Shown: one piece after another, positions 1 through 64,000 of the stretch
Layout: each line of letters begins with the position of its first letter
Numbering within the stretch: the stretch's first letter is position 1
Virus record (IMG/VR): IMGVR_UViG_3300029349_000001
Location: 1 to 64,000 of that record
Source: a virus
Length of the DNA stretch: 64,000 bases
Direction: 5' to 3' (one strand)
Translations under genes and position numbers: made by a program
Notes under the pieces: generated by a model
The model's input: only the letters and a program-made list of their open reading frames with translations
Database searches by the model: none
Told to the model about the DNA's origin: nothing

Positions 1-40
1 GGATCTGGATACGTAAGAATTATAGTATGGAGTTAAAATT

Positions 41-727
41 ATGAAAAAGTATAGAATATTAGACACTACTCCAGAAGTACCGCCAGAGGTTACACTAGAA
101 GTTACACCAGAAGTTACACCAGAGGTTACACTAGAAGTCACGCAGGAAGTAACACCAGAGGTTACACCAGAAGTTACACCAGAGGTTACACTAGAAGTCA
201 CGCAGGAAGTAACACCAGAGGTTACACTAGAAGTCACGCCGGAAGTAACACCAGAGCCTGTGATGGAAACTCCAACTCCTCCGATTACAACGCCAGTTAT
301 ACCGCCACAGATAAGCGAATTAACACAGTCTTGGGCCTTAGTCAGAGATTCAGATGGATTAGTTGAAACATTTTTAAGACTTGATCTACCATTGGGTTGG
401 CAACCGCCAGAAGGTTTTAGTTTAATTCCTGATGATCAGCTGCCAGCGGGATGGAGTAAAATACCTCAAGAAATACCAGCACCATCAACCATTACAGCAA
501 CACAAATTAGACTATGGTTAGTAAATAATGGTTTTTCTATGAATCAAATATACGATATTATCTCTCAGATACCAGACCCCTTATTAAAAGCACAAATAGA
601 AGTTCAGTGGGAATATGCTCCTTATGTAGAGCGTGATCATCCTATGATAAATACTTTGGGTGCCTCGTTAGGACTTAGTAGTGAACAAATAGACCAAGCA
701 TTTAGAGAAGCTTCAGTATTGCTCTAA
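41..727 (+). CDS. Tail fibre-associated protein with an N-terminal (P/L/Q)EVT repeat tract
   Basis: 228-aa ORF with a GGAG RBS upstream. The C-terminus (ITATQIRLWL...WEYAPYVERDHP...LGLSSEQIDQAFREA) resembles small proteins commonly found beside phage tail fibres. Confidence 0.6.
   Translation: MKKYRILDTTPEVPPEVTLEVTPEVTPEVTLEVTQEVTPEVTPEVTPEVTLEVTQEVTPEVTLEVTPEVTPEPVMETPTPPITTPVIPPQISELTQSWALVRDSDGLVETFLRLDLPLGWQPPEGFSLIPDDQLPAGWSKIPQEIPAPSTITATQIRLWLVNNGFSMNQIYDIISQIPDPLLKAQIEVQWEYAPYVERDHPMINTLGASLGLSSEQIDQAFREASVLL
71..250 (+). repeat. In-frame 12-bp tandem repeat (about 15 units) with a 60-bp higher-order period
   Basis: Units such as ccagaggttaca/ctagaagtcacg; 101-167 is repeated at 161-227. 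Confidence 0.95.
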
Positions 728-744
728 ATCTATAAGGATAATTT

Positions 745-3700
745 ATGGGAAATTTAATTCCATCAAATAATAATGATGATAATTTAGACTTTAATCCAAC
801 CAAACTTCCTGGATGCAAGGTTTGGATAGATGCTACTGATGAATCTACACTATTTACCACCGATTATCAAGGATCTGTAACAGTTGCAGATAGTTTTGTT
901 CCTACTAGTATTAGTGGATGCTCAAGTTGGTACGATAGTTCGGATTCGTCTACATTATATAACACTAGTGCTGGACCCGTTACCGCAGTATCATCTCCAA
1001 CAGGTATTAGTGGATGCTCTTTATGGTTAGACGCTAGTGATTCAACGACACTATATAAAACAGATGCAGCATTGGTCACACCGGTCAATTCTCCATTAAA
1101 TATCAGTGGATGTGTAGCATGGTGGGACGGTAGTGATATTTCTACTTTGTTTCAAAATACTGACGGAACTAATCCTGTTACAGCGAGTGGGCAGTTAGTA
1201 GGTTCCTGGGTGGACAAGGCATCTGGATTTACTGCAAGAGCCCCGTCTACAGATAATAGGCCAATGTATCAAACATCTGTCACAAATAGTAAATCTGCCA
1301 TATTGTTTGATGGCTGGAATGATTATTTGAATTTATCTGGAATGCCTTCTCAAACAACTGAAACAATATTTATTGTAACCAGAGCAAATTATGAATTTAA
1401 TAAATGGCATGTTATTCTGGCAGGAAATAGCCCTACTGGATATGGAGCTAGTTTATTTACATCTTCTTCTGCTAGTCGTTTTAGAGCATCATATGGGGGT
1501 TTTACTCCTGGAACTACGGCTGTTGTATATGGTCTATCTGATGGAGTTAATATAGATCCATTATTAATATCTCTCAATAGAAATGCGTCCGGCACATCTT
1601 TAAGAGAATCCGCAAATACCATACAATCCAGTACAACTCCATATGCTATCACGTACAATTATATTGGTGCGGACCCTGGAACACAAAGTGTTGGTGTTGC
1701 CAATAACAATGTTATCAATGGACATATATGTGAAATTATAATTTACAACTCCGATCTATCGGCTACAGACAGAGCAAGAATAGAATCTTATTTGGCTAGT
1801 AAATGGGGTATGGGTCGTTTGTTTGATGCTGCTTCTAGTATTAGTTCTGTAGGAACTTGGCAAGATAAAAGTGGAAACAACAAACATGCAATTCAATCAA
1901 TATCTGATTATCGACCCACTATATCAATTAACGAAAATAATTTAAACGTTATAAATTTTGATGGAACCAATGATGCTTTATTAACAAATCTTACTTCGCA
2001 AATTAGTCAATCTGTATTTGTTGTTTGTAAATACAACGGCACTTCGATTAATGCCGGTAGAGTTATTTCTTTTGGTACGTATAGAGGCATTTATCAAAAT
2101 CCTGGTCCAGTATTAGCGTTTTTCTCCAATTCTGTTTCAATTGCCATAGATTTTCCTGTTAATAGTAATAATTGGTCTATTGCTTCTTTGGTATTTAACA
2201 GTAATTCACAAGCAAGTATTTTTGGTAATGGCATTGGTACTGTGTCTTCTATTAACTTTGATCCTTATGATAGAGTCAATACTACATTAAAAATAGGACA
2301 AGAAGGAGATACTCCATATAATAATTTTCCAGGAAGTATAGCAGAAATAATAGTTTTTGATAGAACAATATCTTCTTCTGAAAGAACTTCGATAGAAAAA
2401 TATTTAGCTAATAAGTGGGGAATTCAAGGTGTACATACACAGACTACATCTAGTGGATCGATAGGATATTGGGGAGATAAAAGCGGCAATAATAGACACG
2501 CAAGGCAAGATATTGGATCTTATCGACCTTCTTATTCTGGAACTATAAACGGCTTACCAGCAATAACGTTTGATGGTGCAGACGATCACTTCTTAATAGG
2601 AGATTTGTCGTCTGCGTTTCCTAATTTTGGAGAAGTATATATTGTATTTGAGCCTAATAATGCAAATAGTTATGAATTATATCAAACTAGTCAGAATTAT
2701 TTGATATATAGATATGCTGGTGGAAATACTAGTCAATTTGGAGCATTTACGTCTAATAGAACAACAGGCACTGCTGTTGGTATTCCTACTAATGGTGTTC
2801 ATATTACAACTATGAGAGCTGATGCGTCTTCTATGACTGTTAGGTTTGATGGTAGTGTTTTATGGACCCAAGCTGGCTTAGGATATAATGGAGGCAATTA
2901 TCATACCATAGGATATTGTAATCAGGGTGGTGGTGGCGTTGGTGGCATAGTAATGAATGGTAAAATAGTAGAAGTTATTACATATAATACTAATATAGGA
3001 GCTGAAAATAGAGCTAAAGTAGAACAATACCTATCTAGAAAATGGGGGATTGATAGAAATTTACATAAAACTTCCAAAAATATTGGTGATAAAATTGGCT
3101 ATGTAAAAGACAAAGGAACAGAAAAGACTTTCCTGTCTCAACTGAATCATGATAATCGCCCAAAGATAGGAACATTGTCTAATAAGAAAGCTATAGATTT
3201 TACTCAATCATCTATTAATAGTTATTTACAGTCTCCGTCTTTGACTACTAATAATCATGAATTTAGTTTTTTTGTAGCTTATAGTGTTAATAATACTAGT
3301 TCAACATTATTTACTTTAGGAGTACAAGACGCTTTAAGATTAATATCAAGATATGCTGGCAATACAGTGACATATGGGGGTACAAATACACTAGGCTATA
3401 ATAATACTCCATACCAACTATCTGTTCCTAAAATAGAAAGTTTGATAAAAACAGTAGGTGGCACAAGCTCCTCTTTTACAAAATTATATGTGAATGGACA
3501 ATTAGCAACCCCATCTAGTACTGTTGGATTGGCAGCAGATATGAGTTCTTCATATGGTTGGCTGGTTCTAAGCGGCTATAATTCTCCCTATACTTTTTTA
3601 GGGCATAATAATTTTATTATTGGCGAATTTATTTACTATAATAGAACACTATCAGATCAAGAGAGACAATTAGTTGAAAAATATCTATATAATAAATGGA

Positions 3701-6700
3701 AGATTGATAATCTAACTTATAGTATATCTAAACCTACAGATATTAAAAATTGTATTTTGTGGCTGGATGCTAATGATAATAGTACTCTTTTTCAGAATCC
3801 AACAGCCTCTAATAATATCACAACAGATGGACAAAGTGTTGCATACTGGGTCGATAAGGCGGGTGGTCAAGACGTTGCTCAGTCAACAGTATCAGCCAGA
3901 CCAACATATAGAACAAATATTTTTAAGGACAAACCAGCGTTGTACTTTGATGGAGGAGACGATCTCTTATCACTAGTAAATAGACAGACAACCGGACCAT
4001 GTACCATTATAGTGGTATGTAGAATTGATCTTCATAGTGGAGATATCTCTGGTATTTTAGCCTATGGAGATACTACAGGAGGCAATAGTGGACCCGGAAT
4101 TGTATATTCTTCTTATGTAGCTTTTATGGATGGGGCTGGTGCTGGAACAACAACGTCTAGTAATTCTATACAATCTATTTTAGGAAGACCTTCTATTATT
4201 ACTGGGATATATACACAAAATAGAACTACGAACTCTTATATGTATATAAATGGTTTTTTGCAAGAATACTATTCCGGTACTGGAGTTGTATTAGCTAGTA
4301 GTTCTCCAAGAGTTCAAATAGGAGCTAGAACAGGAGGTGGATTTAATATTAGAAGAATGATAGGATATATTGCAGAATGCATAGTTTATGACAGGGCGCT
4401 AACAGATGTTGAAAGAGCCTCTGTGGAAAATTATTTATCAGACAAGTGGAGCATAGGTTCTGAAAGTAGTCCGTCAGCCATTGGATCGCAGATTAGATTA
4501 CACAATATTAAAGTATCAAATAAAGAAGCACAAAACTGGGTTGATAGAGTATTTCAAAATGGAGGAAGTGTAAGTCAAAAAACTGCTGATAGCGTTAATG
4601 ATTTTTGCAATAAGATAGATGCTGCTGGATTACGAAAGAAATTTTATCGACTAAATCTATTTTGCGGTAATGATCTAAATGCTTGCTTGACTCCTTTATA
4701 TTTAGGTCCAACATCAGAAACTTATTATGGTTTGAGAATAGACAACAATACTAATTTTCTCAATAGTAATTATACAGAGATAGATGGTCTTATAGCAGGA
4801 CCGGGATCCTCTACCGGAGGCAATGGCATTTTCTTATTAACGGGCCTTACTTTGAGTGATGCTAGATTGTCTGATACTGGCCATATGGCTTTTTATCAAA
4901 ATCAATTCAATATAGATACAAATCCATATAATGCTGGCAATAGACCAGCTATTGGAGCAGGAAATAGTTTTATAACACTACAGGGTAGTAACAACGTATT
5001 GAGTTACTATGGAGGATATGCCGGGGTTGAAACTCCTTATTTTGGTGGTTTGTTTTTGATTAGTAGAGATTCTTTAAGTTCTATAAAAGTTTATGAACAG
5101 GGGTCTTTATTAGGCGAAAATTCATCTACAATACCATATACGGATCAAAGTTCTCAGGTTGGAATCTTTACTGGAACAACAGGAGCATCTGCTTCTGGCT
5201 CTAATTACTACTACGCATATATGAAAGGCTACAGTGTCGGACAGAGCATGACTGCGTTAGAGGTGTCGAAATATGATACTATCATGGAAAATTTTCAACA
5301 ATCTCTTCGAAGAGGACTCTCAACTAGAGCTTCGTTACAGTTTGCTGCTGTTACTAATGAGGAAGCTAAATCTTGGATAGATGCGGTTTACGCCAATGGA
5401 GGTTCTATAAGCTCCTCTACAGCATTAGCTATAAATAATTTTTGTAACAGCATAGATGCTGCTGGGTTGAGAAACAAATTTTATAGGCTGAATCTATTCT
5501 GTGGAGATACTATTAATAGTTGTTTGGTGCCTTTGTATAGAAGTTCTTCAAGACTAGGTATTAGATATGGAAATGCAAAAGATCTTAATACGCCAGTTTC
5601 ATATGGATATTATTCTAATAGTGATGATTTTAATTATATTGAGAATCAAGGGTTATTAGGTAATACTCAAGAAATTGCAGGTAATTCGTTCGTTTCTCGT
5701 AGATTTTTAAATACAGGCTTAATAACAGGCAGTATTAGTGCATTAAATAATAATATGCATTATTCTATTTATAGTAAAAATTTGACAAATGGTGGTTATC
5801 CAATGGGAGCAATGGATACTGCTGGTACAGGACTTTCTTTACAAATTGGTTTAGGTGGATATAATTGGGGTATATGGGCTAATTCTCTATTGAATCCAAC
5901 CAATACTACAACAACAAGAATATTTCCTAGTAGAAAAGGCTTATATATCGGTAGTTATGCGAATAATGTTCTTACTTTATATGAAGGAAGAGCTTCAACA
6001 ATAGGACAAAGAGATTTAACAACTACTTATGCGATTCCTCCAACGACTCTTTCACCTGTTGGTATTTTTGCGGAAAACAGACAGACTACCGTGCCTCTAT
6101 TTAATTATTTAGATAGGCTACAAGGTTATTCTATAGGGTCATCATTAACATCTACTGATGTACAGAATTATTATGATATTATACAAACTTTCCAAGCGGC
6201 ACTGTCTAGAGCAGAACAGACTGTTTTAAGTTCTACGTTTGATAGTATTACTAATCCTGACGCCAGAAACTGGCTTACCAGAGTATACGAAAATGGAGGA
6301 ATTGTTGGTTTACCCACCGCTACGGCCGTACAAAACTTCTGCAATACCATAGATTCGGCTGGACTCAGAAGCAAGTTCTTTAGGCTCAACCTATTCTGCG
6401 GAGAAAACCTAAATGCTGCTACTGTACCTCTTTATAGAGGACCGAACATAGGAGGAACTCAGCACGGTTTCTTAATAGATATAAATAATAATATTCTTGA
6501 TATTGATTATAATGAAAACGGTGGTTTTGCTGGTATCAAGGGCAATGGCTCAAACAAACGACTAGACACCGGTCTTGGAACAGATTTTACTAATAATTCT
6601 AGTCTATCTTTTGGAGCATTTATTTCTGAGCCTACATCCACAGCATTTAGTGCTTATCTAGGAGTTGCCCAAAACAACAATGCAGATACGACCGTTTTGT

Positions 6701-9540
6701 ATTATAGAGATGGATTTACTAGAGGGTTGGATGGTACTACATTCTATCCAGCCGAACCAACCAACTCTATTCTTTTGGGTTATCACGCATATTCTAGAAT
6801 AGCTAGCAATAACTATTTTCATTCTTGGAATGGTATAGCTGGAGCAGCTTCTACTGCTGCGTCTGCTGCTAGAGGTGCTGATACGTTTATGATTCATGCG
6901 TTAAATAATAATGGAACCGCAACCAGCCATGGCGATGGTCGCATTTCCATGTATCATATAGGTTTGGGCTTAACTTCTGCCGAAGTCACAACGCTATATA
7001 ACGCTATTGATGCATTTAATACCACTATGGGGCGCACTAGACCGAGCGATTCATTTGCATCAGTAACCAATGAAGATGCTAAGATATGGATTGATAATGT
7101 ATACTATAATGACGGAACGGTATCTAGTACTACAGCAAATCTCGTTAATGCATTTTGTAATAGTATCGATTCTGCTGGCTTAAGGAGTAAGTTTTATAGA
7201 GTTAATTTATTCTGCGGAGATAGTTTGAATGCCTCTTTAGTACCAGTTTATAGAGGACCAAATAAAACAATAGTATATGGTAAAGTTAAAACCGACACCA
7301 ATAATAATTTTATATTAAACGACTATAGTGAAAATAGTGGATTAATAGGCAATGGATCATCTAAGTGGTTAGATACTGGATTATCGCAGAACTATTCTGC
7401 TAGTAGACATTTTGGTTGTGTGGTTTCTAAATTAGGTACTACTGTTTATAGATGTTATATGGGAGCCAAGGCTAATTCTAGTGATTTTATTGCAGATACT
7501 AGGCTGAATATAGACAACACTCTGACATCAGTCGCATTTGTAGGAGCTAATGATGCTGGTCAGTTGTCAACAGGGATAGGTCATCAGATAGCAGAAAAAA
7601 CACTAGTATTGGCGTCCTCTTCTTCTGGAGGTGCTAATAAAATCTATAGTGATAGTATAGGTAATAATACTATAGCATCTGCTTATTCTAATACCAACAC
7701 AACAACGATAGGTATTTTTGCACAAAAAGTTGGACAAACAAGTACAGGTACAGCATATACGGATGCTAGACTATCATTCTATACTATAGGAACAGATCTA
7801 ACCGACTCAGAAGTAACAACTTTGACAGGCATCGTTGACACTTTCAATAATGGATTAAATAGAGGCAAACCTAGCAGTACATTCCCATCCGTTACTAATG
7901 CCGACGCTAAAATATGGATTAATAGAGTATATACTAATGGAGGATCAGTATCTGCTAATACGGCCAATGCCATAAACACACTTTGCAATACTATAGATTC
8001 TGCTGGATTAAGAAGCAAACTATATAGATTCAACTTATTCTGTGGAGATAGTCTTAGCGCTGGATTAATACCATTATACAGAGGTCCGTCTGTTGGAGAT
8101 TTTGCTGGTGGTTATAGTGATGGTAACAATAACTTTAATAGTACTGACTATAGCGAAAGTGGAAGTAATGCAGGATTAAAAGGCAACGGAAGTAATAAAT
8201 ATTTAACCACCGGATTAGGTATGAATACCTTTAGTATATCTGATAGACACCTTATGGTTTATGAATCTAGTGTAAGTACTAACGCTTATGCTACTCTTAT
8301 CCAAGGAGGTTCAGACTATACCGCACCACTTGGGTTATGGTTTCTCGCCTATGGTTTATCTCCACCCTCTCCTAGATATGGTGCTTTTGGCGATTCATCA
8401 TATGCGCAGTCTCCTAATCACGGCACTCCGGGTATGTTTTTAGGTACTGGTACATCCACAAGCTCCGAAATTTATCGCAACGGAGTGTTAGTTGCTACAG
8501 CATCTACATCTACTACCGCTGAACTAGACACTTCTGCTATTATTGTGGGAGCTGGCTACGCGCCTGGAGGCTCGGTTGTGCAACACATCAATGGTTCTAT
8601 CTCGTCTTATTCTGTGGGTAATAAACTTACGTCTCAACAGGTATTAGACTTTTATAATGCTATAGAAACATTTAATCAGACAATTGGTAGAGGCAGACCG
8701 AGCACAAGCTTCTCTTCTGTAACTAATGAAGACGCAAAACTTTGGATAGATGGAGTATATGCTAATGGAGGTACTGTTTCTAGCACAACAGCATCTGCGA
8801 TCAATACTTTTTGTAATAGCATAAACTCAGCCGGTTTACGAAATAAAATATACAGATTAAATTTATTTTGCGGAAATAATTTAAATGCTTCATTAGTACC
8901 GGTATATAAAGGCCCATCATATGATGGTATTGTTTGTGGTAGTCCTTTTGATACTAATAATAATTTTATAGCTTCTGACTATAACGAGACTGGTATTAAT
9001 GCGGGACTAAAAGGTAATGGATCTAATAAGTATCTTAATCCTGGAATGACCGTATTAGGAACTACCGGTAACGAATCTATGAGTTGCTACGTAATAGAAG
9101 AATCCACAACTTCAGCGATCACTTATTATTATCTAGGTAGTCATGCTACATCTAACAATAATAGAACTCTATCTATCACTTACGAACCTACCGCCACACC
9201 AATTCAGTACCAAATAGAGGATGGACATACTGGAGGTGTTTTTAATACTGGGCTTACAACCAAGACTAATGGCTTTAAGGCCGCTTCTAGTTCTGGATTG
9301 TCTTTGAGAAAACTATATGTAAATGGAGATATAGCCTTTACATCTACCACTACCACAGTAGCGTCTACCGGTGTTATCACTCCTTATATTTTTTGTAGAA
9401 ATAATAATGGCGGTACTTACGGCTTTGGTAATCAAAGAATTGGTTCTTATCATATCGGTATTAGTATGTCAGATTTAGATATGTATAAATTATACCTTAT
9501 TGTTCAAGAATTTCAAACATACCTAGGAAGAAACGTATAG
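745..9540 (+). CDS. Giant repetitive adhesin/receptor-binding protein: five LamG/ConA-like domains plus six ~280-aa repeats
   Basis: 2931 aa. WxDxxD...WxDKSG...EII(I/V)Y...ExYLxxKW modules up to ~4455, then six NxxAxxW...NGG...IDSAGLRxKxYRxNLFCG units starting near 4513, 5350, 6247, 7063, 7891 and 8719. Confidence 0.75.
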   Translation: MGNLIPSNNNDDNLDFNPTKLPGCKVWIDATDESTLFTTDYQGSVTVADSFVPTSISGCSSWYDSSDSSTLYNTSAGPVTAVSSPTGISGCSLWLDASDSTTLYKTDAALVTPVNSPLNISGCVAWWDGSDISTLFQNTDGTNPVTASGQLVGSWVDKASGFTARAPSTDNRPMYQTSVTNSKSAILFDGWNDYLNLSGMPSQTTETIFIVTRANYEFNKWHVILAGNSPTGYGASLFTSSSASRFRASYGGFTPGTTAVVYGLSDGVNIDPLLISLNRNASGTSLRESANTIQSSTTPYAITYNYIGADPGTQSVGVANNNVINGHICEIIIYNSDLSATDRARIESYLASKWGMGRLFDAASSISSVGTWQDKSGNNKHAIQSISDYRPTISINENNLNVINFDGTNDALLTNLTSQISQSVFVVCKYNGTSINAGRVISFGTYRGIYQNPGPVLAFFSNSVSIAIDFPVNSNNWSIASLVFNSNSQASIFGNGIGTVSSINFDPYDRVNTTLKIGQEGDTPYNNFPGSIAEIIVFDRTISSSERTSIEKYLANKWGIQGVHTQTTSSGSIGYWGDKSGNNRHARQDIGSYRPSYSGTINGLPAITFDGADDHFLIGDLSSAFPNFGEVYIVFEPNNANSYELYQTSQNYLIYRYAGGNTSQFGAFTSNRTTGTAVGIPTNGVHITTMRADASSMTVRFDGSVLWTQAGLGYNGGNYHTIGYCNQGGGGVGGIVMNGKIVEVITYNTNIGAENRAKVEQYLSRKWGIDRNLHKTSKNIGDKIGYVKDKGTEKTFLSQLNHDNRPKIGTLSNKKAIDFTQSSINSYLQSPSLTTNNHEFSFFVAYSVNNTSSTLFTLGVQDALRLISRYAGNTVTYGGTNTLGYNNTPYQLSVPKIESLIKTVGGTSSSFTKLYVNGQLATPSSTVGLAADMSSSYGWLVLSGYNSPYTFLGHNNFIIGEFIYYNRTLSDQERQLVEKYLYNKWKIDNLTYSISKPTDIKNCILWLDANDNSTLFQNPTASNNITTDGQSVAYWVDKAGGQDVAQSTVSARPTYRTNIFKDKPALYFDGGDDLLSLVNRQTTGPCTIIVVCRIDLHSGDISGILAYGDTTGGNSGPGIVYSSYVAFMDGAGAGTTTSSNSIQSILGRPSIITGIYTQNRTTNSYMYINGFLQEYYSGTGVVLASSSPRVQIGARTGGGFNIRRMIGYIAECIVYDRALTDVERASVENYLSDKWSIGSESSPSAIGSQIRLHNIKVSNKEAQNWVDRVFQNGGSVSQKTADSVNDFCNKIDAAGLRKKFYRLNLFCGNDLNACLTPLYLGPTSETYYGLRIDNNTNFLNSNYTEIDGLIAGPGSSTGGNGIFLLTGLTLSDARLSDTGHMAFYQNQFNIDTNPYNAGNRPAIGAGNSFITLQGSNNVLSYYGGYAGVETPYFGGLFLISRDSLSSIKVYEQGSLLGENSSTIPYTDQSSQVGIFTGTTGASASGSNYYYAYMKGYSVGQSMTALEVSKYDTIMENFQQSLRRGLSTRASLQFAAVTNEEAKSWIDAVYANGGSISSSTALAINNFCNSIDAAGLRNKFYRLNLFCGDTINSCLVPLYRSSSRLGIRYGNAKDLNTPVSYGYYSNSDDFNYIENQGLLGNTQEIAGNSFVSRRFLNTGLITGSISALNNNMHYSIYSKNLTNGGYPMGAMDTAGTGLSLQIGLGGYNWGIWANSLLNPTNTTTTRIFPSRKGLYIGSYANNVLTLYEGRASTIGQRDLTTTYAIPPTTLSPVGIFAENRQTTVPLFNYLDRLQGYSIGSSLTSTDVQNYYDIIQTFQAALSRAEQTVLSSTFDSITNPDARNWLTRVYENGGIVGLPTATAVQNFCNTIDSAGLRSKFFRLNLFCGENLNAATVPLYRGPNIGGTQHGFLIDINNNILDIDYNENGGFAGIKGNGSNKRLDTGLGTDFTNNSSLSFGAFISEPTSTAFSAYLGVAQNNNADTTVLYYRDGFTRGLDGTTFYPAEPTNSILLGYHAYSRIASNNYFHSWNGIAGAASTAASAARGADTFMIHALNNNGTATSHGDGRISMYHIGLGLTSAEVTTLYNAIDAFNTTMGRTRPSDSFASVTNEDAKIWIDNVYYNDGTVSSTTANLVNAFCNSIDSAGLRSKFYRVNLFCGDSLNASLVPVYRGPNKTIVYGKVKTDTNNNFILNDYSENSGLIGNGSSKWLDTGLSQNYSASRHFGCVVSKLGTTVYRCYMGAKANSSDFIADTRLNIDNTLTSVAFVGANDAGQLSTGIGHQIAEKTLVLASSSSGGANKIYSDSIGNNTIASAYSNTNTTTIGIFAQKVGQTSTGTAYTDARLSFYTIGTDLTDSEVTTLTGIVDTFNNGLNRGKPSSTFPSVTNADAKIWINRVYTNGGSVSANTANAINTLCNTIDSAGLRSKLYRFNLFCGDSLSAGLIPLYRGPSVGDFAGGYSDGNNNFNSTDYSESGSNAGLKGNGSNKYLTTGLGMNTFSISDRHLMVYESSVSTNAYATLIQGGSDYTAPLGLWFLAYGLSPPSPRYGAFGDSSYAQSPNHGTPGMFLGTGTSTSSEIYRNGVLVATASTSTTAELDTSAIIVGAGYAPGGSVVQHINGSISSYSVGNKLTSQQVLDFYNAIETFNQTIGRGRPSTSFSSVTNEDAKLWIDGVYANGGTVSSTTASAINTFCNSINSAGLRNKIYRLNLFCGNNLNASLVPVYKGPSYDGIVCGSPFDTNNNFIASDYNETGINAGLKGNGSNKYLNPGMTVLGTTGNESMSCYVIEESTTSAITYYYLGSHATSNNNRTLSITYEPTATPIQYQIEDGHTGGVFNTGLTTKTNGFKAASSSGLSLRKLYVNGDIAFTSTTTTVASTGVITPYIFCRNNNGGTYGFGNQRIGSYHIGISMSDLDMYKLYLIVQEFQTYLGRNV

Positions 9541-9541
9541 T

Positions 9542-9553
9542 AGTGTATATAAT
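9542..9553 (+). promoter_or_regulatory. Candidate late promoter (AGTGTA)
   Basis: RGYGTA plus AT-rich tail, 53 bp before ATG 9595. Confidence 0.5.
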
Positions 9554-9594
9554 CATGTGTCACAAATTATTTATTTTATTTAAGTGATCAAATT

Positions 9595-12500
9595 ATGCCT
9601 AATTCTACCAAAGCCTATAATGCGTCTATTTTAAGTGACTATATTAATCCAACAGGATTAGCCGTATTTCCATCTACGGTGCGTGTGTCTGGTAGTTTGT
9701 TAGTTCAAGATGTGCCTGTGAGCGTTAGCGGACACAACCATGCTGTTAGTGATATTGTTAATTTTGATAGCACAGTTAGTGGACTATTACCTAACAATAT
9801 CGTTACCGGAGTAGGCACCAACGGATACTCTGCACAATGGAATTCTAATAATAGTCTAACTAGTGGTATTATTTTTAGCGATCAAAATAATGTTGGTATT
9901 GGCACGACAACCCCGAATAGCACACTTCATGTGATTGGTAGTGGTATATTTACTAGTGGTGTTAGAGTAGGAGATAGTGCCGCTAATAGTTATATTATTG
10001 GACCAAGTGGTAATACTTATATTAGATTTAATAGTGGAGCTAATAACTCTATAAATATAGGCTCTAATACAACCACTGGATCATCTGCTTATTTAGATAC
10101 ACAGTTTACATATCTTAATAGTCAAGCCACCTATGTTAATGGTTCTTTTACTTTTCCAGCGGCCGGAAATAATCCTACCAACACCGCTACCCAACAAGAC
10201 TCAAACTCTATTCGTTTATTTAATAAGTTGTGGGATGGATCGGCCGTAATGAGTCCCGCTAATGAAATTGTGTCTAAGGCTTCAACTACAAGCAATCTAT
10301 CATCTCGTTTAGCATTTTTTATGCAAAATGGAGATGGTACACAAAATAGAACAGAAAGAGTTAGTATATCTAATAATGGAAATGTTGGTATCGGAACTAC
10401 AAATCCTCAAAATTTAATACATATTAGTGGATCTACCGCCAATGCTGCTGGCATAAGAATTGACAATGCTGATGGCATGGCAGGTAGAATAGATGCGGAC
10501 AATGGAGCGCTCTATTTTAGTTCATCAACTGCTACTGTTTGTAGAATGCAAGCTTCTAAAATACGCTTAGGAGATGGTGTCACAGCAGCTGCTATAGAAC
10601 TAACTGCTAATGGAACTATTTCACAAGATGGCAATGGTGGAGGATTAAGTTTTAGTGGCACAACAGCACGACTTAGTAATGGCATGCATATTACTGGTGG
10701 TTCATTGGGGGTTGGCACCACCAGCCCTAGTGGACAACTTCATGTTATAGGAACAGGATTATTTAGTGAAAATTTATTAATTAATAATGTTCCAGTGAGT
10801 ATCAGTGGTCACAACCATATCAGCTCTGACATTACTAATTTTAATAGTAGTGTAAGTGGTTTAATTCCAATAAAGTCTATATCTCCAGGAACCAATATTT
10901 CTATCACTAATAATAGTGGAGATTATACTATTGGTGTAAGTGGCTCTTTAGGACTAACTACAGAAGAAGTAGACGATAGAATAGCCTCATTATTAGTTGC
11001 TGGGACTGGTATTCATATTACCTATAATGATAGTGCTAATATTTTAACTATCAATACTAGCGGTCTTCAACCAAGTGGTAATTATAGCTTATCTGACCAT
11101 AATCACGTAGCTAGTAATATTACAGATTTTAATACTAGTGTTAGTGGATTAATAAATGGTATCTACGCCACATTAGATAGTCCTGCTTTAATAGGTACTC
11201 CGACCGCTCCAACAGCAGCTAGTGGGACTAATACTACTCAAATCGCCAGTACACAATTTGTAAGAACAGAAATTAGCAACCTAGTATCGTCCGCACCGTC
11301 CACATTAGACACACTCAATGAACTAGCGACAGCACTAGGCAACGACGCTAATTTTAGCACCACAGTCACTAATAGTTTAGCCGGTAAGGCAAACTTAAGC
11401 GGAGCAAGTTTTACTGGTAATATTAGCGCTCCTAGCGGAGATTTTAGTTCTAGTTTAAAGGTTAACAATGTAGAAGTTAGCGTTAATACTCATACACATG
11501 GAAATATTAGTAGTTCTGGTACAATAGGGTCTACAGCCAATTTACCATTAATAACCATGGCTAATGGTTTGATAATCACTGGGGTCTTCGGCTCGTCTGC
11601 TAATACATTCTGTGAAGGCAATGATAGTAGATTATCTAATGCTCGCACTCCTCTTAGTCATACGCATGGCAATATTACTAATGATGGCTCAGTAGGATCT
11701 ACAGCTAATTTACCACTTATTACTACTACTGCCGGAGCTATTACTACGGGAACATTTGGAACAACGGCTAATACATTCTGTCAAGGCAACGACAGTAGAC
11801 TGAGCGATACTAGAACGCCAACAGATAATACCGTTAGTACAGCGAAGATCGTTAATAGTAACGTTACATATGCTAAAATTCAAAATATTAGTGCTACAGA
11901 TAGACTTCTAGGTAGATCATCCGCCGGAGCCGGTGCTATAGAGGAAATAGTGTGTACTACTTTTGGAAGATCCTTAATAGACGATACCGACGCAGCTACA
12001 GCTAGAACCACACTGGTAGTTCCATCTCGCACTGGAGGAGATGCTAGTGGTACGTGGTCTATATCAATCACAGGCAATTCTTACGGCTCTTCGTATCAGT
12101 TAGCTATTGGAACCGCCAATAATTTTAATACGAACTTTTCTGAAACACCAGCTCACGCAAGATCATTCAGAGAAATGTCCGCTGACGGACCACAAGGCGT
12201 ATGGTGGTTTGTAGAAAATTTGAGACATAGCAATAATACTGGACAATGGGGAAGGCAGAACGCTTGGGGGTGGGAAGATAATGCCAATGAGTTATGGTCA
12301 CGTAATGTTCAGAATGGTTCGTGGGGTTCTTGGGTCAGATTTCTTCACTCGGGCAATTATAACTCATATACCCCGACATTGACAGGAACAGGAGCAAGCG
12401 GAACTTGGGGTATCAGCATCACAGGCTCAGCCTCCAACCTAACTTCCGCCACAAACAGCGCCCAGTTATATGCTAATGACGCTAGTTATGGGTCATGGAG

Positions 12501-13524
12501 AGTTGGTGGTTCAAGAAATGGTTGGGCTGGATTAGAGTTTAATAGCACCGGTGCTGGTAATATAAGTTTAATGATGAACTCTGGCCACACCGGATGTCAT
12601 AATAACACATATGGATGGCAGTGGTATTGGACAAATGGATCATTTTATGTTAGCAAAGGAGCCTATGGAGGATCAAGTGTTGCAACTGTTTTGGATAGTT
12701 CAAATTATCCATCGTTTGCTTTGCAGAGTTTAGAAGCTGGTGGTCGATTGACGCTGGAATCCAATGTTCCTGTGAGCACCCTAGATCACACAGCAAAAAC
12801 AGTGTTGTATTATACTCCTTATAATGGAAATAGATTACCTCTTTATAACAGCGCAAGTAGTCGTTGGGAAATACATAGTTTTAGTGAAATAAGTTTGTCT
12901 CTTGGAACTTTGACTAGTGGTTTGAACTATGATGTATTTATTTACGACAGCAGCGGAACAAAATTAATGGAACTAGTTGCTTGGACAAATGATTCTACGC
13001 GTTCTGAGGCTCTTGGGTTACAGGATGGTATTTATGTACGATTAAACAATTCAGCAAAGAGATACTTAGGAACTATCCGCACCACAAGTACGACAACCAC
13101 AGAAGACAGCGAATCCAGAAGATTTGTATGGAATATCAATAACAAGGAACCAAGAGAAATGGCGGCAAACATTAGCGCTATTCATACATACACCTCTACA
13201 GCGGTTAGGCCGTTTAATAATTCTCAAGTTGTTGGGTCTACTCGAACCGAATTTGTACTAGGAATCGCAGACAGGCTCGACTGCTCGTTCCATGCATCAA
13301 TAGCCAATTCCGCCACAGTCGGATTATCGATAGATTCAACATCAAGCTATCATCATAATTCATTGATTTACGTTAATACAGGGGCAAGTGCAATCAGAGT
13401 AGTGCCTTCTGCATATACAGATAGACTTACTGCCGGTTTTCACTATTTGTTGATAGTTGAGGCTGGAAATGGTAGTAGCGGCACGTTTAATAATGCTTCA
13501 ATTTACTCAGTTGTTTTTGCCTAA
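9595..13524 (+). CDS. Tail fibre protein
   Basis: 1309 aa. NVGIGTTxP repeats, HxH motifs, the classic fibre motif SPALIGTPTAPTA...APSTLDTLNELATALGNDANF, and an internal duplication HTHGNI...NTFCxGNDSRLS. Confidence 0.85.
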   Translation: MPNSTKAYNASILSDYINPTGLAVFPSTVRVSGSLLVQDVPVSVSGHNHAVSDIVNFDSTVSGLLPNNIVTGVGTNGYSAQWNSNNSLTSGIIFSDQNNVGIGTTTPNSTLHVIGSGIFTSGVRVGDSAANSYIIGPSGNTYIRFNSGANNSINIGSNTTTGSSAYLDTQFTYLNSQATYVNGSFTFPAAGNNPTNTATQQDSNSIRLFNKLWDGSAVMSPANEIVSKASTTSNLSSRLAFFMQNGDGTQNRTERVSISNNGNVGIGTTNPQNLIHISGSTANAAGIRIDNADGMAGRIDADNGALYFSSSTATVCRMQASKIRLGDGVTAAAIELTANGTISQDGNGGGLSFSGTTARLSNGMHITGGSLGVGTTSPSGQLHVIGTGLFSENLLINNVPVSISGHNHISSDITNFNSSVSGLIPIKSISPGTNISITNNSGDYTIGVSGSLGLTTEEVDDRIASLLVAGTGIHITYNDSANILTINTSGLQPSGNYSLSDHNHVASNITDFNTSVSGLINGIYATLDSPALIGTPTAPTAASGTNTTQIASTQFVRTEISNLVSSAPSTLDTLNELATALGNDANFSTTVTNSLAGKANLSGASFTGNISAPSGDFSSSLKVNNVEVSVNTHTHGNISSSGTIGSTANLPLITMANGLIITGVFGSSANTFCEGNDSRLSNARTPLSHTHGNITNDGSVGSTANLPLITTTAGAITTGTFGTTANTFCQGNDSRLSDTRTPTDNTVSTAKIVNSNVTYAKIQNISATDRLLGRSSAGAGAIEEIVCTTFGRSLIDDTDAATARTTLVVPSRTGGDASGTWSISITGNSYGSSYQLAIGTANNFNTNFSETPAHARSFREMSADGPQGVWWFVENLRHSNNTGQWGRQNAWGWEDNANELWSRNVQNGSWGSWVRFLHSGNYNSYTPTLTGTGASGTWGISITGSASNLTSATNSAQLYANDASYGSWRVGGSRNGWAGLEFNSTGAGNISLMMNSGHTGCHNNTYGWQWYWTNGSFYVSKGAYGGSSVATVLDSSNYPSFALQSLEAGGRLTLESNVPVSTLDHTAKTVLYYTPYNGNRLPLYNSASSRWEIHSFSEISLSLGTLTSGLNYDVFIYDSSGTKLMELVAWTNDSTRSEALGLQDGIYVRLNNSAKRYLGTIRTTSTTTTEDSESRRFVWNINNKEPREMAANISAIHTYTSTAVRPFNNSQVVGSTRTEFVLGIADRLDCSFHASIANSATVGLSIDSTSSYHHNSLIYVNTGASAIRVVPSAYTDRLTAGFHYLLIVEAGNGSSGTFNNASIYSVVFA

Positions 13525-13540
13525 TTAAAGGACGAATAAA

Positions 13541-14008
13541 ATGATAGAGATTCTTCACAACCTAATAAATAAAGTTGTTCCTATTATAGGACTATCCGAC
13601 AATGAAGACGGTAATTATCGTGTAGATTATGTGGAAACTCCTACAGCAGAGCAAGTCTCTGCGGTAGAACAAATAATAAGTGCTTGGCCCCAAACCTTAA
13701 TTAAAATTAATAAACAAAAAGAACTTGACCAGTGGTTTCAGGAGCAGCAAGCTTCTGGATATACAACGTCTTATGGATGGAAATTAGGATTAAAAGAATC
13801 AGATGTGATTTTGCTAACCGGAGCTTTTGTATTAGCAAAAGAAGCGCACGGTATGGGTCTTGCCTTACCGTATATTATGGATATGGATGGAATACCACAT
13901 GAACTATCTTTTAATGACTTAACAAGTATTATGCTTTTATATGGGCAATATCGAGCAGATTTATCTACGGAATATGCTAATAGAAAAAGAGCAATTGAAG
14001 AACAATAA
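13541..14008 (+). CDS. Probable tail fibre assembly/chaperone protein
   Basis: 155 aa, directly after the fibre gene, AAGGA RBS; the call rests mainly on position. Confidence 0.5.
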   Translation: MIEILHNLINKVVPIIGLSDNEDGNYRVDYVETPTAEQVSAVEQIISAWPQTLIKINKQKELDQWFQEQQASGYTTSYGWKLGLKESDVILLTGAFVLAKEAHGMGLALPYIMDMDGIPHELSFNDLTSIMLLYGQYRADLSTEYANRKRAIEEQ

Positions 14009-14087
14009 ATAAATTATTAAAAATTATTTTTATATATCAAAAGCACAGATAGAATACCGTCACTTAACTATCAGCAAAGATAGTATC

Positions 14088-14115
14088 TTGCCAACACTAT
14101 ACAATCTCTTATAAT
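14088..14115 (+). promoter_or_regulatory. Sigma70-type promoter TTGCCA-N16-TATAAT
   Basis: Near-consensus -35 (14088-14093) and perfect -10 (14110-14115) in an intergenic gap, 40 bp upstream of ORF 14155. Confidence 0.6.
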
Positions 14116-14154
14116 ACTATTATAATCTGTCGATATGTAGAACAAGGAGAAAAC

Positions 14155-14337
14155 ATGGAATTGAACCACAGCGATATTCAAAATCTAATAGTAATTATTG
14201 ACTTAGCTACTCAAAGAGGAGTTTTTAAGGCTAGTGATTTAGCTTCAGTAGGTAGTTTATATGAAAAATTAATATCTATCGACAAAGAATTAAAGAAGAA
14301 AGCAGAAAATCAAACAGATTCTGCACAGACAGCTTAA
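14155..14337 (+). CDS. Small conserved phage hypothetical protein
   Basis: 60 aa, strong AAGGAGA RBS. The IIDLATQRGVFK...VGSLYEKL motif resembles small proteins I recall from T4-like aquatic phages. Confidence 0.7.
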   Translation: MELNHSDIQNLIVIIDLATQRGVFKASDLASVGSLYEKLISIDKELKKKAENQTDSAQTA

Positions 14338-14418
14338 TATATTTTTACAGCATCGCTTAAATACATAATAGGCTCATTAATGCGGTCAATTCCTAATAGA
14401 TAATTAATTCTCATATAA

Positions 14419-14434
14419 GGTGTATTATTCTATA
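14419..14434 (+). promoter_or_regulatory. Candidate late promoter (GGTGTA)
   Basis: 52 bp before ATG 14471. Confidence 0.55.
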
Positions 14435-14470
14435 TCTTATTAGTAATTAGCCACCTAGAGGATTATTATT

Positions 14471-14986
14471 ATGTCTTGGCAAATCGAAATACCGATCATA
14501 GTACGTACTCTAATCAATGATCTCGGAGATCAGCCAGTTTATAGCGATGAAAGAATACAGCAAGTAATAGCTGTCGCAGCTAAATATGTTCAATTCGATG
14601 TGGTATTAGATTATACTTATAGTATAGACGTGGCCAACCCTAATATCACACCAGATCCTACTAATAATAAAGACGAAATTTTTATTAGTTTAGTTAGTCT
14701 AAAGGCAGCATGTATTATTGATCAAAGTACCTTTCGTACTAAAGCTGCTATGGAAGGAATTAGAGCTGCCCTCGGCCCCGCTAGTTTAACAGTGATTGGA
14801 CAAAGTTCTGCATGGAAAACTATTTTGGAACAAGGTCCGTGTGCTCTATATGACGAATTAACTAGTCATTGGGATGTTAAGGATGCTAGTGCTATTCGTG
14901 CTGTACTTAGTCCATTCGTTAGCAATAGATTTGATCCAAGAACCATCCGAGAGAATGATTATAGATACAGAGATTTTTACTCTTAA
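14471..14986 (+). CDS. Putative head-tail adaptor
   Basis: 171 aa, helical (VRTLINDLGD...YSDERI); first gene of the neck cluster, GAGGA RBS. Confidence 0.5.
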   Translation: MSWQIEIPIIVRTLINDLGDQPVYSDERIQQVIAVAAKYVQFDVVLDYTYSIDVANPNITPDPTNNKDEIFISLVSLKAACIIDQSTFRTKAAMEGIRAALGPASLTVIGQSSAWKTILEQGPCALYDELTSHWDVKDASAIRAVLSPFVSNRFDPRTIRENDYRYRDFYS

Positions 14987-15006
14987 TATTAATATAAGGA
15001 TCTAAT

Positions 15007-15936
15007 ATGCCAGCCGCTAATCATAATATTACTATCGAACAAGGCTCCGCTTTTGAGATAGTATTTGAATTTATTAATAACAACAACGTCCCCATAGATC
15101 TTACTAATTGGTGTGCTCTATTACAATGGATAGACAGCGATGATAATACAGAAGTTTTTAATACCAATTATGATGGTGATGACTATAGAATGTTTGTGAA
15201 TAGCCTGGGTAAGATCACTCTCCAGATACCGGCTAAAATCACCAAAGATTACAACTTTACCTCTGCAACATACGACCTAGATCTACAAGAACCAAACGAG
15301 CAATATCCTAATAGTGGACTTAAAACATATAGATTAAGTACCGGTACAATTACTCTATTGAAGCGCAACACTCCGCCAGTTACAGCAGACTGTGCTAGTG
15401 TCAACTCGGACTTTGATATAGATACTTGTAATGTTGGTTGTGAAAATCTAGATCCTTATTCTGTAGTTTATGAAGGATCTTCTGTTGTGGTTGCTGATAA
15501 TACAACGACTACCTCTAGTATTAGTGTTACAGACTCTAGAACTATCGAAAATATAGATGTTGCTATTAATGGATTGAGACATTCTTCTCCGCAAGATCTA
15601 ATTTTTGTATTAGAATCTCCAAATAACTCATTAGATAGTGTGTTATTATCTATGAACAGCAAAATATCGAACTATAAGCCCGGTTTTAGTTTTGTATTTT
15701 CTGATAGAGCACCAGCTAATGTATATCTTAATAATGTTTTAAATAATAAGAGTTGTAGAATCACTAATAAGAGCACTACTCTTGGTCTTACTAATTTTGA
15801 TACTAGTGCTAGTTTTTCACACCTTATTGGTCAAACACTATCTGGCCTATGGAAGCTACATGTAATAGATAGCGACACCGGAGTAGCTGGAACTATTGAT
15901 GGATGGAAATTGATAATTACTTATTCGGATACTTGA
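15007..15936 (+). CDS. Virion protein: N-terminal baseplate-upper-like beta domain plus a proprotein convertase P-domain-like C-terminus
   Basis: ITIEQGSAF...PIDLT...YDLDL at the N-terminus; SSISV...IENIDVAINGLRHS...DL...LESP...GLWKLHVID...GTIDGWKL is the P-domain pattern. Confidence 0.7.
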   Translation: MPAANHNITIEQGSAFEIVFEFINNNNVPIDLTNWCALLQWIDSDDNTEVFNTNYDGDDYRMFVNSLGKITLQIPAKITKDYNFTSATYDLDLQEPNEQYPNSGLKTYRLSTGTITLLKRNTPPVTADCASVNSDFDIDTCNVGCENLDPYSVVYEGSSVVVADNTTTTSSISVTDSRTIENIDVAINGLRHSSPQDLIFVLESPNNSLDSVLLSMNSKISNYKPGFSFVFSDRAPANVYLNNVLNNKSCRITNKSTTLGLTNFDTSASFSHLIGQTLSGLWKLHVIDSDTGVAGTIDGWKLIITYSDT

Positions 15937-15939
15937 TAT

Positions 15940-16140
15940 ATGTTAACCAACAATATTATAAATCTTTTATATGCTTATGTGGTCGGTTATTTGCCCACCT
16001 TCGTTATTAACACAGATAATATCACGAATAGTAACGTAACTATAAAACAGGTAGTGGACTCCCAAGCAATCTTCATAACTCTGTCTGAAACGGCACAAAT
16101 CAAAAGCACACCAGATACTCCTCTATATACATCACTATGA
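15940..16140 (+). CDS. Hypothetical protein
   Basis: 66-aa ORF that fills the gap and overlaps the next start as ATGA. Confidence 0.5.
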   Translation: MLTNNIINLLYAYVVGYLPTFVINTDNITNSNVTIKQVVDSQAIFITLSETAQIKSTPDTPLYTSL

Positions 16141-16670
16141 CAAATCCTTTCGAAAATATTATTTCAGCAGAACTAAAACAAATCTATAAATATGCTATAG
16201 ATGAGGTACTATCGTCTCATGGATTAACCGTTCCCTGTTCTTTATATTACGATAAGCCATCTGCTTCTACATTTTGCAATAACTGTGTTATAGACCCAAT
16301 ATCTCAAATATCGTCTAATATATATAATTCTACTGGTCCTAGTCCTTTTCCTGAGAATACTATTTGTCCAGTGTGTGGTGGATCTGGTATGGTATCTGGT
16401 GAAAAAATGGAAATTATTAATTTGGGTGTTTTATTTGATAACAAATATTTTATAAGACCTATTGCTAATAGTGTTATTGGCTGGCCAAATAATAGTATAC
16501 AAACTATATGCGCCCATACCCTTGCTCATAAATTGCGAGCCGCTTCGAGACTAATGATCGGAGGGACTGCATCTCAATATAGTACGTATGAATATACCAG
16601 ACAATCCGATCCCCAACCTATTGGTTTTGGTGACACAAATTATATTGTCACTTTGTGGGCCACACAATGA
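16137..16670 (+). CDS. Putative head-closure protein with a Cys4 zinc finger
   Basis: 177 aa; CNNC...CPVCGGSG; position in the neck cluster. Confidence 0.5.
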   Translation: MTNPFENIISAELKQIYKYAIDEVLSSHGLTVPCSLYYDKPSASTFCNNCVIDPISQISSNIYNSTGPSPFPENTICPVCGGSGMVSGEKMEIINLGVLFDNKYFIRPIANSVIGWPNNSIQTICAHTLAHKLRAASRLMIGGTASQYSTYEYTRQSDPQPIGFGDTNYIVTLWATQ

Positions 16671-17311
16671 AAATAGAATTTAAATTATTAGAAAAAGATT
16701 CTGACATTGCTAATAGTATATTTGATGCTATCAAAGCTAGTCTTAGCGATGTTATGAATAGAGCAGAGCCAGAGATCCAAAGACGAGTAAAAGAAATTTT
16801 ATCTGATTCTTTAAGAACAGAACCAGAATATCAATCTTTGAAGTCTGGAATATTAAGAGCTGAATTTGGTATACAATATCCTGATACAGTTGATAAAATT
16901 GTTGAAAAAATATCCGAGACCGTTACTATAGAACACATACCGATTACTTTTACTGCTAGAGGCATTAAGGGCGGATTTAGATTAGTAGCAATAAAATCTG
17001 ATAATATTAGTGGCTTAATTGAAGACGCCGATGCTTTGGTTGCGGACGATGCAAGAGGTTATAAATTACCGTGGCTAGAATGGCTGTTATTGAGAGGTTC
17101 GGATAAAATTATTAAAAATTATGAAGTATCATTTGGAGCTTCTAAATATTCGCGTAGTGGCATGGCTCTGATGAAAGACTCGAAGTCTTCTTGGAGAGTG
17201 CCTCCGCAGTTTGCTGGTACGATTAAGAACAACTGGACCACAAGAGCCATCTCCAAAGCAGAAGATTCTATTAAATCTACTATCATAAGTACTATCGAGA
17301 ATTATTTATGA
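16655..17311 (+). CDS. Putative neck/tail-completion protein (real start possibly 16667)
   Basis: 218 aa; LPWLEWLL...GT..NNWTTRAI; position; ATGA overlap at 16667. Confidence 0.5.
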   Translation: MGHTMKIEFKLLEKDSDIANSIFDAIKASLSDVMNRAEPEIQRRVKEILSDSLRTEPEYQSLKSGILRAEFGIQYPDTVDKIVEKISETVTIEHIPITFTARGIKGGFRLVAIKSDNISGLIEDADALVADDARGYKLPWLEWLLLRGSDKIIKNYEVSFGASKYSRSGMALMKDSKSSWRVPPQFAGTIKNNWTTRAISKAEDSIKSTIISTIENYL

Positions 17312-18246
17312 CTAAATTTCATCATGTATATAATATAGGAGATAAAGGACCAGTAACTCTTCTAGAAGACAACATAAAGATGTTTCTAGATTGGTCTTTT
17401 TTAAATATTGGTGGGTTCGTTAATATTAAGATTCCAACCCAAAATATATCTACTGGTAATTTACATCAACTAAAACTATCTACAGATCCAGGCTTAACAG
17501 CGAATACCTCCTGGGAATCCCCAAAAAAAGACTGGGTATACGAGACAGGCATTGTTCATAATGGTATGTCGCCCATAAATATATCAGGCATTTATCTGAA
17601 TAACACCTTTTTACCATCTCCTACCGGATCTGGAGCATATGGCTATAAGATCAATTATCCTTTGGGTAAGATTAATTTTAACAATTCGGTTGGAGCAAAA
17701 AGCACTGTGGCGCTAGCATATAGTTACAGATATGTGCAAGTCTACAAAGCACACGACACTGTATGGTGGCAAGAATTTCAACAACAAACATATAATGCTG
17801 CTATGTCGAAAGCAAGTCCTAATAGCAATATTTCATCCGAACATAGAATACAAACCCCACTAATAGTGGTAGAATTAACAGATAGAACATATTTAAAGCC
17901 ATATCAGTTAGGATCTTCAGAAAATATCGTTTATCAAGATGTATTATTACATATATTTAGCGAAACACCCACTTATAGAAACTCCCTAGTAGACATGATG
18001 CTTCTACAAAAAGAGAAAAACCTACATTTGATAGATACTCAAAAAGTGATCAAAAATGGTGTTTTTAGCACTAATATTAATGGACAATTTAATCCTAATG
18101 CTTTAAATTATGATCAATTATCATACAATGCCGAATATTTTACAAATAGGTATAATATTAAAGATGCTATATTGTCTGAGACAAATACAATTTCTCCCAG
18201 CCTATATAGTGGTATAGTTCGTTGGACTTTGGAAATTTTTCCATAG
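17308..18246 (+). CDS. Putative tail terminator protein
   Basis: 312 aa, immediately upstream of the tail tube gene; PLIVVE...PYQLG...DVLLHIFSE pattern. Confidence 0.5.
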   Translation: MTKFHHVYNIGDKGPVTLLEDNIKMFLDWSFLNIGGFVNIKIPTQNISTGNLHQLKLSTDPGLTANTSWESPKKDWVYETGIVHNGMSPINISGIYLNNTFLPSPTGSGAYGYKINYPLGKINFNNSVGAKSTVALAYSYRYVQVYKAHDTVWWQEFQQQTYNAAMSKASPNSNISSEHRIQTPLIVVELTDRTYLKPYQLGSSENIVYQDVLLHIFSETPTYRNSLVDMMLLQKEKNLHLIDTQKVIKNGVFSTNINGQFNPNALNYDQLSYNAEYFTNRYNIKDAILSETNTISPSLYSGIVRWTLEIFP

Positions 18247-18259
18247 ATCAACTAAGGTT

Positions 18260-18272
18260 GGTGTACTATAAA
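18260..18272 (+). promoter_or_regulatory. Candidate late promoter (GGTGTA)
   Basis: 91 bp before the tail tube ATG. Confidence 0.55.
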
Positions 18273-18350
18273 CTAGATTACTTTTAATTTTATTCTCAGA
18301 ATACAATCAAAATAACTGTCGTACAAACACTCAATTAATGGAGTTCTCTC

Positions 18351-19448
18351 ATGCCAGCAAATAATAGAATTTACTATGCTAGTCAAGCAGTACAGTTACT
18401 TCCCTGCAATAGCGAGCTTTCCGCTCATTATTCTGATTGGTTAGTTCCACAGGGACTACAGAGCGTTGGCATGACAACAAATTTCAATCTAGAGCAGGTC
18501 TTCCAGCTCGGACAACTAGAGCTTTATGATAATCTTGAAGGAGTACCAGAAGTAGAAGTTACTCTCAATAAGGTTCTAGACGGAACTCCCCCACTTTATC
18601 TAATTTGCACAAATGGTAATTCCACATTCCCATATGCTAACGGAAGAGAAATTGCTGAAATCGTTAACAATCGTGTTTCTTTCCGTCTTGGTATTTGGCC
18701 AGACAACGTAACAGCCGCTACTGGCGCACCAGCCCACCAAGTAACTTGCAGTGGTATGTATCTATCACGATTTAGTTATACCATTCCTGTTGACGGCAAT
18801 GCTACCGAAGAAATCACACTAGTTGGTAACAACAAGGTGTGGAGTAGTGGATCGCAGATGAGTCTTGCCGAGTTTAATCCCAATGCTGGTAGATCACCCA
18901 CAGCTCCTAACGTAATGAGACGTTATAGTTTCGATACTGGAACTGTACTACCAACTGGCACAGCCGGTATTCCAATTCCAAGCGGCAGATCCGTTTCGAG
19001 ACCATATGTTCAGAACATTACAATTAGTGCTGACCTTGGAAGAGAAGCTATCAACGAACTTGGTTCTTTCTCTCCATACTTCAGATATGTTAACTTCCCA
19101 CTCGAAGTAACATCTGAATTTGAGGTTACAGCTAGTGACGGAGACAAGGTTGATGCTAATGACTTCTCCACAGTTAGTGGTTGCGGTCAGAACTTCACCA
19201 ACCTCCAGAACAAAGAAATCAAGGTTATTCTTTGCGGTACCGGAGCTGGTAGTAACAAGCTCATGTTGGATCTAGGTAAGAAGAATAAGCTAACTAGTGT
19301 TAACTATACTGGTGGAGACACCGGTGGTGGAAACGCTACAATTACTTATAGCTTCCAAACATTCAACAAGTTTGCTATGACAGCTAGTGGTACTTTTGCT
19401 GGCAGTAGTTGGGTAGACAACCAAGCTGACCAAGAGTTCTACAACTAA
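18351..19448 (+). CDS. Major tail (tube) protein
   Basis: 365 aa, beta-rich with two-fold internal similarity (GLQSVGMTTNF...VFQLG / VQNITISADL...INELG), codon usage suggesting high expression, located between neck genes and chaperones/TMP. Confidence 0.7.
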   Translation: MPANNRIYYASQAVQLLPCNSELSAHYSDWLVPQGLQSVGMTTNFNLEQVFQLGQLELYDNLEGVPEVEVTLNKVLDGTPPLYLICTNGNSTFPYANGREIAEIVNNRVSFRLGIWPDNVTAATGAPAHQVTCSGMYLSRFSYTIPVDGNATEEITLVGNNKVWSSGSQMSLAEFNPNAGRSPTAPNVMRRYSFDTGTVLPTGTAGIPIPSGRSVSRPYVQNITISADLGREAINELGSFSPYFRYVNFPLEVTSEFEVTASDGDKVDANDFSTVSGCGQNFTNLQNKEIKVILCGTGAGSNKLMLDLGKKNKLTSVNYTGGDTGGGNATITYSFQTFNKFAMTASGTFAGSSWVDNQADQEFYN

Positions 19449-19516
19449 GTAGTTAATTAGACGATTTTAGAGGCAGACATTAGGATTAGTGGTTTTACAA
19501 CCGGAGAAAGGACATT

Positions 19517-19669
19517 ATGGAAGAATTATTTAATATAATAGGAAAGCTGTACGTAGATATCTACAATACCCAAAAAATTATAGAACTACTACAAACTCAG
19601 CTTAAGGATAAGGACAGGGAAATATCTGAACTAAAGCAAAGGAAATCTTCTAAGGATGATAACGGATGA
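19517..19669 (+). CDS. Small coiled-coil protein (50 aa) missing from the ORF track
   Basis: Manual translation MEELFNIIGKLYVDIYNTQKIIELLQTQLKDKDREISELKQRKSSKDDNG; GGAGAAAGGA RBS; overlaps the next gene start. Confidence 0.7.
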   Translation: MEELFNIIGKLYVDIYNTQKIIELLQTQLKDKDREISELKQRKSSKDDNG

Positions 19670-20705
19670 TGTACGTATTGTTTTATATCGTATCTTGTCT
19701 GGTTCATTGTTTTTTCATGTAGATGGTCAAACATACGAATTTAGAAAGATTACGAATAAAACCAAATATGAGGCAGAAATTTTATATCGTCAAATTATTA
19801 ATGACGAGAAGTATAACGAATGGATAAGATCAGATAGTGCTGAGCAGATGATGATAAATTTAGGACTATGGACAAAAGACACTAATGATATGCTGAAGAA
19901 ACTAGAGAAGAGCATCGAAAATACTAAAGTAGAATTATTTAGTAATTTTTTATATCCAGAGAAAATTAAGAAAATAAGGAAAAGTCTGGATTCTTACAGA
20001 GCACAGCTAGACAAAGCCCTATCCGCTAAACAAAATTTCATAGTGTCTCATACTCTAGAAGGACATGCCGAAAACATCAAAAATGAATATATGGTGTGTC
20101 AGAGCTTGTACATGGACGACGATAGAGTATTTGATAGTCTAGATAGCATTAATGAAAGTGGTTCATATATGTATTTTAATGCTATAGTATCAGAGATCAA
20201 TAAGCATTCTATTTCTATGTCTCAATATAGAAAAATAGCTCGTAGCGATGAATGGAGATCTTATTGGAGTTGTAACAAAATCAATACATTTGAAGGATGT
20301 GTAGCTAATTGGACCGACGAACAACGTAGTTTAATTAATATCTCTAAAATGTATGATAGCATATATGAACACCCAGAATGTCCCAATGATAAGATTATCG
20401 AAGACGATGACGCATTAGACGGCTGGACAATAGTACAAAAAAGAAAGAACGACAAAAACAAGAATCAACAATCGATAGATGCTATTAATCCTAATTTAAA
20501 GAATGCTCAAGAAGTATTTCTCATGGCACAGAATAAAGAAGAAGTAGATAATATTATAGGACTTAATACTCCCGACGCTTTACATAGAATGAAACAAAAG
20601 AGAGCCGCGATAGATGCTGTTGGTACAATAGATGATATTAATCTGCCCGATGTTCAAGCAGAACTTAGGAACCAGACCAATCAACAAATTAAAAATAGGA
20701 AATAA
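19656..20705 (+). CDS. Putative tail assembly chaperone (paralog of 21011)
   Basis: 349 aa, between tube and TMP genes; shares GLW...H(T/S)xEGxAxN...Y(M/L)V with 21011. Confidence 0.5.
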   Translation: MITDDVRIVLYRILSGSLFFHVDGQTYEFRKITNKTKYEAEILYRQIINDEKYNEWIRSDSAEQMMINLGLWTKDTNDMLKKLEKSIENTKVELFSNFLYPEKIKKIRKSLDSYRAQLDKALSAKQNFIVSHTLEGHAENIKNEYMVCQSLYMDDDRVFDSLDSINESGSYMYFNAIVSEINKHSISMSQYRKIARSDEWRSYWSCNKINTFEGCVANWTDEQRSLINISKMYDSIYEHPECPNDKIIEDDDALDGWTIVQKRKNDKNKNQQSIDAINPNLKNAQEVFLMAQNKEEVDNIIGLNTPDALHRMKQKRAAIDAVGTIDDINLPDVQAELRNQTNQQIKNRK

Positions 20706-20708
20706 CTT

Positions 20709-21014
20709 ATGAGCATGAATAATGATGATATTCTATATAATATCGAAAAACGACTCAAAACAACAATGATAGGATCCATAGCAAAATTTGAAGAATTTTT
20801 TGGACATCTATGGGAGGAAGAAAATCCTAATATAGACCATTATGATAAATTATGGGAACAAGCTAGAACATCCATATTAAATAATGGAAATAATCAAATT
20901 AGACTTGCGCTTAATGAATTGTCTGATTATTTATATAATAGACGAAATTCCACGACCGTAAAACAAAAGTACCACTATAAGTTTAACTTTAGGAACAGAG
21001 GAGATAACGAATGA
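20709..21014 (+). CDS. Hypothetical protein
   Basis: 101 aa, tightly packed, ATGA overlap with the next gene. Confidence 0.7.
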   Translation: MSMNNDDILYNIEKRLKTTMIGSIAKFEEFFGHLWEEENPNIDHYDKLWEQARTSILNNGNNQIRLALNELSDYLYNRRNSTTVKQKYHYKFNFRNRGDNE

Positions 21015-21886
21015 AGACTAAGACTTTTACCGTAAAGCTAGAGGATAAGGACAGAGAGATTCTCGTAAAGACACCATCTTTAAATGATCAGCGAGAAGCT
21101 CAAAAGGTTTATAATCAAGCCTTTACAGACGCTATAAAGAGCAAGAGTGTGGTACGAGCCAAGCTCGATGATCTACTCAAAGATCAAGGACTATGGAGCG
21201 ACGAAAAACAGGCCCAATTTAACCTGCTCCAAAAAGAAATTCTAGACGGAGAAAAAAGACTAGCAAAGGGAGGATTTAGCTTAAATGAGGCTAAAGACCT
21301 AGCTATAGCCATAAAGGCCAAGAGAGATGAGATTAGAGATCTAATCAGTGTTAGAACATCTCTAGATAATCATAGTGCAGAAGGACAGGCCGATAATGCT
21401 AGATTTAATTACTTAGTATCGGTATGTGTGGTGTATAATGATTCAAAGGAACCTGTTTTTAAGGACATGGAAGATTATTTGAACAGATCGACAGAAGAAG
21501 TTTCACTATTGGGCGCTCAAAATTTGGCTAATATGCTTTATGGATTGGATAATGACTATGAAAGTAATTTACCAGAAAATAAGTTTCTTAAAAAATATAA
21601 GTTTGTTGACAATCAATTAAGACTTGTAGACAAGAAGGGTAGGCTGATAGACGCCGACGGTAGATTAATTGATGCCGATAACAGATTTATAGACGAAGAG
21701 GGTAACTTTGTAGATAAGTTTGGAAATAGGGTAGACAAAAATGGAGATTACGTTGTTGAGCCAGAGCCATTTTTGGATGAAAACGGAAAACCAATTATTT
21801 TAGATGAACCAAAAAATGAAACACCAACCACTCCATCACCAGAACCAGAGTCTACGGCTGTTTCAGAAGAAAAGTCGTCTCAGTAA
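21011..21886 (+). CDS. Putative tail assembly chaperone with 7-aa (I/V)DxxG repeats
   Basis: 291 aa, directly upstream of the TMP gene; GAGGAG RBS. Confidence 0.55.
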   Translation: MKTKTFTVKLEDKDREILVKTPSLNDQREAQKVYNQAFTDAIKSKSVVRAKLDDLLKDQGLWSDEKQAQFNLLQKEILDGEKRLAKGGFSLNEAKDLAIAIKAKRDEIRDLISVRTSLDNHSAEGQADNARFNYLVSVCVVYNDSKEPVFKDMEDYLNRSTEEVSLLGAQNLANMLYGLDNDYESNLPENKFLKKYKFVDNQLRLVDKKGRLIDADGRLIDADNRFIDEEGNFVDKFGNRVDKNGDYVVEPEPFLDENGKPIILDEPKNETPTTPSPEPESTAVSEEKSSQ

Positions 21887-21916
21887 TTACACATTAAACA
21901 TTTTATATGTTACTTT

Positions 21917-21957
21917 AATCCCTAGTCTATGTAACTATAGATTAGGGATTATTTTTT
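21917..21957 (+). terminator. Rho-independent terminator-like hairpin just upstream of the TMP gene
   Basis: aatccctagtctat-gtaact-atagattagggatt (14-bp stem with one G-U pair) followed by ATTTTTT. Confidence 0.75.
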
Positions 21958-21972
21958 AATAATAGGATTTAA

Positions 21973-24900
21973 ATGTCTACAGCTTTTAATTTAACAGCAC
22001 AGCTGAATCTTAGAGGACCAACCAATGTCAGGAATATTGTTTCTGGCATTAGAAGGCAATTAGGTAATATTACAGCAGACGTAAATCTAAGAATAGACCC
22101 TGCTGCTACTAGAAATCTAACCCAACTTAATACAGCTTTAACAAACTTTAACGCAACCCTTAGAACCACACAAACAAATGCCGCTAATACAGCGAATGCT
22201 CTAAGAGGTTTGGCCAATGCTATTAATGGAATAAATGCTAACAATCTACCAAGAAACATGACCAACATCGCCACTGCATCAAATAGAGCAGCACAGGCTA
22301 CTGGTCGAGTAACACAACAGGTAGGAGAAGCTCGTAATCAGATGGAAGAATTCGGTAGACAGTCTGCTCTAGCTGTTCGTCGTTTTGCTGCTTTTAGTAT
22401 TTCTGCCGGTATCATTGTTGGTTTTACAAATGCTATTAATAAGGGTGTTAGAGCTTTCGTTGAGTTTGATAAAGAATTAGTTAAATTACAGCAAGTTACT
22501 GGTGAATCTGCAAAGGGATTATCTGGTCTTCAGAAAACTATTGCGAATTTAGCTTCTGGTTTAGGTGTTAGTTCTTCCGAATTAATTAATGTTTCATCAA
22601 CATTAGCACAGGCTGGTTTGAGTGCTAGAGATACTGAAAAAGCTCTTAAGGCATTAGCACTAAGTTCTTTGGCTCCGTCATTCGATGATATGAATAAGAC
22701 GGTAGAAGGTAGTATCGCATTGATGAGGCAGTTCGGCATTAGTGCCGGTCAACTAGATCAAGCTCTTGGTTCTGTTAATGCTGTTGCTGCGAAGTTTGCC
22801 GTCGAAGCTAGTGATATTATTGCTGCTATTCAGCGTACTGGTGGTGTGTTCGCTGCTGCTAGTAAGGGAGTTAGTGAAGGCACCGATGCACTCAATGAGT
22901 TTATTGCTGTTTTTACCAGTATCCGAGCCACTACTCGTGAAAGCGCAGAAACTATCGCAACCGGTTTGCGTACTATTTTTACTCGTGTACAAAGAGGAGA
23001 AACCATAGAGGCTCTTAAGCAATATGGTGTTAATCTTACTGATTTAGAAGGCAAATTCGTTGGAGCTTATAAGGCAGTGGAACTTTTATCTAGAGGTCTT
23101 GGTCAGATTGATCCAAGAGATCTAAGATTCTCTCAAATTGTAGAAGAACTTGGTGGATTCCGACAGATCGGTAAAGTTATTCCACTTATTCAACAATTTG
23201 CTACAGCACAACAAGCATTAGCAGTTGCTCAACGTGGTCAAGGTTCTCTAGCAGAAGATGCTGCTATCGCCCAATTATCTCTTGCTAATCAGATAGCTAA
23301 AGTTAGAGAAGAATTTTTAACTCTTATTCGTGATATTGGTGGAACAGATACCTTTCAGACTATTGCTAAAAGCGCTTTAGGTTTAGCTAGTGCGTTAATC
23401 AAAGTAGCAGATAGTGTTAAGGGGGTATTACCAGTACTTGGTGTGGTTATGGCCATACGAGGTACTGCTGCCTTATCCAGTTATGCTAGAGGTTTTGCTG
23501 GTGGTATGGGTAATATGAGAGGTGGACGCAGAGCAGCGAGTGGGGGTTATATTAAATATGCTGCCGGTGGACAGGTGCCTGTGGCTTTAATGCCCGGTGA
23601 GGCTGTCATATATCCAGAAGCAGCAAAGCGTATTGGCACACCAACTCTACGTCGCATGAATTATGCTGATAAGAAGATGGCTAAGGGTGGTAAAGTAGGC
23701 ATGGTTCCAGGCACCGGCAATAGTGATAGTTTTTATACATCTTTGCCAGCTGGAAGCTTTGTAATTAGGAAGAAAGCTACCCAAGCTATGGGCGCTGGTA
23801 GAATTAATGATATAGCGTCTGGTAGACAAAAATTTGCAGTAGGAGGCGAAGCAAAATGGAGGGACGTAGAAGCCCAGATGAGAGGCGGTAGAGGACGACC
23901 AAGCAAAAATACTACTACAGTAGGAGAAGCTGTTGATAAGGTATCGTCTAAAGAATACAACAATAGAAAAGGCAGATTTAAGTCTGATTTTCCTTTTATC
24001 ATTAGAGGATTAAATAGAGCAGGAACTAAAGCTCAAATTAATGAAGAAGCAATATTAGATAAATATCTTAAAAAAGGAGTCAATGATCTTTCTAAAGCTA
24101 TTGTTAATCAAACACAAGGAAATATAACTGTTCCTTCTAGTGATATTGATATTCAAAATAAAGAAAGTATTTATGGAGGACTATTTGAAACCGCTTTATT
24201 AAAGATTAGTAAAAGATCAGCAGATAAAAAAGACAATAGTCAAAACTTTGACTTTCCAAGAGGTATAGGACCGATCTTGTCTAATATCTTTAGTGGTATG
24301 CCTCCTAGTATATCTACCGACGTTAAAAGAACAGCAGCAGCCAATGCTGGTATGAAATCTAATATAGCTAATAAATTAGCGAATGAAATGGCTTCCAATA
24401 GACTACCCAAACAGCCCATGCCGGTCGGAGTAGTATCTTTAAGCCCAATGGACTCTGCTATAGTTTCTAAAATTTCAGGAGCAGAAGTAAACAAGTTATT
24501 AAATACTAAGCTAAAACAAAAAAGTAAAAGTCAAAGAAGAGCTATTGGTGGACTTATTCAAAAGTTCGCCAAGGGAGGACTAGCAACTAGAAATGTCGGA
24601 TATATTGATAGTGATGAAATAACACAGCTATTAAAAGATAGTGTTAAAGGTCCGCTCATTAAGGCCGAAATGGATAGGCTAGGAATCAAAGGAGTAACAG
24701 AGTATAAAGAACACCTCGCCAACTTAGCAGCGACCAGAAGAAACGACGGAAGTCTCAAGAGATTAACGAATATCTTTGGTGTTGCTGGATCTGGCAAGAG
24801 CACAATGCTCCAAGGTGGATCAAGAGCCGCCGAAGCAGACAACGCCAGACTACGCAAAACCAATAGATATCCAGTATTAACAGAGCAAGATATATTGCGT

Positions 24901-27900
24901 TCAGATCAAATTGTTGACTCTACATCAGTAGCCGGTCCTACTCAAAGAACAGCATTAAGTTCTGCTGATAGAGTAATAGCTTTATCATCTAGAACTAAAG
25001 AATCGCAAGAAGCACTAAAGAAGAATAGAAAATCTAGAGATACTAGTGGTAGAAATTTATTTGGTAGAAGACCAGGATCTACCAAAAGCGCCCCATTAGA
25101 TAGTGGTATGGGAGAGGCATATATCGCCGCTAGTGGTGTTTCTGGTGTTGATCCTAAAAAAGTTGTTACAATGAAGTTGGGTGAAAAGTTTAGAAAGACC
25201 AGAACATCACAACCAACAGTAAGAACTCCAGATAAAACTGGTTTATTTTATGGTAATTTTGGACCCACAACAAAAGGCCACACTAGTGTCGTAAAAGAAG
25301 CAGAAAAAATGGGTATTCCTGCTAAAGACTTTGTTGCTTTAGTAGGTGGTGATACTCCTATAGATTATACAGATAAAGATCCTCATAGTAGACGTACTGC
25401 TATCTTCCCACAGAAAAGTTCTGATCAACTACCGTCACGACTAGGTATGGCTAGAGCAGCTTTTGGCGCTATGGGAGCCAACGTATCCGCCATGCCCAAA
25501 GGAAGCGGCCCAGGAAGTATTCCGTCTGCATTTAAAGTAGGAGAAGATAGTTATATTGTACCTAGAGGCAAGGGAGATATAGCATTTGTAGGTGACGAGA
25601 AAGAGTCTGGGTCTTTATCTAAATATGAAAAACTAGGATATGGCGTTAAATCTCTTCCAAGATCTGGCGGTATCAGTGGCACTAAAGCTAGAGAAGCCAT
25701 AGCAGCTAATGATATTCCAGCCTTGAAAAAGTTGCTAAGTCCAGCCGGATTCGAGTATGTGCAAAAACATATGGCTACTCTTCAACAGCGTCCTAAGTTG
25801 CTAGACGCTATCTTATCCAAGATTGAGAGAAATAGCGCATCTGGCAAAGGTACAGCAGGCAGACTATCACAGATTAAATCTCAGTTAGCAGACTTACCAT
25901 CTAGAGTTAGTAAAACTACACCAGCAGATGTTGTAGCAAAAATAGAGTCTTTAAGAAAAGAAAGAGATTCATTATCTAGTAAAGTTGGCAGATTACCATC
26001 TAAATTAATGTCTAGATTAGAACAAAGACAAAAATTTGCTGTTGGTGATGAAGTCAAGAAAAGAAAAATCAAAAAGATTAACCCAAATGACTACTCACAA
26101 AGTATTCAAAATCTACAGAATGATCCTAACAGTATTCTAAGACAGCAGGCTGTTGGTGTTGCTATTCTTCAGGGACCAAAGAAAGGTGTTGCAGATTCTG
26201 CTGTTAGTAAAAAGTCTATTATACAATCTGTTGGCAAACAATACAGCGATTTATTAGGTTCTGCTGTGTCCGGTGGTAGTATTGGTATTCAGAGAGAAGC
26301 CTTAAAGCCACAAGTATACAAAGACTTCAATGAAGGTATCGAAAATGGCCTAGTACAAGCCGTTAATACTGCTGTTGGTACCATTTCTAGTAAATATCCA
26401 GAACTACCCACTCCGGCAATCAACGGAGAAGAAGAAAGAAGAAAATATTTAAAGGGTGTTAATGATGCTGCTAAAGGCAATATGTTCGAAGAAATGCTAA
26501 CAAGCATGAGGAACAAAGGACAGTATGATGCCAACCCAGATCCACAAAGATCTTTTGACTTTGCACCAAATAAAGGCTCCGCTTTTGGATTGTCTAATAT
26601 ATTCGATAAAATTTCTTCTCTTTTATATGTAGACGCTAAGGCTAGCAATCCTTCTGATGCTGCTATTTCTAAGAAAATTGCGAACCAAACTCTTAGAGAT
26701 TTAGGGGTTATTAAGGGTAGAAAATCTAAGGATGTTCCAGATCAAGGTTCTATGGAGAGAGATATTAGTAAGAGGTTGCAGTCTGTTACTGAAGATTCTC
26801 CGTTATCATTACAAGATTTACAAAAAGAATTACCCAATGCTAAACTAAAAATGACCAACTCTATTGCCAAGAGTATGGGTCTTGTGGTTGATAGGGCCGG
26901 AGGTAAAACCAATTTTATTAGACCTAGAGTCGGACAACCTAGAAGACTAGCTAGAGGTGGTTTCGCTAATAGATTAGCGGTATCTGATCACGATATGACC
27001 GGAGCTGTGACAGCAGGAAAAGAAACTCCCAGTTTGTCACAATTTAAAGATCCCAAACTAGCAGTTCCAGATATAATGTCTGGTAGTCCAACTAAATTAA
27101 TAGGACTTCTTAAGCAATATGGAGCTACCCAGATACTTACTGCTAGAAGCGGCGGCCCTAAAGGAGAGATGAGAGATGCTCTTAAGAGATTTTATAACAA
27201 AAATGGTTTATTAATTCCAGACTCTAGAATAACTACATTAGGAGATCAGATCAATGATATTCCTACTCCAGAAAGAAAAGCACGAGCTTTATTTGATTTA
27301 GTTAAAAAATATGGTAAAGTAGATTTTTTTGATGATGATCCTAGAAATATAGAAGCTGCTAAAGACGTTAAGGGAGTAAATGCTAGAAGAGTTAAGGTTA
27401 GAAAAGCTTCTGGCGGATCAATTCCTTCCTCAATAGACAACTCATTGTCTCTTAATAGATCTGCTAAAGATAAAAGATTGGATTCTAAAAAATTAGCAGC
27501 TTTTCTTGGCGCTAAAACCACAACTTCTACTAAGCAACAAGAACTAGCAGAACGATTAAAAGACCTTGGTGTATCAGCTCCCTCTAAACCAAATTATGAA
27601 GAATTACTAAAAGGCCTAAAAGGATATGCAAAAGGAGGAGAAGTACCAATAGTTGCTCAAGAGGGAGAATATGTTATTAACAGGAAATCTGCAAAGGCTA
27701 TAGGATATGGTAATTTACATGCTTTAAATAAATATCATACTGGTGGAATAGTACAAAAATTTGGCGCCGGAGGACCGCTGGACTCCGCTATGGCCTCAAT
27801 GTCTGCCAAAGATGCTGCTAAGCTAAAGGTTTCTATTAGTAAAAATGCTAAAGCCTTTGATCAGTTAGAGAAAGGCGTTAAGGGTTGGCCAATAGACGCG

Positions 27901-30900
27901 GTACAAGCAGCTATGAAAAAACTAGCAAGAACACTAGAACGAGGAGACAAAACCTTTAAGTTTGATAATAAGAACTATAATAAAAACAATCCCGCAACAA
28001 GACAAAACAAAAAAGAAAGAGTCGGACTAAAGGGCAAGCCAGCCGGTACAGGAACATCAAAAGCTTCTACCAATGAAGCCAATTTTGAAGCAAATAAAGT
28101 AAAAATGATTGCTGATTTACAAAAATATGAAAAAGCACAATACGACAAAGAGAGAAAAAAGGGAAAAACAGCACAAGAAGCCAGAGAGTCGTCTAAAGCA
28201 GCAGCAATAGCTCGCACAAAACAAATAGCACAACCAATGTCTAAACAACAAGAAAGAGCGGTTACTGCACAAGCTATTCGTAAAGCTAGAGCATCTGGAG
28301 CAAATAATCAGGATGCAAAAAGATCAGGGCAAAATGCTTTAAATAATGCTAGAGCAAAACAACAAGCACAATCTCAAGGAGCTGCGATATTCAATACCGC
28401 CTCGGTGACCGGAGATAAAACGTCTTTAAGAAACGCCCTCGGTGGATACAACCCAGCTTCTGCCGCTAGAGCCGGAGGAGGAACCAGAACAGGCGGCGGA
28501 GGAGGAACAGGAGCAGGTGGTGGAGGATCATCTAGACGAAGAAGATCGTCTGGAGGAGGTCAGCAACCAGATAGGGATAATAATGGTCGTATAATGGGTA
28601 TGGGAAGATTAACTCAAGCTGGTTTTGGTATTAGCATGATGGGCGGTCTTGGTAGTCAGTTCTTTAATCCAGAATCTAGCGCATCAAATGCTGCGAATGC
28701 TGCTTTTACAGAAAGTTTTACTAGTACTATTGGTATGGGAGCGACCGTTGCTGGTAGTATAGGAGACTTGCTTAGTGGTAGTGGAGAAGATAACAACAGA
28801 AGAAGACCATCCAGAAATTCTCGCAACAGAGGAACATCAACTAGAACGAGACCACAAGCTTCTCCGTCGAGTCGAGGAAACAGTAGAAGCAGCGGCCCAA
28901 GGGTATCGTCTGGCAGCTCCGGTAGTGGCGACGGTAGTGGCTCAGGCATGGGAGTACTGGGAGGACTTGGTGCCGTACTGGGAGTTGTTGCAGTAGGAGG
29001 ACTTGCTTTAGCGGAGGGGTTGAAGGCCGCTCACAATGCTGCTAGAGAATTCACTATCAACCTAGCTAATAATAAACTACAAGAGTCATTAGAAAAAGCG
29101 AATAAGTCTGTAGAAAAATTTAGTAATAATCTCAAAGACCGAACAGCAGAGACCCAAGCGAAACGAGATACTCTAGATGTCGTTAAGGCTACCGATGCTT
29201 TAGACGCAGCTTCTTCAAAACCAGAAGCAGGATTATTTAATCTTGGAGATGCTATGTCCGGAGATAAGGGCAGTTTTGAGCGTAGTCAAATTCTTAATAA
29301 GAGGGGCATATCCGCATATCTTAGCACAACTAATATGTTTGGGGGAGAGAACGCAGCAAAAAATCAAGCTGCTCAATTTTCGACACTAATTCCACAGCTA
29401 GCATCTGAAAAATCCAAAAGATACACAGGAGCAGCAGAATCCTCCACTTCGTTCCTAGAATCAAAATTCCGTTCTGGCTCTAGTATAGACGAGATGAAGA
29501 AAGATAAAGACCAGTTTAGTAATCTCACAAAAAGCCTAGCATTAGCGGATGCTGCGATTCAACAACAGATTATGACTGTTGAAAATTCTACCACACTCAA
29601 TGATGCACAAAAGGCTACCCTTAAAAATAGTATCATAGCTACCAATGCTGAAACCAAAGCTAGAGAAATACAGACTAAAGTATTGAGAGAAATGGCTCTT
29701 GAAAGTCTTAATAAGACTACAATAATTTTACAAAATAGTCTCGAAAGAATGTTCCAGAACATGGAGCAAGCTATTGCTTCTAATGCATATGCATTGGATA
29801 AACTTACTGCTAGCGCAGACCTAGCATCCGCTTCCTTGTCCGGTTCTGCTAAAGTAGGATCGGTAAAACTAGATAGTATTAATACCCTACAGAACCCAAG
29901 GGCAAATAGCGGACAACCTATGAGATCCGCAGCTGATCAAGCAGCATCTATGTTTGGAAATGAAGCCCCGGCTATTAAGTCTATATTACAAGTTGCTTCT
30001 TCTATGGAAGATGCTGTAATGTCTACTATTAACAGTACTCTAAAAAATAATCCTGGTGCTACCAATGAACTTGTTGGTGGGTCTATAGATAAATCTATAT
30101 TTAAAGTATTAACCGATCTTAAATTACCTCCTGACTTGAGTTCCAAGCTATCTAGTGAAGTTGGTTTAGCTATTAAAGATATGAGAAAGTCTGGTGAAGA
30201 CAAGGTAGATTTTAGTCAGCTAGTTGAAAAAATACCACAACTCGGCAGAGTACTAGATAGTGCAAAAAGAGCGCAAGAAGTCGCTATTAAATCACTAGAA
30301 AATTGGCAAAATGCTTTAAATGAATATGCTAATACGACTAATCAATTAATTGATATACAAATAGATAGTAATCAAAAACTTAGAAGAGCTACAGATATAC
30401 TAATCGGTGGTCAAAATGAATTAGCTAATGCTTTTGGTAAATCGGCTTCATTACAAAGCGCTGTAAATAACTCCAAAGCCAAAACAGCTTCCCAAACAGG
30501 AGGACCAACCGACCCATCAGACATCCGTAGAAATATACAAAGTCTTGAATTAACAAGACAATCAGAGCAGGCTAGGTCAGATACTGCATCCCAAAAGGGT
30601 TTTGGTGGTAAAGATGAATTCATGATGATGCAAGAAAGGCTAAAAAATACTAGTGTTGCATTAAGAGAAAATTATGATGCTCTTAAGAACATGGCGGACA
30701 ACACAGATGTTGCCAGCGCCGCCCTAAATAAAATTTCTGAAATTAGACAACAAAGACAGGCGGGAGTCGGTTTTGCTGAAAAGCTAGTATCCAGTACTCC
30801 CAAAGAATTAGCAAATCTTAATATGTCAATGGCCAGACTGCAAAACAACATGGCTGGTGGAATGAATATGTCCAATGCTAGCCAAAGAGCTGGCGACCTA

Positions 30901-33900
30901 CAGCTGTTCAACGAACTGGCTCCTTTGCTGGGAGATAAGCAATCAGAGATGAAAGCTAATGTTTTAGAAAACATGCTCAAAGAATCTGGAGTTGGAGTGA
31001 GTCCAATGATGCAGGAGGTTCTGACATCTCTAAGGAATCCGGAGGCCGATCCGGCCATGCAAGAAGCTATTGCTACTTATAGAGAAGCTATCGGTCTTCA
31101 AGCAGAGGCCAATAAACAATTAGTTTTTCTTAATACTCAAATGGCAGAGAATAGTGCGGATATAGCTGCTAATAAATTGGCTCAATCTATGCGTGGTGTT
31201 ATACTAAAATTTGAAAGCCAGCAATTATTAGATATTAATAATAACATCAAAAATTTAATTGCAGTAGTAGAGGCCAAAGGTGGCTTGGCGCCGGGCGCTG
31301 CTCCGGCCGCAGGAAAAGCTCGTGGAGGAATGATATATGCCGCGGCTGGACAGTTGGTTGACTTTCAACCAAAAGGAACAGATACCGTTCCTGCTATGTT
31401 AACACCCGGTGAATTTGTGGTTAATAGAAAATCTACACAAAAACATTTACCATTACTTAAATCTATTAATAGCAACTCATATTCTAATGGTGGTAAAGTA
31501 GGATACTATGCTTATGGAGGATTGGTATTCGGAGATCCTTGGCAGAGAGAAGATAAAGCAGATGCTCTTAATAGGTCGGCCTCTGTTGAAAACGAAACAC
31601 CAGATAGACATCCTGATCTACTAAAAAATATGAGTAAAAGTAAGGGAGATTTGTCCAAATATTTTGAAGATATCTTTTCTGTTCAAGGGGCGTTTTATGC
31701 TGCCAATAAAAACTCTGGCCCTGTATCTGATTGGTTTTTTGACAAATTTACCGGCTCATTTTCTGGGCTACAACCACAAGCTGTTTTGGGTTCCTCATAT
31801 TCTAAGTTTGTTGCTTCTGTCGGTCCGGGAGTCGTCGATTATACTAATATTACCAGATCAGGAAATGTTAGAACTCCTAAAATTGGTAATATCCCAACCC
31901 TGGAATTCTTTTCAGATATAGTTTCTCAAACAGCGGAACAGAAAAAAATCAAAGAATCACAAATAAAAGAATATTATGGTGTGCTAGACAATATACTTAA
32001 ATTTATGCCAAAAACAGAGATATCTGGCGATAGTATCAAAGTTGATGGGAAAAATATAATTATAGATAGTCTTCTTGATCCAAAATCTAGACCAGACTTA
32101 TCTCCCCAGGTTGATGTTACTTCAACAGCCGATGGCTACAAACAATTGATAACCGTATCTAATCTTTCTAAAAAAACGGGTAATTTGCATGGTTTATATA
32201 CTAAAAATAATATAAATACTATTCATGCAAATAGTGATGATATGGGTGGAATCGGGAATATATATGGTATTAATGCACAGAATAGGGATCTAAGCGGATA
32301 TCCATATACTAGGATAGTAGCCGGATTGGATAGTATGAGATATGCTGGCCTAGGAGGCTTCTCTTCTATGGATATAGCTGGAGACCTTGCTTCTCAGACA
32401 ACTAATTATGACAATTCCATGTTCGATGGTGATATGGCACAAATTAAACAGAGACTATCTAATGCTCAGATAGTGAAAGCTAATCTAGAAAGAACAAAAG
32501 AACTATTATCTGGCGGTAACGTTAAACTTCAAGAGAGTGAAACATCAGAAGCTAATAGAAACTATGTAAATAAACTACAACAATTACTTAGCGGTTCGGT
32601 ATTTAAAGCGACTTTTTCCGAAGCCGAAATAAAAGGAAAAGATTCTGTCAAGCCACCCATAACTCTGTATAACCTAGATGGTAATGATTGGGATTCTAGA
32701 GTAGATGTTCTTGACAAGGATGCTTCTGTTACAAAAGGAACGTACGCTGGTAAAAAGGGCTCTAGCTGGATCCCTGTTGGATCAAGAACCATGGGCGTGG
32801 GAACAGTACCTGATCAATTTAGTATTCAAAAATGGTTTCCTTGGGTTGGGTCTGGATTTAATTCTACTATTTTTGATGATCTTAAAAACAAATATAATGC
32901 ACAGAATCCAAACAATGTAAAGGTAACTCCAGGATCATATGCTGATGATATAATGGCATTTAATTATAAAAACATAGAAGGACCTATGTTCGATGCTAAT
33001 AAAAAGATGACCAAAAACAAATACAAGTTTACAACAGTTTCGCTGGATCAAAATACTGTAAACGAGAAACTGAATCCGTTCCGAGACTTAGTTGATCAAA
33101 ACCTTCTTCCACAAGATCCAGAAAAATCCGAGATTTACGCAAACACTCCGGGTGATCTAATAGGTATGATCAAAAATTTGGTCAATAATACTATTCTAAG
33201 AACTCAACAAAACACTTTATCATTTGGTAGTTCTATTAAGAGATTATCAGCAGCAGACAAAGCTATAGCAGACCTAGATTTTGCTCAACAAACAAAAGAT
33301 AATGCTTATTTACTTAATTCTATAGCACCAGGATTTCAATACGAAGCAAAATTATATGGAGACGAACTAAGAAAGAGAATAGCACAACAAAAACAAGATC
33401 AACAAGCAGCAGCTGGAGAAAAAGGGATAGCCAATAAAGCAAATCTTCAAGACCTACCAGAAAATCCGCTATTGTTAGCCGAACAAGCGAGAGGCATAGT
33501 TAGTAAAGTCTTATCTCCTGTTTCTGGAATTTTATCTGCATACAATATTAAACTCTCTCCTATTAGAGTAGCATCTCAAATTGCTCCATACGGTAATTAT
33601 TTATTACAGGCTCAACAGTTTTTTGGTGATGCTGTAACTCAAAAATTTAAAAACAACAAGAAGGGAATAGACCAAAGACTATGGAATGTCTGGGGAGCGC
33701 TCGGGGCCTCTGGTAAAGTATTTGAAAAACTAGGAGCGGGAGATAAGCAGGGGCTACAAACCCTATTAGGTTCTGCTGCTAGTACTCTAGATAGTACAGA
33801 TTTAGGAGATATGGTTGTACGATATGGTCAATTGTTAGCGGCTCAAGGAGCAACATTCGCTGGTACAGCTGGGCTATCTACTCCGAAAGACGTACTAAAG

Positions 33901-35016
33901 AAAGAAATTGGAGACAACGACAAACAAACAATAGAAGGTATATTTAAGAAAGCTCAAACAGAAGAGGCTACAGTAGCCAGAGATGGTAGATTAACCGTAA
34001 ATAAAACCGAAGGAAGGAATCTGCCGACCAACTTATTAGATCTCGGAAAGAAAATAGTTAACCCATACTCCACATTCCAACCTGGAGATCGTAGTCCTTT
34101 ATTTGATATTCTTCTCAAAGGATTGGAAACACACGACAACAAGGGGGTTAAACGCAATGTTAATGAAAAATTAGTCACCAATCTCAAAGCTCTAAAACAG
34201 TTCTATGCTTCATTTTTAGATCCGATAGTAAGCGGAGGGGTTGCTCCAAATGATGATATGATACGGCAGATATCTGATCAGTATCCAACAATGAACGCTA
34301 TTTTACAAGTATTAACTAATGGCGAATATGGAGCGATGCCGGATGCTAAAAAAATGCAAGAGCTTGCAGCTGCTAAAAAAGCCAGAATGGAAGCAGAGAA
34401 AAAGGCTAGTGGCGGCATAGTATATGCGAGCACTGGAACCCTAGTAGACTATAAACCCAGAGGGACTGATACTGTTCCAGCGATGTTAACACCAGGAGAA
34501 TTTGTAGTTAATAGACAATCAACATCCAAACACTTACCATTATTACGTGCTATTAATAGTAATAGATATCAAACAGGTGGCGTTGTATCCCCCAACTATT
34601 ATGAAGCCGGTGCGCTTGCATCAGGAGCAGCAAAGACTGTCGGTGCTATAGCAGGCATGGTCGGTATCAAATTAGATACCAAAAAACTAGAGACAGATAT
34701 TACATCAGCATTCGATAGCGGTTCTCAACAACTAAAGAGTCAACTTCAGGGTATTTTTGGATTAAAATCAGAAGACCGCAATGCATTAATATCATTTGGT
34801 ACTAGTATGGTAAGACTAGTATCTCAGCTAGCTCAAGTTAGTATACCTCCAGAAATTAAGTTCAGTATGCAGCCAGTACAAGTGAATATTACAGGCGCTC
34901 AAGGATTGACAGAGGCTGCTCAAAGTCTAATTGATGGAGCAATCAAGAAAGCTTTTGATGATTTTTTAAGTATTAATGATTTGCAGGGTACCTATAAAGC
35001 GCCAGATGAAAACTAG
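21973..35016 (+). CDS. Tail tape measure protein (4347 aa) with embedded enzyme-like domains
   Basis: TP901-type TMP core at ~22455-23430 (FDKELVKLQQVTG...LAQAGL...TRESAETIATGLRTIFTR); Gly/hydrophobic helices ~28620-29020; GTDTVPAMLTPGEFVVN motifs; position after tube and chaperone genes. Confidence 0.9.
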   Translation: MSTAFNLTAQLNLRGPTNVRNIVSGIRRQLGNITADVNLRIDPAATRNLTQLNTALTNFNATLRTTQTNAANTANALRGLANAINGINANNLPRNMTNIATASNRAAQATGRVTQQVGEARNQMEEFGRQSALAVRRFAAFSISAGIIVGFTNAINKGVRAFVEFDKELVKLQQVTGESAKGLSGLQKTIANLASGLGVSSSELINVSSTLAQAGLSARDTEKALKALALSSLAPSFDDMNKTVEGSIALMRQFGISAGQLDQALGSVNAVAAKFAVEASDIIAAIQRTGGVFAAASKGVSEGTDALNEFIAVFTSIRATTRESAETIATGLRTIFTRVQRGETIEALKQYGVNLTDLEGKFVGAYKAVELLSRGLGQIDPRDLRFSQIVEELGGFRQIGKVIPLIQQFATAQQALAVAQRGQGSLAEDAAIAQLSLANQIAKVREEFLTLIRDIGGTDTFQTIAKSALGLASALIKVADSVKGVLPVLGVVMAIRGTAALSSYARGFAGGMGNMRGGRRAASGGYIKYAAGGQVPVALMPGEAVIYPEAAKRIGTPTLRRMNYADKKMAKGGKVGMVPGTGNSDSFYTSLPAGSFVIRKKATQAMGAGRINDIASGRQKFAVGGEAKWRDVEAQMRGGRGRPSKNTTTVGEAVDKVSSKEYNNRKGRFKSDFPFIIRGLNRAGTKAQINEEAILDKYLKKGVNDLSKAIVNQTQGNITVPSSDIDIQNKESIYGGLFETALLKISKRSADKKDNSQNFDFPRGIGPILSNIFSGMPPSISTDVKRTAAANAGMKSNIANKLANEMASNRLPKQPMPVGVVSLSPMDSAIVSKISGAEVNKLLNTKLKQKSKSQRRAIGGLIQKFAKGGLATRNVGYIDSDEITQLLKDSVKGPLIKAEMDRLGIKGVTEYKEHLANLAATRRNDGSLKRLTNIFGVAGSGKSTMLQGGSRAAEADNARLRKTNRYPVLTEQDILRSDQIVDSTSVAGPTQRTALSSADRVIALSSRTKESQEALKKNRKSRDTSGRNLFGRRPGSTKSAPLDSGMGEAYIAASGVSGVDPKKVVTMKLGEKFRKTRTSQPTVRTPDKTGLFYGNFGPTTKGHTSVVKEAEKMGIPAKDFVALVGGDTPIDYTDKDPHSRRTAIFPQKSSDQLPSRLGMARAAFGAMGANVSAMPKGSGPGSIPSAFKVGEDSYIVPRGKGDIAFVGDEKESGSLSKYEKLGYGVKSLPRSGGISGTKAREAIAANDIPALKKLLSPAGFEYVQKHMATLQQRPKLLDAILSKIERNSASGKGTAGRLSQIKSQLADLPSRVSKTTPADVVAKIESLRKERDSLSSKVGRLPSKLMSRLEQRQKFAVGDEVKKRKIKKINPNDYSQSIQNLQNDPNSILRQQAVGVAILQGPKKGVADSAVSKKSIIQSVGKQYSDLLGSAVSGGSIGIQREALKPQVYKDFNEGIENGLVQAVNTAVGTISSKYPELPTPAINGEEERRKYLKGVNDAAKGNMFEEMLTSMRNKGQYDANPDPQRSFDFAPNKGSAFGLSNIFDKISSLLYVDAKASNPSDAAISKKIANQTLRDLGVIKGRKSKDVPDQGSMERDISKRLQSVTEDSPLSLQDLQKELPNAKLKMTNSIAKSMGLVVDRAGGKTNFIRPRVGQPRRLARGGFANRLAVSDHDMTGAVTAGKETPSLSQFKDPKLAVPDIMSGSPTKLIGLLKQYGATQILTARSGGPKGEMRDALKRFYNKNGLLIPDSRITTLGDQINDIPTPERKARALFDLVKKYGKVDFFDDDPRNIEAAKDVKGVNARRVKVRKASGGSIPSSIDNSLSLNRSAKDKRLDSKKLAAFLGAKTTTSTKQQELAERLKDLGVSAPSKPNYEELLKGLKGYAKGGEVPIVAQEGEYVINRKSAKAIGYGNLHALNKYHTGGIVQKFGAGGPLDSAMASMSAKDAAKLKVSISKNAKAFDQLEKGVKGWPIDAVQAAMKKLARTLERGDKTFKFDNKNYNKNNPATRQNKKERVGLKGKPAGTGTSKASTNEANFEANKVKMIADLQKYEKAQYDKERKKGKTAQEARESSKAAAIARTKQIAQPMSKQQERAVTAQAIRKARASGANNQDAKRSGQNALNNARAKQQAQSQGAAIFNTASVTGDKTSLRNALGGYNPASAARAGGGTRTGGGGGTGAGGGGSSRRRRSSGGGQQPDRDNNGRIMGMGRLTQAGFGISMMGGLGSQFFNPESSASNAANAAFTESFTSTIGMGATVAGSIGDLLSGSGEDNNRRRPSRNSRNRGTSTRTRPQASPSSRGNSRSSGPRVSSGSSGSGDGSGSGMGVLGGLGAVLGVVAVGGLALAEGLKAAHNAAREFTINLANNKLQESLEKANKSVEKFSNNLKDRTAETQAKRDTLDVVKATDALDAASSKPEAGLFNLGDAMSGDKGSFERSQILNKRGISAYLSTTNMFGGENAAKNQAAQFSTLIPQLASEKSKRYTGAAESSTSFLESKFRSGSSIDEMKKDKDQFSNLTKSLALADAAIQQQIMTVENSTTLNDAQKATLKNSIIATNAETKAREIQTKVLREMALESLNKTTIILQNSLERMFQNMEQAIASNAYALDKLTASADLASASLSGSAKVGSVKLDSINTLQNPRANSGQPMRSAADQAASMFGNEAPAIKSILQVASSMEDAVMSTINSTLKNNPGATNELVGGSIDKSIFKVLTDLKLPPDLSSKLSSEVGLAIKDMRKSGEDKVDFSQLVEKIPQLGRVLDSAKRAQEVAIKSLENWQNALNEYANTTNQLIDIQIDSNQKLRRATDILIGGQNELANAFGKSASLQSAVNNSKAKTASQTGGPTDPSDIRRNIQSLELTRQSEQARSDTASQKGFGGKDEFMMMQERLKNTSVALRENYDALKNMADNTDVASAALNKISEIRQQRQAGVGFAEKLVSSTPKELANLNMSMARLQNNMAGGMNMSNASQRAGDLQLFNELAPLLGDKQSEMKANVLENMLKESGVGVSPMMQEVLTSLRNPEADPAMQEAIATYREAIGLQAEANKQLVFLNTQMAENSADIAANKLAQSMRGVILKFESQQLLDINNNIKNLIAVVEAKGGLAPGAAPAAGKARGGMIYAAAGQLVDFQPKGTDTVPAMLTPGEFVVNRKSTQKHLPLLKSINSNSYSNGGKVGYYAYGGLVFGDPWQREDKADALNRSASVENETPDRHPDLLKNMSKSKGDLSKYFEDIFSVQGAFYAANKNSGPVSDWFFDKFTGSFSGLQPQAVLGSSYSKFVASVGPGVVDYTNITRSGNVRTPKIGNIPTLEFFSDIVSQTAEQKKIKESQIKEYYGVLDNILKFMPKTEISGDSIKVDGKNIIIDSLLDPKSRPDLSPQVDVTSTADGYKQLITVSNLSKKTGNLHGLYTKNNINTIHANSDDMGGIGNIYGINAQNRDLSGYPYTRIVAGLDSMRYAGLGGFSSMDIAGDLASQTTNYDNSMFDGDMAQIKQRLSNAQIVKANLERTKELLSGGNVKLQESETSEANRNYVNKLQQLLSGSVFKATFSEAEIKGKDSVKPPITLYNLDGNDWDSRVDVLDKDASVTKGTYAGKKGSSWIPVGSRTMGVGTVPDQFSIQKWFPWVGSGFNSTIFDDLKNKYNAQNPNNVKVTPGSYADDIMAFNYKNIEGPMFDANKKMTKNKYKFTTVSLDQNTVNEKLNPFRDLVDQNLLPQDPEKSEIYANTPGDLIGMIKNLVNNTILRTQQNTLSFGSSIKRLSAADKAIADLDFAQQTKDNAYLLNSIAPGFQYEAKLYGDELRKRIAQQKQDQQAAAGEKGIANKANLQDLPENPLLLAEQARGIVSKVLSPVSGILSAYNIKLSPIRVASQIAPYGNYLLQAQQFFGDAVTQKFKNNKKGIDQRLWNVWGALGASGKVFEKLGAGDKQGLQTLLGSAASTLDSTDLGDMVVRYGQLLAAQGATFAGTAGLSTPKDVLKKEIGDNDKQTIEGIFKKAQTEEATVARDGRLTVNKTEGRNLPTNLLDLGKKIVNPYSTFQPGDRSPLFDILLKGLETHDNKGVKRNVNEKLVTNLKALKQFYASFLDPIVSGGVAPNDDMIRQISDQYPTMNAILQVLTNGEYGAMPDAKKMQELAAAKKARMEAEKKASGGIVYASTGTLVDYKPRGTDTVPAMLTPGEFVVNRQSTSKHLPLLRAINSNRYQTGGVVSPNYYEAGALASGAAKTVGAIAGMVGIKLDTKKLETDITSAFDSGSQQLKSQLQGIFGLKSEDRNALISFGTSMVRLVSQLAQVSIPPEIKFSMQPVQVNITGAQGLTEAAQSLIDGAIKKAFDDFLSINDLQGTYKAPDEN
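31378..34560 (+). repeat. Duplicated TMP module GTDTVPAMLTPGEFVVNRxSTxKHLPLLxxINS (copies at ~31378-31472 and ~34462-34560)
   Basis: Near-identical peptide copies flanking ~960 aa of unrelated sequence. Confidence 0.9.
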
Positions 35017-35032
35017 TCGTCTTACTGTAACA

Positions 35033-35050
35033 GGTGTATTTAATAATATA
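35033..35050 (+). promoter_or_regulatory. Candidate late promoter (GGTGTA)
   Basis: 35 bp before ATG 35068. Confidence 0.55.
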
Positions 35051-35067
35051 ATCTAAAAGGAAGAAAA

Positions 35068-36501
35068 ATGATCAAATCCCCCATAAGAGTCGTTGAAAAT
35101 ATAGGATCTTATTGCCATGAGACTAATAATCGATTAGTTTTGGGCGAGATTCTAGATGGATATGCTGGACTATCTATTAATGACCATAATACATATATAC
35201 CATATATATGCAAGTCTTTTGATCTTAAAAACTGGGAGATAGGTATTGGTCTAGTGTCTGTTGTGGACTCCAAAGTTACTGTGGAGCGTGTTAGGGTAAT
35301 CAAAAAATCTTCAGAAAGTTATCAATTTGTTGGTAATAATAATCTATTTTATGTGTTTGCTAATGAATATAACTTTAATACTGGACTAAATAATTGTGTA
35401 GCATTAGAAGATCAAACAACTCTAGTTAATATTAAATGTACTTATTTAAAAACCAATGATTCTAAAGACACGTATGAACTACCCAGCAGCACAAATAATC
35501 AAGGATTAGCTATAGACTTTAAGAACACATCAGACTCAACTCTATATCTGCATAATTCAGATGAAAATGAGACATATGCTTGTGGACCCGGAGAATATCT
35601 TAAAGTTATAAGTGATGGAAATAGTTGGATTAAATTATACAGTGTGGTTGATTCTTTGGGTGTTGTGTCTTTATCAGCAGAACAACCGAACTATTTTAGT
35701 ACACAAAATCTAACAGCTTCTGGAATATACGGAGCCATACAATATAATAATAACGGCTCTATAGATGGTTCTAATCTAGTAATTAGCAGCGGATTATTAT
35801 TGCTAGGCAGTAGCTCAACGAACCCCTCGTCTGCTCAAAATATCATTCCATTATCTCTCTCTAATAAAGATACAATTTTTAATAACAACAATACTTCTGG
35901 CAATTTTATTGTTAAGGGTCTTGGTGATAAGAATTTAATTTTTACAAAAGATGGCAGACTAGGACTCAATATTCCCAGCGGTTCATTACCTCAAACAGCA
36001 TTGCACGTATTAAGTTATGCTTGTCAAGAAGGTATTAGGTTGGAAAATAGAAATTCCTGCTATCCTGCAAATCTGACCCTATATCATAAGCCTTCTACTT
36101 TGCCATCCAACGGCAGTATAGTATCAACCATTAATCTATCATCTAAAAACTCCGCCAATGCACAAGTTAATTACTCACAACTAAGATCCAAAATCATTAA
36201 TTCTGATTCTGTATCTAGTAGTGGCGAATTTGCTGTAGCAATACAGAATAACGGATCGTTAATAGAATCATTAAGAATTAATCCAACTGGATTTATAGCA
36301 TCTGTTAATACCAATTCTATTGTAGTAAATAATAATGGTATTCAATTAAACGGATCTTTAAGAACTAATCAGATTGCTACTAGTGGTAGCTTTATGATGA
36401 CTGATGGTAGTGGAAATTTAGTTTTGACAAGCCTTAATAATAGTCCTATAATAAGCTTGTTAGATGGTGATGTTGTCACATTTACTGGAGTATGTTCATG
36501 A
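35068..36501 (+). CDS. Tail fibre/appendage-like protein
   Basis: 477 aa; N-terminal RV.E...WEIGIG fibre-attachment-like segment, G.IQYNNNG and GRLGLN..PQTALHV motifs. Confidence 0.6.
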   Translation: MIKSPIRVVENIGSYCHETNNRLVLGEILDGYAGLSINDHNTYIPYICKSFDLKNWEIGIGLVSVVDSKVTVERVRVIKKSSESYQFVGNNNLFYVFANEYNFNTGLNNCVALEDQTTLVNIKCTYLKTNDSKDTYELPSSTNNQGLAIDFKNTSDSTLYLHNSDENETYACGPGEYLKVISDGNSWIKLYSVVDSLGVVSLSAEQPNYFSTQNLTASGIYGAIQYNNNGSIDGSNLVISSGLLLLGSSSTNPSSAQNIIPLSLSNKDTIFNNNNTSGNFIVKGLGDKNLIFTKDGRLGLNIPSGSLPQTALHVLSYACQEGIRLENRNSCYPANLTLYHKPSTLPSNGSIVSTINLSSKNSANAQVNYSQLRSKIINSDSVSSSGEFAVAIQNNGSLIESLRINPTGFIASVNTNSIVVNNNGIQLNGSLRTNQIATSGSFMMTDGSGNLVLTSLNNSPIISLLDGDVVTFTGVCS

Positions 36502-37022
36502 AGATTAAAAGAGATATAACATCAGAATCAGCTCCAGCCGCAAATCAACTAGAAGTTGGCGAAATAGCTATTAATGCTAGAACAGGAATTTTATACTCCA
36601 AATTAGTAGACGGCACTGTTATAAAATGGTTGGGTGCTCCGGTCTGTGAATCAGAAAATAGTACTATTTGTCCAGTTCCAGTACCAGAGATTTCTTTTAG
36701 TGACATTTCTAATTTTTGTTGTGGTGGTGATAGTTTAACATTATATGTTAGTAACTTATTGGTAGGACATAGATATTTTTGTACGATAACAGATCTTATA
36801 GAGGATTCTACAGCAGTAGTTTCTCCAGAAGAACCACCATTGTTACCAAATAATAAATCGGATAGATCTGCTACATTTAATATCAATATAGATAAAGAAT
36901 TACAAAGTATATCTATGTTTAAAGTTAGCGTATATGAAATTGTTAAAGTTAATAATATAGACACCAATATGTTGCGTTCTGAAAAGCTAATCAACATTTG
37001 CTGTCGTAACTGCGCAGGATAA
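36492..37022 (+). CDS. Virion protein: fibre N-terminal motif plus Cys-capped beta-sandwich
   Basis: IKR...APAANQLEVGEIAIN...GILY, then the NL..G..Y...KVS..E...IC beta domain. Confidence 0.6.
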   Translation: MFMKIKRDITSESAPAANQLEVGEIAINARTGILYSKLVDGTVIKWLGAPVCESENSTICPVPVPEISFSDISNFCCGGDSLTLYVSNLLVGHRYFCTITDLIEDSTAVVSPEEPPLLPNNKSDRSATFNINIDKELQSISMFKVSVYEIVKVNNIDTNMLRSEKLINICCRNCAG

Positions 37023-37024
37023 TC

Positions 37025-37768
37025 ATGGTAGAAAAAATAAGTTATTCTGGATCTGTTTGTTTTAGTGGCGTTGTCGTATCTTTTAGTGGATTAGATTTGT
37101 CACTAGACGAAACATATAGTATAAGATTTGATAATTTAAGTACTATTCCTGCCGCTACTAACGTTACATTGAATCCAACAGGATTTATTTTGGCTCCGTC
37201 CGACAAATCCCCAGTATTATCAACAATTTTTAAATCAAGAAGTAATTATTCCAATAATGCTAGTTTAAATTTAATTAGTTTAAGTATATATAATAACTCT
37301 AACGAGCTAATACACAGAGACTATAAATCTATCTCATGCGAGAGTTTGTGTGGCACCGGAGTTCCTTTGTCTCCCACGCCAACAGTAACGCCAACTATCA
37401 CGCCCACAATTACCCCAACACCAACCCAAACACCACCACCACCCTCTCCACAACCAACATTAAACATTAGAACATCTTTTGATAGACTTATTAATGTGCT
37501 TCCAACATGTAATAAGGTTCTTATCAGAGCTAAGGCTTATGGAGATATTAACAAAACATATGCGTATACTTTTGGTACAGATATGACCAATGTTGACTTA
37601 CAAATATCCAATCCGGCTGGATATATCACCATTTTACAAAATCCCACATACGTATATACTAATATTACATTACCCGAATCTTGTAAGGATTATGTGCTAG
37701 AATTTGGCCTATCTGATGATATTAATACCGTGCAATCGGCGGCCGTATTTAGGTGCGGCAACTGTTAA
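37025..37768 (+). CDS. Virion protein: two Cys-capped beta-sandwich domains joined by a Pro/Thr linker
   Basis: 247 aa with a PTPT linker; the domains end in ISCESLC and FRCGNC. Confidence 0.6.
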   Translation: MVEKISYSGSVCFSGVVVSFSGLDLSLDETYSIRFDNLSTIPAATNVTLNPTGFILAPSDKSPVLSTIFKSRSNYSNNASLNLISLSIYNNSNELIHRDYKSISCESLCGTGVPLSPTPTVTPTITPTITPTPTQTPPPPSPQPTLNIRTSFDRLINVLPTCNKVLIRAKAYGDINKTYAYTFGTDMTNVDLQISNPAGYITILQNPTYVYTNITLPESCKDYVLEFGLSDDINTVQSAAVFRCGNC

Positions 37769-37772
37769 TTTT

Positions 37773-37787
37773 AGTGTATTACATAAG
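37773..37787 (+). promoter_or_regulatory. Candidate late promoter (AGTGTA)
   Basis: 39 bp before ATG 37812. Confidence 0.5.
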
Positions 37788-37811
37788 TAAAGCAGACACA
37801 AGGAAACTATA

Positions 37812-40800
37812 ATGCCTACTCCGCCACCGGCCCCAATTACCATTAAATTTGATTTTAGACACTATATACCCAACCAGGATTTATCTGCTGGTACTGTGCA
37901 ATTGGACGGAATGGATTGTGCTGACAAGAGTTTTGTAGCCACCATATTGGCCGAAAATCTCATGCCAGGACATAGTTATAGAACCACATATGAACTGGTC
38001 AATCCTCAAACTGATCAAAAGGTCTTCAATCCAGCTTCTTCTGATTTATATGCTTCTTATGGATCTCAAAATTTTGTTACGTCCGTTGTATTGCCTAAAG
38101 GACCAGATAAAGAATCTAATAGTTATGTACTCAAGGCCACTATTACAGATCTAACAGAAGGATCTACGGCAACAGCCTCTACTCAGATAAATCTTATCTG
38201 TGGCATAAAGAGACAGGTTTTTGAGGTAGAGCTTTTAGATCCAGATTCGCTCACATCTAGAGATGATGTTGTGGACTTGGGAGATTGTACTAACGGTTTT
38301 CCACTCGTTGGTGTTATTAAAAATGCTTTAATCGGCAAAGAATACGACTATCAACTATATGACAATCCAGCAGGAAGTATAATTTTTGAAAAACAAACAG
38401 GAAATGTTTATGCTGGAGATATTAATCAAAATTTTAATTCTAAAGTAGCCCTATCAGGCTATCCGTACGTATTCGTTCATGCTAAGGTTACAGAAAAAGA
38501 TACTGGAATATCTAGATTCAGTGATCCTTTACTATTAAAATGTTTTCAAACAGATCCGTGTGATGTTGCATTACCAACCGGAATAGATTGTTCTGTTGGA
38601 GCATACACATTAAAGAGATGTTCTTCTAGGGGTTTGACCACAGCTAGTTTATCTTCATTTTATGGAGGCACGGGTTTCTCTATTGGAGACAAGCTAACCA
38701 CTACTGGAGGCGGTGGCTACGGAGCAGAAATTGAAATTTTATTTGGTGGTATTACCGTAGATACGTTTAGTTCATTTCATGGTGGTTCCGGCTTCAACAT
38801 CAATGATCTTATTGAAGTTACTGGCGGTGGTGGCTCGGGAGGTTTAATTAAGATCATATCTGGTGGACTTACCAACGCCTCTATAGATTCTTTAAATGGC
38901 TGTTCAGGATTTAAGATTGGAGATTTGTTAACTACAGTAGGTGGAGGCGGCAAAGACGCACTAATAACAGTTACGGCCACAGGAGTAAACGGCAGTATTT
39001 CCGGATATTCAGTAACCCATTCGGGTTATGGATTTATAGATGCTCCAAGCGGTGTTATAGCTATTAATGGTAACGGCGCTTGTGCTAGTGCGTCTTTCAA
39101 TGATGATAATTTTACTATACCACCAGCAGGAGGCATTACTTCTGATTCATTGAATTTGGAGGGTGGTACCGGATATAATATTGGAGAAATACTAAACATA
39201 GTAGGTGGCGGCGGCACCGGAGCACAAGTTAAAATACTTTCCGGTTCTCTAACAGTAGCATCTATTAATAGTCTTGGTGGAGGAACAGGCTATTCTGTTG
39301 GCGATTATCTAACCACAGTAGGAGGAGGCGGTTCAGATGTTGTAATAAGAGTTACTGCTGTCGGCCCCAATGGTGAAATCTTAGCTTGGGAAATACTTAA
39401 TCCAGGATACGGGTTTACATCTGCTCCAACAGGATTAGTAGCTCTTACTGGATCTGGTACTGGAGCTACATTAGTGGCTAATGCCAATAATTTTGCGATT
39501 ACATCTGAAGGATCTATTACCGAAGATAGTATTATTAATTTAATCGGATCTGGCTCAGGATATCAAGTTGGAGATGAACTAATTGTTGTGGGCGGTGGAG
39601 GATCTGGTGCCGTAATCGTGATTACAGAAGTAAGTCCAACAGGCGCTATACTTGCTTATATTATTAAGAACCCCGGCTCTGGATATGATAGCATTCCTCA
39701 AATTGTGGACGAGAACCAGGTTCCTATTGTGCCACAACCATCTTGGAATATCTCTGAGTTTACAGACAATAGTTATGTTATTATTAATGCTGGTTCCGGA
39801 TACCAAAATCCGCCTACTGCTATCACATCAACTAACGGCGATGGCACAGGAGCAGAATTTGATGTTGATGTTACAAGATATACAGATCCAGCATTTATTG
39901 TTGTTAATACTGGTAGCGGATATACTTCAGCACCTACTGGCATAATAGTAAGGAGCGGAGATGGTTCTGGTGTTACAGCAACCTTTAACGATGACAGTTT
40001 CACTATTCCTTGTGCTGGTGGTATTACTTATGAATCTATCTCTGGACTTATTGGTAAGTCTTCTTTCTTAAATGGCGAAGAACTAGTTGTTGATGGAGGA
40101 GAGGGATCTGGAGGAAGAATTAAAGTTACAGCAGTAAATAACGGTGCTATAGTATCGTTTGTAGTCCTAAACGCTGGTTGTGGCTATACTGATGTTCCTA
40201 CTCTAAAGAGACTAAACGGCTTAGCTATAAATGGAGTGACTTTCGACGTAGAAGATTTTACCGATTTGGCTGTTATTGTTACCAATCCGGGTGCCGGTTT
40301 CTCTGATACTCCAACAGGCATAGAAGTATTGACCGGAGGAGGCAGCGTAGAAGATATATTTGTTGTATTTGATCCAGAGAAATTTATTGAAATAGTAGGA
40401 CCAATTCCTACTCCTCCAGTGCCAACTCCCACGGTAACCCCATCTCAGTCTCCACCAGTTCTATGCAACGACCTACAAACAGCTGGTGGACAAAACATTA
40501 TTTCTAATACTAAAACAATAAATATTGCACCAAGCGGACAAAACTTTATTGTGGTAGAAAATACAGAAGGACTTAATAAATATTCAATTGTAAGTTTAAA
40601 CAATGTACCTGCTGGAACCTATGTTGTAGATGTAACCAATTGGTTTGCTAATTTTGATAATCGTGTTCTCTATAAGAAAATTACTCTAAGTAATGCCATC
40701 ACTGGCGAAGTACCAGTAAATACCCCTGTTACTATTTATTCTACAGATATTAGATTAATTAAAGTTCCTTATTGGCCCGGCAATATGACATTCTCATACG

Positions 40801-41147
40801 ACGCCTATAGCGTACCAGACAGATTCAGAGTATTTGCAGTACCTATGGACTCTAGATTACCAGACGTACTATTGTTTGATAGTGGCTATAGAGGAAGTGA
40901 AGGTTGTGGATATGCCAACAATTTAAGTGGTCTTGGTTCCGGTAGTGTTCAACTGATGAAGCCGGATGGTTCTACTTTTATCAAGGTTGTGGTAGAAGCC
41001 CCATGCGAAGGAACGGCGTGGGAATATGCTCTATCGTGTCCACAAAGAGTATTTACTACTGTAACTTCTACACCTACACCCACACCAACTTTGACCCCAA
41101 GTATTACTCCTACAATTACCGTAACTCCATCTAGATCTAGCCTATAA
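37812..41147 (+). CDS. Virion appendage protein with seven nested Gly-rich (GxGY) repeats
   Basis: 1111 aa; two Cys-capped domains, GxG(F/Y)..GD...GGGG and NxGxGY...P repeats, C-terminal Pro/Thr tail. Confidence 0.7.
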   Translation: MPTPPPAPITIKFDFRHYIPNQDLSAGTVQLDGMDCADKSFVATILAENLMPGHSYRTTYELVNPQTDQKVFNPASSDLYASYGSQNFVTSVVLPKGPDKESNSYVLKATITDLTEGSTATASTQINLICGIKRQVFEVELLDPDSLTSRDDVVDLGDCTNGFPLVGVIKNALIGKEYDYQLYDNPAGSIIFEKQTGNVYAGDINQNFNSKVALSGYPYVFVHAKVTEKDTGISRFSDPLLLKCFQTDPCDVALPTGIDCSVGAYTLKRCSSRGLTTASLSSFYGGTGFSIGDKLTTTGGGGYGAEIEILFGGITVDTFSSFHGGSGFNINDLIEVTGGGGSGGLIKIISGGLTNASIDSLNGCSGFKIGDLLTTVGGGGKDALITVTATGVNGSISGYSVTHSGYGFIDAPSGVIAINGNGACASASFNDDNFTIPPAGGITSDSLNLEGGTGYNIGEILNIVGGGGTGAQVKILSGSLTVASINSLGGGTGYSVGDYLTTVGGGGSDVVIRVTAVGPNGEILAWEILNPGYGFTSAPTGLVALTGSGTGATLVANANNFAITSEGSITEDSIINLIGSGSGYQVGDELIVVGGGGSGAVIVITEVSPTGAILAYIIKNPGSGYDSIPQIVDENQVPIVPQPSWNISEFTDNSYVIINAGSGYQNPPTAITSTNGDGTGAEFDVDVTRYTDPAFIVVNTGSGYTSAPTGIIVRSGDGSGVTATFNDDSFTIPCAGGITYESISGLIGKSSFLNGEELVVDGGEGSGGRIKVTAVNNGAIVSFVVLNAGCGYTDVPTLKRLNGLAINGVTFDVEDFTDLAVIVTNPGAGFSDTPTGIEVLTGGGSVEDIFVVFDPEKFIEIVGPIPTPPVPTPTVTPSQSPPVLCNDLQTAGGQNIISNTKTINIAPSGQNFIVVENTEGLNKYSIVSLNNVPAGTYVVDVTNWFANFDNRVLYKKITLSNAITGEVPVNTPVTIYSTDIRLIKVPYWPGNMTFSYDAYSVPDRFRVFAVPMDSRLPDVLLFDSGYRGSEGCGYANNLSGLGSGSVQLMKPDGSTFIKVVVEAPCEGTAWEYALSCPQRVFTTVTSTPTPTPTLTPSITPTITVTPSRSSL

Positions 41148-41159
41148 TAGAGACATAAT

Positions 41160-42464
41160 ATGAGTGATTATTTATTATTAAAAATTAGTATTCTAGAACA
41201 TTCTACGGCCACAGAAAATTGTAGGCTTAGTGAGGATATTTTAACAGTAATTTGTGATCCGGTGCCAAGTCCAACACCAACAGCTACAAACACACCAACA
41301 CCAACACTCACAACCACTCCGACTAATACTCCTACAAATACATCAACACCCACACCGACCGCTACTGTTACAGCTTCTCCGATCACTCCTACGCCAACTC
41401 CGACAGCAACGAACACACCGACCCTAACACCAACATCTAGTGTAACTCCAACAGTTACGCCTACATTAACAGCCACGCCTACCGCTACACTAACACCGAC
41501 ACCAACAAATACTTTAATTATTCCACCAATCGTTAGTTTTAATGACACTAGTGATCAATTATATTTCTTTAATCTAAATGACTCAAGTGTTTTACTACAA
41601 ACACAAAAATCATTAGATAATGGTACTAGTTGGCAAGATATAGGTCCCTTTATCAGTGTAGATTCGAACTCAGGCATCTATGTTTCCCACACAGACAACT
41701 CCGCTGCTAAATTTAGATCTAGAGCATTTAGTTCCGGAGGCGGATCGATTGTTAGTCCTTGGTCATATGAATACGCATATGCTAATTCTGATAATTTAAA
41801 TGCTCCAGTTATTAACTATAATTACGACAATGGACTATTACAATTATTTAATTTAAATGATTTTAATGTTATTGCCCTTATAGAAAAATCAGAAGATGGA
41901 AACGTATGGCATAATATTACTGATTATAACGTAACTATGAATGCTAATAGTAGTAGATCTATGGCAGTAAATGCTAGTATTAGCACTAAATTCAGAGCTT
42001 TGGTCTTTACTCAATCATCTGGTGCTTCTGTTAGTTCTTGGGCTGTTACAAACAATCCTGTTGTAAGTCCCACACCCACAACAACACAAACATCTACGCC
42101 AACCCCAACTCCCACTTTAACATCTACAGCAACACCAACTCCTACTGTTACCGCTTCTCCTGGGGCTAATATAGTGTTAAATTCGGCCAACAATTGGACG
42201 TATGTGTTGAATAACTCGGTAATTTTAAAGTTTGTAAGACAAGACACAACCCAAACCAATATTAGTATTAATGTTCCGGCAAATAATATTACTCTTGTAG
42301 CTAATAATAGTGTTCCTAGTGTATCTAATATTGTATTTAATACAAACATTATTGGTCAGCTTATATATAATGGTCCTATATTCGAAAATAAGCCATTTAC
42401 TATGCGTATTGGTTCTACACCTTACTCTGGCACTATAAACTTCCAAACAATAACATTATCTTAA
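41160..42464 (+). CDS. Pro/Thr-rich virion appendage protein
   Basis: 434 aa; orphan two-strand N-terminus, long PT linkers, duplicated FnIII-like unit (FNLND...KS.D.G..W...KFR). Confidence 0.7.
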
Positions 42465-42482
42465 ATAATAGAAGGATAGGCA

Positions 42483-43559
42483 ATGATTATTGATAATATC
42501 TTCAACATCAAAACTTATGCCGGTAGTCAAGCGTTGCCTTTATTCAATGCCCCCAATAGCTTAGCGACTAACACAGCATACACTACGTTTCTGAATAATA
42601 TATTTACTATATATGGAACACAAACAGTAGACGGTTCCATTCCAGTCTTCTATAAAACCAATAATGTTCCGGATCCTAAATCGTCTTTACGAGCACTAGA
42701 TCCACAGCAATCTTATTACTTTATTAGCAAGGCAGACGCCACTCTTCCCTACAATATACCATATGTTGGTAATTTGTTACCATCTCCGTATCGCAATTGT
42801 CCTACTGTGGACGTAATACCCTCTAGAGTAACACTAACAGCCTCTTCTGGAAATTATTACTATTTAATTAATGATGTTGGTAATTTAAATACAGCATATC
42901 CTTATACTTACGAAGTCAAGGTATTAAGTAGTAATTGGAAGGTCACAACACTCGCTCCTTCTGGTACAGTAGCTAGTTCACAACCAAGCAATACGATTAT
43001 ATCTGCATTAAGATTTGATACGGATGCTGGTGTTACAGACTACTCTACCTTTTTACCGCCATCTACATCATCAAGTCAAATAGATCGTAATAATTTATTT
43101 GCAATTGTAGAAGTGTCTTTGAATTCTCCTCAAAATATTGATTGCCCCAAGATTGTAGACTTGATGCTACTACAGTGCAACAACTGTATTCCTGCCCCAT
43201 CCCCAACACCAACACCCACAGTAACTACAACTCCAACATTGACTCCAACACCCACCCCTACCAAGACACCAGCCCCTACTTTTGATAGCCAGTTGACTAC
43301 CGTACAAAATAACACAGCAGTAGCAGCCAACGGCATTACTTTTACCGCTGGTCTACAAGATAGACTCGACTATACTTTAATTTCACCTAGAGTTGGTCAG
43401 GCTAGGGCCGTGAATATTTTTGTTGGTGCTACACAAGTGGCTAGAGTAGACTATACTTCGGATTATGTTGGTAGAAGCTTTAGATATTATAGATCTTCAA
43501 CAGGATTATCTTATGTCGGTACATTCTCTGATACTGTGAATGGAAATATTAATTTTTAA
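42483..43559 (+). CDS. Virion appendage protein
   Basis: 358 aa; N-terminal domain resembles the N-terminal repeats of 43585 (IYG...SSL..L), then a Cys-capped domain and a PT linker. Confidence 0.65.
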   Translation: MIIDNIFNIKTYAGSQALPLFNAPNSLATNTAYTTFLNNIFTIYGTQTVDGSIPVFYKTNNVPDPKSSLRALDPQQSYYFISKADATLPYNIPYVGNLLPSPYRNCPTVDVIPSRVTLTASSGNYYYLINDVGNLNTAYPYTYEVKVLSSNWKVTTLAPSGTVASSQPSNTIISALRFDTDAGVTDYSTFLPPSTSSSQIDRNNLFAIVEVSLNSPQNIDCPKIVDLMLLQCNNCIPAPSPTPTPTVTTTPTLTPTPTPTKTPAPTFDSQLTTVQNNTAVAANGITFTAGLQDRLDYTLISPRVGQARAVNIFVGATQVARVDYTSDYVGRSFRYYRSSTGLSYVGTFSDTVNGNINF

Positions 43560-43584
43560 TTTCTAAAAGAAGAATATCAACATC

Positions 43585-46500
43585 ATGCCAATAACTATAA
43601 ATAAGCAATATCAATTTATTAAATTTTTAGGATCTTCTAATCTAAGTCTCAATAGTTTATCTGGTTCTATTACTAATCAAATTGCTATAATTTATGGTAT
43701 TTCCGCAGATGGTTCTTCATATTTATCATGGAGCAACAGTGCTTTTTCTAGTTTACAAAATCTAGAAACTTATAAGACATATCTAATTGTTAGCAATAGT
43801 GCAAATCCTAATTATACTCTATATTCAGGCAGTGAAGTAGTCGATGCGAGCACGAGTACAGAGATTACTACCACTAGATCAATGGAAACATATAGGGGCG
43901 CAACACCTCTGACACTAAGTAGTGCTAGTTTTAAAAATAATATTTTGTTGATATATGGTATTTCTAGTGATGGCTTAGGTTTCGTATCTTATAGTCCATC
44001 GTCTCAATTTAATAGTTTAACAACACTACAACCAGATGTTGGATATGAGTTTGTTACCAACGGCACTCCTTTTACACTGTGGTTGGCTCCTGGAGCATCT
44101 CCCACCCCAACGCCAACCCTCACAGCAACACCAACACTAACGCCGACCAATACCCCAACAAGAACTCTTACCCCAACACCTACTTTAACAGCAACTGTTA
44201 CTGCCACACCAACGCTCACACCATCATTAACGCAAACCAATACGCCCACACGCACACTCACTCCTACTCCTACGCTTTCTCCCACTCCAACGAGTAGTCC
44301 TCTATTAAGTCCTAATTTTGCTAATTATAATAATCAATCTATTTTTAAAGGACTAGCTAATAGTAGTACTGTTGGTACTAACGGAGCAAAAAGCTCGTAT
44401 GGTTGCCATGACATGAGTGGAAATGTTTCGGAGTGGGTTGGTCAAGCCACCGATGTTTGTTTAAGAGGCGGTAATTTTTCGTCTTCTTCAAATGATATTT
44501 CAAAATACGGTAGATTAGTAGTAGCCGCTACCGTATCTGATCCAGCCACGGGCTTTAGAATTGCTACGTCTGGCACAAATGGCGACCACCTATCACTAGG
44601 TAATTTCATTACTATTGGAAATACTAATAACGTATCTGATCCTGATACGAGTTATGGCGCTGTGGCATATTCTTATCGCATATCTAAATTTCAGGTTACC
44701 AATGATGAATATTGTGCTTTCTTAAATAGTCAAGCAAAATTAGATACAAAAGCATTATATAATTCTTTAATGAGTAACGATGCGGAAAGAGGAGGTATAT
44801 TGAGAGGTGGATCACCAGGATCCTATTACTATGTAAGCAAAATGCATCATGGTAATAAACCAGTTAATTATGTTAATTGGATAGATTGTGCCAGATACTG
44901 TAATTGGATACATAATGGAGCAACAGACACTAGCGATACAGAAAATGGAGCATATACCATCAATCCGTTGGGAGCTGTGGCAAGAAACACAGGCGCTAAA
45001 TACTGGATACCTCTAGAAAATGAATGGTATAAGGCAGCTTTCTATGATCCAGCCTCTACCAGTTACTATTTATATAGCACACAAAATAATAGCACACCAA
45101 CAGCAGCATCTCTTAACACTAATGGAGATGGGCCATTTTCTCCATCTTCAGCTTTTGATGATGGACAAATACTTATTGCTGATACAACCAAGATGGTGGT
45201 ACTAGATACTAATAATCCTAGTAGTAATATTGTAAATATATCAGATATTAATACCACTCCACATAGTCTAACAGTTGGTCCGTTTAGAGATGATGCTTTT
45301 ATCTCTAATTCCGCCGGTCTTATAGATGTGGTGAGCCTAACTGCACAAAATCCTAGTGGCTGGGCCAAGGTTTTATCTTTAGCGGCTGGATCTGACGCTA
45401 GAAAAATATTAGTTAGTTCTGACGGATCAAGATTATATTGTTTAAATTATAATGATAGAACTATTACCGTATATGACCTACTCGGATCCCCTAGGTATGC
45501 TACAAGACTCATTATGGATTATCGCGGTTCGGGCATAGTATACGACTTTTGCAATGGAGAAAATGCAGACACAATCTATGTAGCCTGCTCTAACGGATAT
45601 GTAGTCAGAACCACTATTACTGGATCTTCTTATAATAATAATATTTATTATTACTATCATGGTTTTATTAACCAGCCAGTATCAATGACTTTCTTACAAA
45701 ATCAAATATATGTAGCCTTGGTTGATGGTGCTACTACTATTAAAACCCGCAATATAAATAATGGCGCAGAAGCGACTATTAGTATTGTTGGATTAAGTAA
45801 TTTTGGACAGGCTTCTACAGTGACTGTTGTTAGATTGGCTTTATACAATGATCCTTATAACAAATATTTAGTTTTGACAGGAGAAATATCTAATCTTAAT
45901 AGAGGAGTTATATATTATTATAATCCCCTATATAACAGACAAATGTCTATCAGTTATACCGATACTGTATCAACAATCGGTATTTATACCAATATTGCAC
46001 AAAATAAAGACTATGCATATTTATTTGCCGGTAATAGATTGCTAACTTTTGATTCAACTAATAAATATTTTAGAACCTCGGTCGTTGTATCTCCCACTTT
46101 CAATAGTTCTATTATTAGAGATGTTGAGTTTAGAAGCAATACCGCGATACCAGCACCGTCTCCTTCTCCAACACCAACTAATACTACTACTCCAACCAGA
46201 ACACCCACTAATACGCCAACAGTCACCCCAACCAACACTGTTACCCCTACATTCACTTCTACCCCAACACCAACTCCAACACAAGAACCTCCTGTAGTAT
46301 ATTCTAACTCTATGGTGGCGGCTGTGGGTGCTAACGATGTGGGCCAATTAGGAGACGGCACTTATGGTTCATCCAAGGTCTTTAAGCATATAACTGCCCC
46401 ATCAGGAAATGTATTTAATTATAATGTAAGAGCTAGTTCTTTAGGTAGTCATAATCTCATTATTGATTCCAGCAATAGACTTTGGGGATGGGGTAATAAC

Positions 46501-47388
46501 GATAGGGGTCAAGTTGGTCCGTCAGCATGGACTAGTGTGGCTCCTTCTGGTAGTGGTTTGAATACCAATCCTTCTACTATGGCATATGATACAGTTAGTA
46601 ATAGGTATGCTATATTTGGTCTTTCAAGTAATGTTGTTAATGTTTCGACTAATGGTACCGTTTGGACAAGTGCAACTATCGGAACAGCTCCTCCATCTTT
46701 AAATTGGACAACATCTATCGGATGGAATAACAATACTTCCACAGGTGGAGGATCTCCACAAACTAATCAATACTCTATCTTTGCATTAGCTAATAACTCC
46801 AATATTCTTGCAGCATATAGCAATTCAAATAATACCTGGGTATCACCCAGCTTGTCTGTTACAAGAAATTGGACCGCTATGGTACAATCAAGAAATAAGA
46901 TTTTAGCTTTTGCTAGCAATAGCAACAATGTATTTACTATAGTTCCCGGAGCAAATAATACTATTACAACATCTGACGTAAGCCTAGGCTTAGGGTCTTT
47001 AAATGTGTTCTGGAAAACTGCGGCTGTTAATAGTAATGGCTCTACTATACTAGCAATTGGGTACGATTCAAGAACCATTGTTCGTAGTACTGATAGTGGC
47101 GCTTCTTGGTCGCAGGCTGGTGTTTCTTTACCTTTAGTTGCCAAATGGGAGAAGATTATTTGTTCTAACAACAGATGGATCTTAATCGCTTCTGATCAGG
47201 ATAGTGTATATACTAGTGATGATAATGGATCTAATTGGACAGCTCGCTCAACCAGCAGCACCAACCCGTCTTGGACTCAAATATCAGTCTATAATAATAC
47301 CATTATTTTAGTTGGATTAAATAATAACTATTACTTAACAAGTACTGATAATGGCACATCTTGGAAAAAACGATTCTTAGGCGTATAA
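43585..47388 (+). CDS. Multidomain appendage protein: permuted FGE-sulfatase-like domain, beta-propeller, two RCC1 blades, BNR/Asp-box propeller
   Basis: DMSGNVSEW, GFRIA, ENEWYKAA; GANDVGQLG, GNNDRGQVG; SxDxGxxW boxes. Confidence 0.8.
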   Translation: MPITINKQYQFIKFLGSSNLSLNSLSGSITNQIAIIYGISADGSSYLSWSNSAFSSLQNLETYKTYLIVSNSANPNYTLYSGSEVVDASTSTEITTTRSMETYRGATPLTLSSASFKNNILLIYGISSDGLGFVSYSPSSQFNSLTTLQPDVGYEFVTNGTPFTLWLAPGASPTPTPTLTATPTLTPTNTPTRTLTPTPTLTATVTATPTLTPSLTQTNTPTRTLTPTPTLSPTPTSSPLLSPNFANYNNQSIFKGLANSSTVGTNGAKSSYGCHDMSGNVSEWVGQATDVCLRGGNFSSSSNDISKYGRLVVAATVSDPATGFRIATSGTNGDHLSLGNFITIGNTNNVSDPDTSYGAVAYSYRISKFQVTNDEYCAFLNSQAKLDTKALYNSLMSNDAERGGILRGGSPGSYYYVSKMHHGNKPVNYVNWIDCARYCNWIHNGATDTSDTENGAYTINPLGAVARNTGAKYWIPLENEWYKAAFYDPASTSYYLYSTQNNSTPTAASLNTNGDGPFSPSSAFDDGQILIADTTKMVVLDTNNPSSNIVNISDINTTPHSLTVGPFRDDAFISNSAGLIDVVSLTAQNPSGWAKVLSLAAGSDARKILVSSDGSRLYCLNYNDRTITVYDLLGSPRYATRLIMDYRGSGIVYDFCNGENADTIYVACSNGYVVRTTITGSSYNNNIYYYYHGFINQPVSMTFLQNQIYVALVDGATTIKTRNINNGAEATISIVGLSNFGQASTVTVVRLALYNDPYNKYLVLTGEISNLNRGVIYYYNPLYNRQMSISYTDTVSTIGIYTNIAQNKDYAYLFAGNRLLTFDSTNKYFRTSVVVSPTFNSSIIRDVEFRSNTAIPAPSPSPTPTNTTTPTRTPTNTPTVTPTNTVTPTFTSTPTPTPTQEPPVVYSNSMVAAVGANDVGQLGDGTYGSSKVFKHITAPSGNVFNYNVRASSLGSHNLIIDSSNRLWGWGNNDRGQVGPSAWTSVAPSGSGLNTNPSTMAYDTVSNRYAIFGLSSNVVNVSTNGTVWTSATIGTAPPSLNWTTSIGWNNNTSTGGGSPQTNQYSIFALANNSNILAAYSNSNNTWVSPSLSVTRNWTAMVQSRNKILAFASNSNNVFTIVPGANNTITTSDVSLGLGSLNVFWKTAAVNSNGSTILAIGYDSRTIVRSTDSGASWSQAGVSLPLVAKWEKIICSNNRWILIASDQDSVYTSDDNGSNWTARSTSSTNPSWTQISVYNNTIILVGLNNNYYLTSTDNGTSWKKRFLGV

Positions 47389-47394
47389 TATAAG
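47380..47394 (+). promoter_or_regulatory. Candidate late promoter (GGCGTA variant)
   Basis: 35 bp before ATG 47415; overlaps the last codons of 43585. Confidence 0.4.
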
Positions 47395-47414
47395 TATAAT
47401 ATCAAGGATACATT

Positions 47415-50400
47415 ATGGCTAATTTTAGAAATCTTATCACAGGAAATGGTATACTTCTAGGACTGTCTGATGATAATCAGATGTATGTTTTAGGGGATAA
47501 TGCTAATAAAAATACAGTATCCAGAATCGGTAATGATGGTCCACTATACGCCGCCGGATGGAAATCAGCATCGGTTAACGCCAAGCATTCCGCAGCTATT
47601 ACCAATAATGGACAACTATATGTATGGGGAGACAACTCCTATGGTCAATTAGGCATAGGAGGATCAGTAGCGTCTTCTATGGATCCTATATTATTAGATA
47701 ATAGTGAATGGCTTAGTGTAAGTTGTGGAGCAAGACATACCGTAGGTATTAAAAAAGATGGATCTTTATGGGGTTGGGGATCTAATCAATTTGGTCAATT
47801 AGGACCAAACGCAGCAACTATACAATATGTACCTTATAGAATATCCGAGCCTTCTTTTAGCAACGTGGCCTTATTGTTGCACCTTAATGGTTTTGCTGGA
47901 TCAACTACGATTTCTGATAGTTCTTTATTATCTAAAAATGTTAAGATTATAGGATCTGGGAGACTATCTTCTACTCAGTCTAGGTTTGGAGGTATATCTT
48001 ATTATTATGGAGATACTGGCAGCAGTGGTATAGATGCCAACGGCTCATATGATGATCTAAAATTTGGTACTGGTGACTTTACAATAGAGGGATACTACTA
48101 CTTAAATAGTAATAGTAGCGACAACTTCTTATATGATACAAGACATCCCTGGAATGCATCAGGAGGATCTTACGCATATGTTACTAGTACTGGCGTACTT
48201 AATGTAGAAGGTCAGACCACTATTATTATGCCAACCAATCGTTGGGTTCATGTGGCTTTTAGTAGACAAAACGGTATATTAAGAACATTTTTTGATGGAG
48301 TATTAGTATATACTCAATCTTCAACCACTAACTACGATTCGGGATACTGCTATATTGGTGCTGCTGCTTACTATCCTGCTGGTGCCGCACCCTTCAGAGG
48401 TTACATAGACGAGGTAAGGGTTACTAAGGGAATTGCTAGATACGTATCAACCTTTACGGCTCCCACAATACCCTTTATGGACTCTAGCGATTCTTATTTA
48501 AAAATTGCTGCTGGTTCCTTCTTTAATTTAGCTATTAAAGCAGATAACACTCTTTGGAGTTGGGGCGATAATTCGTATGGACAATTAGGCACATCTTCTA
48601 CTGTCGCATCTAGACCAACACTTACACAAATTGGTACAGATAATAATTGGGTTGATATAGTATGTGGAGATAGTCATGCTCTAGCAGTTAAGTCCGATGG
48701 CTCTTTATATTCCTGGGGATATAATGCTTTGGGTCAGTGTGGTGTTGGTACTTCTAATGAGAGTTATAATAGTCCTATAGCTGTAACCGGGGTTCACGAT
48801 GGAGCTACTTATCGTCCAATTTTAGGCATTACTTTAGATAATGAAAAAAGAATAGCTTGTGGAAAAAATCACAGCTTTATTATCGCAAGAACAGCACTAG
48901 GAGATAATATCCTATTCGGCACTGGAGATAATAGCAACGCCCAATTAGGCACAGGAAACAATGATTCTAAAACAGTATTTACTGCCGTTGATCTTAGTAG
49001 AAGATTCATCTCTACAGATGCTGGTGTGAATCATAGTTTAGGCAAACTAGACTTACCAGAAAATCAACCAACTCCTAGTCCAACTCCCACACTAACTCCA
49101 ACACCAACAGTTACCGCAACCAATACTCCAACTGTAACACCAACTAGAACCGCTACGCCAACACTAACGGCCACTCCATCTGCAACCCCGGTTGGACCAC
49201 CACCTTCTCCGTCCCCAACTGCTACAGTATCACCCACTCCTTCTTTACCAGCTAGGGCAGGCTTTAATTGGTTTCCTATCAATATTGTTTCCAGAGCTTT
49301 TAATAGTGTAGTATACGGCGCTAAGCTCGATAGATTTATTGCTATGCCGAGAAATGGCAATATTCCAGCCATATCAGAAAATAGTACTGCCACAAGTTGG
49401 ATTGACACAAACTCCTTGCCTTCTAATATGGCTCTGCCAGAAGTTATAGATGCTAGACACTACTTGTTTTCATATGATCCTTCTTCGAGTCCAAGAGCTA
49501 ATGGTAACACGATAGCAATCTCTAAAAATGGGTTCGACTGGATTAACAATACTGTAGTAAGAACAGACTCTAATAGTTATAGTATAGTAAGCGCATCGTC
49601 TTATACTAGTTTGTCTAGTGTTGATGGACACATTGTTGCTGTGGGACCAGTTGCTAATAGTGGTAACAGAACAGCTCTTAGATATAAAAAAATTACAGTT
49701 AAGGATACTGATAATATTTCAGCCAGTATGATCCCAGAGCGAGACTTTGCTCCATTCTTAGATGCAAATAATCGTCCGATCTTAACGATAAATACAGCTA
49801 ATTATAATAATCATGTGGGCAGCGTAACAGATGTAAGATATAATGGTGGTTCTAGCGCATATGGCGCTTTCGATATGACAGGCAACGTAGATGAATGGAC
49901 AGGAACATCTGGTACCGGAGGAACATCATTCTTTACTTTGGGAGGAAACTATACTGCTAGTAATCCATCCAAAGATAATGTGACTACAACACAATCTTCG
50001 TCGTCTTCTATAGGGACAAGAGGTTTTAGACTTGCTAGTGTAACAAATCCAACTAATAATTATAGCACATTTGTGTCTGTTGGAGATATCAACAATGATT
50101 CGGATAACGGTGTGGGTTCTGTTACTTCTAATTATCGTATTGGTACATATCCTGTGACAAATTTGGAATATGTTGAATTTTTAAATGCTGTTCAGCCCAC
50201 CGGCAGCATTAGTGAATTACACAATATTCCCTCCTTAGCTGATAAAGACGTAGGAATTAAATTACCATATACGATATCTAATACTATAGAGAGTAATTCA
50301 ATCTACTCATATGGCATAGCGATTAATCCTAATACCAATAGAGCATATGTATGTAAATACTATGACAGTAGTTTACAAGTTATAGATCTTAATACTTCTA

Positions 50401-52571
50401 CGATTATAGCAACTATTAATGTTGGTAGTCAACCATGGGATGTTATATGTGATCCAGCCAACAATAGAATTTATGTTTCTGTATCCGGCGGCGCAAGAAT
50501 TAGAGTGATTGACGGAACTAATAATACTATTATAGGTAATATTACAACACAGAGTTTTCCACGCTATATGGCATTAGATAGTGCCAACAATAAATTGTAT
50601 GTGTCATTTTCTACGAATAGTTTTAGTGTGATTGATGTTACAACCATTACGACTAATATGTTGGTACAAACAACTTCTTCTGTCATCGGTACTCCATTAG
50701 GTATGGCCGTAGATTCCACTAACAATAGACTATATATTGGGTATTCTGATTCCACAGGGGCGTATATTAGGGTTGTGAATGCTTCTAATATTAATACGAT
50801 TATATCAACCATTTCTTTACAAAGCAATACGTATCCTTTTGATCTAAAGCTGAATAGCGATAGAAGTAGACTTATTGTAGCCGAAAGCAATAGCAAGTCA
50901 TTAACTATTATTAATACTACAACTAATTCTATTATTGCTAGAATACCATTATCAACTACTACAATAGCTGGCTTCTCACTAGATGCACAAAACAAGGCCT
51001 ATATTGCAGGATATGGGGACAATAGTTTAATAATAGTAGATACCAATACCTCAGCTTTGGTTGGAAAGGTTGTATTATCTAATACTAATATTAATCCACA
51101 AGACGTGGCCATTGCTAATAATAAAATATATATAGTTAATTGGGGCGATAGTAAGGTATTTACTGTAGAAGTATCTAATACCTATACGACTATACCAGGA
51201 ATGGAATATAAACCAGTATCTTATATAAATTGGTATAATGCTGCTCGTTATTCTAATTGGTTGTCAAACGGAAAACCTGTTGGAGTACAGTCCTCAACAA
51301 CAACAGAAAATGGCGCATATCAGCTCAATGGAAATACTGGAAATCCCACACTAAATACAACTAATCCCAATACAGGATCTGCTCCGGCTTATTATCTACC
51401 TTCTAGAAATCAATGGTATAAAGCAGCATACTATAAGGGTGGTAATACCAATGCTGGATATTGGCTATACGGAAACTCATCAGATACATTATCTCCAGCA
51501 TATTTATTCGGCAATAGTCTAGAGAATCTACCAGCCGCCAGTAGTGTTGTCAAAGTTAGAAAAGACGGACTAGTGGTGGTTGCTGGACAAGGATTCGTGT
51601 TGATGTCTAACATGGTTCCAAATACTGTACCAAACTGGAATTATTATCCTCTTACACAACTAACTGAACCTACAGACATATTATTTGGGGATAATAACAG
51701 AATCGTTATTCTACAAAGCACACTCGGAGTCGTATCTGCTAATAATAGATACTATTATAGTGACGCTGTAAATTACTCCAATAGTTATCCTTCTGTTAGT
51801 TGGACAATAGGAAATCTGCCCGCGACAACCCTAACTACATCTGTTGGAGCATCCGCTTATGACAATGGTGTGTTTGTGGTCATACCTCTTTCTGCTTCAT
51901 TATCTTCGTCTTCTTTTGTTTCTTCTGATGGTATTAATTGGAATACTATTTCTTCTAGTGTGCTATCTAATAAGATATGGAGAGGCTTAGCTAGTAAGAG
52001 TAATCTATTTGTAGCGGTTGGAGACAATTCACCACTAGCTGCTATTAGCTATAGTGATATCAGAACCACACCAACCCCCACAGCAACGCCCACAGTTACT
52101 CCATCAAATCTAGGTATCGTAATTACACAACAACCGAAAAATGTTGATATAGTTCTCGTGGCAGATAATAATGCTGGAGGTGTCGCGGTCTTTAATGTTA
52201 CCGCTAGTTCTAGATCTCCAATTGCATATCAGTGGTATGAGTCTGTTAGTAATGGGCCGTTTACCGCTATTCCAAATGCTACGCTCAATAGTTTATCTAT
52301 CAATAATATTACTAGTAGTAAGCATGGTAATAGATATTATGTTAAATTAACATCTGGTACTATTGTAGTAGATAGTAGTATCGCAACCCTAAATGTATTC
52401 ACAAATTCACCCATTACTATTCTACAACAACCTAGTAATACCACTGCGGTTAGTGCTGCGGCATCTTTTACCGTATTGGCCACTATCAACTATCCTTCAC
52501 CAACCCCTACAATAACAGCTACTAGTACTCCAACGCCGACCCCAACAGTTACCCCTTCTAGGTCTGTATGA
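47415..52571 (+). CDS. Multidomain appendage protein: five RCC1 blades, LamG, permuted FGE-like domain, YVTN-like propeller, Ig-like domain
   Basis: WGDNSYGQLG repeats; GYIDEVRVTKG; DMTGNVDEW; NRIYV/IATINVGSQP repeats; QQP...YQW. Confidence 0.8.
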   Translation: MANFRNLITGNGILLGLSDDNQMYVLGDNANKNTVSRIGNDGPLYAAGWKSASVNAKHSAAITNNGQLYVWGDNSYGQLGIGGSVASSMDPILLDNSEWLSVSCGARHTVGIKKDGSLWGWGSNQFGQLGPNAATIQYVPYRISEPSFSNVALLLHLNGFAGSTTISDSSLLSKNVKIIGSGRLSSTQSRFGGISYYYGDTGSSGIDANGSYDDLKFGTGDFTIEGYYYLNSNSSDNFLYDTRHPWNASGGSYAYVTSTGVLNVEGQTTIIMPTNRWVHVAFSRQNGILRTFFDGVLVYTQSSTTNYDSGYCYIGAAAYYPAGAAPFRGYIDEVRVTKGIARYVSTFTAPTIPFMDSSDSYLKIAAGSFFNLAIKADNTLWSWGDNSYGQLGTSSTVASRPTLTQIGTDNNWVDIVCGDSHALAVKSDGSLYSWGYNALGQCGVGTSNESYNSPIAVTGVHDGATYRPILGITLDNEKRIACGKNHSFIIARTALGDNILFGTGDNSNAQLGTGNNDSKTVFTAVDLSRRFISTDAGVNHSLGKLDLPENQPTPSPTPTLTPTPTVTATNTPTVTPTRTATPTLTATPSATPVGPPPSPSPTATVSPTPSLPARAGFNWFPINIVSRAFNSVVYGAKLDRFIAMPRNGNIPAISENSTATSWIDTNSLPSNMALPEVIDARHYLFSYDPSSSPRANGNTIAISKNGFDWINNTVVRTDSNSYSIVSASSYTSLSSVDGHIVAVGPVANSGNRTALRYKKITVKDTDNISASMIPERDFAPFLDANNRPILTINTANYNNHVGSVTDVRYNGGSSAYGAFDMTGNVDEWTGTSGTGGTSFFTLGGNYTASNPSKDNVTTTQSSSSSIGTRGFRLASVTNPTNNYSTFVSVGDINNDSDNGVGSVTSNYRIGTYPVTNLEYVEFLNAVQPTGSISELHNIPSLADKDVGIKLPYTISNTIESNSIYSYGIAINPNTNRAYVCKYYDSSLQVIDLNTSTIIATINVGSQPWDVICDPANNRIYVSVSGGARIRVIDGTNNTIIGNITTQSFPRYMALDSANNKLYVSFSTNSFSVIDVTTITTNMLVQTTSSVIGTPLGMAVDSTNNRLYIGYSDSTGAYIRVVNASNINTIISTISLQSNTYPFDLKLNSDRSRLIVAESNSKSLTIINTTTNSIIARIPLSTTTIAGFSLDAQNKAYIAGYGDNSLIIVDTNTSALVGKVVLSNTNINPQDVAIANNKIYIVNWGDSKVFTVEVSNTYTTIPGMEYKPVSYINWYNAARYSNWLSNGKPVGVQSSTTTENGAYQLNGNTGNPTLNTTNPNTGSAPAYYLPSRNQWYKAAYYKGGNTNAGYWLYGNSSDTLSPAYLFGNSLENLPAASSVVKVRKDGLVVVAGQGFVLMSNMVPNTVPNWNYYPLTQLTEPTDILFGDNNRIVILQSTLGVVSANNRYYYSDAVNYSNSYPSVSWTIGNLPATTLTTSVGASAYDNGVFVVIPLSASLSSSSFVSSDGINWNTISSSVLSNKIWRGLASKSNLFVAVGDNSPLAAISYSDIRTTPTPTATPTVTPSNLGIVITQQPKNVDIVLVADNNAGGVAVFNVTASSRSPIAYQWYESVSNGPFTAIPNATLNSLSINNITSSKHGNRYYVKLTSGTIVVDSSIATLNVFTNSPITILQQPSNTTAVSAAASFTVLATINYPSPTPTITATSTPTPTPTVTPSRSV

Positions 52572-52573
52572 AT

Positions 52574-52591
52574 GGTGTAATTACTAATATA
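52574..52591 (+). promoter_or_regulatory. Candidate late promoter (GGTGTA)
   Basis: 44 bp before ATG 52618. Confidence 0.55.
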
Positions 52592-52617
52592 ATTCATTTT
52601 AAATTAAAGGCTAAACT

Positions 52618-55600
52618 ATGGGATTAACATATCAATGGCAAGTATCAACAGATAATACAGCGACAGTATTCGTTGACTTGCAAGACGGTCCATTGGTATC
52701 TGGAACCAAGACTCAAACACTATTATTTAACAATCTAACAGTAGCTGATAATAATAAAAAATATCGCGTAATTATCGGTAGTACAGATTTTAATGTGGCT
52801 CCTGTTGTTAGTGATGCTGCTACTCTTTTCACAGCTCCCTCTATTACTTTAAGTACAATCCCAGATATAGCCACAACAGCGACAACAGCAACATTTTCTG
52901 TTAGCGGAGTAGCTAATACTGGTACTATTAGTTATCAATGGCAAAAAAGAGTACCTTGCGCCCCAACTGCTACAGAACCATGTTTTATTAATTTAGTAGA
53001 TCAAACAGGTTCCGTTAGCGGTGCTCTTACTCCAAATCTTATTTTAACTGGATTAACAGCTGCGGTACATAATAATTCTCAATACCGAGTTGTTGCCAGC
53101 GCACAGTGTTGTGGAACAACCGCCATTACACAATCATCAAATGTCGCAACACTACAAGTTGCCACACAAGGACAAACACTATTTATTACTAAAGACTTAA
53201 CAGATGCAATAATAGCAACAGACAAAACTGCTTCTTTTAATATAGAGATACAAACGACAACAACCAATTCGACACCGGTCCCAGTAACATTCGGATGGCA
53301 AAAATTAGTTGCTGGGAGTTGGGTAAATGTAACTAATAATCAACCGATACAAAGTTCAGTTATTAATCCTACATTATTGCTATACAAACAAACACTAGCT
53401 ATTACTAGTGCTATTGATAGCGAATCTTATAGAGTTGTGGTAAACGATGGAAGGTCATCCGCCACCAGCGCTACCGCAAAGAGTAAGAATCCCGCCACAT
53501 GTACTGATTGTGGAGGTAGTGGTACTGGAGATCCACACTTTTATATAGGCGGGAATTACGGCTTTGATGATAATCCGATTATTAACGGACACAAAGAAAT
53601 TGTAATGCTTTATATAAAAAACAAAAAAGACAATACCGAGCACGTATTAACTTGCAAAAATACTGGAGCTTTCGGCAAGTCTTCTCCATATAACGTAGAA
53701 AGAACTTCATATACACAATTTAAAGATGGTAAAATTGTTGGAGCCAGAGTAGACAACGGAAAAGCAGATATGATGGGTGTGGCAATGATGAACGCCGCTT
53801 CTGGACGTTTTGCTTTTACTTGGTCTGTTCTAAACCCCTCTAATATCCACAAAGCTCAAGACTTAGATATAGTTATTGGTGGTGCGTGGTATTGGATGTG
53901 CAAGTCCCTAATTCAATATCTAAAAAAGAATCCGTCTTTCATGAGTTTAGGATGGCCATATATTGGTTGGATTCATGCTGATGGCATCGGTTTGGGATTG
54001 GCTCCATATAATCTTATCAGAGAGAATTTTGAAATAGATAATTTATATCTTAAAAATAGTGGAAGTGCGAATATTGACGGTCTTTATATAGCTTCTAGCA
54101 AAGATGATAAGAATAGTACTAGATACAATAAAGACAATAGTGCATATTCCATAATTAGAGATCGCGGACTATGGCAAATCAAAACCAGGGTTCTGTCTCC
54201 TATCGCAATGACTAAAATTTCTGATACGCAATTTAGCATCAGCACATCTCGCTATATAGATGCAGAAAGTCTAAGTGTTGGCCTTGGGGTTGGTAGTAGT
54301 GCGGCTGGCGTTGTTGCTGGAAATCCTATCATATCATCTATCTCGTATAAATATCCTGCTCAAGCTATGGCGAGAGAAGATGTAGCGCCTATCACTGCTG
54401 AAATCACCGTAAGTGGTGGGCAGATTCTACAAAGCGGCTCCGTTATTTTTGGATATTTTGTAGACACCACAAACACTAGTAATAGTATTACACTACCTAA
54501 TCTCTTTACAGCTTCAGATATATATATTGGTCAAAAAATTACTATTAGCGGAGCTACATCTGCTAATACTACAATTACTAATATTAACGGGAATATATTA
54601 ACACTAAGTAGTAATTGTACTGCTACTGGTAGGTTCCCACTAGAAATTATTTATGCTGAATCTTTTGAAGACAATACTACTTCTCCAGATTTATCTGGGG
54701 GATGGTTAAAAAATAAAAATATTATTCCAGACATTAAATTATTACCATTATTATCTAGTCCAGAAGGCATATCTAAAATTGCAGAAGATATCACCGCCAA
54801 TCCTCGTTTTTGGCATGAGTTGTCTTTGGCTCTATCGGGCAAGCCTCTAGACGGAACTCCAGTAAATAGTATAGTAGCACAACCCAAAGATACTATCTCT
54901 GTCAATGGAATAGCGTCTTTTACTGTGGTTGCTGAATTGGCCAGTTCCAAATATCAGTGGCAAAAATCCACAGACAACGGAGTGTCTTGGATAGATATAG
55001 CTGGAGCTACTAATGCTACACTTGTAGTTAATGCTATTAAATCTGATAACGGATCGTTGTTCAGAGTAAAAGTTGACACTGTTCTTACCAGTAGTAGTGC
55101 TAAGTTATCTGTTCCATCTACTCTTAGAGTCCAACAAGAACCATCAAATACTAGTGCTATTAATCTACAGGCCGTATTCGGTGTTGTTGCTAGCGGAGTA
55201 CAGCCGATTACATATCAGTGGCAAAAATCCGACGATAATGGCGCAACATTCTCTAATGTGCCAAACAACAATCTACCTACCCTTACCTTGAGTAATCTTA
55301 AAGCTGAAGATGATAATGATCTATATAAAGTTTCTGTGGCCGACGGAGCCGGAGATTCCTATACATCAGCCGCTTATAAGCTCTTTATTAATCCAGTCTT
55401 AAGTATCACATCGCACCCGACTACACAAACAGCATCCGAGGAAGAAACAGCTACTTTTAGTGTTTCTGGCACTTGCAATAACGGGTTGTTTAAACACCAA
55501 TGGGAAGTATCTACCAATAATGGCGTATCATATGCGGCCGTTGGAGAACCTTCTTATTCTGGTAATTTAAATTTAAGTGGTCTCAAGATATATGATGATA

Positions 55601-57291
55601 ATAAGCTGTATAGAGTTAAGCTTATTTCTGATATAAAGAATAACTTTGTTTATTCTAGTGGTGCTAGATTATTGGTACCTAATAGTCTTACAATAGTTAC
55701 TCAGCCAGCAAATACTATATCTTCTAGCGGCAATGCAACATTTTCTGTTGGAGCAAACTCATCTCAGCCACCTCTAAGTTACCAGTGGCAGACACAAGCA
55801 CCACAGTCCAACAATTGGATAGACATAGTTTCTGGTACTGGGTCTACTTTAAATGTAACAGGACTAAGGCTCGTTGACGATAATACTAAATATAGAGTTA
55901 TATTAACAGATCAAAGAGGTTCTGTATATAGTCAACAGGCTATCGTAGACACGACACCCCAAATTTCTATCACTCAAAATATTGCTGGATATACTAGCAA
56001 TAATTATAAGCTTAACTTAACTGTTGTGGCATCTGTTTTGACCACAACACTAGAAAATACTTCTGGTAGTTTGGTATATAGTTGGGAAAAAGCAGATCCA
56101 GGATCCAATTTATTTGCCCCACTTACTGGTATTCCATCTAATCAAAATTACCTATTAGGAGATCTAAAGGTGGCAGATAGTGGAGTAAAGTATAGAGTAA
56201 AATTAAGCCTACCCGGCGCACGAGACCTATACTCCAATACTGCACAAATAGATGTGCCTCCATCAATAACTGTTAATGTCAAAACTCCATTTTTAGCAAA
56301 GACCAACTATCCCAATACGGATATTACTTTATCAATTGATGCGACAACTAAAGTTCCACCACTAAACTATCAATGGCAAAAAGCAAGCACCACAAGTAAT
56401 CTTATTAATTATCAATTCCCTAATAATGATCCTTTCTATGATAGAGTAGGACTATTTATGGAAATGAGTGGTGTTTCTGGCACGAGGGCTTTTGTGGATT
56501 CGACAGACAAAACATATATAATACCGTATAGAGATGATTCGGTATATAATCAATATGCAGATATTAAATTATCAAATTTAGATTTCAAGTCTGCTCCAAC
56601 TAGTGCTAGATTTAATGATATATACAGTCATCTTAGAGTTTTTGATAGTGGCAATAATTTGTATTTTGGTAACAAGAACTTTACTATAGAATATTGGTAC
56701 AAGCCAACTGAGTATTCTGAAATGAGTGTTGTATCTCGAAGAAAGGGTAATGTTTGGCCTGTTTACGGTAATGTGGGCTGGACTTTAAGTAGTACTCGTT
56801 TTAGAGCTAAAATAGGACAGACTTGGAGAGATGATTGGATTGATGATAATGGGAATTTATCTATTATACCAGTGAACGAATGGACACACGTAGCCTTAAC
56901 CCGCTATAATAATACATATCGTTTATTTAGAAATGGAGCTATGGTTGGCAGCTTCTTCAATAACGAGACTTTGGATGAAACATCTGGCCCTCTAGTAATT
57001 GGCACCTCAAGTTCGGTTCAAATTAATAGTACAGAGAATGGTTACAGTTTGGTGGGCTTTTTAGATAATCTAAGAATTACTGTTGGATTGGCTAGATATA
57101 CACAGAACTTTGTTCCAGATACATTAATAGATACAGACTATCAAGTAACCATAGCCAATAATAATTTTACTAATATTCCCAACGCAACAGGAACTACGCT
57201 AAAATTAGAAGGATTAACAAGCAATAATAATCTAGAACAATATAGGGTTGTTCTAACCGATCCTGTTTCGACTGTTATAGTAGAGAATTAA
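52618..57291 (+). CDS. Multi-Ig-domain appendage protein with a GDPH (VWD-like) domain and LamG
   Basis: Repeated YQWQ.S.D.G...YRV Ig units; GTGDPHF; GFLDNLRITVG. Confidence 0.8.
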   Translation: MGLTYQWQVSTDNTATVFVDLQDGPLVSGTKTQTLLFNNLTVADNNKKYRVIIGSTDFNVAPVVSDAATLFTAPSITLSTIPDIATTATTATFSVSGVANTGTISYQWQKRVPCAPTATEPCFINLVDQTGSVSGALTPNLILTGLTAAVHNNSQYRVVASAQCCGTTAITQSSNVATLQVATQGQTLFITKDLTDAIIATDKTASFNIEIQTTTTNSTPVPVTFGWQKLVAGSWVNVTNNQPIQSSVINPTLLLYKQTLAITSAIDSESYRVVVNDGRSSATSATAKSKNPATCTDCGGSGTGDPHFYIGGNYGFDDNPIINGHKEIVMLYIKNKKDNTEHVLTCKNTGAFGKSSPYNVERTSYTQFKDGKIVGARVDNGKADMMGVAMMNAASGRFAFTWSVLNPSNIHKAQDLDIVIGGAWYWMCKSLIQYLKKNPSFMSLGWPYIGWIHADGIGLGLAPYNLIRENFEIDNLYLKNSGSANIDGLYIASSKDDKNSTRYNKDNSAYSIIRDRGLWQIKTRVLSPIAMTKISDTQFSISTSRYIDAESLSVGLGVGSSAAGVVAGNPIISSISYKYPAQAMAREDVAPITAEITVSGGQILQSGSVIFGYFVDTTNTSNSITLPNLFTASDIYIGQKITISGATSANTTITNINGNILTLSSNCTATGRFPLEIIYAESFEDNTTSPDLSGGWLKNKNIIPDIKLLPLLSSPEGISKIAEDITANPRFWHELSLALSGKPLDGTPVNSIVAQPKDTISVNGIASFTVVAELASSKYQWQKSTDNGVSWIDIAGATNATLVVNAIKSDNGSLFRVKVDTVLTSSSAKLSVPSTLRVQQEPSNTSAINLQAVFGVVASGVQPITYQWQKSDDNGATFSNVPNNNLPTLTLSNLKAEDDNDLYKVSVADGAGDSYTSAAYKLFINPVLSITSHPTTQTASEEETATFSVSGTCNNGLFKHQWEVSTNNGVSYAAVGEPSYSGNLNLSGLKIYDDNKLYRVKLISDIKNNFVYSSGARLLVPNSLTIVTQPANTISSSGNATFSVGANSSQPPLSYQWQTQAPQSNNWIDIVSGTGSTLNVTGLRLVDDNTKYRVILTDQRGSVYSQQAIVDTTPQISITQNIAGYTSNNYKLNLTVVASVLTTTLENTSGSLVYSWEKADPGSNLFAPLTGIPSNQNYLLGDLKVADSGVKYRVKLSLPGARDLYSNTAQIDVPPSITVNVKTPFLAKTNYPNTDITLSIDATTKVPPLNYQWQKASTTSNLINYQFPNNDPFYDRVGLFMEMSGVSGTRAFVDSTDKTYIIPYRDDSVYNQYADIKLSNLDFKSAPTSARFNDIYSHLRVFDSGNNLYFGNKNFTIEYWYKPTEYSEMSVVSRRKGNVWPVYGNVGWTLSSTRFRAKIGQTWRDDWIDDNGNLSIIPVNEWTHVALTRYNNTYRLFRNGAMVGSFFNNETLDETSGPLVIGTSSSVQINSTENGYSLVGFLDNLRITVGLARYTQNFVPDTLIDTDYQVTIANNNFTNIPNATGTTLKLEGLTSNNNLEQYRVVLTDPVSTVIVEN

Positions 57292-57295
57292 TCAC

Positions 57296-60200
57296 ATGAC
57301 ACAAATTTATACATCTAATACTGTTTTAGTCAAAGCAAAAGCGCCTATTGTTAATTTTTCTGAAGGCGACTCCGCGACATTAGTAGCTGATATTAGTATT
57401 ATATGGATCAACCCAAGCTCGGCACAAAGGTTTTTGACTCATAAATGGCAAGAGTCCAATGACGGAGGAGTAACCTGGAGAGATATTAGCTCAGGTATTG
57501 CGGACCATCCACTATCAACAAATAATATAGCTCCAACCAAAACCGTATCTTTGCTCGATAATCAACTTGCAGATCTAGAATTATCAGAGTTTAATATTGC
57601 CAAAACTAAGCCAATAGTAGCTTCTCTCACCATCGATAACGTACTATTAAGTCAAGATAATTATTTATACAGATGCATAGTGTTGTTATATAACAATGAT
57701 ATTAATACAATTGAGAGTGCTGGTACTAGTGAAAATATTTTCCTCAATATTTCAGAGAAAAAAACAGGTCATTTATTACCTAATTTTGATATTCCTTGGG
57801 ATCCTATGAATCCTCGTGGAGTAATCAAATCTGGAAATCTTAAGTTTGATCAAAACACTAAGATAGAGTTATTTAAGCTTACAAAAGATGCTTGTGGTTC
57901 TCAGTGGAGAATTATAGAGGTAGGCTATGGAACTCAGTATATCAACGGCAATATCACTAATGGTATGCCAGTAGGCTTACCCAAAACTTATGGCCCCAAC
58001 GATCAAACATATCCGGGCTATATGGAATTACAGTTTTATTGTAATAATAGTTGGGTAACACAGGAATCTTGGATATCTTTAGTGGGCAATGATGAACACG
58101 TATTTGAAAAATATGGACCAATATCTCCAGTAACCGTATCTATCAACGGAGAAGCTTTAGTTAGTCAAACATCTTTAGGTACGAAAGATAATCCTTTAGT
58201 TATTAAACCAACACCCGGTGCAACAGGAGGTTCGTCTCTAGATGTTACTGGTGTTTCAGATAATAGCACCGTATCTGTATCATGGAATGGAACAGCCCTA
58301 GGGTATAGTAACACATTAGGTATCCAACAAGCTGGAACACAAACCATAACCGTACCATCATCCTTCGTTCTGCCTGTACAAGTTACTATTACAGGAGGAT
58401 GTGATGATGACTTGGTAGTTAATGGTCAGGTTATTAATCAGAATAATTTAGCTGATAATGTTAACTATACTTTTACTTGTGAGACCAGAACATTTACTGT
58501 AAGTGTTTACAATGCTATGGCTGGCGGTACTGCTTATGACTATAATATTTCTTTTGCTGGGACTCAAAGCGCTAATAGTGCTGTTTCCGCTATTAGGTCT
58601 GACACTACTAATATTTTAACAATATCACAAGCTTCAGAAACTAAAAATGTAAGTGTTAATAGCAATAATAATAATTGGACCGAGGCTGGTATTAATGTAC
58701 AAGAAGGATCTAGACTGTTTATATCTGCTACTGGCAGCATACAGTGGTCTACTAATAATTTTAGCAGTCCTTCTGGTGTTGGTTCTGGTAATGCTGTTTT
58801 ATATAGCGGCATTCCCCAATCAGCTTTAGTTGGAAGAATAGGAACAACTGGAACGCCATTTTATATAGGAGATTACTATAATAGCTTTGCTAATGGTAGT
58901 GGTCCTCTATTCTTGTCTGTCAATGATAGTAATAAGAATGATAATTCTGGATCATATGCGTCTATCATAAAATATGCAACACCAGATCCTTTGGGCATTA
59001 AAGTTACAACATTGAATTCTGAGCCTTATGATTCTACCATTCAAGACCTAGATTTTTCCAAGGTGAGCTTATTATTAAAATCCGATAATGACTCATTAAA
59101 TGATGTTTCGGCCAAGCCAAAATCTTTTACTAGTACCAACGTTAGTTTTAGTAGTCAGATAAATACTTTTGGTGGTTATTCTGCATACTATGGAGACAGT
59201 GGATATTCTGTAGCTAATTCCGATAGTTCTCTAGGATTCTCTGGTGATTTTACTATTGAAGGATGGTTTTATTTCTCTAAGAATAATGTTGGATACCAGG
59301 GTTTAGTTTCCACATATAGAACCGGAGACATTAGTGGATGGATATTGGTTTTAGAGAGTAATAACACTTTAAGATTTTACGCTACTAATGCTAATATTAC
59401 TTGGTATTGGCCCCTATCTATATCTTCTAATTATACTCCGCCAACAGAGAAATGGACATATATTGTTGTACAAAGACTTGGTTCCTCTGTGAAGATGTTT
59501 GCTGATGGAGTAGAAGTTGGATCAACTTCTAATAATCTGGATATAACAAGCGGCTCCAAGATAGAAGTAGGCGGTTATCAATACTTTCCGGGTGGACGTA
59601 GATCATTACAAGGATATGTTGACGAAGTTAGAATTACTAAAGGATTGGCCAGATATCCACAGAGCAACCCGCCACTACCAAACAAACCCTTTCCGAAACG
59701 ATCATATAGTGCTACACAAATAATAGATATCTCTGGTAGTCAGAAATCAGCCACTCCAGTATACGATAGTAACGGAAATTTTCTTTACTACGAATTTAAC
59801 TCCAAGAATAGTTACATAGGTCCGTACAACGAGCCTGGACAGCTTAGTTTGGTTTATGGGTATGTTTCTGGCTCTCCGATAGTCGCACAGACACCGGCAG
59901 AAGGATATTTCCAAGCTTTTGATGGCAGTGATAGATATTTCAGAAAACTTGGGGTTTATGATTTAGATTGCTGTTATATGGGTGGCTACACACCAGATGA
60001 CGGATACTATATATTATCCAGGAGAGCTGACGGTCAGTATGTAGTATCAGAAAGCGTTAGATGGTATGCTGCTAATGGATATGCTGTTGGAACCATAGTG
60101 CCATATCCTCCTCAAATTAATCAAGTAGGAGATAATGGACATCCTAATAATAGCGCATCATGGAGATCGTGGAGTTGGAGTAATTCGTGCTGTAATAATG

Positions 60201-61654
60201 ATGGTACTAAAAATTATTTTGAATTAACAGATGAGGTTCTCACCCCATTAACCCCAACACCTACTGTTACTCCAACAAGTATAACACCAACACCCACTCC
60301 TACAGTAACATCAACGGTAACAGCAACACCAACCATTACTCCGTCTGTTACCACTTCATCTTTACCTCCTGCTTTTGATACTCTATATAGTGATGTTGTA
60401 TTATTGATGAATATGTCTGGAACTAATAATAGTAAAAATATTATTGATTCATCATTATTGAATAATACTATTGTTGCTACTGGTAATGCTGCTATTTCTA
60501 CCTCTCAAAGCAGATTCGGAGGATCAAGTCTATTAGTACCAGAAGCAACATCTAGTCGCAATGCAATATATTTGTCAGCTTCTAATAATTTTAATTTTGG
60601 TTCTGGTAATTTTTCTGTAGAATTTTGGCTTAGACAGAACAGCACTCCGCAATCTGGTTCTCGCGTGTTTCAAACTAGCGAAAACAACGATACTACTTCT
60701 GGTGTGGATATTTATTATCCAACCAATAGTAATTCTTTATTAGCAAAACTATCAGATAATAGTAATAATACTGTGGTATTATCTATGGGGGCCACAGATA
60801 CATCAGTGTGGAATCATTATGCTCTAGTAAGAAATAACCACAATATCATTACATATAGAAATGGTGTTCAGGTAGCCTCGCAATATGCAGTAATGAATTT
60901 ATCAAACTCTTCTGGTAATGTGGTTATCGGAGGCAATGCTACAACCGGTCCAAATAGATCAATTAATGCTTACATAGATGACATGAGAGTTACTAAGGCG
61001 TCAAGATATACTAGTAATTTTACTAGTCCGGTATTTCAGTTAGTTAATGCTGGACCGCCAGTTACTCCATCAAATACTGCAACTCCAACCAATACGCCCA
61101 CAGTCACAGTCACACCAACATTAACAGCATCAAATACTCCTACACCTACTGTTAGTGCAAGTGTAGGATTTATATCATCGCCAACACCCACTTCCACAGT
61201 AACTTCTACGGCGACACCAACCTCTTCGCCTCCAGCGCCGCAAGCGTTAACATTTTCTGCTCTTCAGGCTGGGTGTGACCCAAGATGGCAGCTAGGCAAT
61301 ATTCCAGCCAATACCACATCTTTAAGATTGACCTCTTCTGGTTCACATCGCGGTGGTGCGTTTAGTAATATTGTGTCAACATTCCCGATTGATACTAATA
61401 GTACACAAATTATAACTGGTCCTACGAATAACTCTTGGAGTATACATATTTCCCACTTCGGAGCCTCTTTGCCGGGTGGTTCGGCTCCCGGAGCATCCAT
61501 AAGAGGATATTTTGATACCGGGACGCGGGAGGGCAGCAATTTTTGGAATACGGAACACAACTTTACGGCAAGAATAGAAGCGCTAGATGTGAGCAATAAT
61601 GTGATAGGCATTATAAACAATACTAGTTGGATTAAAGACGATTGCGACGACTAA
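57296..61654 (+). CDS. Multidomain adhesin: Ig, LecA/PA-IL-like and two LamG domains, PT linkers
   Basis: HKWQES.DGG..W...YRC; ALVGRIG...LFLSVND...DNSG; GYVDEVRITKG; AYIDDMRVTK. Confidence 0.75.
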   Translation: MTQIYTSNTVLVKAKAPIVNFSEGDSATLVADISIIWINPSSAQRFLTHKWQESNDGGVTWRDISSGIADHPLSTNNIAPTKTVSLLDNQLADLELSEFNIAKTKPIVASLTIDNVLLSQDNYLYRCIVLLYNNDINTIESAGTSENIFLNISEKKTGHLLPNFDIPWDPMNPRGVIKSGNLKFDQNTKIELFKLTKDACGSQWRIIEVGYGTQYINGNITNGMPVGLPKTYGPNDQTYPGYMELQFYCNNSWVTQESWISLVGNDEHVFEKYGPISPVTVSINGEALVSQTSLGTKDNPLVIKPTPGATGGSSLDVTGVSDNSTVSVSWNGTALGYSNTLGIQQAGTQTITVPSSFVLPVQVTITGGCDDDLVVNGQVINQNNLADNVNYTFTCETRTFTVSVYNAMAGGTAYDYNISFAGTQSANSAVSAIRSDTTNILTISQASETKNVSVNSNNNNWTEAGINVQEGSRLFISATGSIQWSTNNFSSPSGVGSGNAVLYSGIPQSALVGRIGTTGTPFYIGDYYNSFANGSGPLFLSVNDSNKNDNSGSYASIIKYATPDPLGIKVTTLNSEPYDSTIQDLDFSKVSLLLKSDNDSLNDVSAKPKSFTSTNVSFSSQINTFGGYSAYYGDSGYSVANSDSSLGFSGDFTIEGWFYFSKNNVGYQGLVSTYRTGDISGWILVLESNNTLRFYATNANITWYWPLSISSNYTPPTEKWTYIVVQRLGSSVKMFADGVEVGSTSNNLDITSGSKIEVGGYQYFPGGRRSLQGYVDEVRITKGLARYPQSNPPLPNKPFPKRSYSATQIIDISGSQKSATPVYDSNGNFLYYEFNSKNSYIGPYNEPGQLSLVYGYVSGSPIVAQTPAEGYFQAFDGSDRYFRKLGVYDLDCCYMGGYTPDDGYYILSRRADGQYVVSESVRWYAANGYAVGTIVPYPPQINQVGDNGHPNNSASWRSWSWSNSCCNNDGTKNYFELTDEVLTPLTPTPTVTPTSITPTPTPTVTSTVTATPTITPSVTTSSLPPAFDTLYSDVVLLMNMSGTNNSKNIIDSSLLNNTIVATGNAAISTSQSRFGGSSLLVPEATSSRNAIYLSASNNFNFGSGNFSVEFWLRQNSTPQSGSRVFQTSENNDTTSGVDIYYPTNSNSLLAKLSDNSNNTVVLSMGATDTSVWNHYALVRNNHNIITYRNGVQVASQYAVMNLSNSSGNVVIGGNATTGPNRSINAYIDDMRVTKASRYTSNFTSPVFQLVNAGPPVTPSNTATPTNTPTVTVTPTLTASNTPTPTVSASVGFISSPTPTSTVTSTATPTSSPPAPQALTFSALQAGCDPRWQLGNIPANTTSLRLTSSGSHRGGAFSNIVSTFPIDTNSTQIITGPTNNSWSIHISHFGASLPGGSAPGASIRGYFDTGTREGSNFWNTEHNFTARIEALDVSNNVIGIINNTSWIKDDCDD

Positions 61655-61655
61655 T

Positions 61656-62054
61656 ATGAGAACACTATCAACCATACCACTTAGGAGCAATAAGCACTGC
61701 CGCCGTCTTGATGCTCCAGATTTCTTGTTTGAAAAACCACTTACTGGAGGATTTGAATATCAAAAAGGAGACCAACAACAATGGCACACTAATTGGAGCA
61801 ATCCCGGAGCAAGATGTTATTTGGTTTGGAGTGAAACGGGGGACAGCGGTATGAGATTTATATTAAATGGAGAAGTCTGGACAAGCCAAGATCTTCCTGG
61901 CTGGCAATATAGAATATTTAATATACCACAACCTCATTGTGTATTTGCAAATTGTCATCGTAAAAGTTTTGGCTGGTGGGTTCCGCACACAGACAAAGAA
62001 ATACTCTTACCAATAGGACTTAAAAATGCTGAAGATGTACTACAGTTTGCCTAA
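61656..62054 (+). CDS. Hypothetical protein
   Basis: 132 aa, starts 1 bp after the previous stop codon. Confidence 0.6.
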   Translation: MRTLSTIPLRSNKHCRRLDAPDFLFEKPLTGGFEYQKGDQQQWHTNWSNPGARCYLVWSETGDSGMRFILNGEVWTSQDLPGWQYRIFNIPQPHCVFANCHRKSFGWWVPHTDKEILLPIGLKNAEDVLQFA

Positions 62055-62595
62055 CGGAAAGAGCTTTGCTCACGTTAGCAGAAGTTGCACAAGCACATTA
62101 GCCGCTCATGCTTTAAAAAACTTTTGGCCAGAAAAGTATGAACAGTTTATCCAACAAGAAAATAGTGCTAACTCTCCACAAACCTTTATGCAAGAAACTT
62201 GGGCTAGTAGGTTGGCCCCACATTGTTTGGTGATGGTTAGAAATCCTATAGATAGACTAAATAGCCTAATTTCTAGAAACCTATACCCCCTAGAGACGGT
62301 AGAAGCTGTTTTGTCCGCTTGTCATAGATGTTTAATCACGACCAGAGATGTATCAAAAACAATAGATATTGTTAAATTTCATCATATTTCTCCAGTGTGT
62401 TGGATTGCTGATAATGATAGTACTTTCTGTTTATTTCCAGACGTTAAAAAAGCATGTGCAATGTTGGATATGGAATATTATCCGGACATTCATGAGAATG
62501 CACTGCAAAATCAACGCAATGAACATATTCCCAACGAATGGATGTCTTATCTACAAGATAGCATAGGGTTGTGGGAAGCCCTAAGTAAAAATTGA
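62026..62595 (+). CDS. Sulfotransferase-family-like protein
   Basis: FAHVSRSCTSTL (5'-PSB-like), VMVRNPIDRLNS (3'-PB-like), later HEN motif. Confidence 0.6.
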   Translation: MLKMYYSLPNGKSFAHVSRSCTSTLAAHALKNFWPEKYEQFIQQENSANSPQTFMQETWASRLAPHCLVMVRNPIDRLNSLISRNLYPLETVEAVLSACHRCLITTRDVSKTIDIVKFHHISPVCWIADNDSTFCLFPDVKKACAMLDMEYYPDIHENALQNQRNEHIPNEWMSYLQDSIGLWEALSKN

Positions 62596-62647
62596 TATAT
62601 AATAATTAATGGGTCAATTGCTGATTGGTTTTACAAAAGGAGTAATT

Positions 62648-62664
62648 GGTGTATTTCTTTATAG
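62648..62664 (+). promoter_or_regulatory. Candidate late promoter (GGTGTA)
   Basis: 39 bp before ATG 62687. Confidence 0.55.
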
Positions 62665-62686
62665 TCATAAACTTTAGAGGTGTGTA

Positions 62687-63454
62687 ATGTTATTATCAAA
62701 TTCTAGTCAGCCATATTTATATAATGATAACAATGTATCTCGTATATTATATTGTTGTGCTGATCATGCTATAGATTTAAATTATGGTGGCTCAATATAT
62801 ACTATCAGACCATGGAAAATTAAATTATTAGATTTAAGTAACAACACCAGCGTTCTAGTACCCACAGTATCTTATGACGAGCAATATGGTAGAGTCGCCC
62901 TAGAGTGTAATCCTCATATAGTTATTAGTAATTCTATTGTTAAATTATATTATACTGTTGGCTTTATGAAAAGTGATGATAGTCCCATAATTTATTATTT
63001 ATGCTCTATGACAGCAGATAATTTGTCATTAACTAATTTAACAGACTTTACTGTTATACAAAAAACATTTAGCGGCACATTTCTTACAGACAGCGAATTA
63101 TTATTTGTAGATAAAATTTATGGCAAAGATACTCTAGTTCGCAAAACTATAGGATCTACTAATGGTAGTCTAGTGCCGGTTGATACTATGTCTTTAGAAG
63201 AAATATTAAGAGTAACTAGAACATTCGATACTAATCAAATAATTATTACTGGTAAAACATCACAAAAAACATATGTGTCATATTTATTAAATAATGATCT
63301 TAGCATAGATAAAAAAATTAATAACTCTTATGGTATGGATATTTATAAGTGTAGTATATTAAATAACGTATTGGCCTATACTGTGCGTAACGAGTCCTAT
63401 AATAAGGAAGATGTAGAGAGTAGGAGTATAGTAGTTGAAAATATTGTTAATTAA
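62687..63454 (+). CDS. Hypothetical beta-rich protein
   Basis: 255 aa, GAGG RBS, preceded by the GGTGTA motif. Confidence 0.65.
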   Translation: MLLSNSSQPYLYNDNNVSRILYCCADHAIDLNYGGSIYTIRPWKIKLLDLSNNTSVLVPTVSYDEQYGRVALECNPHIVISNSIVKLYYTVGFMKSDDSPIIYYLCSMTADNLSLTNLTDFTVIQKTFSGTFLTDSELLFVDKIYGKDTLVRKTIGSTNGSLVPVDTMSLEEILRVTRTFDTNQIIITGKTSQKTYVSYLLNNDLSIDKKINNSYGMDIYKCSILNNVLAYTVRNESYNKEDVESRSIVVENIVN

Positions 63455-63460
63455 GCTTGT

Positions 63461-63474
63461 GGTGTATTCTATAG
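63461..63474 (+). promoter_or_regulatory. Candidate late promoter (GGTGTA)
   Basis: 43 bp before ATG 63504. Confidence 0.55.
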
Positions 63475-63503
63475 TGATTACTATATTATAGGAGATAAAT
63501 TAT

Positions 63504-63743
63504 ATGGCCAATCCGGATTTAAAAGTTACTTTTCCAGATGGAAATATTAAGCGCTTAGAAAACAGCCAATGTGCCTGTCCGAATATGCTCAGTGTGGTAG
63601 TTAATAACATGGTTGTTGGTAAAAAATATACTGTTTTTATTAATAACTTAAATAATACTCCCGTTAGAACATTTCCTAGTAGTTATAGTTTCGTTGCTGA
63701 AAGCGCCAATAAGACACTAGCTTTTTATTATCAGTTTAGTTAA
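63504..63743 (+). CDS. N-terminal part of a Cys-capped beta-sandwich domain
   Basis: 79 aa; LSVVVNNMVVGKKYTVFINNL aligns with LTLYVSNLLVGHRYFCTITDL of 36492; AGGAG RBS. Confidence 0.7.
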   Translation: MANPDLKVTFPDGNIKRLENSQCACPNMLSVVVNNMVVGKKYTVFINNLNNTPVRTFPSSYSFVAESANKTLAFYYQFS

Positions 63744-63784
63744 TATTGGTGCCGAGGATTATAATTTTATAGGACATCAATACA

Positions 63785-64000
63785 ATGCCATATGCCCTGA
63801 ATACTAATACTGGTTCCGACGCTGTAGAATTTTCAGCTCAAACAACAACAAACAAACCAGTATCAATTTTATTCAATGGTTCTGGCATTCATACCATCTC
63901 TGGTCCAGTACCTCTAGTTGATATTTCTAAAACATATAATAGAACTAGTGCTGGAGAAATAGAGAGCGTTCTTAATACTATTACCTTAACTGGTAAAATT
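63785..64000 (+). CDS. Truncated ORF, possibly a distal tail/baseplate protein
   Basis: Manual translation MPYALNTNTGSDAVEF...GPVPLVDISKTYNR...TITLTGKI, open to the window end; AGGA RBS. Confidence 0.55.
   Translation, partial: MPYALNTNTGSDAVEFSAQTTTNKPVSILFNGSGIHTISGPVPLVDISKTYNRTSAGEIESVLNTITLTGKI

Follow-up and report, generated by a model that had tools for sequence, protein, structure and literature searches.

Whether a tape measure protein (TMP) can carry a train of enzyme modules, and where such cargo would act, is the question raised by a single open frame in the window, a stretch of 64,000 nucleotides (positions 1 to 64,000 of IMG/VR record IMGVR_UViG_3300029349_000001) from an uncultured phage of ~160 kb. 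The frame, at 21973-35016 on the + strand, encodes a product of 4,347 aa (P0001). PF10145 (PhageMin_Tail) matched aa 188-392 with 79 bits, against a gathering cut-off of 33.2 (E 5.6e-22), and PHROGs 4211, 28, 167 and 1533, all of them TMP, matched at E values of 1e-21 to 3.5e-10; a joint motif of the protein is, moreover, common to annotated TMPs and lambda gpH. Thus, the TMP identity claimed in a preliminary description of this DNA holds, and, as judged from its sequence, the product is a genuine giant TMP. The ORFs neighbouring the gene were almost without matches in Pfam and PHROGs, and the ten ORFs upstream yielded no tail-tube, sheath or chaperone family in these databases. An assembly chimera was ruled out, as contigs of independent origin (JGI, ENA, Logan and NCBI) have the same architecture.

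The features of the protein and its cassette region are the following (window coordinates).

21973..35016, + strand: whole TMP ORF, 4,347 aa, with PF10145 and four TMP PHROGs
22534..23148, + strand: TMP core (PhageMin_Tail), aa 188-392, PF10145 above cut-off
23392..23481, + strand: hydrophobic segment 1, aa 474-503, just before the cassette region (Kyte-Doolittle window >1.5)
23485..23856, + strand: joint region 1, aa 505-628, with four AxGG joints and two GE-x-V motif copies
23857..24546, + strand: module A, aa 629-858 (GGLFE, FDF and DVK), paralogue of module C
24580..25227, + strand: module B, first half, aa 870-1085, P-loop NTPase domain with Walker A at aa 936-944
25228..25785, + strand: module B, second half, aa 1086-1271, HIGH nucleotidyltransferase, NMNAT/NaMNAT/PPAT-like (TKGH at 1100-1103, ISGTxxR at 1234-1240)
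25786..26067, + strand: module B helical tail, aa 1272-1365, with the joint-like QKFAVGD at its end (the model shows long helices at 408-504)
26068..26937, + strand: module C, aa 1366-1655, second copy (GNMFEE, FDF and VDAK), paralogue of module A
26959..27417, + strand: module D, aa 1663-1815, predicted HAD-superfamily phosphatase, motifs I-IV (DHDMT, LTARS, K and FFDDD)
27628..27780, + strand: joint module 2, aa 1886-1936 (AKGG...GEYVINRKS...HTGG), similar to lambda gpH
27781..28935, + strand: basic low-complexity tract, K/Q/A-rich and then G/S/R-rich, aa 1937-2321, from the sequence
28936..29031, + strand: hydrophobic segment 2, glycine-zipper-like, aa 2322-2353, closing the cassette region (Kyte-Doolittle 2.26)

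Four modules (A to D) with short basic-AxGG joints between them make up aa ~630-1830 of the TMP. Copies of GE-x-V...GG, a conserved TMP motif that lambda gpH has as well, accompany the joints. The AxGG joints are enriched and are located at each module border, which bears out the proposed row of separate modules set off by GG motifs. The modules are independently folding, exchangeable by recombination and carried in the N-terminal third of the protein. Insertion of an intein or homing element was ruled out, since the module borders are GG joints without splice-junction residues. Joint module 2 aligned with lambda gpH 750-784 (BLASTP, E 9e-6), and joint region 1 gave a weak alignment with gpH 754-789 (E 0.027). 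A sister copy of the joint module 2 motif matched 211 phage records; the matches listed were annotated TMPs throughout, two of them labelled endolysin.

Of 17 relatives checked, several have hydrophobic segment 1 in the same position. Segment 2 has the strongest Kyte-Doolittle value in the TMP, and about half of those 17 have an equivalent ahead of the helical rod. The net charge is +39 across aa 1940-2320 and reaches ~+117 over the whole region between the two segments (aa 474-503 and 2322-2353). From the sequence, these bracketing segments together with the positive charge hint at a topology.

Module B is a predicted two-domain enzyme in which a P-loop domain resembling AAA_33/zeta is joined to an NMNAT-like adenylyltransferase. 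Its predicted model (pLDDT 88, pTM 0.84) matched NMNAT, NaMNAT and PPAT and has the Rossmann-like HUP fold. In an alignment of 28 sequences reaching down to 26% identity, G235 and P239 of the nucleotidyltransferase motif GNFGPTTKGH were invariant, with T241, G243 and H244 at least 90% conserved. S376 and R381 of GISGTKAREAI were likewise invariant, and this motif aligned to its counterpart in 9x6f and MJ0951. The profile of the alignment matched a solved NMNAT with an E value of 3.4e-6, whereas the Pfam model CTP_transf_like scored 14.3 bits on module B, below the cut-off of 21, because the family is too divergent for that model. As for the Walker A motif GVAGSGKST, K83 was invariant and G77, G80 and G82 were at least 90% conserved. 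The P-loop kinase and HIGH-type transferase that had been proposed were upheld in their conserved motifs and, for the transferase, in the NMNAT-like fold of the model; the P-loop domain is probably kinase-like. In the relative P0007 the Walker A and HIGH motifs are both degenerate, and catalysis is therefore not strictly required everywhere. In relatives, the helical tail belongs to a block that is transferred whole.

Module D is a predicted HAD-superfamily phosphatase on the basis of its motifs. Across 23 sequences T69, K115, D133 and D134 were invariant and D18 and D20 at least 90% conserved. No Pfam model matched the module D of the window itself, and single segments of this TMP gave only sub-threshold Pfam matches; among the 23 aligned relatives, DUF2608 was matched in 10 (best E 5.7e-8) and Hydrolase (PF00702) in 8, with further matches to Acid_PPase, NIF, Acid_phosphat_B and PNK3P. 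The HAD assignment was thus supported, all four motifs being kept and relatives matching HAD families, and conservation of catalytic residues in homologues was found for both the module B transferase and the module D HAD domain. Module D is missing from the five closest TMPs. When modules C and D were aligned together, free-standing HAD proteins were misaligned onto module C.

Modules A and C had been described as two PD-(D/E)xK-like segments. They are true paralogues with an E...D...(D/E)xK signature, and in 26 sequences that included both paralogues E107, D130 and K157 were invariant and D155 was at least 90% conserved, so that the invariant E, FD and DxK stand. The domain model is confident (pLDDT 86), and no match was obtained with Pfam, PDB profile, Foldseek PDB, VIA wide, BFVD, Atlas structure or Atlas feature searches; the PD-(D/E)xK label is therefore unsupported, neither segment having modelled as a restriction-like fold in searches that tested the core only weakly. 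A rotamase identity was dismissed, the weak match being present in 1 of 26 members. A confident model without structural neighbours makes the domain a candidate new fold. Two of the four modules, A and C, are without recognisable fold or function.

Exchange of cargo was seen in the nearest phage. It showed 96% DNA identity across window positions 18972-26924; between 26925 and 34409 no similarity in DNA could be detected, and from 34410 the identity was again 93%, with both breakpoints at, or within ~10 codons of, an AxGG joint; they reflect recent recombination. Module orders in relatives included core-A-B-C, core-C-B, core-B-A, core-ART-B, core-B-D and core-C-D, among others. Among the 115 long relatives, which were gathered by searching with the cassette region itself, so that module frequencies are biased, the core (aa 1-500) was present in 107, joint module 2 in 95, module A in 10 and an ADP-ribosyltransferase (ART)-like module in at least 11, and the kinase-like plus NMNAT-like module B was the most widespread cargo. 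Related TMPs thus exchange cargo while the flanks persist, as had been anticipated. In the closest relatives the modules showed 77-83% identity, compared with ~85% for the TMP core (aa 1-1650) and ~50% for the helical rod; modules about as conserved as the core, and more than the rod, were counted as a sign of probable selection.

The ART-like module, with invariant STS and ExE, matched ADPrib_exo_Tox in Pfam (E 1.2e-6), and its profile matched SpvB (E 1.5e-4). It usually adjoins module B and abuts it directly in some relatives. No Pfam family was matched by 20 alternative modules from relatives (~16,000 aa), and enzyme cargo is therefore established for a minority of slots only. Overall, the observation of an enzyme-module train was partly confirmed, and its interpretation was partly supported.

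No literature was found on TMPs with non-muralytic enzyme cargo, nor any paper describing such multi-module TMPs. The known kin of this architecture are TMPs fused to an enzyme, T5 pb2 for example, and the polyvalent proteins. The latter, described from phages and conjugative elements (Iyer, Burroughs, Anand, de Souza and Aravind 2017, PMC5512222), among whose domains zeta-like kinases and ARTs recur, are likewise giant products among virion genes that carry unrelated effector-type domains, variable in set and order between relatives, and zeta-like kinase and ADP-ribosyltransferase occur in both repertoires. However, their anchors are MuF, portal, DarB-type and relaxase-linked (head or conjugation routes), whereas here the only anchor found is the PF10145 TMP core, and a TMP-specific joint marks off the modules. 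In a term search of PMC5512222 neither tape measure nor tail proteins came up, and NMNAT-like and HAD modules were not named.

T5 pb2 is also a TMP bearing an enzyme domain, but a single C-terminal peptidoglycan hydrolase that is periplasmic; in the present TMP four swappable modules lie internally, within the N-terminal third, and their predicted chemistry is of the cytoplasmic kind (ATP-dependent transferase, P-loop and HAD). During tail morphogenesis a cut separates the hydrophobic stretch of pb2 from its enzyme domain, and pb2C stays in the tail; its expulsion on infection has been proposed, possibly with a need for refolding (10.1101/2022.09.20.507954). Lambda gpH, to whose residues 750-784 the joint module is homologous, has a single motif copy and no known enzyme. 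It is processed to gpH* and gpHC, and gpH* exits the tail to form a trans-envelope channel; residues 750-784 lie inside the C-terminal fragment, beside the glycine-rich region where gpH is cut, and the exact cut site and the protease are not yet identified (PMC12617516). Sle1-type effectors of actinobacterial contractile injection systems share a TMP-related scaffold in a tail-like particle and an exchangeable domain, but they are cargo of bacterial phage-tail-like particles with a single C-terminal functional domain (PMC13277306), whereas the protein studied here is, by homology, a length-determining phage TMP with a multi-module array. For its part, module B resembles NadR/NadM-type NMN adenylyltransferases: its transferase best matches NMNAT/NaMNAT and is fused to a P-loop domain, as in NadR. 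Its domain order is reversed, however, and its P-loop is like that of AAA_33/zeta kinases and is not a recognised ribosylnicotinamide kinase. Phages use Nmnat against NAD+-depleting defences, and NARP2 is a phage NAD+ reconstitution pathway (PMC13728456); unlike these enzymes, module B lies inside a structural protein of which few copies would be delivered.

The reading that we prefer, to which we give about an even chance, is that exchangeable TMP modules are delivered by the tail and act as cytoplasmic enzymes before phage gene expression. As stretches of the TMP, extended or only partly folded, the modules would be carried inside the tail lumen; since three to six folded 55-kDa modules side by side do not fit a ~4-nm lumen, storage in an unfolded state is assumed. 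On infection they would be expelled ahead of the DNA, like known TMPs. The two hydrophobic segments would then insert into the inner membrane, leaving the basic cassette region in the cytoplasm, where ATP-dependent enzymes need to be. The cassettes would refold there and, ahead of phage gene expression, have nucleotides or perhaps the ends of nucleic acids as their substrates, and the joints may be cut, by analogy with T5 pb2. Frequent swapping at joints fits a host arms race, and the ART-like modules of relatives, recognised from sequence, would give the cargo an effector flavour. Figures for lambda and T5 indicate 3 to 6 TMP copies per virion (PMC12617516, 10.1101/2022.09.20.507954), and by our estimate an injected NMNAT-like enzyme could therefore hardly rebuild a bulk metabolite pool.

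In the producing cell, TMP synthesis would be late and abundant, and the copy number there late in infection far exceeds 3-6 per virion, which, as we infer, would suit an NMNAT-like metabolic enzyme. The modules could thus act there, in cis or cut off, for example in nucleotide or NAD-related metabolism with cutting at the joints during tail maturation, and be discarded or inert in the virion. The enriched joints, one at every module border, agree with this, as does the cutting of both lambda gpH and T5 pb2 during tail assembly (PMC12617516, 10.1101/2022.09.20.507954). Nevertheless, we consider action in the producing cell rather unlikely: free-standing genes would be simpler, the cut enzyme fragment of T5 remains in the tail (10.1101/2022.09.20.507954), fusion to a virion protein with internal swapping is the pattern of delivered effectors (PMC5512222), and the ART-like modules of relatives resemble injected effectors, for which T4 Alt is the precedent named in that paper.

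It seems improbable that the modules serve as ballast in the tail structure, or regulate its assembly or ejection, with enzyme folds recruited into a very long tail as bulky, non-catalytic spacers, plugs or chaperone-binding sites. The degenerate motifs of P0007, modules A and C without an enzyme fold and the many alternative modules without a known family would agree with such roles, but the catalytic motifs of the nucleotidyltransferase and HAD domains are invariant or nearly so in sequences down to ~25-30% identity, and module presence, absence and order vary so freely that a fixed structural role is hard to reconcile with them. Less probable still, and in our view a long shot, is delivery followed by action in the envelope or periplasm, where the phosphatase and transferase, for example, might have lipid-linked precursors or wall polymers as substrates. 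Structurally, the best matches are to cytoplasmic enzymes of NAD/CoA pathways, the ART-like modules require NAD+, and P-loop and HIGH nucleotidyltransferase chemistry requires ATP or NTP. ATP and NTP are absent from the periplasm. In favour of such action, TMPs demonstrably reach the periplasm (PMC12617516), every experimentally known TMP enzyme domain works there, on the cell wall (PMC12617516, 10.1101/2022.09.20.507954), and zeta-type kinases target a wall precursor (PMC5512222).

Tail delivery of cytoplasmic enzymes can be extended to a wider proposal, which as a whole we regard as doubtful. The giant TMP family may be a general, programmable protein-injection platform, and the AxGG/GE-x-V joint may be both a recombination site for cargo exchange and a processing site homologous to the gpH cut region. 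The kinase-like plus NMNAT-like cargo, often beside an ART-like module, may form an NAD-centred device for takeover or counter-defence that acts ahead of any phage gene expression, and modules A and C may represent a new nuclease-like fold.

Should cytoplasmic enzymes prove to be carried by TMPs, pre-made effectors would have a second route besides the head, the tail lumen, and more tools for immediate-early takeover and anti-defence would be known than at present. The slots between joints suggest a natural scaffold with which foreign proteins could be put into phage tails, the joint's homology to lambda gpH 750-784 indicates where the long-unknown gpH processing site might be sought, and the paralogous E/D/DxK domain of modules A and C provides a possible new fold for study. 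More than 100 cluster representatives of the family were found, none of them among 50,697 GenBank phage records; 55 relatives measure 2,400-7,600 aa, and PF10145 is present in nearly all of these. In the same GenBank records tblastn gave no match to modules B, C and D; the TMP core alone found matches in GenBank phages, to distant SPbeta-like and Rhodococcus TMPs.

The ORF at window 21973-35016 (+) was single and unbroken over 4,347 codons, and its product had been taken in the preliminary description for a tape measure protein (TMP). This assignment held: the N terminus matched PhageMin_Tail PF10145 (aa 188-392, 79 bits vs a cut-off of 33.2) and four tape-measure PHROGs, and when 5.8 billion proteins were searched through a word index, with scoring on aa 520-1940 of the window's TMP, 55 relatives of 2,400 to 7,600 aa were found, nearly all of them with PF10145. 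The contigs encoding these relatives were metagenomic, reached 230 kb, and came from JGI, ENA, Logan, and NCBI; the contig carrying the window's own TMP was 161 kb long. Comparison with the relatives by BLAST resolved the protein into a pattern of blocks, as follows.

aa 1-628, + strand, core, widely shared
aa 629-858, + strand, module A
aa 860-1365, + strand, module B
aa 1366-1655, + strand, module C
aa 1663-1815, + strand, module D
aa 1886-1936, + strand, joint module, short and conserved
C-terminal of the joint module, + strand, basic low-complexity tract, then a long helical rod

No match to cargo modules B, C, and D was found by tblastn among 50,697 GenBank phage records, and the core matched only distant SPbeta-like TMPs. 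The protein is therefore a genuine TMP, and the large phages that encode it belong to an uncultured clade.

Each of the motifs reported in the preliminary description was confirmed at its position in this protein. Short basic-AxGG joints marked the module borders (e.g., RRAIGG, KFAKGG, RLARGG, RKASGG, and YAKGG), and AxGG occurred 13 times outside the glycine-rich tract, compared with 3.3 ± 1.9 times in 500 shuffles (maximum, 9). The 50-residue joint module (GG...GE-x-V-x-N...GG) was present in five copies, one of which matched 211 GenBank phage records; the matches listed were all annotated TMPs, two among them labeled endolysin. Near the C terminus, two full joint-module copies enclose about 960 residues (aa 3186-4144; window 31528-34404). 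This stretch matched no Pfam family and was conserved in only some relatives; a second cargo slot is one possible reading of it, and a tip-associated domain another.

The distribution of the blocks was surveyed in 115 relatives, none shorter than 1,900 aa, a set biased by having been gathered with the TMP cargo region as the query.

Occurrence of the blocks of the window's TMP among the 115 relatives.
Core: 107/115
Module B, kinase half: 88/115
Module B, transferase half: 89/115
Module A: 10/115
Module C: 18/115
Module D: 9/115
Joint module: 95/115

Module orders in the relatives included core-A-B-C, core-C-B, core-B-A, core-B-D, and core-C-D, and the order A-B-C-D was found in the window's TMP alone among the set. 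The expectation that cargo is swapped while the flanks persist was in agreement with the varied orders and with the frequent retention of core and joint module; the modules are discrete and are exchanged at the joints. The five closest TMPs (82 to 99% identical up to aa 1650) were devoid of the HAD module, C leading directly to the joint. The contig of the 99%-identical TMP, L003, showed 96% DNA identity over window 18972-26924, no detectable DNA similarity between its positions 7953-16199 and window 26925-34409 (7.5 kb), and 93% identity again from window 34410 onward; within the nonmatching 7.5 kb, the protein halves were only ∼46% identical. The first breakpoint lay some ten codons ahead of the ARGG joint at aa 1660, and the second lay at the ASGG joint, aa 4145. 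It looks as if most of the TMP gene had been recently replaced between the window and L003, with breakpoints at or near AxGG joints. In a published survey, no case of recent TMP mosaicism could be confirmed (PMC10684548); this pair represents a clear one. Identity in the nearest relatives was 77 to 83% for the modules, ∼85% for the core, and ∼50% for the rod, by which the modules are conserved about as well as the core and better than the rod.

Module B had been described as a P-loop kinase followed by a HIGH-type nucleotidyltransferase, here NMNAT-like, and its catalytic motifs proved to be kept in homologues. Across 28 aligned copies, which diverge to as little as 26% identity, GxFxPxTxGH, ISGTxxR, and the lysine of Walker A were retained, as were several arginines and aspartates. 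Because the AlphaFold model built from this alignment reached a pLDDT of 87.9 and a pTM of 0.84, module B is predicted to fold as a single compact unit of two domains, with a helical hairpin after it. In P0007 (L001 10001-23353), a 66%-identical relative, module B reads GSTKST at Walker A and HAGY at the HIGH motif, and this copy may be a decayed or re-purposed enzyme. The HAD domain proposed earlier, module D, was also sustained. The window's own copy matched no Pfam model. An alignment of 23 sequences joined it to eight copies embedded in TMPs and to 14 proteins that mostly stand free, and it preserved DxDxT, (L)TAR(S), DD, and a lysine that never varied; 10 of the 23 sequences matched DUF2608 (best, 5.7e-8) and 8 matched PF00702, with further matches to Acid_PPase, NIF, Acid_phosphat_B, and PNK3P, each of these being a HAD family. 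Module D is accepted as a predicted HAD phosphatase. Among the TMP's modules, two have a real enzyme fold in which the catalytic motifs are conserved.

Modules A and C, previously read as PD-(D/E)xK-like, fared differently. They are paralogues (E 2e-4), and the signature itself stood, since the G..FE, FD, and DxK columns were invariant or nearly so in 26 sequences. A restriction-like fold does not follow from it: the model, though confident (pLDDT 86), was mostly helical, with only single-residue bridges at the D and DxK positions. Foldseek searches of PDB and BFVD gave no match and the ESM Atlas structure search gave a TM below 0.3, all of these barely testing the core; Pfam, PDB profiles, and Atlas features gave no match either. 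As things stand, both segments fail to model as that fold, with the same limit regarding the core, and their PD-(D/E)xK membership is tentative. A free-standing 206-aa gene on a 2.2-kb contig (P0136; L004 651-1271) consists of the A/C domain alone, and therefore this domain of unknown fold is not confined to TMPs.

Other cargo was detected in the relatives. A 1-kb fragment, L002, gave an ADPrib_exo_Tox match (E 1.2e-6, above the cut-off), in a module that the customary GG joint connects with the beginning of a module B. This ADP-ribosyltransferase (ART)-like module was also present in at least 11 full-length relatives (e.g., P0033:1000-1262), one of which has two copies; its place is usually beside module B, which it abuts directly in some relatives. 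Its STS and ExE were invariant, the usual arginine was missing, and its profile matched SpvB (1.5e-4) and Vis (0.008). Twenty further alternative modules of the relatives (∼16,000 aa) matched no Pfam family.

Our literature search found no description of TMPs bearing cytoplasm-type enzyme cassettes. The closest concept is that of polyvalent proteins, whose anchors are MuF, portal, or conjugation domains, tape measure proteins being nowhere mentioned (Iyer et al. 2017, PMC5512222). Two further concepts come near. One is the TMP that bears a muralytic domain, for which T5 pb2C sets the mechanistic precedent; the other is the Sle1 group of TMP-related effectors in contractile injection systems, which shows that a functional domain borne by a TMP-like scaffold can be exchangeable (PMC13277306). 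The cut in T5 pb2 falls between a hydrophobic stretch and the peptidase domain, and the fragment stays in the tail; its authors propose expulsion and a possible need to refold (10.1101/2022.09.20.507954). In lambda, cleavage of gpH within a glycine-rich region close to residue 710 yields gpHC and gpH*, the latter forming the trans-envelope channel; the exact cut site and the protease are unknown (PMC12617516). The joint copy at aa 1894-1927 aligned with gpH 750-784 (E 9e-6), and other copies aligned more weakly at the same place, so the homologous stretch lies in gpHC, near the cut and not at it. Cutting at the joints of the window's TMP is no more than a hypothesis, if a reasonable one.

In the most likely course of the delivery proposed in the preliminary description, the modules would lie extended inside the tail lumen and be expelled along with the TMP before the DNA; the cassette region would then reach the cytoplasm, where its enzymes might act ahead of phage transcription. 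If folded, several of the 55-kDa units cannot lie abreast in a lumen of ∼4 nm. The cassette region has a net charge of about +117 and is flanked by hydrophobic segments (aa 474-503 and 2322-2353), found again in several of 17 relatives checked. From lambda and T5 figures, only three to six TMP copies would be delivered per virion (PMC12617516, 10.1101/2022.09.20.507954), so that, by our own estimate, refilling of an NAD+ pool by the NMNAT-like enzyme would not be feasible, although the enzyme could modify a scarce target. Phage Nmnat is known from the NAD+ reconstitution pathway NARP2 (PMC13728456). The position of module B beside an NAD+-consuming ART-like module is suggestive, and an NAD-centered role of the cassette is speculation.

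Within window 27781-29031 (aa 1937-2353), an extremely basic low-complexity tract (net charge, +39; G/S/R runs) leads to the TMP's most hydrophobic segment, which is glycine-zipper-like. Ten ORFs upstream of the TMP matched no tube, sheath, or chaperone families. Upstream, a 2,931-aa ORF (window 745-9540) has Laminin_G_3 (ConA-like lectin, E 1.6e-8) as its only recognizable part and is followed by a 1,309-aa ORF without family. A 309-aa ORF (window 15007-15936) combines a weakly matched LtfC-like beta-sandwich at the N terminus (also PHROG 1084) with a C-terminal proprotein-convertase P-domain (E 7.6e-7).

Follow-up and report, generated by a model that had tools for sequence, protein, structure and literature searches.

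A conserved and seemingly active kinase-adenylyltransferase pair inside the giant tail tape measure protein of an uncultured phage

What would a pair of metabolic-type enzyme domains do inside a phage tail protein, and which reactions would they catalyze? The question is raised by a single open reading frame (P0001; 21973..35016; like all features described below, on the + strand) in the window, i.e. the whole 64,000-nucleotide stretch of viral DNA that was analyzed. The product is a giant tail tape measure of an uncultured phage (4,347 aa) that contains the PhageMin_Tail domain (PF10145, aa 188-392, E 5.6e-22) and matches the tape-measure PHROGs 4211, 28, 167 and 1533. A sequence-only reading had proposed that a P-loop kinase fused to a HIGH-type nucleotidyltransferase is embedded in this protein. 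Both the motifs and the fold agree with this proposal; all motifs of the enzyme pair are at the positions listed there and in frame within the tape-measure gene. The module had been placed correctly but its extent was underestimated: it spans aa 870-1330 (24580..25962) and was modelled by AlphaFold2 as one compact unit (31-sequence alignment A3; pLDDT 87.6, pTM 0.83).

The module was found in 91 protein clusters, where it is matched as one stretch over nearly the whole 461 aa. Its carriers are nearly all tape measures of 2,000-7,000 aa. The homologues found include no convincing free-standing copy, and the homologue search did not detect the module in reference genomes or isolated phages. The two domains are linked, with the kinase present in 82 and the transferase in 81 of 82 giant proteins. 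Among the homologues found, the module is confined to giant tape measures of uncultured phages, and it is a fixed part of that lineage. Residue conservation was counted in 87 aligned homologous modules of 31-95% identity; the motifs are near-invariant down to 31% identity and hence do not reflect chance. The module seemingly represents a conserved, predicted-active enzyme pair that combines a P-loop kinase-like fold with an NMNAT/CitC-like adenylyltransferase.

It could be argued that both domains are inactive remnants or have a purely structural role, as bulky spacers or plugs of an over-long tape measure, or that they act only while virions are assembled in the producing cell. The lumen of a tail tube offers little room for a folded unit of 50 kDa, and in one homologue, L002, the P-loop is weakened to AVAAAGKT and TxGH is replaced by TPAH. 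However, the catalytic residues of both domains are retained in 82-87 of the 87 copies, so that a spacer role is not expected. We regard this explanation as highly improbable, its spacer variant more so than activity in the producing cell.

The N-terminal half of the module (aa 873-1081; 24589..25215; model residues 4-212) has a P-loop kinase fold without a detectable family. The Walker A motif GVAGSGKST (aa 936-944; 24778..24804), already recognized in the sequence-only reading, is supported by K942 and S/T943 in 87/87 modules and by G941 in 86/87. Approximately 55 residues N-terminal of the P-loop is the segment G-Y-I-D-x-D (aa 876-881; 24598..24615), which is modelled as a strand (residues 2-9) and has G876, D879 and D881 in every module (87/87 each). 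A candidate catalytic aspartate with a basic residue is present in D-I-L-R (aa 973-976; 24889..24900): D973 is found in 87/87 and R/K976 in 74/87 modules, D973 being followed by h-x-R/K in 74/87. This D-x-x-R/K pattern can be compared with D35/R38 of T4 PNK and D67/R70 of zeta toxin. The proposed Walker B-like motif IVDST (aa 980-984) could not be upheld, as its aspartate varies among the homologues (IVDST, VIDST, LILTS, IALTS) and only the following T/S-S is kept; judging from the aligned sequences, D973 and D879/D881 are better candidates for the catalytic acid. The lid-like basic stretch KNRKSR (aa 1017-1022) fared better. The arginine-rich 'lid' segment (aa 1019-1032; 25027..25068) includes R1019 (72/87, with lysine in 10 more), R1022 (85/87), D1023 and R1032 (87/87). 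Altogether, the kinase half has eight highly conserved arginines, each in 72-87 of the 87 modules.

Structural comparison of this half by VIA-align gave the zeta1 toxin as the best match (6epg_B, rmsd 4.1, 156 aligned residues), with a Z-score of 8.4 that by the tool's own note is near background for such fold searches, followed by UMP kinase (6.2), AK6 (5.9) and PNK (4gp6, 5.9). The Atlas neighbours are AAA_33/Zeta_toxin clusters (0.90-0.92). The P-loop alone was aligned by hhalign with AAA_33, AAA_28, CoaE, Zeta and T4 PseT, and Pfam reported no Zeta_toxin, CoaE or AAA_33 match beyond it. In a single-sequence hhalign comparison, T4 PseT was the top match (46%).

With the similarity to PNK in mind, the module might serve in nucleic-acid end processing or repair. 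Ends of RNA or DNA would be repaired or modified by a PNK-like 5'-kinase, the flanking nuclease-like domains and a HAD phosphatase encoded downstream. Possible targets are a cleaved host tRNA and the end of the entering phage DNA, and the transferase would act on nucleic acid as well. The D-x-x-R/K pattern after strand 2 is that of PNK-type kinases, the module is flanked by two nuclease-like domains that are paralogous to each other (BLASTP E 2e-4), a HAD-like DxD...DD domain is located at aa 1669-1792, and the relatives of the transferase include the tRNA-modifying enzyme TmcAL. But the similarities to PNK are weak, and the neighbouring domains accompany the module only sometimes (HAD in 3/82 giant proteins, the second nuclease-like domain in 17/82, the first in 49/82), hence they do not form an obligate set with it. 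Moreover, RNA/DNA ligases have a different, lysine-adenylate fold, and we know of no HIGH-type enzyme that seals or adenylylates nucleic-acid ends. This scenario appears quite unlikely.

The C-terminal half (aa 1086-1272; 25228..25788; model residues 217-403) is a HIGH-type adenylyltransferase, and both of its signatures that had been noted from the sequence withstand the comparison of homologues. The first one, G-N-F-G-P-T-T-K-G-H, with the (H/T)xGH motif (aa 1094-1103; 25252..25281), ends the segment GLFYGNFGPTTKGH (aa 1090-1103; nt 25240-25281) and has G1094 in 87/87, P1098 in 86/87, T1100 in 82/87, G1102 in 85/87 and H1103 in 86/87 modules. AFVGDEK is at aa 1204-1210. The second signature, R-x-x-G-I-S-G-T-x-x-R (aa 1230-1240; 25660..25692), which carries the ISxTxxR motif, overlaps the segment GISGTKAREAI (aa 1233-1243; nt 25669-25701); R1230, S1235 and R1240 are each invariant (87/87) and T1237 is present in 86/87. 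The domain is followed by a helical extension (aa 1273-1330; 25789..25962) with an invariant R1273; helices are modelled at residues 388-460.

By the modelled fold, the transferase appears nearest to NadD, NMNAT and PPAT (Z 13-14.5). The VIA-align scores are 14.5 for NadD (5deo_D, rmsd 2.6, 155 aligned residues), 13.5 for PPAT (6b7a), 13.3 for NadM and 13.1 for archaeal NMNAT (1f9a), then 10.6 for NadR (6gye), 10.0 for TmcAL (5y0n), 9.3 for ATP sulfurylase and 8.4 for 3gmi. Foldseek also retrieved NadD (1yul, E 7.9e-5). According to the sequence-only reading, closest structural matches to CoA or sugar-phosphate transferases would speak against its NAD+ proposal. Sugar-phosphate transferases are clearly more distant: TagD has Z 7.9 and HldC 8.0, and hhalign gave 4.3% for RfaE-II. 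For CoA-type transferases the outcome is divided, since PPAT ties with NadD in fold and ranks below NMNAT in profiles. Because of this tie, the fold gives no substrate.

By profile, the transferase seems nearest to CitC and to the NadR/NadM-type NMNATs. In hhalign, CitC was first with 96.1% (E 3.1e-9, 165 columns, score 67.9 vs 56.4 for NMNAT), a value obtained with a CitC profile of just four sequences; NadR-NMNAT (94.9% over 155 columns), NadM (90.8% over 159 columns), CoaD (PPAT; 89.6% over 164 columns) and NadD (51.9%) followed. Among PDB sequences, the best match of the profile was MJ0951 of the TmcAL family (3gmi, 9.6e-6); further matches were NaMNAT (5llt, 6.5e-4) and the phage NadR-like Bas30_86 (9x6f, E 1.1e-3).

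The CitC and MJ0951 matches could point to a ligase of the CitC/TmcAL type. Such an enzyme would adenylate a carboxylate such as acetate and then load the acyl moiety onto a thiol or an amine of its target, which could be a host protein, a cofactor or a tRNA. The P-loop domain would either share this target or have a regulatory role, and the module would be an injected modifying enzyme rather than a cofactor synthase. The part that aligns to MJ0951 and CitC includes the second signature and the long block R..ISGT..R..I..gd...l..l.P. Pfam HIGH_NTase1_ass is matched by 28/31 members (best E 1.1e-5, all below the family cut-off), the Citrate_ly_lig cut-off is passed by the fragment P0104, some of the nearest Atlas clusters (viral proteins of ~190 aa) are labelled Citrate_ly_lig, and a BFVD match is named 'Citrate lyase ligase' (TM 0.61). 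The longest structural alignment is also that with TmcAL (181-184 residues), and the TmcAL and 3gmi alignments extend into the C-terminal helices as far as model residue 436-438. On the other hand, both have lower Z-scores than NadD, NMNAT and PPAT. CitC carries an additional domain at its N-terminus and TmcAL one that binds tRNA, and the module may lack counterparts of both; to our knowledge, neither of the two enzymes works with a P-loop kinase. We consider such a ligase unlikely.

A two-step NAD+ synthesis of the NadR type is our best single guess for the function of the module, a tentative and partly supported one: the transferase resembles NMN/NaMN adenylyltransferases, as the sequence-only reading had suggested, whereas the similarity of the kinase half to the ribosylnicotinamide kinase (RNK) of NadR ends at the P-loop (~21 columns aligned to AAA_28 or to the C-terminal half of NadR, nothing specific). 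Being a fixed tape-measure part, the module is made together with the tail. Residues 870-1330 would form one folded, predicted catalytically competent bifunctional enzyme, with the kinase-fold domain packed on the adenylyltransferase. We infer that, when infection starts, it most likely exits the virion along with the tape measure, before the DNA, and reaches the cytoplasm. The kinase may then phosphorylate a nucleoside-type precursor, e.g. nicotinamide riboside, and the transferase may adenylylate the resulting NMN to NAD+ at the expense of ATP. Such a pre-packaged activity could provide NAD+ in the early phase of infection or counteract defences that deplete it. NAD+ synthesis by HIGH transferase-P-loop kinase fusions is known in jumbo phages (PMC7824862), and phage NARP3 uses a NadR-like enzyme with PnuC to restore NAD+ against Sir2-HerA (PMC13464706).

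Several observations argue against NAD+ synthesis. The order of kinase and transferase is opposite to that in NadR, the CitC profile scores above NMNAT, the top sequence matches in PDB and Pfam are of the TmcAL type, and the fold comparison places PPAT level with NadD. The eight conserved arginines would be better suited to a nucleotide, which is anionic, than to nicotinamide riboside. A virion has few tape-measure copies. A Pfam scan of 20 smaller ORFs of the window gave no family at E <= 1e-3, and thus no PnuC- or Nampt-like match among those 20, whereas NARP3 depends on its PnuC transporter (PMC13464706). NADase defences, according to bioRxiv 10.1101/2024.02.11.579819, yield nicotinamide and ADP-ribose, not nicotinamide riboside.

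The same arginines fit an alternative in which the transferase acts first, making an ADP-linked compound that the kinase then phosphorylates. Precedents are PPAT with dephospho-CoA kinase (CoA synthase), ATP sulfurylase with APS kinase, and the AvrRxo1/zeta-type kinases, whose substrates are NAD or UDP-sugars. The result could be CoA synthesis, or else an injected host-shutdown toxin that converts host NAD+ or UDP-GlcNAc to a phosphorylated dead-end. The kinase-then-transferase order is presumably that of human PAPS synthase, of which only the sulfurylase half was matched in the fold search (1x6v, Z 7.0). PPAT fits the transferase well in both fold and profile, the kinase half is closest in fold to the zeta toxin and has Zeta_toxin clusters among its Atlas neighbours, and phage polyvalent proteins are reported to include fusions of zeta-like kinases with a virion protein, MuF (PMC5512222). 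Yet the Zeta_toxin, CoaE and AAA_33 matches end at the P-loop, the zeta Z-score is close to the search background, ATP sulfurylase reaches only 9.3, and AvrRxo1 is not among the 50 fold matches listed, although transferase matches fill that list. We find this order of reactions rather doubtful.

Among known systems, the module is similar to NadR and to Bas30_86, the NMNAT-RNK of NARP3 (PDB 9X6F, 9X6H) that is of phage origin and has a proven role in counter-defence (PMC13464706), in having a HIGH adenylyltransferase and a P-loop kinase on one polypeptide. The T-x-G-H form of the motif is also common to both (T-R-G-H in Bas30_86). In contrast to NadR and Bas30_86, the domain order is reversed and the kinase half has only the P-loop in common with RNK; Bas30_86 is a free early gene, whereas the module forms part of a virion protein of 4,347 aa, and the PnuC of NARP3 has no match among the 20 smaller ORFs scanned. 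As a free-standing NadR-like counter-defence of a phage is already published (NARP3, 2026), the novelty is the location of the enzyme pair within a tape measure. NadD, archaeal NMNAT, NadM and PPAT match the whole core of the transferase (Z 12.8-14.5, rmsd 2.5-3.0, 145-160 aligned residues) at 13-19% sequence identity; unlike these compact enzymes, the module contains additional beta elements at model residues 300-340 and continues into a long tail of helices. With CitC and TmcAL (HIGH_NTase1; PDB 5Y0N, 3GMI) it shares the T-x-G-H and R..ISGT..R..I..gd...l..l.P blocks, and it differs from them in the attached P-loop kinase, which neither is known to have; their fold scores (10.0 and 8.4) are below those of NMNAT and PPAT. 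Like the zeta-like kinases of polyvalent proteins (Iyer et al. 2017, PMC5512222), the enzyme would ride in on a virion protein; it lacks Zeta_toxin membership at the sequence level, is paired with a HIGH transferase, and is carried by a tape measure, a term with no occurrence in that paper. Finally, the tape-measure-related cargo effectors of contractile injection systems (Sle1; PMC13277306, PMC11126660) also combine a tape-measure scaffold with exchangeable functional domains and are ejected from a tail-like machine; those systems are bacterial and carry other domains, while here metabolic-type enzyme domains reside in a true phage tape measure.

The motif-bearing interval at positions 24755-25775 lies in frame within one ORF of 4,347 residues (21973-35016, plus strand). 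As judged from its sequence, the product is a giant tape-measure protein, because it contains a PhageMin_Tail core (PF10145, aa 188-392, E 5.6e-22) and matches four tape-measure PHROGs; core, long ORF and tail gene block are all present. The N-terminal core is common to 77 of 82 homologues, and precomputed PF10145 annotations are carried by all 24 giant homologues from a word-indexed search. Among the ten ORFs adjoining the tape-measure gene (15007-21886 and 35068-37768), nine are without a Pfam match at E <= 0.01, and the tenth, ORF 15007-15936, ends with a proprotein-convertase P-domain. The phage's tail genes are very distant from described families.

The motifs quoted in the sequence-only reading were all located in the tape-measure ORF by motif lookup, between aa 936 and 1243 on the plus strand: the Walker A motif GVAGSGKST (aa 936-944), IVDST (aa 980-984), KNRKSR (aa 1017-1022), GLFYGNFGPTTKGH (aa 1090-1103), AFVGDEK (aa 1204-1210) and GISGTKAREAI (aa 1233-1243). 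They belong to a 461-residue module (aa 870-1330; 24580-25962, plus strand), in which a kinase half (aa 873-1081) precedes a transferase half (aa 1086-1272). Within the latter, the (H/T)xGH motif (G-x-F-x-P-x-T-x-G-H, aa 1094-1103) comes after the first strand, and the ISxTxxR motif (R-x-x-G-I-S-G-T-x-x-R, aa 1230-1240) is situated in the C-terminal part.

The candidate catalytic residues are strongly conserved among 87 aligned module copies of 31-95% identity. The P-loop lysine K942 is invariant (87/87). The first transferase motif retains G1094 in 87, P1098 in 86, T1100 in 82 and H1103 in 86 copies; the second retains S1235 in 87, T1237 in 86 and R1240 in 87. Residues D879, D881, D973, R1032, R1141, R1156, R1230 and R1273 are each present in all 87 copies. 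This conservation makes a module without catalysis unlikely. The Walker B-like role given to IVDST did not hold, as its aspartate is variable among the aligned copies and only the T/S-S after it is conserved. A better catalytic candidate, from the alignment, is the invariant D973, which is located after strand 2 and followed by hydrophobic-x-R/K, with R or K at position 976 in 74 of 87 copies; R1022 and R1032 of the putative lid are also kept. In one homologue (P0028, L002:2940-4343) the P-loop is weakened to AVAAAGKT and TPAH replaces TxGH, while the rest of the module is kept; this copy may be decaying or may have a regulatory role.

Every one of the 82 homologues with 2,500 residues or more has the kinase half, and 81 have the transferase half; therefore the two halves constitute one unit. 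The kinase half comes first in all homologues. Neighbouring domains are optional: of two flanking domains (23890-24582 and 25960-26892, plus strand), the first is found in 49 and the second in 17 of the 82 homologues. These domains are weak paralogues of each other on either side of the module (BLASTP, 26% identity over 122 residues, E 2e-4) and share the pattern G-x-F-E...FDF...LSNIF...D-x-K, which is compatible with a PD-(D/E)xK nuclease. A HAD-like domain (AVSDHDMT ... FFDDDPRN; 26977-27348, plus strand) lies about 340 residues downstream of the module and has no Pfam match. It occurs in just three of the 82 homologues and is therefore no partner of the module but a recent addition. Its rarity weakens the explanation that the module processes nucleic-acid ends, and a PNKP-like reading (kinase plus HAD) was set aside on the same count.

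When aa 870-1330 were searched with HMMER against the full set of 1.8 billion representative proteins, 91 clusters matched, including 72 with E <= 1e-30. With few exceptions, the matches are proteins of 2,000-7,000 residues, aligned without a break over all 461 residues; the short matches are fragments. The word-indexed search recovered 24 giant proteins, and 30 additional copies were obtained from metagenome contigs. In the size range of 240-850 aa, where the word-indexed searches gave fragments only, no homologue was convincingly free-standing. One that seemed so, P0104 (334 aa), is encoded on a 2.4-kb contig and starts within the lid segment of the kinase half, and is therefore probably a fragment. 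The module has no match in 50,697 phage records (tblastn, 1e-5), in the IMG/VR scan, in the GTDB scan of one genome per prokaryotic species or, by phmmer, in the PDB. One homologue carries a Sphingobacteriia MAG label, a weak hint at the host.

Folding of the module from the single sequence gave a pLDDT of only 45.6. AlphaFold2 with a 31-sequence module alignment reached a pLDDT of 87.6 and a pTM of 0.83 over all 461 residues, values that predict two domains in a defined arrangement. In an exhaustive VIA-align search, the transferase half matched NadD (4rpi, Z 13.4, rmsd 2.6, 154 aligned), NadM (13.3), archaeal NMNAT (13.1) and PPAT (12.8), followed by NadR (10.6), TmcAL (10.0, 181 aligned), ATP sulfurylase (9.3), FAD synthetase (8.7), HldC (8.0) and TagD (7.9); 200 chains had Z >= 8. 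A VIA search over the best 1,000 Foldseek chains placed Mycobacterium abscessus NadD (Z 14.5) and PPAT (13.5) at the top, effectively tied. The HIGH-family Rossmann-like fold is present, with Z 12.8-14.5 to NadD, NMNAT and PPAT over 145-160 residues, and Foldseek agrees (E 7.9e-5). The structural comparison proposed with the NAD+ salvage reading is thus favorable for NadD, NadM and NadR and leaves TagD far behind, but it does not set NAD+-type enzymes apart from PPAT.

Sequence profiles place the transferase half in the same region of the superfamily. The profile of the 31-sequence alignment, searched against the PDB, matched MJ0951 of the TmcAL family (9.6e-6), Plasmodium NaMNAT (6.5e-4) and 9x6f (1.1e-3), which is the phage NadR-like enzyme Bas30_86 (PMC13464706). 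NCBIfam matches are weak and scattered across NadD, CoaD, NadR and NadM; nadR_NMN_Atrans is matched weakly by 5 and TIGR01510 (PPAT/CoaD) by 6 of the 31 aligned sequences. The Pfam family CTP_transf_like is matched by 17 of the 31, all below its cut-off. PHROGs searched with the separate halves yielded only matches at E > 0.01, to 'cytidyltransferase' families. The language-model atlas puts the transferase half next to viral cytidylyltransferase-like clusters of about 190 aa, and many phage 'cytidyltransferase-like' proteins are matched in BFVD.

Comparison with single Escherichia coli and T4 sequences by hhalign aligned only the motifs, and so family alignments were built for profile-profile ranking from members in Pseudomonadota genomes; a GTDB scan with E. 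coli NadR returned only copies of at least 90% identity, unusable for a profile. CitC ranked first (probability 96.1%, score 67.9), followed by NadR-type NMNAT (94.9% over 155 columns, 56.4), NadM NMNAT (90.8%, 48.2), CoaD (PPAT; 89.6% over 164 columns, 48.2), NadD (51.9%, 36.7) and RfaE domain II (4.3%). TmcAL is absent from this ranking, having no match in 251 Pseudomonadota genomes. With four-sequence subsamples per family, CitC and NadR stay first, and NadM mostly outranks CoaD and NadD, although the three partly overlap. From profiles and model together, the transferase half is best described as a true adenylyltransferase of HIGH type that uses ATP and belongs with NMNAT, CitC and PPAT within the superfamily. 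The alternative of a cytidylyltransferase for sugar phosphates or glycerol phosphate was rejected on the RfaE II probability and the HldC and TagD Z scores. The top rank of CitC and the MJ0951 match are in line with a rival explanation, by which the module would be an acyl-adenylate-forming modifier of the CitC/TmcAL type; the Pfam family HIGH_NTase1_ass, too, matches 28 of the 31 aligned sequences, although in every case below its cut-off.

The kinase half resembles no single family. VIA-align ranks the zeta1 toxin of Neisseria first (6epg_B, Z 8.4, rmsd 4.1, 156 aligned), followed by UMP kinase (6.2), AK6 (5.9) and polynucleotide kinase (5.9), weak values that come from the two-domain model and are near the background quoted by VIA-align. 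In hhalign comparisons with AAA_33, AAA_28 (the ribosylnicotinamide kinase, RNK, of NadR), CoaE, zeta toxin and T4 PseT, confidence is limited to some 21 P-loop columns; AAA_33 aligns in the P-loop only, zeta reaches 25%, and neither family profile claims the domain. Pfam gave no match to Zeta_toxin or AAA_33 at E <= 10, and in the language-model atlas the kinase half adjoins clusters of these two families. On sequence and model, it is best regarded as a kinase-like P-loop fold for which no family was detected.

The best single guess, held with considerable doubt, is that the module would synthesize NAD+ by NadR logic, since a kinase joined to an adenylyltransferase follows that logic and counter-defense by phage NadR-like enzymes has been proven. 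NARP3 (Bas30_86 with PnuC) restores NAD+ against Sir2-HerA (PMC13464706), and jumbo phages had already been seen to encode fusions of a HIGH transferase with a P-loop kinase (PMC7824862). The NadR-like claim of the sequence-only reading has partial support: the NadR-type NMNAT profile scores high, yet CitC scores higher still with CoaD not far behind, and in the comparison of the kinase half with AAA_28 and the C-terminal half of NadR just 21-22 P-loop columns align. Several observations count against NAD+ synthesis: this comparison gave no RNK-specific signal, CitC/TmcAL-type relatives score as well as NAD+-type ones, and the order is reversed, NMNAT preceding RNK in NadR and the kinase preceding the transferase here. 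The abundance of conserved arginines in the kinase half also counts against it and suggests a nucleotide substrate. A further rival is a transferase-then-kinase pair, either CoA-synthase-like or acting on a dinucleotide in the manner of zeta or AvrRxo1. Among the 20 smaller ORFs of the window that were scanned, none has a Pfam match at E <= 1e-3, and so none matches a PnuC-like partner, which is a further point against NAD+ synthesis.

The module occupies part of the N-terminal third of the tape measure; two hydrophobic, glycine-rich segments (aa 2205-2231 and 2325-2350) come after it. When a tape measure leaves the tail, its C-terminal end leads and its N-terminal part follows last, immediately ahead of the DNA. 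Kinases and adenylyltransferases require ATP, and the periplasm contains none; therefore the place of action must be either the cytoplasm of the infected cell or the cell that produces the phage. The conservation of the module with intact catalytic residues across about 90 giant tape-measure sequence clusters likewise implies that part of the tape measure reaches and works in the cytoplasm, or works in the producing cell. Entry of the module into the cell is our inference. That the tape measure ships a working two-enzyme unit for NAD+ synthesis, or for making or altering another cofactor, we regard as improbable; the unit would then arrive as part of the protein that leaves the tail first, ahead of all phage gene expression. 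If true, it would be a pre-emptive, protein-borne metabolic counter-defense and a new class of tape-measure cargo active in the cytoplasm.

At 28474-29022, a Gly/Arg/Ser-rich low-complexity run (aa 2168-2191) precedes the two hydrophobic segments. These segments are glycine-zipper-like, lie downstream of all enzyme-like domains and may be the portions of the tape measure that insert into the membrane. Closer to the C-terminus, the 14-residue peptide VPAMLTPGEFVVNR occurs twice exactly, at aa 3139-3152 (31387-31428) and aa 4168-4181 (34474-34515), each time after a GG-rich linker, which suggests that a small domain was duplicated in this terminal region.

Tape measures determine the length of the tail and assist in penetration of the envelope, and some have domains that degrade the cell wall. 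A full-text literature search found no report of one with a kinase, an adenylyltransferase or ATP-dependent enzymes of cytoplasmic type. Enzyme-carrying polyvalent virion proteins are known, including zeta-like kinases fused to MuF (PMC5512222), as are tape-measure-related cargo effectors of contractile injection systems (PMC13277306). Whatever its product, the module offers a defined 460-residue construct whose activity is directly assayable. As a modifier of the zeta or CitC type, it would constitute a new injected effector; should NAD+ prove to be the product, the NadR-like counter-defense of NARP3 would extend to a virion-delivered form.

What the first reader, a model, noticed from the sequence alone, without database searches (positions are those of the whole stretch)
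23530..34575. Recurrent basic-(F/Y/A)xxGG motif punctuates the TMP cargo boundaries
Seen: RAASGG/KYAAGG (~23530), KMAKGG, KFAVGG (~23830), RRAIGG/KFAKGG (~24535), KFAVGD (~26030), RLARGG (~26945), RKASGG (~27400), GYAKGG (~27622), KYHTGG/KFGAGG (~27730), KARGG (~31315), YSNGG/YYAYGG (~31480), KKASGG (~34400), RYQTGG (~34565). Ordinary TMPs have about one or two FAxGG...GExV motifs; here there are at least 15 and they bracket the enzyme modules. Inference: these are processing sites that release individual proteins, or pieces of a small scaffold domain whose loops accept cargo.
Basis: partly seen in the sequence, partly recalled or inferred. Interest (0 to 1): 0.7.

Follow-up and report, generated by a model that had tools for sequence, protein, structure and literature searches.

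The report
Junction motif in giant tape measure
A 4,347-residue phage tail "ruler" protein is divided into swappable segments, some of them enzyme-like, by a short glycine-glycine motif; phage T5 cuts its own ruler at a look-alike motif, so cutting here is plausible but untested.

Summary
All 17 listed motif copies lie in one ORF (window 21973-35016, 4,347 aa, tape measure protein) and are 6-20 times more frequent than in shuffles.

Twelve copies are the edges of five copies of a 60-80 aa unit: [KR][FY]AxGG, a loop, DTVPAMLTPGEFV[IV]N, a helix, then [FY]xxGG. A profile of the unit matches lambda gpH 732-791, beside the region where gpH is cut. Five solitary copies flank the four cargo modules, two of them enzyme-like.

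In relatives, 10 of 23 homology breakpoints lie within 12 aa of a motif GG, against 2.2 expected. In a relative whose flanks are 94-96% identical, DNA similarity switches on exactly at the GG codons.

Cleavage is not shown. The closest precedent is T5 pb2, cut after R1127, directly before AEGG; R-A-x-G-G is kept across distant T5-like phages. The "scaffold with cargo in loops" reading is not supported.

The family is large: at least 1,324 clusters of 2,390-7,608 aa, with up to 12 units. I found no Pfam model or paper for the unit. This scan has reported the same architecture on other DNA several times (e.g. e1-5827916, e1-5761547, e1-5661818).

The parts
21973..35016 (+). Giant tape measure protein ORF, 4,347 aa (P0001)
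   Evidence: PHROG tape measure families; at least 1,324 homologous clusters
22534..23148 (+). PhageMin_Tail (PF10145) core, aa 188-392
   Evidence: E 5.6e-22
23395..23478 (+). Hydrophobic segment aa 475-502, followed by a Gly-rich stretch; same order as lambda gpH 691-737
23530..23850 (+). Tandem junction units A (aa 520-576) and A' (aa 576-626), with motifs RRAASGG, KYAAGG, KMAKGG and KFAVGG
23860..24534 (+). Cargo module 1 (aa 630-854), a weak paralogue of module 3
24535..24579 (+). Solitary double motif RRAIGG-LIQ-KFAKGG (aa 855-869), the tail form of a unit
24580..26019 (+). Cargo module 2 (aa 870-1349): P-loop kinase plus cytidylyltransferase-like
   Evidence: TIGR00125, E 0.015
26020..26043 (+). 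Degenerate solitary motif RQKFAVGD (aa 1350-1357)
26044..26925 (+). Cargo module 3 (aa 1358-1651); the 96%-identical stretch shared with L029 ends at nt 26924
26938..26961 (+). Solitary motif PRRLARGG (aa 1656-1663)
26962..27399 (+). Cargo module 4 (aa 1664-1809): HAD phosphatase-like; absent from the closest relative
27400..27417 (+). Solitary motif RKASGG (aa 1810-1815)
27613..27774 (+). Junction unit B (aa 1881-1934): GYAKGG, KYHTGG, KFGAGG
28420..29022 (+). Gly/Ser/Arg-rich low-complexity stretch and strongly hydrophobic segment (aa 2328-2346)
31306..31527 (+). Junction unit C (aa 3112-3185): KARGG, YSNGG, YYAYGG
34393..34587 (+). Junction unit D (aa 4141-4205): KKASGG, RYQTGG; 94% DNA identity to L029 starts at its GG codons (nt 34411)
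34588..35013 (+). C-terminal 142 aa after the last unit; by position the counterpart of the C-terminal part of lambda gpHC (after its unit) and of T5 pb2C
   Evidence: median 150 aa after the last unit in 150 relatives; inference

Best explanation
The motif is the recurring edge of a conserved 60-80 aa junction unit of tape measure proteins. Phage lambda gpH has the same unit once, at aa 728-791. In this protein five full units and four solitary motif sites act as the joints of a cassette-built chain. The chain runs: N-terminal TMP core, unit, four cargo modules each fenced by an AxGG motif, unit, membrane/coiled-coil segment, unit, 965-aa segment, unit, C-terminal tail. Shown: the joints are where relatives gain, lose and replace segments, and the motif is kept by selection on the protein, not by copied DNA. 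Inferred: the joints are extended, exposed linkers. At least the last unit, and possibly all of them, is a proteolytic processing site of the T5 type, cut just before A-x-G-G. Cutting would separate a tip-bound C-terminal piece and could free the cargo enzymes once the protein is ejected into the host ahead of the DNA. My odds: joint role about 0.9; cutting at one or more joints about 0.4.
For: Unit definition and copies: (73 units; first GG invariant; L, G, E, V, L, N and the second GG at least 90% conserved). Homology to lambda gpH 732-791 (E 2e-6), Douge gp16 twice (E 2e-15) and JBD30 TMP. The unit occurs only in the TMP ORF of 25 loci. Architecture S0-U-S1-U-S2-U-S3-U-S4, with conserved S0 and units and variable S1-S3. 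Module 2 in three proteins and module 4 in three proteins start right after the motif in unrelated surroundings. Breakpoints: 10 of 23 within 12 aa of a motif GG vs 2.2 expected (no simulation in 20,000 reached 10), including all 7 in the cargo segment and its flanking units. In 164 proteins, 24% of breakpoints lie within 25 aa of a solitary motif vs 10% random. Solitary motifs number 255 vs 28 expected and concentrate in S1. In the relative L029, DNA similarity starts at the GG codons of units B and D. Synonymous codons differ among the 17 copies. For cutting: T5 is cut after R1127, followed by AEGG (PMC10038345), and R-A-x-G-G is invariant in the four divergent T5-like TMPs that could be read. 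Lambda gpH* of 78-79 kDa fits a cut at aa 710-733 (PMC12617516). The unit alone is not predicted to fold.
Against: No cleavage data exist for this phage or any multi-unit TMP. The T5 resemblance covers only about 10 residues (hhalign probability 1.5%, HMM score about 0). The basic residue before the motif is present in only about half of 677 units. No peptidase was recognised in the TMP or in the ORFs scanned, about half of the 64-kb window (745-21886, 35068-43559 and short ORFs at both ends). Thirteen of 23 breakpoints, all in S2 or S3, are not at motifs. Similarity starting at the GG is expected at the edge of any conserved block, so it does not by itself prove a special recombination mechanism.
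Confidence: 0.6

Rival explanations
1. Full polyprotein: every motif, solitary ones included, is cut, so each cargo module is released as a separate protein.
For: Motifs fence modules the size of whole stand-alone phage proteins: module 4 is 146 aa vs neighbours of 146-178 aa, and module 2 is 480 aa vs 428-508 aa. The HAD-like module's DHD catalytic motif starts 9 residues after the GG. T5 precedent.
Against: No protease was found. T5 and lambda each show a single cut near the C-terminus. One boundary motif is degenerate (KFAVGD). The residue before A-x-GG varies.
Confidence: 0.3
2. Uncut structural joint. The short strand-like motifs ([FY]AxGG followed by two hydrophobic residues) and the unit keep the three or six parallel chains in register, or contact the tube, the chaperone or the tip. 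They are conserved for assembly, and modules swap there only because these are the sole conserved patches.
For: The motif occurs three times per unit and has a strand-like pattern. The unit needs partners to fold. The first unit always starts near aa 523 and the last ends about 150 aa before the C-terminus. TMP C-terminal parts are trimeric in solved tails (PMC10721106, PMC10713586).
Against: This does not explain why solitary motifs concentrate at cargo boundaries or why T5 cuts at the look-alike motif.
Confidence: 0.35
3. A small scaffold domain whose loops accept cargo.
For: The loop between the first GG and the DTVPAML core varies from about 5 to 35 aa. The solitary site at aa 855-869 looks like the tail half of a unit.
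Against: No unit has a cargo-sized insert. Cargo lies between complete units or motifs. The monomer model has pLDDT 62 with one helix.
Confidence: 0.05
4. Recombination scar only: the motif is microhomology left by cassette exchange and has no role in the protein.
For: Mosaic boundaries sit at the motif.
Against: Codons differ at synonymous sites among the copies. The amino-acid pattern is kept from this phage to lambda and actinophage Douge and in 35,259 representative proteins.
Confidence: 0.05

Closest known systems
Phage lambda gpH (tape measure) and its maturation to gpH* plus gpHC
   Same: The order is the same: hydrophobic segment, Gly-rich stretch, then the unit (FATGG at 733, GEFVF core, helix, YATGG). 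The unit profile matches gpH 732-791 (E 2e-6, 26.6 bits). Lambda is cut in or next to this region (PMC12617516).
   Different: Lambda has one unit 62 aa from its C-terminus and no cargo; this protein has five units plus solitary motifs and is 5 times longer. NCBIfam TIGR01541 covers lambda's end but does not hit this protein. Lambda's exact cut site and protease are unknown.
Phage T5 pb2, cut after R1127 into pb2* and pb2C
   Same: The cut falls directly before A-E-G-G-M-M-Y, which resembles GK-ARGGMIY and KK-ASGGIVY here. It lies after the hydrophobic stretch and separates an enzymatic piece. R-A-x-G-G followed by GE-x-G-x-E is conserved in Demerecviridae.
   Different: No profile-level homology was found. 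T5 has one short site without the helix, and the T5 protease is unknown.
Mycobacteriophage tape measure proteins with embedded motifs (TM4 Rpf-like; Douge gp16)
   Same: These are TMPs that carry extra functional segments. Douge gp16 has two internal units at aa 960-1035 and 1409-1461.
   Different: The inserts are small cell-wall hydrolase motifs. I found no paper describing a cassette train or a junction rule.
Polyvalent proteins of phages and conjugative elements (Iyer et al. 2017, PMC5512222)
   Same: One giant virion-delivered chain carries several unrelated enzyme domains thought to act early in infection.
   Different: Those are head or internal proteins, usually with an in-built metallopeptidase for self-processing. 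That paper does not mention tape measure proteins, and no peptidase domain is seen here.

Membership tests
Tail tape measure protein (TP901 / PhageMin_Tail type) | PF10145 core domain | tested here: met
   aa 188-392, E 5.6e-22; PHROG TMP families
Tail tape measure protein (TP901 / PhageMin_Tail type) | Position in the tail module, between chaperone-like genes and tail tip genes | tested here: inconclusive
   Neighbours have no family hits. The gene order and the two overlapping small ORFs upstream (20709-21014, 21011-21886) fit. Tail-type hits appear at 9595-13524 and 37812-41147.
Lambda-type TMP C-terminal unit (gpH 728-791) | Significant profile match of the unit to gpH | tested here: met
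   E 2e-6, 26.6 bits
NCBIfam TIGR01541 tape_meas_lam_C | Score above the family cut-off | tested here: not met
   lambda 231 bits; no hit for P0001 or its units
T5-type TMP processing site | Basic residue followed by A-x-G-G and hydrophobic residues | tested here: met
   RR-AIGG, RK-ASGG, GK-ARGG and KK-ASGG here; this is motif-level resemblance only
T5-type TMP processing site | Homology of the surrounding region to pb2 | tested here: not met
   hhalign probability 1.5%, score about 0
T5-type TMP processing site | Actual cleavage in virions | not testable with these tools
   Needs mass spectrometry or N-terminal sequencing
Polyvalent protein (Iyer et al. 2017) | Several unrelated enzyme domains in one delivered chain | tested here: inconclusive
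   ESM-Atlas leads only; Pfam and NCBIfam hits below cut-off; fold of module 4 failed
Polyvalent protein (Iyer et al. 2017) | In-built processing peptidase (MPTase) | tested here: not met
   no peptidase family in the 4,347 aa

The most novel reading that the evidence does not exclude
The [basic][FY]AxGG edge of the lambda-type unit is a general tape-measure cleavage signal. T5 cuts at R|AEGG and lambda near F733|ATGG. Giant TMPs reuse the signal many times as a true polyprotein code, so that one tail-lumen chain is cut into a membrane channel piece, a tip plug and several free enzymes delivered ahead of the DNA.
Probability: 0.25. Interest if true: 0.85.

Novelty: new variant of a known kind. 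Interest (0 to 1): 0.62.

Why it matters
Where and how lambda gpH is cut has been open for more than 40 years (PMC12617516). Three observations together give a concrete site to test by mass spectrometry and point mutation: lambda's unit sits at the cut region, T5's mapped cut precedes the same A-x-G-G motif, and giant TMPs repeat the unit at every module border. The family also shows a natural rule for inserting protein cargo into a tail tape measure. At least 1,324 clusters share the N-terminal core, and the unit occurs in 35,259 representative proteins. That rule is of interest for understanding what phages deliver into cells before their DNA. Neither Pfam nor the NCBIfam models matched the unit in this protein.

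Tried and rejected
- Whole-protein phmmer against the PDB found nothing; only the unit profile worked.
- Self-BLAST of the whole protein returned only the self-hit; fragment queries were needed.
- AlphaFold2 of unit C with a 73-sequence alignment gave pLDDT 62, with only the helix confident. I ran no fold search on it.
- AlphaFold2 of module 4 with flanks on a 3-sequence alignment gave pLDDT 50 and was unusable. The claim that the motifs lie outside folded domains is therefore not shown structurally.
- Word-based homolog searches for modules 2 and 4 as stand-alone proteins found only fragments.
- I tested whether segments S2 and S3 arose by tandem duplication of segment plus unit. hhalign gave probability 0.03%, so this is rejected as undetectable.
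- I looked for a JAB/MPN (lambda gpK-like) or adenain/Ulp-type GG-specific protease next to the TMP. No peptidase family appeared in the ORFs scanned, about half of the window. The rest of the genome is not held.
- Pfam has no model for the unit. NCBIfam TIGR01541 does not reach it.
- Literature searches for polyvalent or polyprotein tape measure proteins found no description of this architecture.
- The JBD30 "cleavage at 1066" is only a PeptideCutter prediction by its authors, so I did not use it as evidence.
- The Aeromonas TS3 sequence was lost to a frame problem and is not counted.

Full report
**What is there.** The finding lies entirely inside one ORF, window 21973-35016 on the + strand, 4,347 aa. 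It is a tape measure protein (TMP). Pfam PhageMin_Tail matches aa 188-392 (E 5.6e-22), and four PHROG TMP families match the first 500-860 aa. The window is part of a large uncultured phage. No whole genome is held, and there is no close DNA match among 50,697 phage records.

**Check of the observation.** There are 17 copies at 13 places.
- Against 300 residue shuffles, [KR][FYAMLRK]xxGG occurs 13 times vs 1.95 expected (maximum 8).
- [KR]xAxGG occurs 10 times vs 0.5.
- [PE]GE[AFY]V[IV] occurs 4 times vs 0.
- Removing the Gly-rich stretch aa 2151-2350 changes nothing.

**What the motif belongs to.** Fragment self-comparison and an iterated HMM over this protein and 21 non-redundant relatives show a 60-80 aa unit. 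In order it has:
- [KR][FY]AxGG (this GG is invariant);
- a loop of about 5-35 aa;
- DTVPAMLTPGEFV[IV]N;
- a helix of the form KKAxxxIGxxxLxxxN;
- [FY]xxGG (at least 90% conserved);
- often xVxxxQ[KR]FAxGG (about 70%).

The motif is therefore a feature that recurs up to three times in one unit. In 677 and 773 instances from 150 further proteins the consensus is [G/R/K]-[F/Y/K/R/L]-[A/S/N]-x-G-G-[VILM]-[VI].

This protein has five full units, at aa 521-576, 576-626, 1881-1928, 3115-3177 and 4143-4205. The last two are 68% identical. Twelve of the 17 motif copies lie in these units. The other five are solitary, at aa 855-860, 864-869, 1352-1357, 1658-1663 and 1810-1815. They separate four cargo modules in the segment between units A' and B.

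**The cargo modules.**
- ESM-Atlas neighbours of module 4 (aa 1664-1809) are stand-alone phage HAD phosphatases of 146-178 aa (scores 0.93-0.96).
- Neighbours of module 2 (aa 870-1349) are phage proteins of 428-508 aa with a P-loop kinase plus a cytidylyltransferase domain (0.89-0.90).
- Pfam and NCBIfam give only sub-threshold support. The enzyme labels are leads, not findings.

A scan of viral contigs found 25 loci with homologous TMPs of 2,374 to more than 4,251 aa. Each carries 2-6 units, and only in the TMP ORF.

The architecture is constant: S0 (about 510-580 aa, 51-75% identical), unit, S1 (257-1,608 aa, largely unrelated between phages), unit, S2 (885-1,259 aa), unit, S3 (790-1,100 aa), unit, then a tail of about 130-170 aa.

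Cargo modules recur in unrelated surroundings and always begin at the motif.
- Module 2 recurs in L006 and L007. In all three proteins it begins directly after a double motif of the form [NT]xG-[LI]-[IVQ]-[QR]-[KQ]-[FTY]-[AY]-[AK]-G-[DG]; the first GG is kept only in the window and L006.
- Module 4 recurs in L028 and P0155, again in different surroundings and always preceded by xxxGG.

Close relatives give the sharpest picture.
- P0156 is 99% identical over aa 1-1652.
- P0156 then reads ...NFIRP-KAVKRAAGG-EVPILAQEGEY, going straight into unit B.
- The window reads ...NFIRP-RVGQPRRLARGG-[HAD module and linker ending GYAKGG]-EVPIVAQEGEY.
- The extra cassette therefore sits exactly after a GG and brings its own AxGG.
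- P0157 has a different module at the same spot.
- Other relatives break at aa 628, 848-862, 1360, 1659, 1933 and 4205.

Of 23 distinct breakpoints, 10 lie within 12 aa of a motif GG, against 2.2 expected (no simulation in 20,000 reached 10). These include all seven in the cargo segment and its flanking units, aa 628-1933.

At the DNA level the same relative (L029) shows three things.
- It is 96% identical to the window up to nt 26924.
- It is 94% identical to the window from nt 34410 onward.
- Similarity switches on exactly at the GG codons of unit B (nt 27634) and unit D (nt 34411).

Across 164 proteins, breakpoints in the cargo segment lie within 25 aa of a solitary motif in 24% of cases vs 10% at random. 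Solitary motifs are nine-fold enriched (255 vs 28) and concentrate in S1.

**Selection, not copying.** The 17 copies use different synonymous codons for Ala, Gly and Lys. The pattern is therefore maintained at the protein level.

**Wider distribution.**
- The unit profile matches 35,259 representative proteins at E up to 1e-3 among 1.84 billion, and 1,599 at E up to 1e-30.
- The top 150 are 2,289-7,872 aa with 4-12 units by that search's count (my re-scan of the same proteins found 4-11).
- In those 150, the first unit starts at a median of aa 523 and the last ends at a median of 150 aa from the C-terminus.
- At least 1,324 clusters of 2,390-7,608 aa share the N-terminal core.
- Pfam has no model for the unit.

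**Link to known biology.** The unit profile hits solved TMPs: Douge gp16 twice (E 2e-15), lambda gpH 732-791 (E 2e-6) and JBD30 gp46. None of the structure papers read for lambda, Douge and JBD30 reports that region as resolved (PMC10721106, PMC12617516, PMC13033339, PMC11445458).

In lambda the order is hydrophobic segment 691-712, Gly-rich stretch, then FATGG at 733. This window has the same order at aa 475-533. Lambda gpH is cut in that Gly-rich region into gpH* and gpHC; the site and protease are unknown (PMC12617516). A gpH* of 78-79 kDa fits a cut anywhere from aa 710 to 733.

T5 pb2 is cut after R1127, as mapped by mass spectrometry (PMC10038345). The T5 sequence there reads FVPR|AEGGMMYPG...GEHGTEVVTP. 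R-A-x-G-G and the GE-x-G-x-E element are conserved in Providencia, Klebsiella and two Vibrio T5-like phages down to about 37% identity.

This matches GK-ARGGMIY, KK-ASGGIVY, RK-ASGG and RR-AIGG in the window. The match is only at motif level: hhalign gives probability 1.5% and the HMM score is about 0.

**Mechanism.**
- Shown: the units and motifs are the conserved joints of a cassette-built TMP, and module exchange happens at them.
- Inferred: the joints are exposed, extended linkers. The unit alone gives pLDDT 62 with one helix.
- Inferred: at least the last joint is a T5/lambda-type processing site that leaves a C-terminal piece in the tail tip.
- Inferred: internal joints may be cut too, freeing the cargo.
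- I put the joint role at about 0.9 and cutting at one or more joints at about 0.4.

The main rival is an uncut structural joint that keeps the three or six chains in register or contacts tube, chaperone or tip. The scaffold-with-loops reading and a pure recombination scar are unlikely. No protease was found in the window.

**Novelty.** TMPs with embedded hydrolase motifs, and TMP cleavage in T5 and lambda, are known. I found no paper on a repeated junction unit fencing swappable cargo, on its presence at lambda's cut region, or on the T5 cut-site match. I class this as a new variant of a known kind.

This scan has reported the same architecture on other DNA several times. I reached the same reading before seeing those notes.

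Noticed in passing
window 18973-26924 and 34410-38000 vs L029: A relative from another sample is 94-96% identical in DNA on both sides. The central 7.5 kb of the TMP gene is replaced there (0-72% identity). This looks like a recent mosaic exchange inside one gene.
   Followed up: yes
window 15007-15936: A 309-aa ORF has a weak match to the T5 collar protein LtfC beta-sandwich (PF23926, E 0.004; phrog_3304) and a proprotein-convertase P domain (E 7.6e-7). This hints at a distant T5-like tail.
   Followed up: no
window 745-9540: A 2,931-aa virion structural protein (phrog_10356) carries Laminin_G_3 / concanavalin-like domains.
   Followed up: no
window 23860-24534 and 26044-26925: Cargo modules 1 and 3 are weak paralogues (aa 735-807 vs 1502-1578, E 0.006), both with an FDF...SNIF signature. 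Their function was not tested here.
   Followed up: no
window 28420-29022: A Gly/Ser/Arg-rich low-complexity run, including GGGGG and RRRR, is followed by the most hydrophobic segment of the protein (aa 2328-2346, KD 2.26). This may be a second membrane-insertion element.
   Followed up: partly
L035 (Nodularia phage vB_NpeS-2AV2, KU230356.1, TMP 124378-134592): A cultured cyanophage has a 3,404-aa TMP with two internal units (aa 989-1039, 1078-1109) and solitary motifs. It is a usable model for testing cleavage.
   Followed up: partly
window 20709-21014 and 21011-21886: Two overlapping ORFs (101 and 291 aa) sit directly upstream of the TMP, where tail assembly chaperones usually lie. They have no family hits.
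   Followed up: no
one search hit list: A few giant relatives carry other Pfam-recognised cargo: an ADP-ribosyltransferase exoenzyme domain (PF03496, P0179) and EF-hand domains (P0173, P0144).
   Followed up: no

What the first reader, a model, noticed from the sequence alone, without database searches (positions are those of the whole stretch)
38630..40400. Fractal protein: seven repeat domains nested as a binary tree
Seen: each unit has an opening half A (GxG(F/Y)xxG(D/E)xL...GGGG) and a closing half B (NxGxG(Y/F)xxxP). The order is A A A B A A B A B B B A B B (A near 38652, 38769, 38892, 39156, 39273, 39543, 40050; B near 39012, 39393, 39663, 39780, 39900, 40164, 40278), which is balanced bracketing. 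The four leaf units keep a VTA.G.NG.I-type hairpin between A and B; in the three internal units it is replaced by a pair of child units. All left children end F(T/A)I...G(G/S)IT and all right children end (F/Y)TD. Inference: recursive insertion of a two-domain cassette into its own hairpin makes a branched, dendrimer-like polypeptide.
Basis: seen in the sequence. Interest (0 to 1): 0.85.

Follow-up and report, generated by a model that had tools for sequence, protein, structure and literature searches.

The report
Self-nested beta-barrels in phage tail protein
A 1,111-residue tail-module protein of a large uncultured phage most likely folds its middle 600 residues into seven small beta-barrels inserted inside one another as a strict binary tree. 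This build is published for cyanobacterial RNA polymerase, and I found no paper describing it in a phage tail protein.

Summary
ORF 37812-41147 (+) has seven opening halves (A) and seven closing halves (B) in the order AAABAABABBBABB. Each scores 35-68 bits against HMMs built only from relatives at most 70% identical; shuffles reach at most 8 bits.

I could not see model coordinates, so the nesting rests on five indirect lines:
- **Grammar:** 43 relatives with 7, 9, 11, 13 or 19 units all obey U -> AB | A U U B.
- **Intra-unit cysteines:** the Cys pair of leaf unit 3 recurs in internal units only twice, both times in bracket partners 225-393 residues apart.
- **Sibling cysteines:** a second Cys pair links a left child's tail to its right sibling's closing half, even when five halves intervene.
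- **Fragment test:** AlphaFold2 gives pLDDT 92.5 and pTM 0.85 for the whole region. With residues 439-870 removed, orphan A1 loses its strands and falls to pLDDT 65-85, while leaf unit 3 stays at 92-97.
- **Complex:** the N- and C-terminal pieces are predicted to dock, with weak support.

The leaf is a six-stranded barrel, weakly like T4 sheath domain I. The gene lies downstream of the tape measure gene. The Si3 insertion of cyanobacterial RNA polymerase is the published precedent. This scan noted the same family and similar phage cases on other DNA. I class it as a new variant of a known kind.

The parts
37812..41147 (+). Whole gene, 1,111 aa (P0001), including the stop codon
   Evidence: more than 45 close relatives
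37812..38627 (+). N-terminal region, aa 1-272, fold not determined; possibly Ig-like beta-sandwiches
   Evidence: No Pfam family; only weak Atlas feature leads
38628..38744 (+). A1, opening half of root unit 1 (aa 273-311)
   Evidence: loses its strands when aa 439-870 are absent
38745..38861 (+). A2, opening half of internal unit 2, the left child of the root (aa 312-350)
   Evidence: its partner B2 carries the matching Cys in P0035
38862..38993 (+). A3, opening half of leaf unit 3 (aa 351-394), with invariant Cys364
38994..39125 (+). B3, closing half of leaf unit 3 (aa 395-438), with invariant Cys424 and the left-child tail FTIPPAG
39126..39242 (+). A4, opening half of internal unit 4, the right child of unit 2 (aa 439-477)
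   Evidence: its partner B4 carries the matching Cys in P0038
39243..39374 (+). A5, opening half of leaf unit 5 (aa 478-521)
   Evidence: unit 5 aligns with T4 gp18 domain I
39375..39512 (+). B5, closing half of leaf unit 5 (aa 522-567), tail FAITSEG
39513..39644 (+). A6, opening half of leaf unit 6 (aa 568-611)
39645..39761 (+). B6, closing half of leaf unit 6 (aa 612-650), ends EFTD
39762..39881 (+). B4, closing half of internal unit 4 (aa 651-690), ends RYTD
39882..40013 (+). B2, closing half of internal unit 2 (aa 691-734), tail FTIPC with Cys734
40014..40145 (+). A7, opening half of leaf unit 7, the right child of the root (aa 735-778); degenerate motif
40146..40259 (+). B7, closing half of leaf unit 7 (aa 779-816), NAGCGY with Cys790, ends DFTD
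40260..40406 (+). B1, closing half of root unit 1 (aa 817-865)
40407..40493 (+). Pro/Thr-rich linker (aa 866-894)
   Evidence: Read directly from the translation
40494..41057 (+). C-terminal domain (aa 895-1082), fold and function not determined
   Evidence: No Pfam, PHROG or Atlas match
41058..41144 (+). Pro/Thr-rich C-terminal tail (aa 1083-1111)
   Evidence: Read directly from the translation

Best explanation
Residues 273-865 fold into seven copies of one small six-stranded beta-barrel of about 85 residues. Each barrel is made of an opening half A (three strands, G-x-G-Y/F ... GGGG) and a closing half B (three strands, N-x-G-x-G-Y/F-x3-P).

In four 'leaf' barrels the two halves are joined by a tight beta-hairpin. 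In three 'internal' barrels the tip of that hairpin is replaced by two complete barrels, a left type and a right type. The domain graph is therefore the binary tree 1(2(3,4(5,6)),7).

The chain enters and leaves through the root barrel. The 600-residue module is thus one compact, rigid, disulfide-stapled body set between the N-terminal region and a Pro/Thr linker that leads to the C-terminal domain.

Shown by computation:
- the motif order;
- the grammar in relatives;
- the cysteine covariation;
- the high model confidence;
- the loss of structure in halves deprived of their distant partner.

Inferred:
- the actual A-B contacts;
- that the tree grows by copying balanced blocks into leaf hairpins;
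- that the protein is a tail-tip, baseplate or fibre component whose tree serves as a size-variable rigid scaffold or multivalent surface for host contact.
For: 1. **Motifs.** 14 halves score 35-68 bits against HMMs built from relatives at most 70% identical; shuffles reach at most 8 bits. The order is AAABAABABBBABB.

2. **Grammar.** 43 complete relatives fall into five tree shapes with 7, 9, 11, 13 and 19 units and depth up to 8. All are balanced, and every node has 0 or 2 children. The truncated P0019 fits as a right subtree plus the root's closing half. Extra loci give the same 7- and 9-unit strings.

3. **Intra-unit Cys pair.** The pair (A position 13, B position 30) is invariant in leaf unit 3. 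In internal units it occurs twice: P0035 C322 + C715, and P0038 C450 + C675. Both times it sits in bracket partners; the table is 2/0/0/159, Fisher p = 8e-5.

4. **Sibling Cys pair.** The left child's tail FTIPC pairs with the right sibling's closing NxGCGY.
   - When the sibling is internal, so that five halves intervene, 17 proteins have both cysteines and 59 have neither.
   - The pairing is never with the nearest B in sequence.
   - The pair was lost jointly in at least five lineages.

5. **AlphaFold2, whole region.** For aa 265-870 with 31 sequences, mean pLDDT is 92.5 and pTM 0.85.

6. **AlphaFold2, fragment.** For aa 269-438 alone:
   - leaf unit 3 keeps pLDDT 92-97 and the same strands;
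   - A1 falls to 65-85 and loses its 10-residue strand;
   - A2 falls to 81-89 and its first strand is halved.

   Their pairing partners must therefore lie beyond aa 438.

7. **ESMFold2 complex.** aa 269-438 against aa 735-870, which are 300 residues apart:
   - ipSAE 0.49 (runs 0.49, 0.00, 0.53); best control 0.00; verdict 'weak support';
   - 58 of 80 solved complexes and 2 of 110 mismatched pairs reached the mark;
   - at 0.60 or under, only 7 of those 80 solved complexes passed, and so did both mismatches that passed;
   - the runs agree in at least 4% of contacts, and the partner's pLDDT is at least 57.

8. **A leaf is one compact barrel.** T4 sheath gp18 domain I aligns across both halves, with Z 4.4-6.0, rmsd 2.7-3.0 A and 73-77 residues aligned.

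9. **The hairpin tolerates insertion.** P0244 carries a foreign segment of about 130 aa in one leaf hairpin.

10. **Block copying.** In P0121 both outer halves and the contents of the left subtree recur at 74-89% identity as a nested subtree in the right branch.

11. **Genomic context.** The gene lies four genes downstream of a 4,347-aa tape measure protein, among tail-fibre and baseplate-like genes. Structural neighbours in BFVD and the ESM Atlas are phage baseplate-wedge and virion proteins.
Against: - No coordinates, PAE or contact map could be read, so no A-B contact was seen directly.
- In the fragment test the orphan halves still have moderate pLDDT (65-89).
- The complex score is only 'weak support', and one of three runs gave 0.00.
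- The Cys evidence for intra-unit pairing in internal units rests on two events.
- The tree shapes share ancestry, so they represent perhaps 5-8 independent events.
- P0122 and P0245 appear, by eye, to have nodes with 3 or 6 children and degenerate halves.
- Linear arrays of a related 39-aa repeat exist (P0054), so this repeat can also be used without nesting.
- Function, oligomeric state and presence in the virion are untested.
Confidence: 0.78

Rival explanations
1. The region is a linear array or solenoid of fourteen repeats of about 39 aa, in which A and B are only two sequence flavours. Each repeat packs against its sequence neighbours, as in the long uniform arrays of related proteins.
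For: - The period is 38-49 aa.
- Both halves share the G-x-G-Y/F core and a three-strand layout.
- Relatives such as P0054 have more than 20 uniform 39-aa repeats that combine the A and B signatures in tandem.
Against: - No linear register fits the four tight hairpins, which lie at halves 3-4, 6-7, 8-9 and 12-13.
- Linear packing gives no reason for a strict balanced binary grammar in five architectures.
- Cys pairs link halves 225-393 residues apart rather than nearest neighbours.
- A1 loses its strands when only distant sequence is removed, although its neighbour A2 is still present.
- The two ends of the region are predicted to dock (weak support).
Confidence: 0.07
2. The A and B halves do pair, but partly between chains. 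The protein would be an intertwined oligomer, such as a trimer, in which orphan A halves are completed by B halves of neighbouring subunits, as in many phage fibres.
For: Phage fibre and baseplate proteins are commonly intertwined trimers (general knowledge). All tests here used single chains or two fragments, and cysteine covariation does not tell intra-chain from inter-chain contacts.
Against: The monomer model is self-consistent at pTM 0.85 with no unpaired halves. The equal number of A and B halves, and the strict nesting order in every relative, are what intra-chain closure needs; swapping between chains would not need them.
Confidence: 0.08
3. The nesting is real, but it does not arise by inserting a two-domain cassette into a hairpin. 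Trees would grow by two coordinated tandem duplications, [internal A + left leaf] on the opening side and [B] on the closing side, and only balanced products would be kept by selection.
For: In P0019, rows 1-3 and 4-6 are near-duplicates lying in tandem, and the closing halves in rows 20 and 21 both begin TKDSFVILD. A single unequal crossover cannot create a nested pair.
Against: In P0121 a whole balanced block, with both outer halves and its contents, recurs elsewhere in the tree. This fits block copy-and-insert. No unbalanced intermediates were seen.
Confidence: 0.3

Closest known systems
Si3 insertion of cyanobacterial RNA polymerase beta' (RpoC2): recursively inserted SBHM/HABAS domains (PMC10895346, PMC11515920, PMC13114784; PDB 8emb)
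   Same: One small beta domain is inserted into copies of itself several levels deep, and several domains are built from distant stretches of the chain. Bifurcating nodes are reported there too. 8emb was the top Foldseek row for the whole model, but weakly (E 2.7e-3, TM 0.1).
   Different: - The protein and its setting differ: a phage tail-module protein, not a polymerase.
- The units here showed no SBHM match with VIA-align.
- The grammar here is regular (0 or 2 children, distinct left and right types).
- The number of units varies from 7 to 19 among close relatives.
- Si3 domains partly swap elements; nothing of that kind could be examined here.
Domain I of the T4 tail sheath protein gp18 (PDB 3fo8, 3foa; Klebsiella phage KP1 sheath 9ev2; Pfam PF22639 Gp18_dom_I)
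   Same: It is the best solved match to a leaf unit. A barrel of about 85 residues aligns over 73-77 residues at rmsd 2.7-3.0 A, Z 4.4-6.0, 10-21% identity. From my own knowledge (Aksyuk et al. 2009, not checked here), gp18 domain I is itself an inserted domain.
   Different: The Z-scores are in the range the tool calls 'middling'. None of 49 leaf units hits PF22639 at E <= 1. gp18 has one copy, not a self-nested set.
Linear arrays of the 39-aa 'NxGSGYTSAPTV...GGGGSGA' repeat in phage virion and bacterial surface proteins (for example P0054 and the Atu_ph07 structural protein; PHROG 460, 701, 19630, 438)
   Same: The same sequence family. PHROG hits have E 1e-14 to 1e-11. These arrays carry the A and B signatures within a single repeat. 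Atu_ph07 annotates its copy as a virion structural protein.
   Different: Those arrays are uniform and tandem. Here the repeat has split into opening and closing types, and their order follows a bracket grammar.
Self-nested small barrels in cyanophage fibre and baseplate proteins noted earlier in this scan (e1-5349715, e1-5345196, e1-5326105, e1-5339554), and the same family with 9 units (e1-5704541, e1-5704542)
   Same: The same idea, domain-in-domain recursion in phage tail proteins. The 9-unit order 1(2(3,4(5,6)),7(8,9)) equals the shape I found for P0021, P0022, P0025 and P0034.
   Different: These are unpublished AI notes on other DNA. I did not test whether the other families are homologous to this one.

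Membership tests
Recursive self-nested domain insertion (architecture class exemplified by Si3) | Domains built from sequence segments that are far apart, with complete domains in between | tested here: met
   Indirect evidence only: the fragment test, Cys covariation between bracket partners and weak complex support. No contact map could be read.
Recursive self-nested domain insertion (architecture class exemplified by Si3) | Host and guest domains belong to the same family, over more than one level | tested here: met
   All 14 halves match the same two HMMs. The bracket depth is 4 here and up to 8 in P0121.
SBHM / HABAS fold (CATH 2.40.50.100) | The unit has the sandwich-barrel hybrid fold | tested here: inconclusive
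   Foldseek gave only weak whole-model rows to 8emb, E. coli beta' and Spt5. No SBHM row appeared in either VIA search.
Gp18_dom_I (Pfam PF22639; T4 sheath domain I) | Sequence match to the Pfam model above its cut-off | tested here: not met
   hmmscan of 49 leaf units and of the whole protein found no PF22639 hit at E <= 1. A profile search of PDB sequences did not find gp18.
Gp18_dom_I (Pfam PF22639; T4 sheath domain I) | Same fold as gp18 residues 98-188 | tested here: inconclusive
   It is the best match in both searches, but Z is only 4.4-6.0 (rmsd 2.7-3.0 A, 73-77 aligned).
39-aa GSGY/GGGG phage structural repeat (PHROG 460, 701, 19630, 438) | Significant profile match | tested here: met
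   E-values are 1.8e-14, 9.5e-14, 1.4e-11 and 1.5e-4.
Phage tail-tip / baseplate / fibre module protein | Encoded in the tail module, downstream of the tape measure gene | tested here: met
   The tape measure protein at 21973-35016 matches PHROG 4211, 28 and 167. Tail-fibre and baseplate-like genes lie nearby.
Phage tail-tip / baseplate / fibre module protein | Present in the virion at the tail | not testable with these tools
   This needs virion proteomics or cryo-EM.

The most novel reading that the evidence does not exclude
This phage family follows a true generative grammar. Any leaf barrel can be opened at its hairpin to receive a left/right pair or a copied subtree, so close relatives differ by whole balanced subtrees (7 to 19 barrels, depth 4 to 8). 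The phage could then tune the size and valency of a rigid branched host-contact module in single genetic steps. That would be the clearest natural case of recursive protein architecture evolving in real time.
Probability: 0.5. Interest if true: 0.75.

Novelty: new variant of a known kind. Interest (0 to 1): 0.62.

Why it matters
Recursive insertion of a domain into itself is documented in detail mainly for one cellular protein, the Si3 insertion of cyanobacterial RNA polymerase. Here the same principle appears in a fast-evolving phage tail protein, and it differs in three useful ways:
- it follows a simple rule, with 0 or 2 children and distinct left and right types;
- close relatives form a graded series of tree sizes;
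- natural disulfide markers report which halves touch.

This gives structural biologists and protein designers a tractable natural system for asking how discontinuous domains fold, how deep nesting can go, and how such architectures grow. For phage biology it suggests a way to build compact, shear-resistant, size-adjustable modules on tail proteins. It also shows that domain annotation assuming contiguous repeats will misread such proteins.

Tried and rejected
- **Model coordinates.** They are not available in the script box, so no contact map was computed.
- **VIA-align topology check.** I hoped rows would span an internal unit and reveal a discontinuous domain. Only the leaf units (model 87-174, 218-296, 301-385, 470-553) were matched.
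- **Mutual information.** Run with APC correction on the 31-sequence alignment, it gave only noise, with no excess for bracket partners or even for known leaf pairs. I dropped it.
- **hhalign of the A profile against the B profile.** Only the 8-column G-x-G-Y core aligned, at probability 1.8%. Common origin of the two halves is therefore not shown by this test. It is suggested only by the 39-aa repeats of P0054, which carry both signatures.
- **Family and sequence searches that found nothing:**
  - Pfam on the whole protein, on the N- and C-terminal parts and on 49 leaf units;
  - PDB sequence searches with the protein and with a leaf profile, which gave chance-level rows only;
  - Foldseek against PDB, with nothing at E <= 1e-3;
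  - ESM Atlas features, with nothing usable for the C-terminal domain and only sub-0.9 leads for the N-terminal part;
  - DNA search of GenBank phages; the protein search found only a 21% stretch in Agrobacterium phage Atu_ph07.
- **Smaller trees.** A search among shorter proteins for 1, 3 or 5 units gave only fragments from contig ends.
- **More relatives.** Scans of viral and metagenome contigs added 13 loci but no new architecture.
- **Orthology of unit 7.** Matching it between 7- and 9-unit proteins by half-wise identity gave nothing clear, at 0.5 or less.
- **First paper search.** The terms 'nested domain insertion' and 'recursive' were too broad to be useful.
Full report
**What is there.** The finding lies in one ORF, 37812-41147 on the + strand, encoding 1,111 aa (P0001).
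- Regex and HMM scans find seven opening halves A (G-x-G-F/Y-x-x-G/N-D/E-x-L ... GGGG) and seven closing halves B ([N/H]-x-G-x-G-Y/F-x3-P).
- HMMs built only from relatives at most 70% identical score every half at 35-68 bits. 200 shuffles of the region never exceed 8 bits.
- The four A-B neighbours are joined by a tight hairpin.
- The three B-to-A junctions read F-(T/A)-I-x-x-x-G-(G/S)-I-T. The three B-to-B junctions read (F/Y)-T-D.
- There is no DNA tandem repeat.

- A word-indexed search and an exhaustive HMMER search found about 50 close relatives.
- After one round of HMM refinement, 43 complete proteins fall into five shapes:

| Units | Proteins | Shape |
|---|---|---|
| 7 | 27 | ((o,(o,o)),o) |
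| 9 | 4 | ((o,(o,o)),(o,o)) |
| 11 | 5 | ((o,(o,o)),(o,(o,o))) |
| 13 | 5 | ((o,(o,o)),(o,(o,(o,o)))) |
| 19 | 2 | ((o,(o,o)),(o,(o,((o,(o,(o,o))),o)))) |

- Every one is balanced, and every node has 0 or 2 children.
- Strings that failed were truncated genes (P0019, P0039, P0044) or divergent proteins at about 42% identity whose degenerate halves the HMM missed.
  - By eye, P0045 and P0047 have the same 14 halves.
  - P0019 is a right subtree plus the root's closing half.
- P0122 and P0245 are the exception. By eye they are balanced, but they contain nodes with 3 and 6 children and remnants of halves. I did not verify this.
- Thirteen further loci from viral and metagenome contigs gave only the 7- and 9-unit strings.

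**Structure prediction.**
- AlphaFold2 on aa 265-870, with 31 orthologues, gave mean pLDDT 92.5 and pTM 0.85. This indicates one confident, rigid body.
- Coordinates are not exposed, so I looked for indirect read-outs of the topology.

**Read-out 1: fragment test.**
- The same alignment cut to aa 269-438 (A1, A2 and leaf unit 3) was folded alone.
- Leaf unit 3 kept pLDDT 92-97 and an identical strand pattern.
- A1 fell from 92-97 to 65-85 and lost nearly all its strands, including a 10-residue strand.
- A2 fell to 81-89, and its first strand was halved.
- The sequence neighbours of A1 and A2 were still present. The partners of their strands in the full model must therefore lie beyond aa 438, as nesting predicts and a neighbour-packing solenoid does not.

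**Read-out 2: docking of the two ends.**
- ESMFold2 was given aa 269-438 and aa 735-870, which are 300 residues apart.
- It scored ipSAE 0.49 (runs 0.49, 0.00, 0.53) against 0.00 for the best of three controls. The tool's verdict is 'weak support'.
- Calibration: 58 of 80 solved complexes and 2 of 110 mismatches reached the mark. At 0.60 or under, only 7 of the 80 solved complexes passed, and so did both mismatches that passed.
- The runs agree in at least 4% of contacts, and the partner's pLDDT is at least 57.
- Both chains were more confident when the interface formed (72 and 79, against 52-60).

**Read-out 3: cysteine covariation.** This is the most discriminating evidence.
- *Intra-unit pair.*
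  - Leaf unit 3 has an invariant pair, C364 in GCSGF and C424 in G-x-C-A-S-A-S-F.
  - At the homologous positions of internal units, a Cys occurs in the A half only twice among 161 internal units: P0035 A2 (C322) and P0038 A4 (C450).
  - In both cases, and in no other internal unit, the bracket partner has the matching Cys: B2 C715, 393 residues away, and B4 C675, 225 residues away.
  - The table is 2/0/0/159, Fisher p = 8e-5.
- *Sibling pair.*
  - A second pair joins the tail of a left child (FTIPC) to the G-x-G-Y loop of the right sibling's closing half (NxGCGY).
  - In P0001 this is C734/C790 at the root.
  - At the node of unit 2, where the right sibling is itself internal and five halves intervene, 17 proteins have both cysteines and 59 have neither. 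None has the tail Cys alone, and the nearest B in sequence never carries it.
  - On a quick tree the pair was lost jointly in at least five lineages.
  - The same geometry therefore holds whether the right sibling is a leaf or a whole subtree.

**What the unit is.**
- Against the 1,000 best Foldseek chains, and against 48,161 PDB representatives, the best match to a leaf is domain I of the T4 tail sheath protein gp18. It aligns across both halves: Z 4.4-6.0, rmsd 2.7-3.0 A, 73-77 residues.
- The next matches are generic six-stranded barrels at Z of about 2-3.
- Pfam's Gp18_dom_I does not match by sequence, and a PDB profile search found nothing.
- Structural neighbours in BFVD and the ESM Atlas are phage baseplate-wedge, sheath-like and virion structural proteins, many from cyanophages.
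- PHROG families 460, 701, 19630 and 438 match the repeat.
- More distant relatives carry long uniform arrays of a 39-aa repeat that combines both signatures. A and B therefore look like two specialised descendants of that repeat, although hhalign does not show it.

**How the tree grows.**
- Left-type units resemble each other more than they resemble right-type units: 0.58-0.61 against 0.42-0.43 identity in the larger proteins.
- In P0121 the whole left subtree recurs at 74-89% identity as a nested subtree of the right branch, with both outer halves and all its contents. A balanced block was copied as a unit.
- P0244 has a foreign segment of about 130 aa in the hairpin of one leaf, which shows that the site tolerates insertion.
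- In P0019, however, recent duplicates lie in tandem on both the opening and the closing side. Paired tandem duplications are therefore an alternative route.

**Context and function.**
- The gene lies four genes downstream of a 4,347-aa tape measure protein, among tail-fibre, baseplate-like and adhesin-like giant genes.
- Relatives sit on viral contigs of 150-235 kb.
- No close relative exists among GenBank phages. The nearest is a short stretch of a virion structural protein of Agrobacterium phage Atu_ph07.
- The N-terminal 272 residues and the C-terminal domain (aa 895-1082), which are set off by Pro/Thr linkers, match nothing.
- I infer that this is a tail-tip or baseplate-associated protein. 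The nested tree would be a compact, disulfide-stapled scaffold whose size varies between relatives, perhaps a multivalent surface for host contact. This is inference only.

**Comparison with what is known.**
- Recursive insertion of a domain into copies of itself is published for the Si3 insertion of cyanobacterial RNA polymerase beta'.
- Eight SBHM domains are described there, four of them built from distant segments (PMC10895346).
- A survey of domain insertions cites the same case as a six-level nest with bifurcating nodes (PMC13114784).
- A full-text search for such nesting in phage tail fibres found no paper.
- Earlier notes of this scan report the same family with nine units on other DNA, and similar self-nested barrels in cyanophage fibres. 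They agree with my reading but are unchecked AI notes.
- I therefore class this as a new variant of a known kind.

Noticed in passing
P0244 aa ~975-1107 (relative, 2,313 aa): A foreign segment of about 130 aa, unrelated to the repeat, sits inside the hairpin of one leaf barrel between ...VKCV and ...NCPD. The leaf hairpin therefore accepts non-self inserts as well.
   Followed up: partly
P0122 and P0245 (relatives, about 2,100 aa): Divergent Cys-rich versions. By eye, an 11-unit balanced block is inserted between the two children of unit 4. One node carries six children (three tandem left/right pairs), with remnants of halves such as ...SASIQIISA between them. The binary rule is therefore not absolute.
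   Followed up: partly
P0121 halves 2-11 and 19-32: The whole left subtree is duplicated at 74-89% identity per half and sits nested in the right branch. This is a recent copy of a balanced block.
   Followed up: partly
P0040, P0042, P0043 (B4 loop): These relatives lack the tail Cys of the sibling pair. Instead they have two adjacent cysteines in the B4 G-x-G-Y loop, possibly a vicinal disulfide that replaces the pair.
   Followed up: no
P0019, P0121, P0244 left-type leaves: The hairpins of left-type leaves in the larger relatives carry their own Cys pair (VKCV...NCPD) flanking the hairpin tip. P0001 lacks this pair.
   Followed up: no
window 41058-41250: The ORF ends in a Pro/Thr-rich tail. 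The next ORF starts 12 nt later (41160) and quickly enters another long Pro/Thr-rich stretch. Several neighbouring tail genes share such linkers.
   Followed up: no
window 21973-35016: A 4,347-aa tape measure protein (PHROG 4211, 28 and 167 match aa ~45-865).
   Followed up: partly
window 36492-36501: The ORFs 35068-36501 and 36492-37022 overlap by 10 nt in different frames, directly upstream of the gene studied.
   Followed up: no
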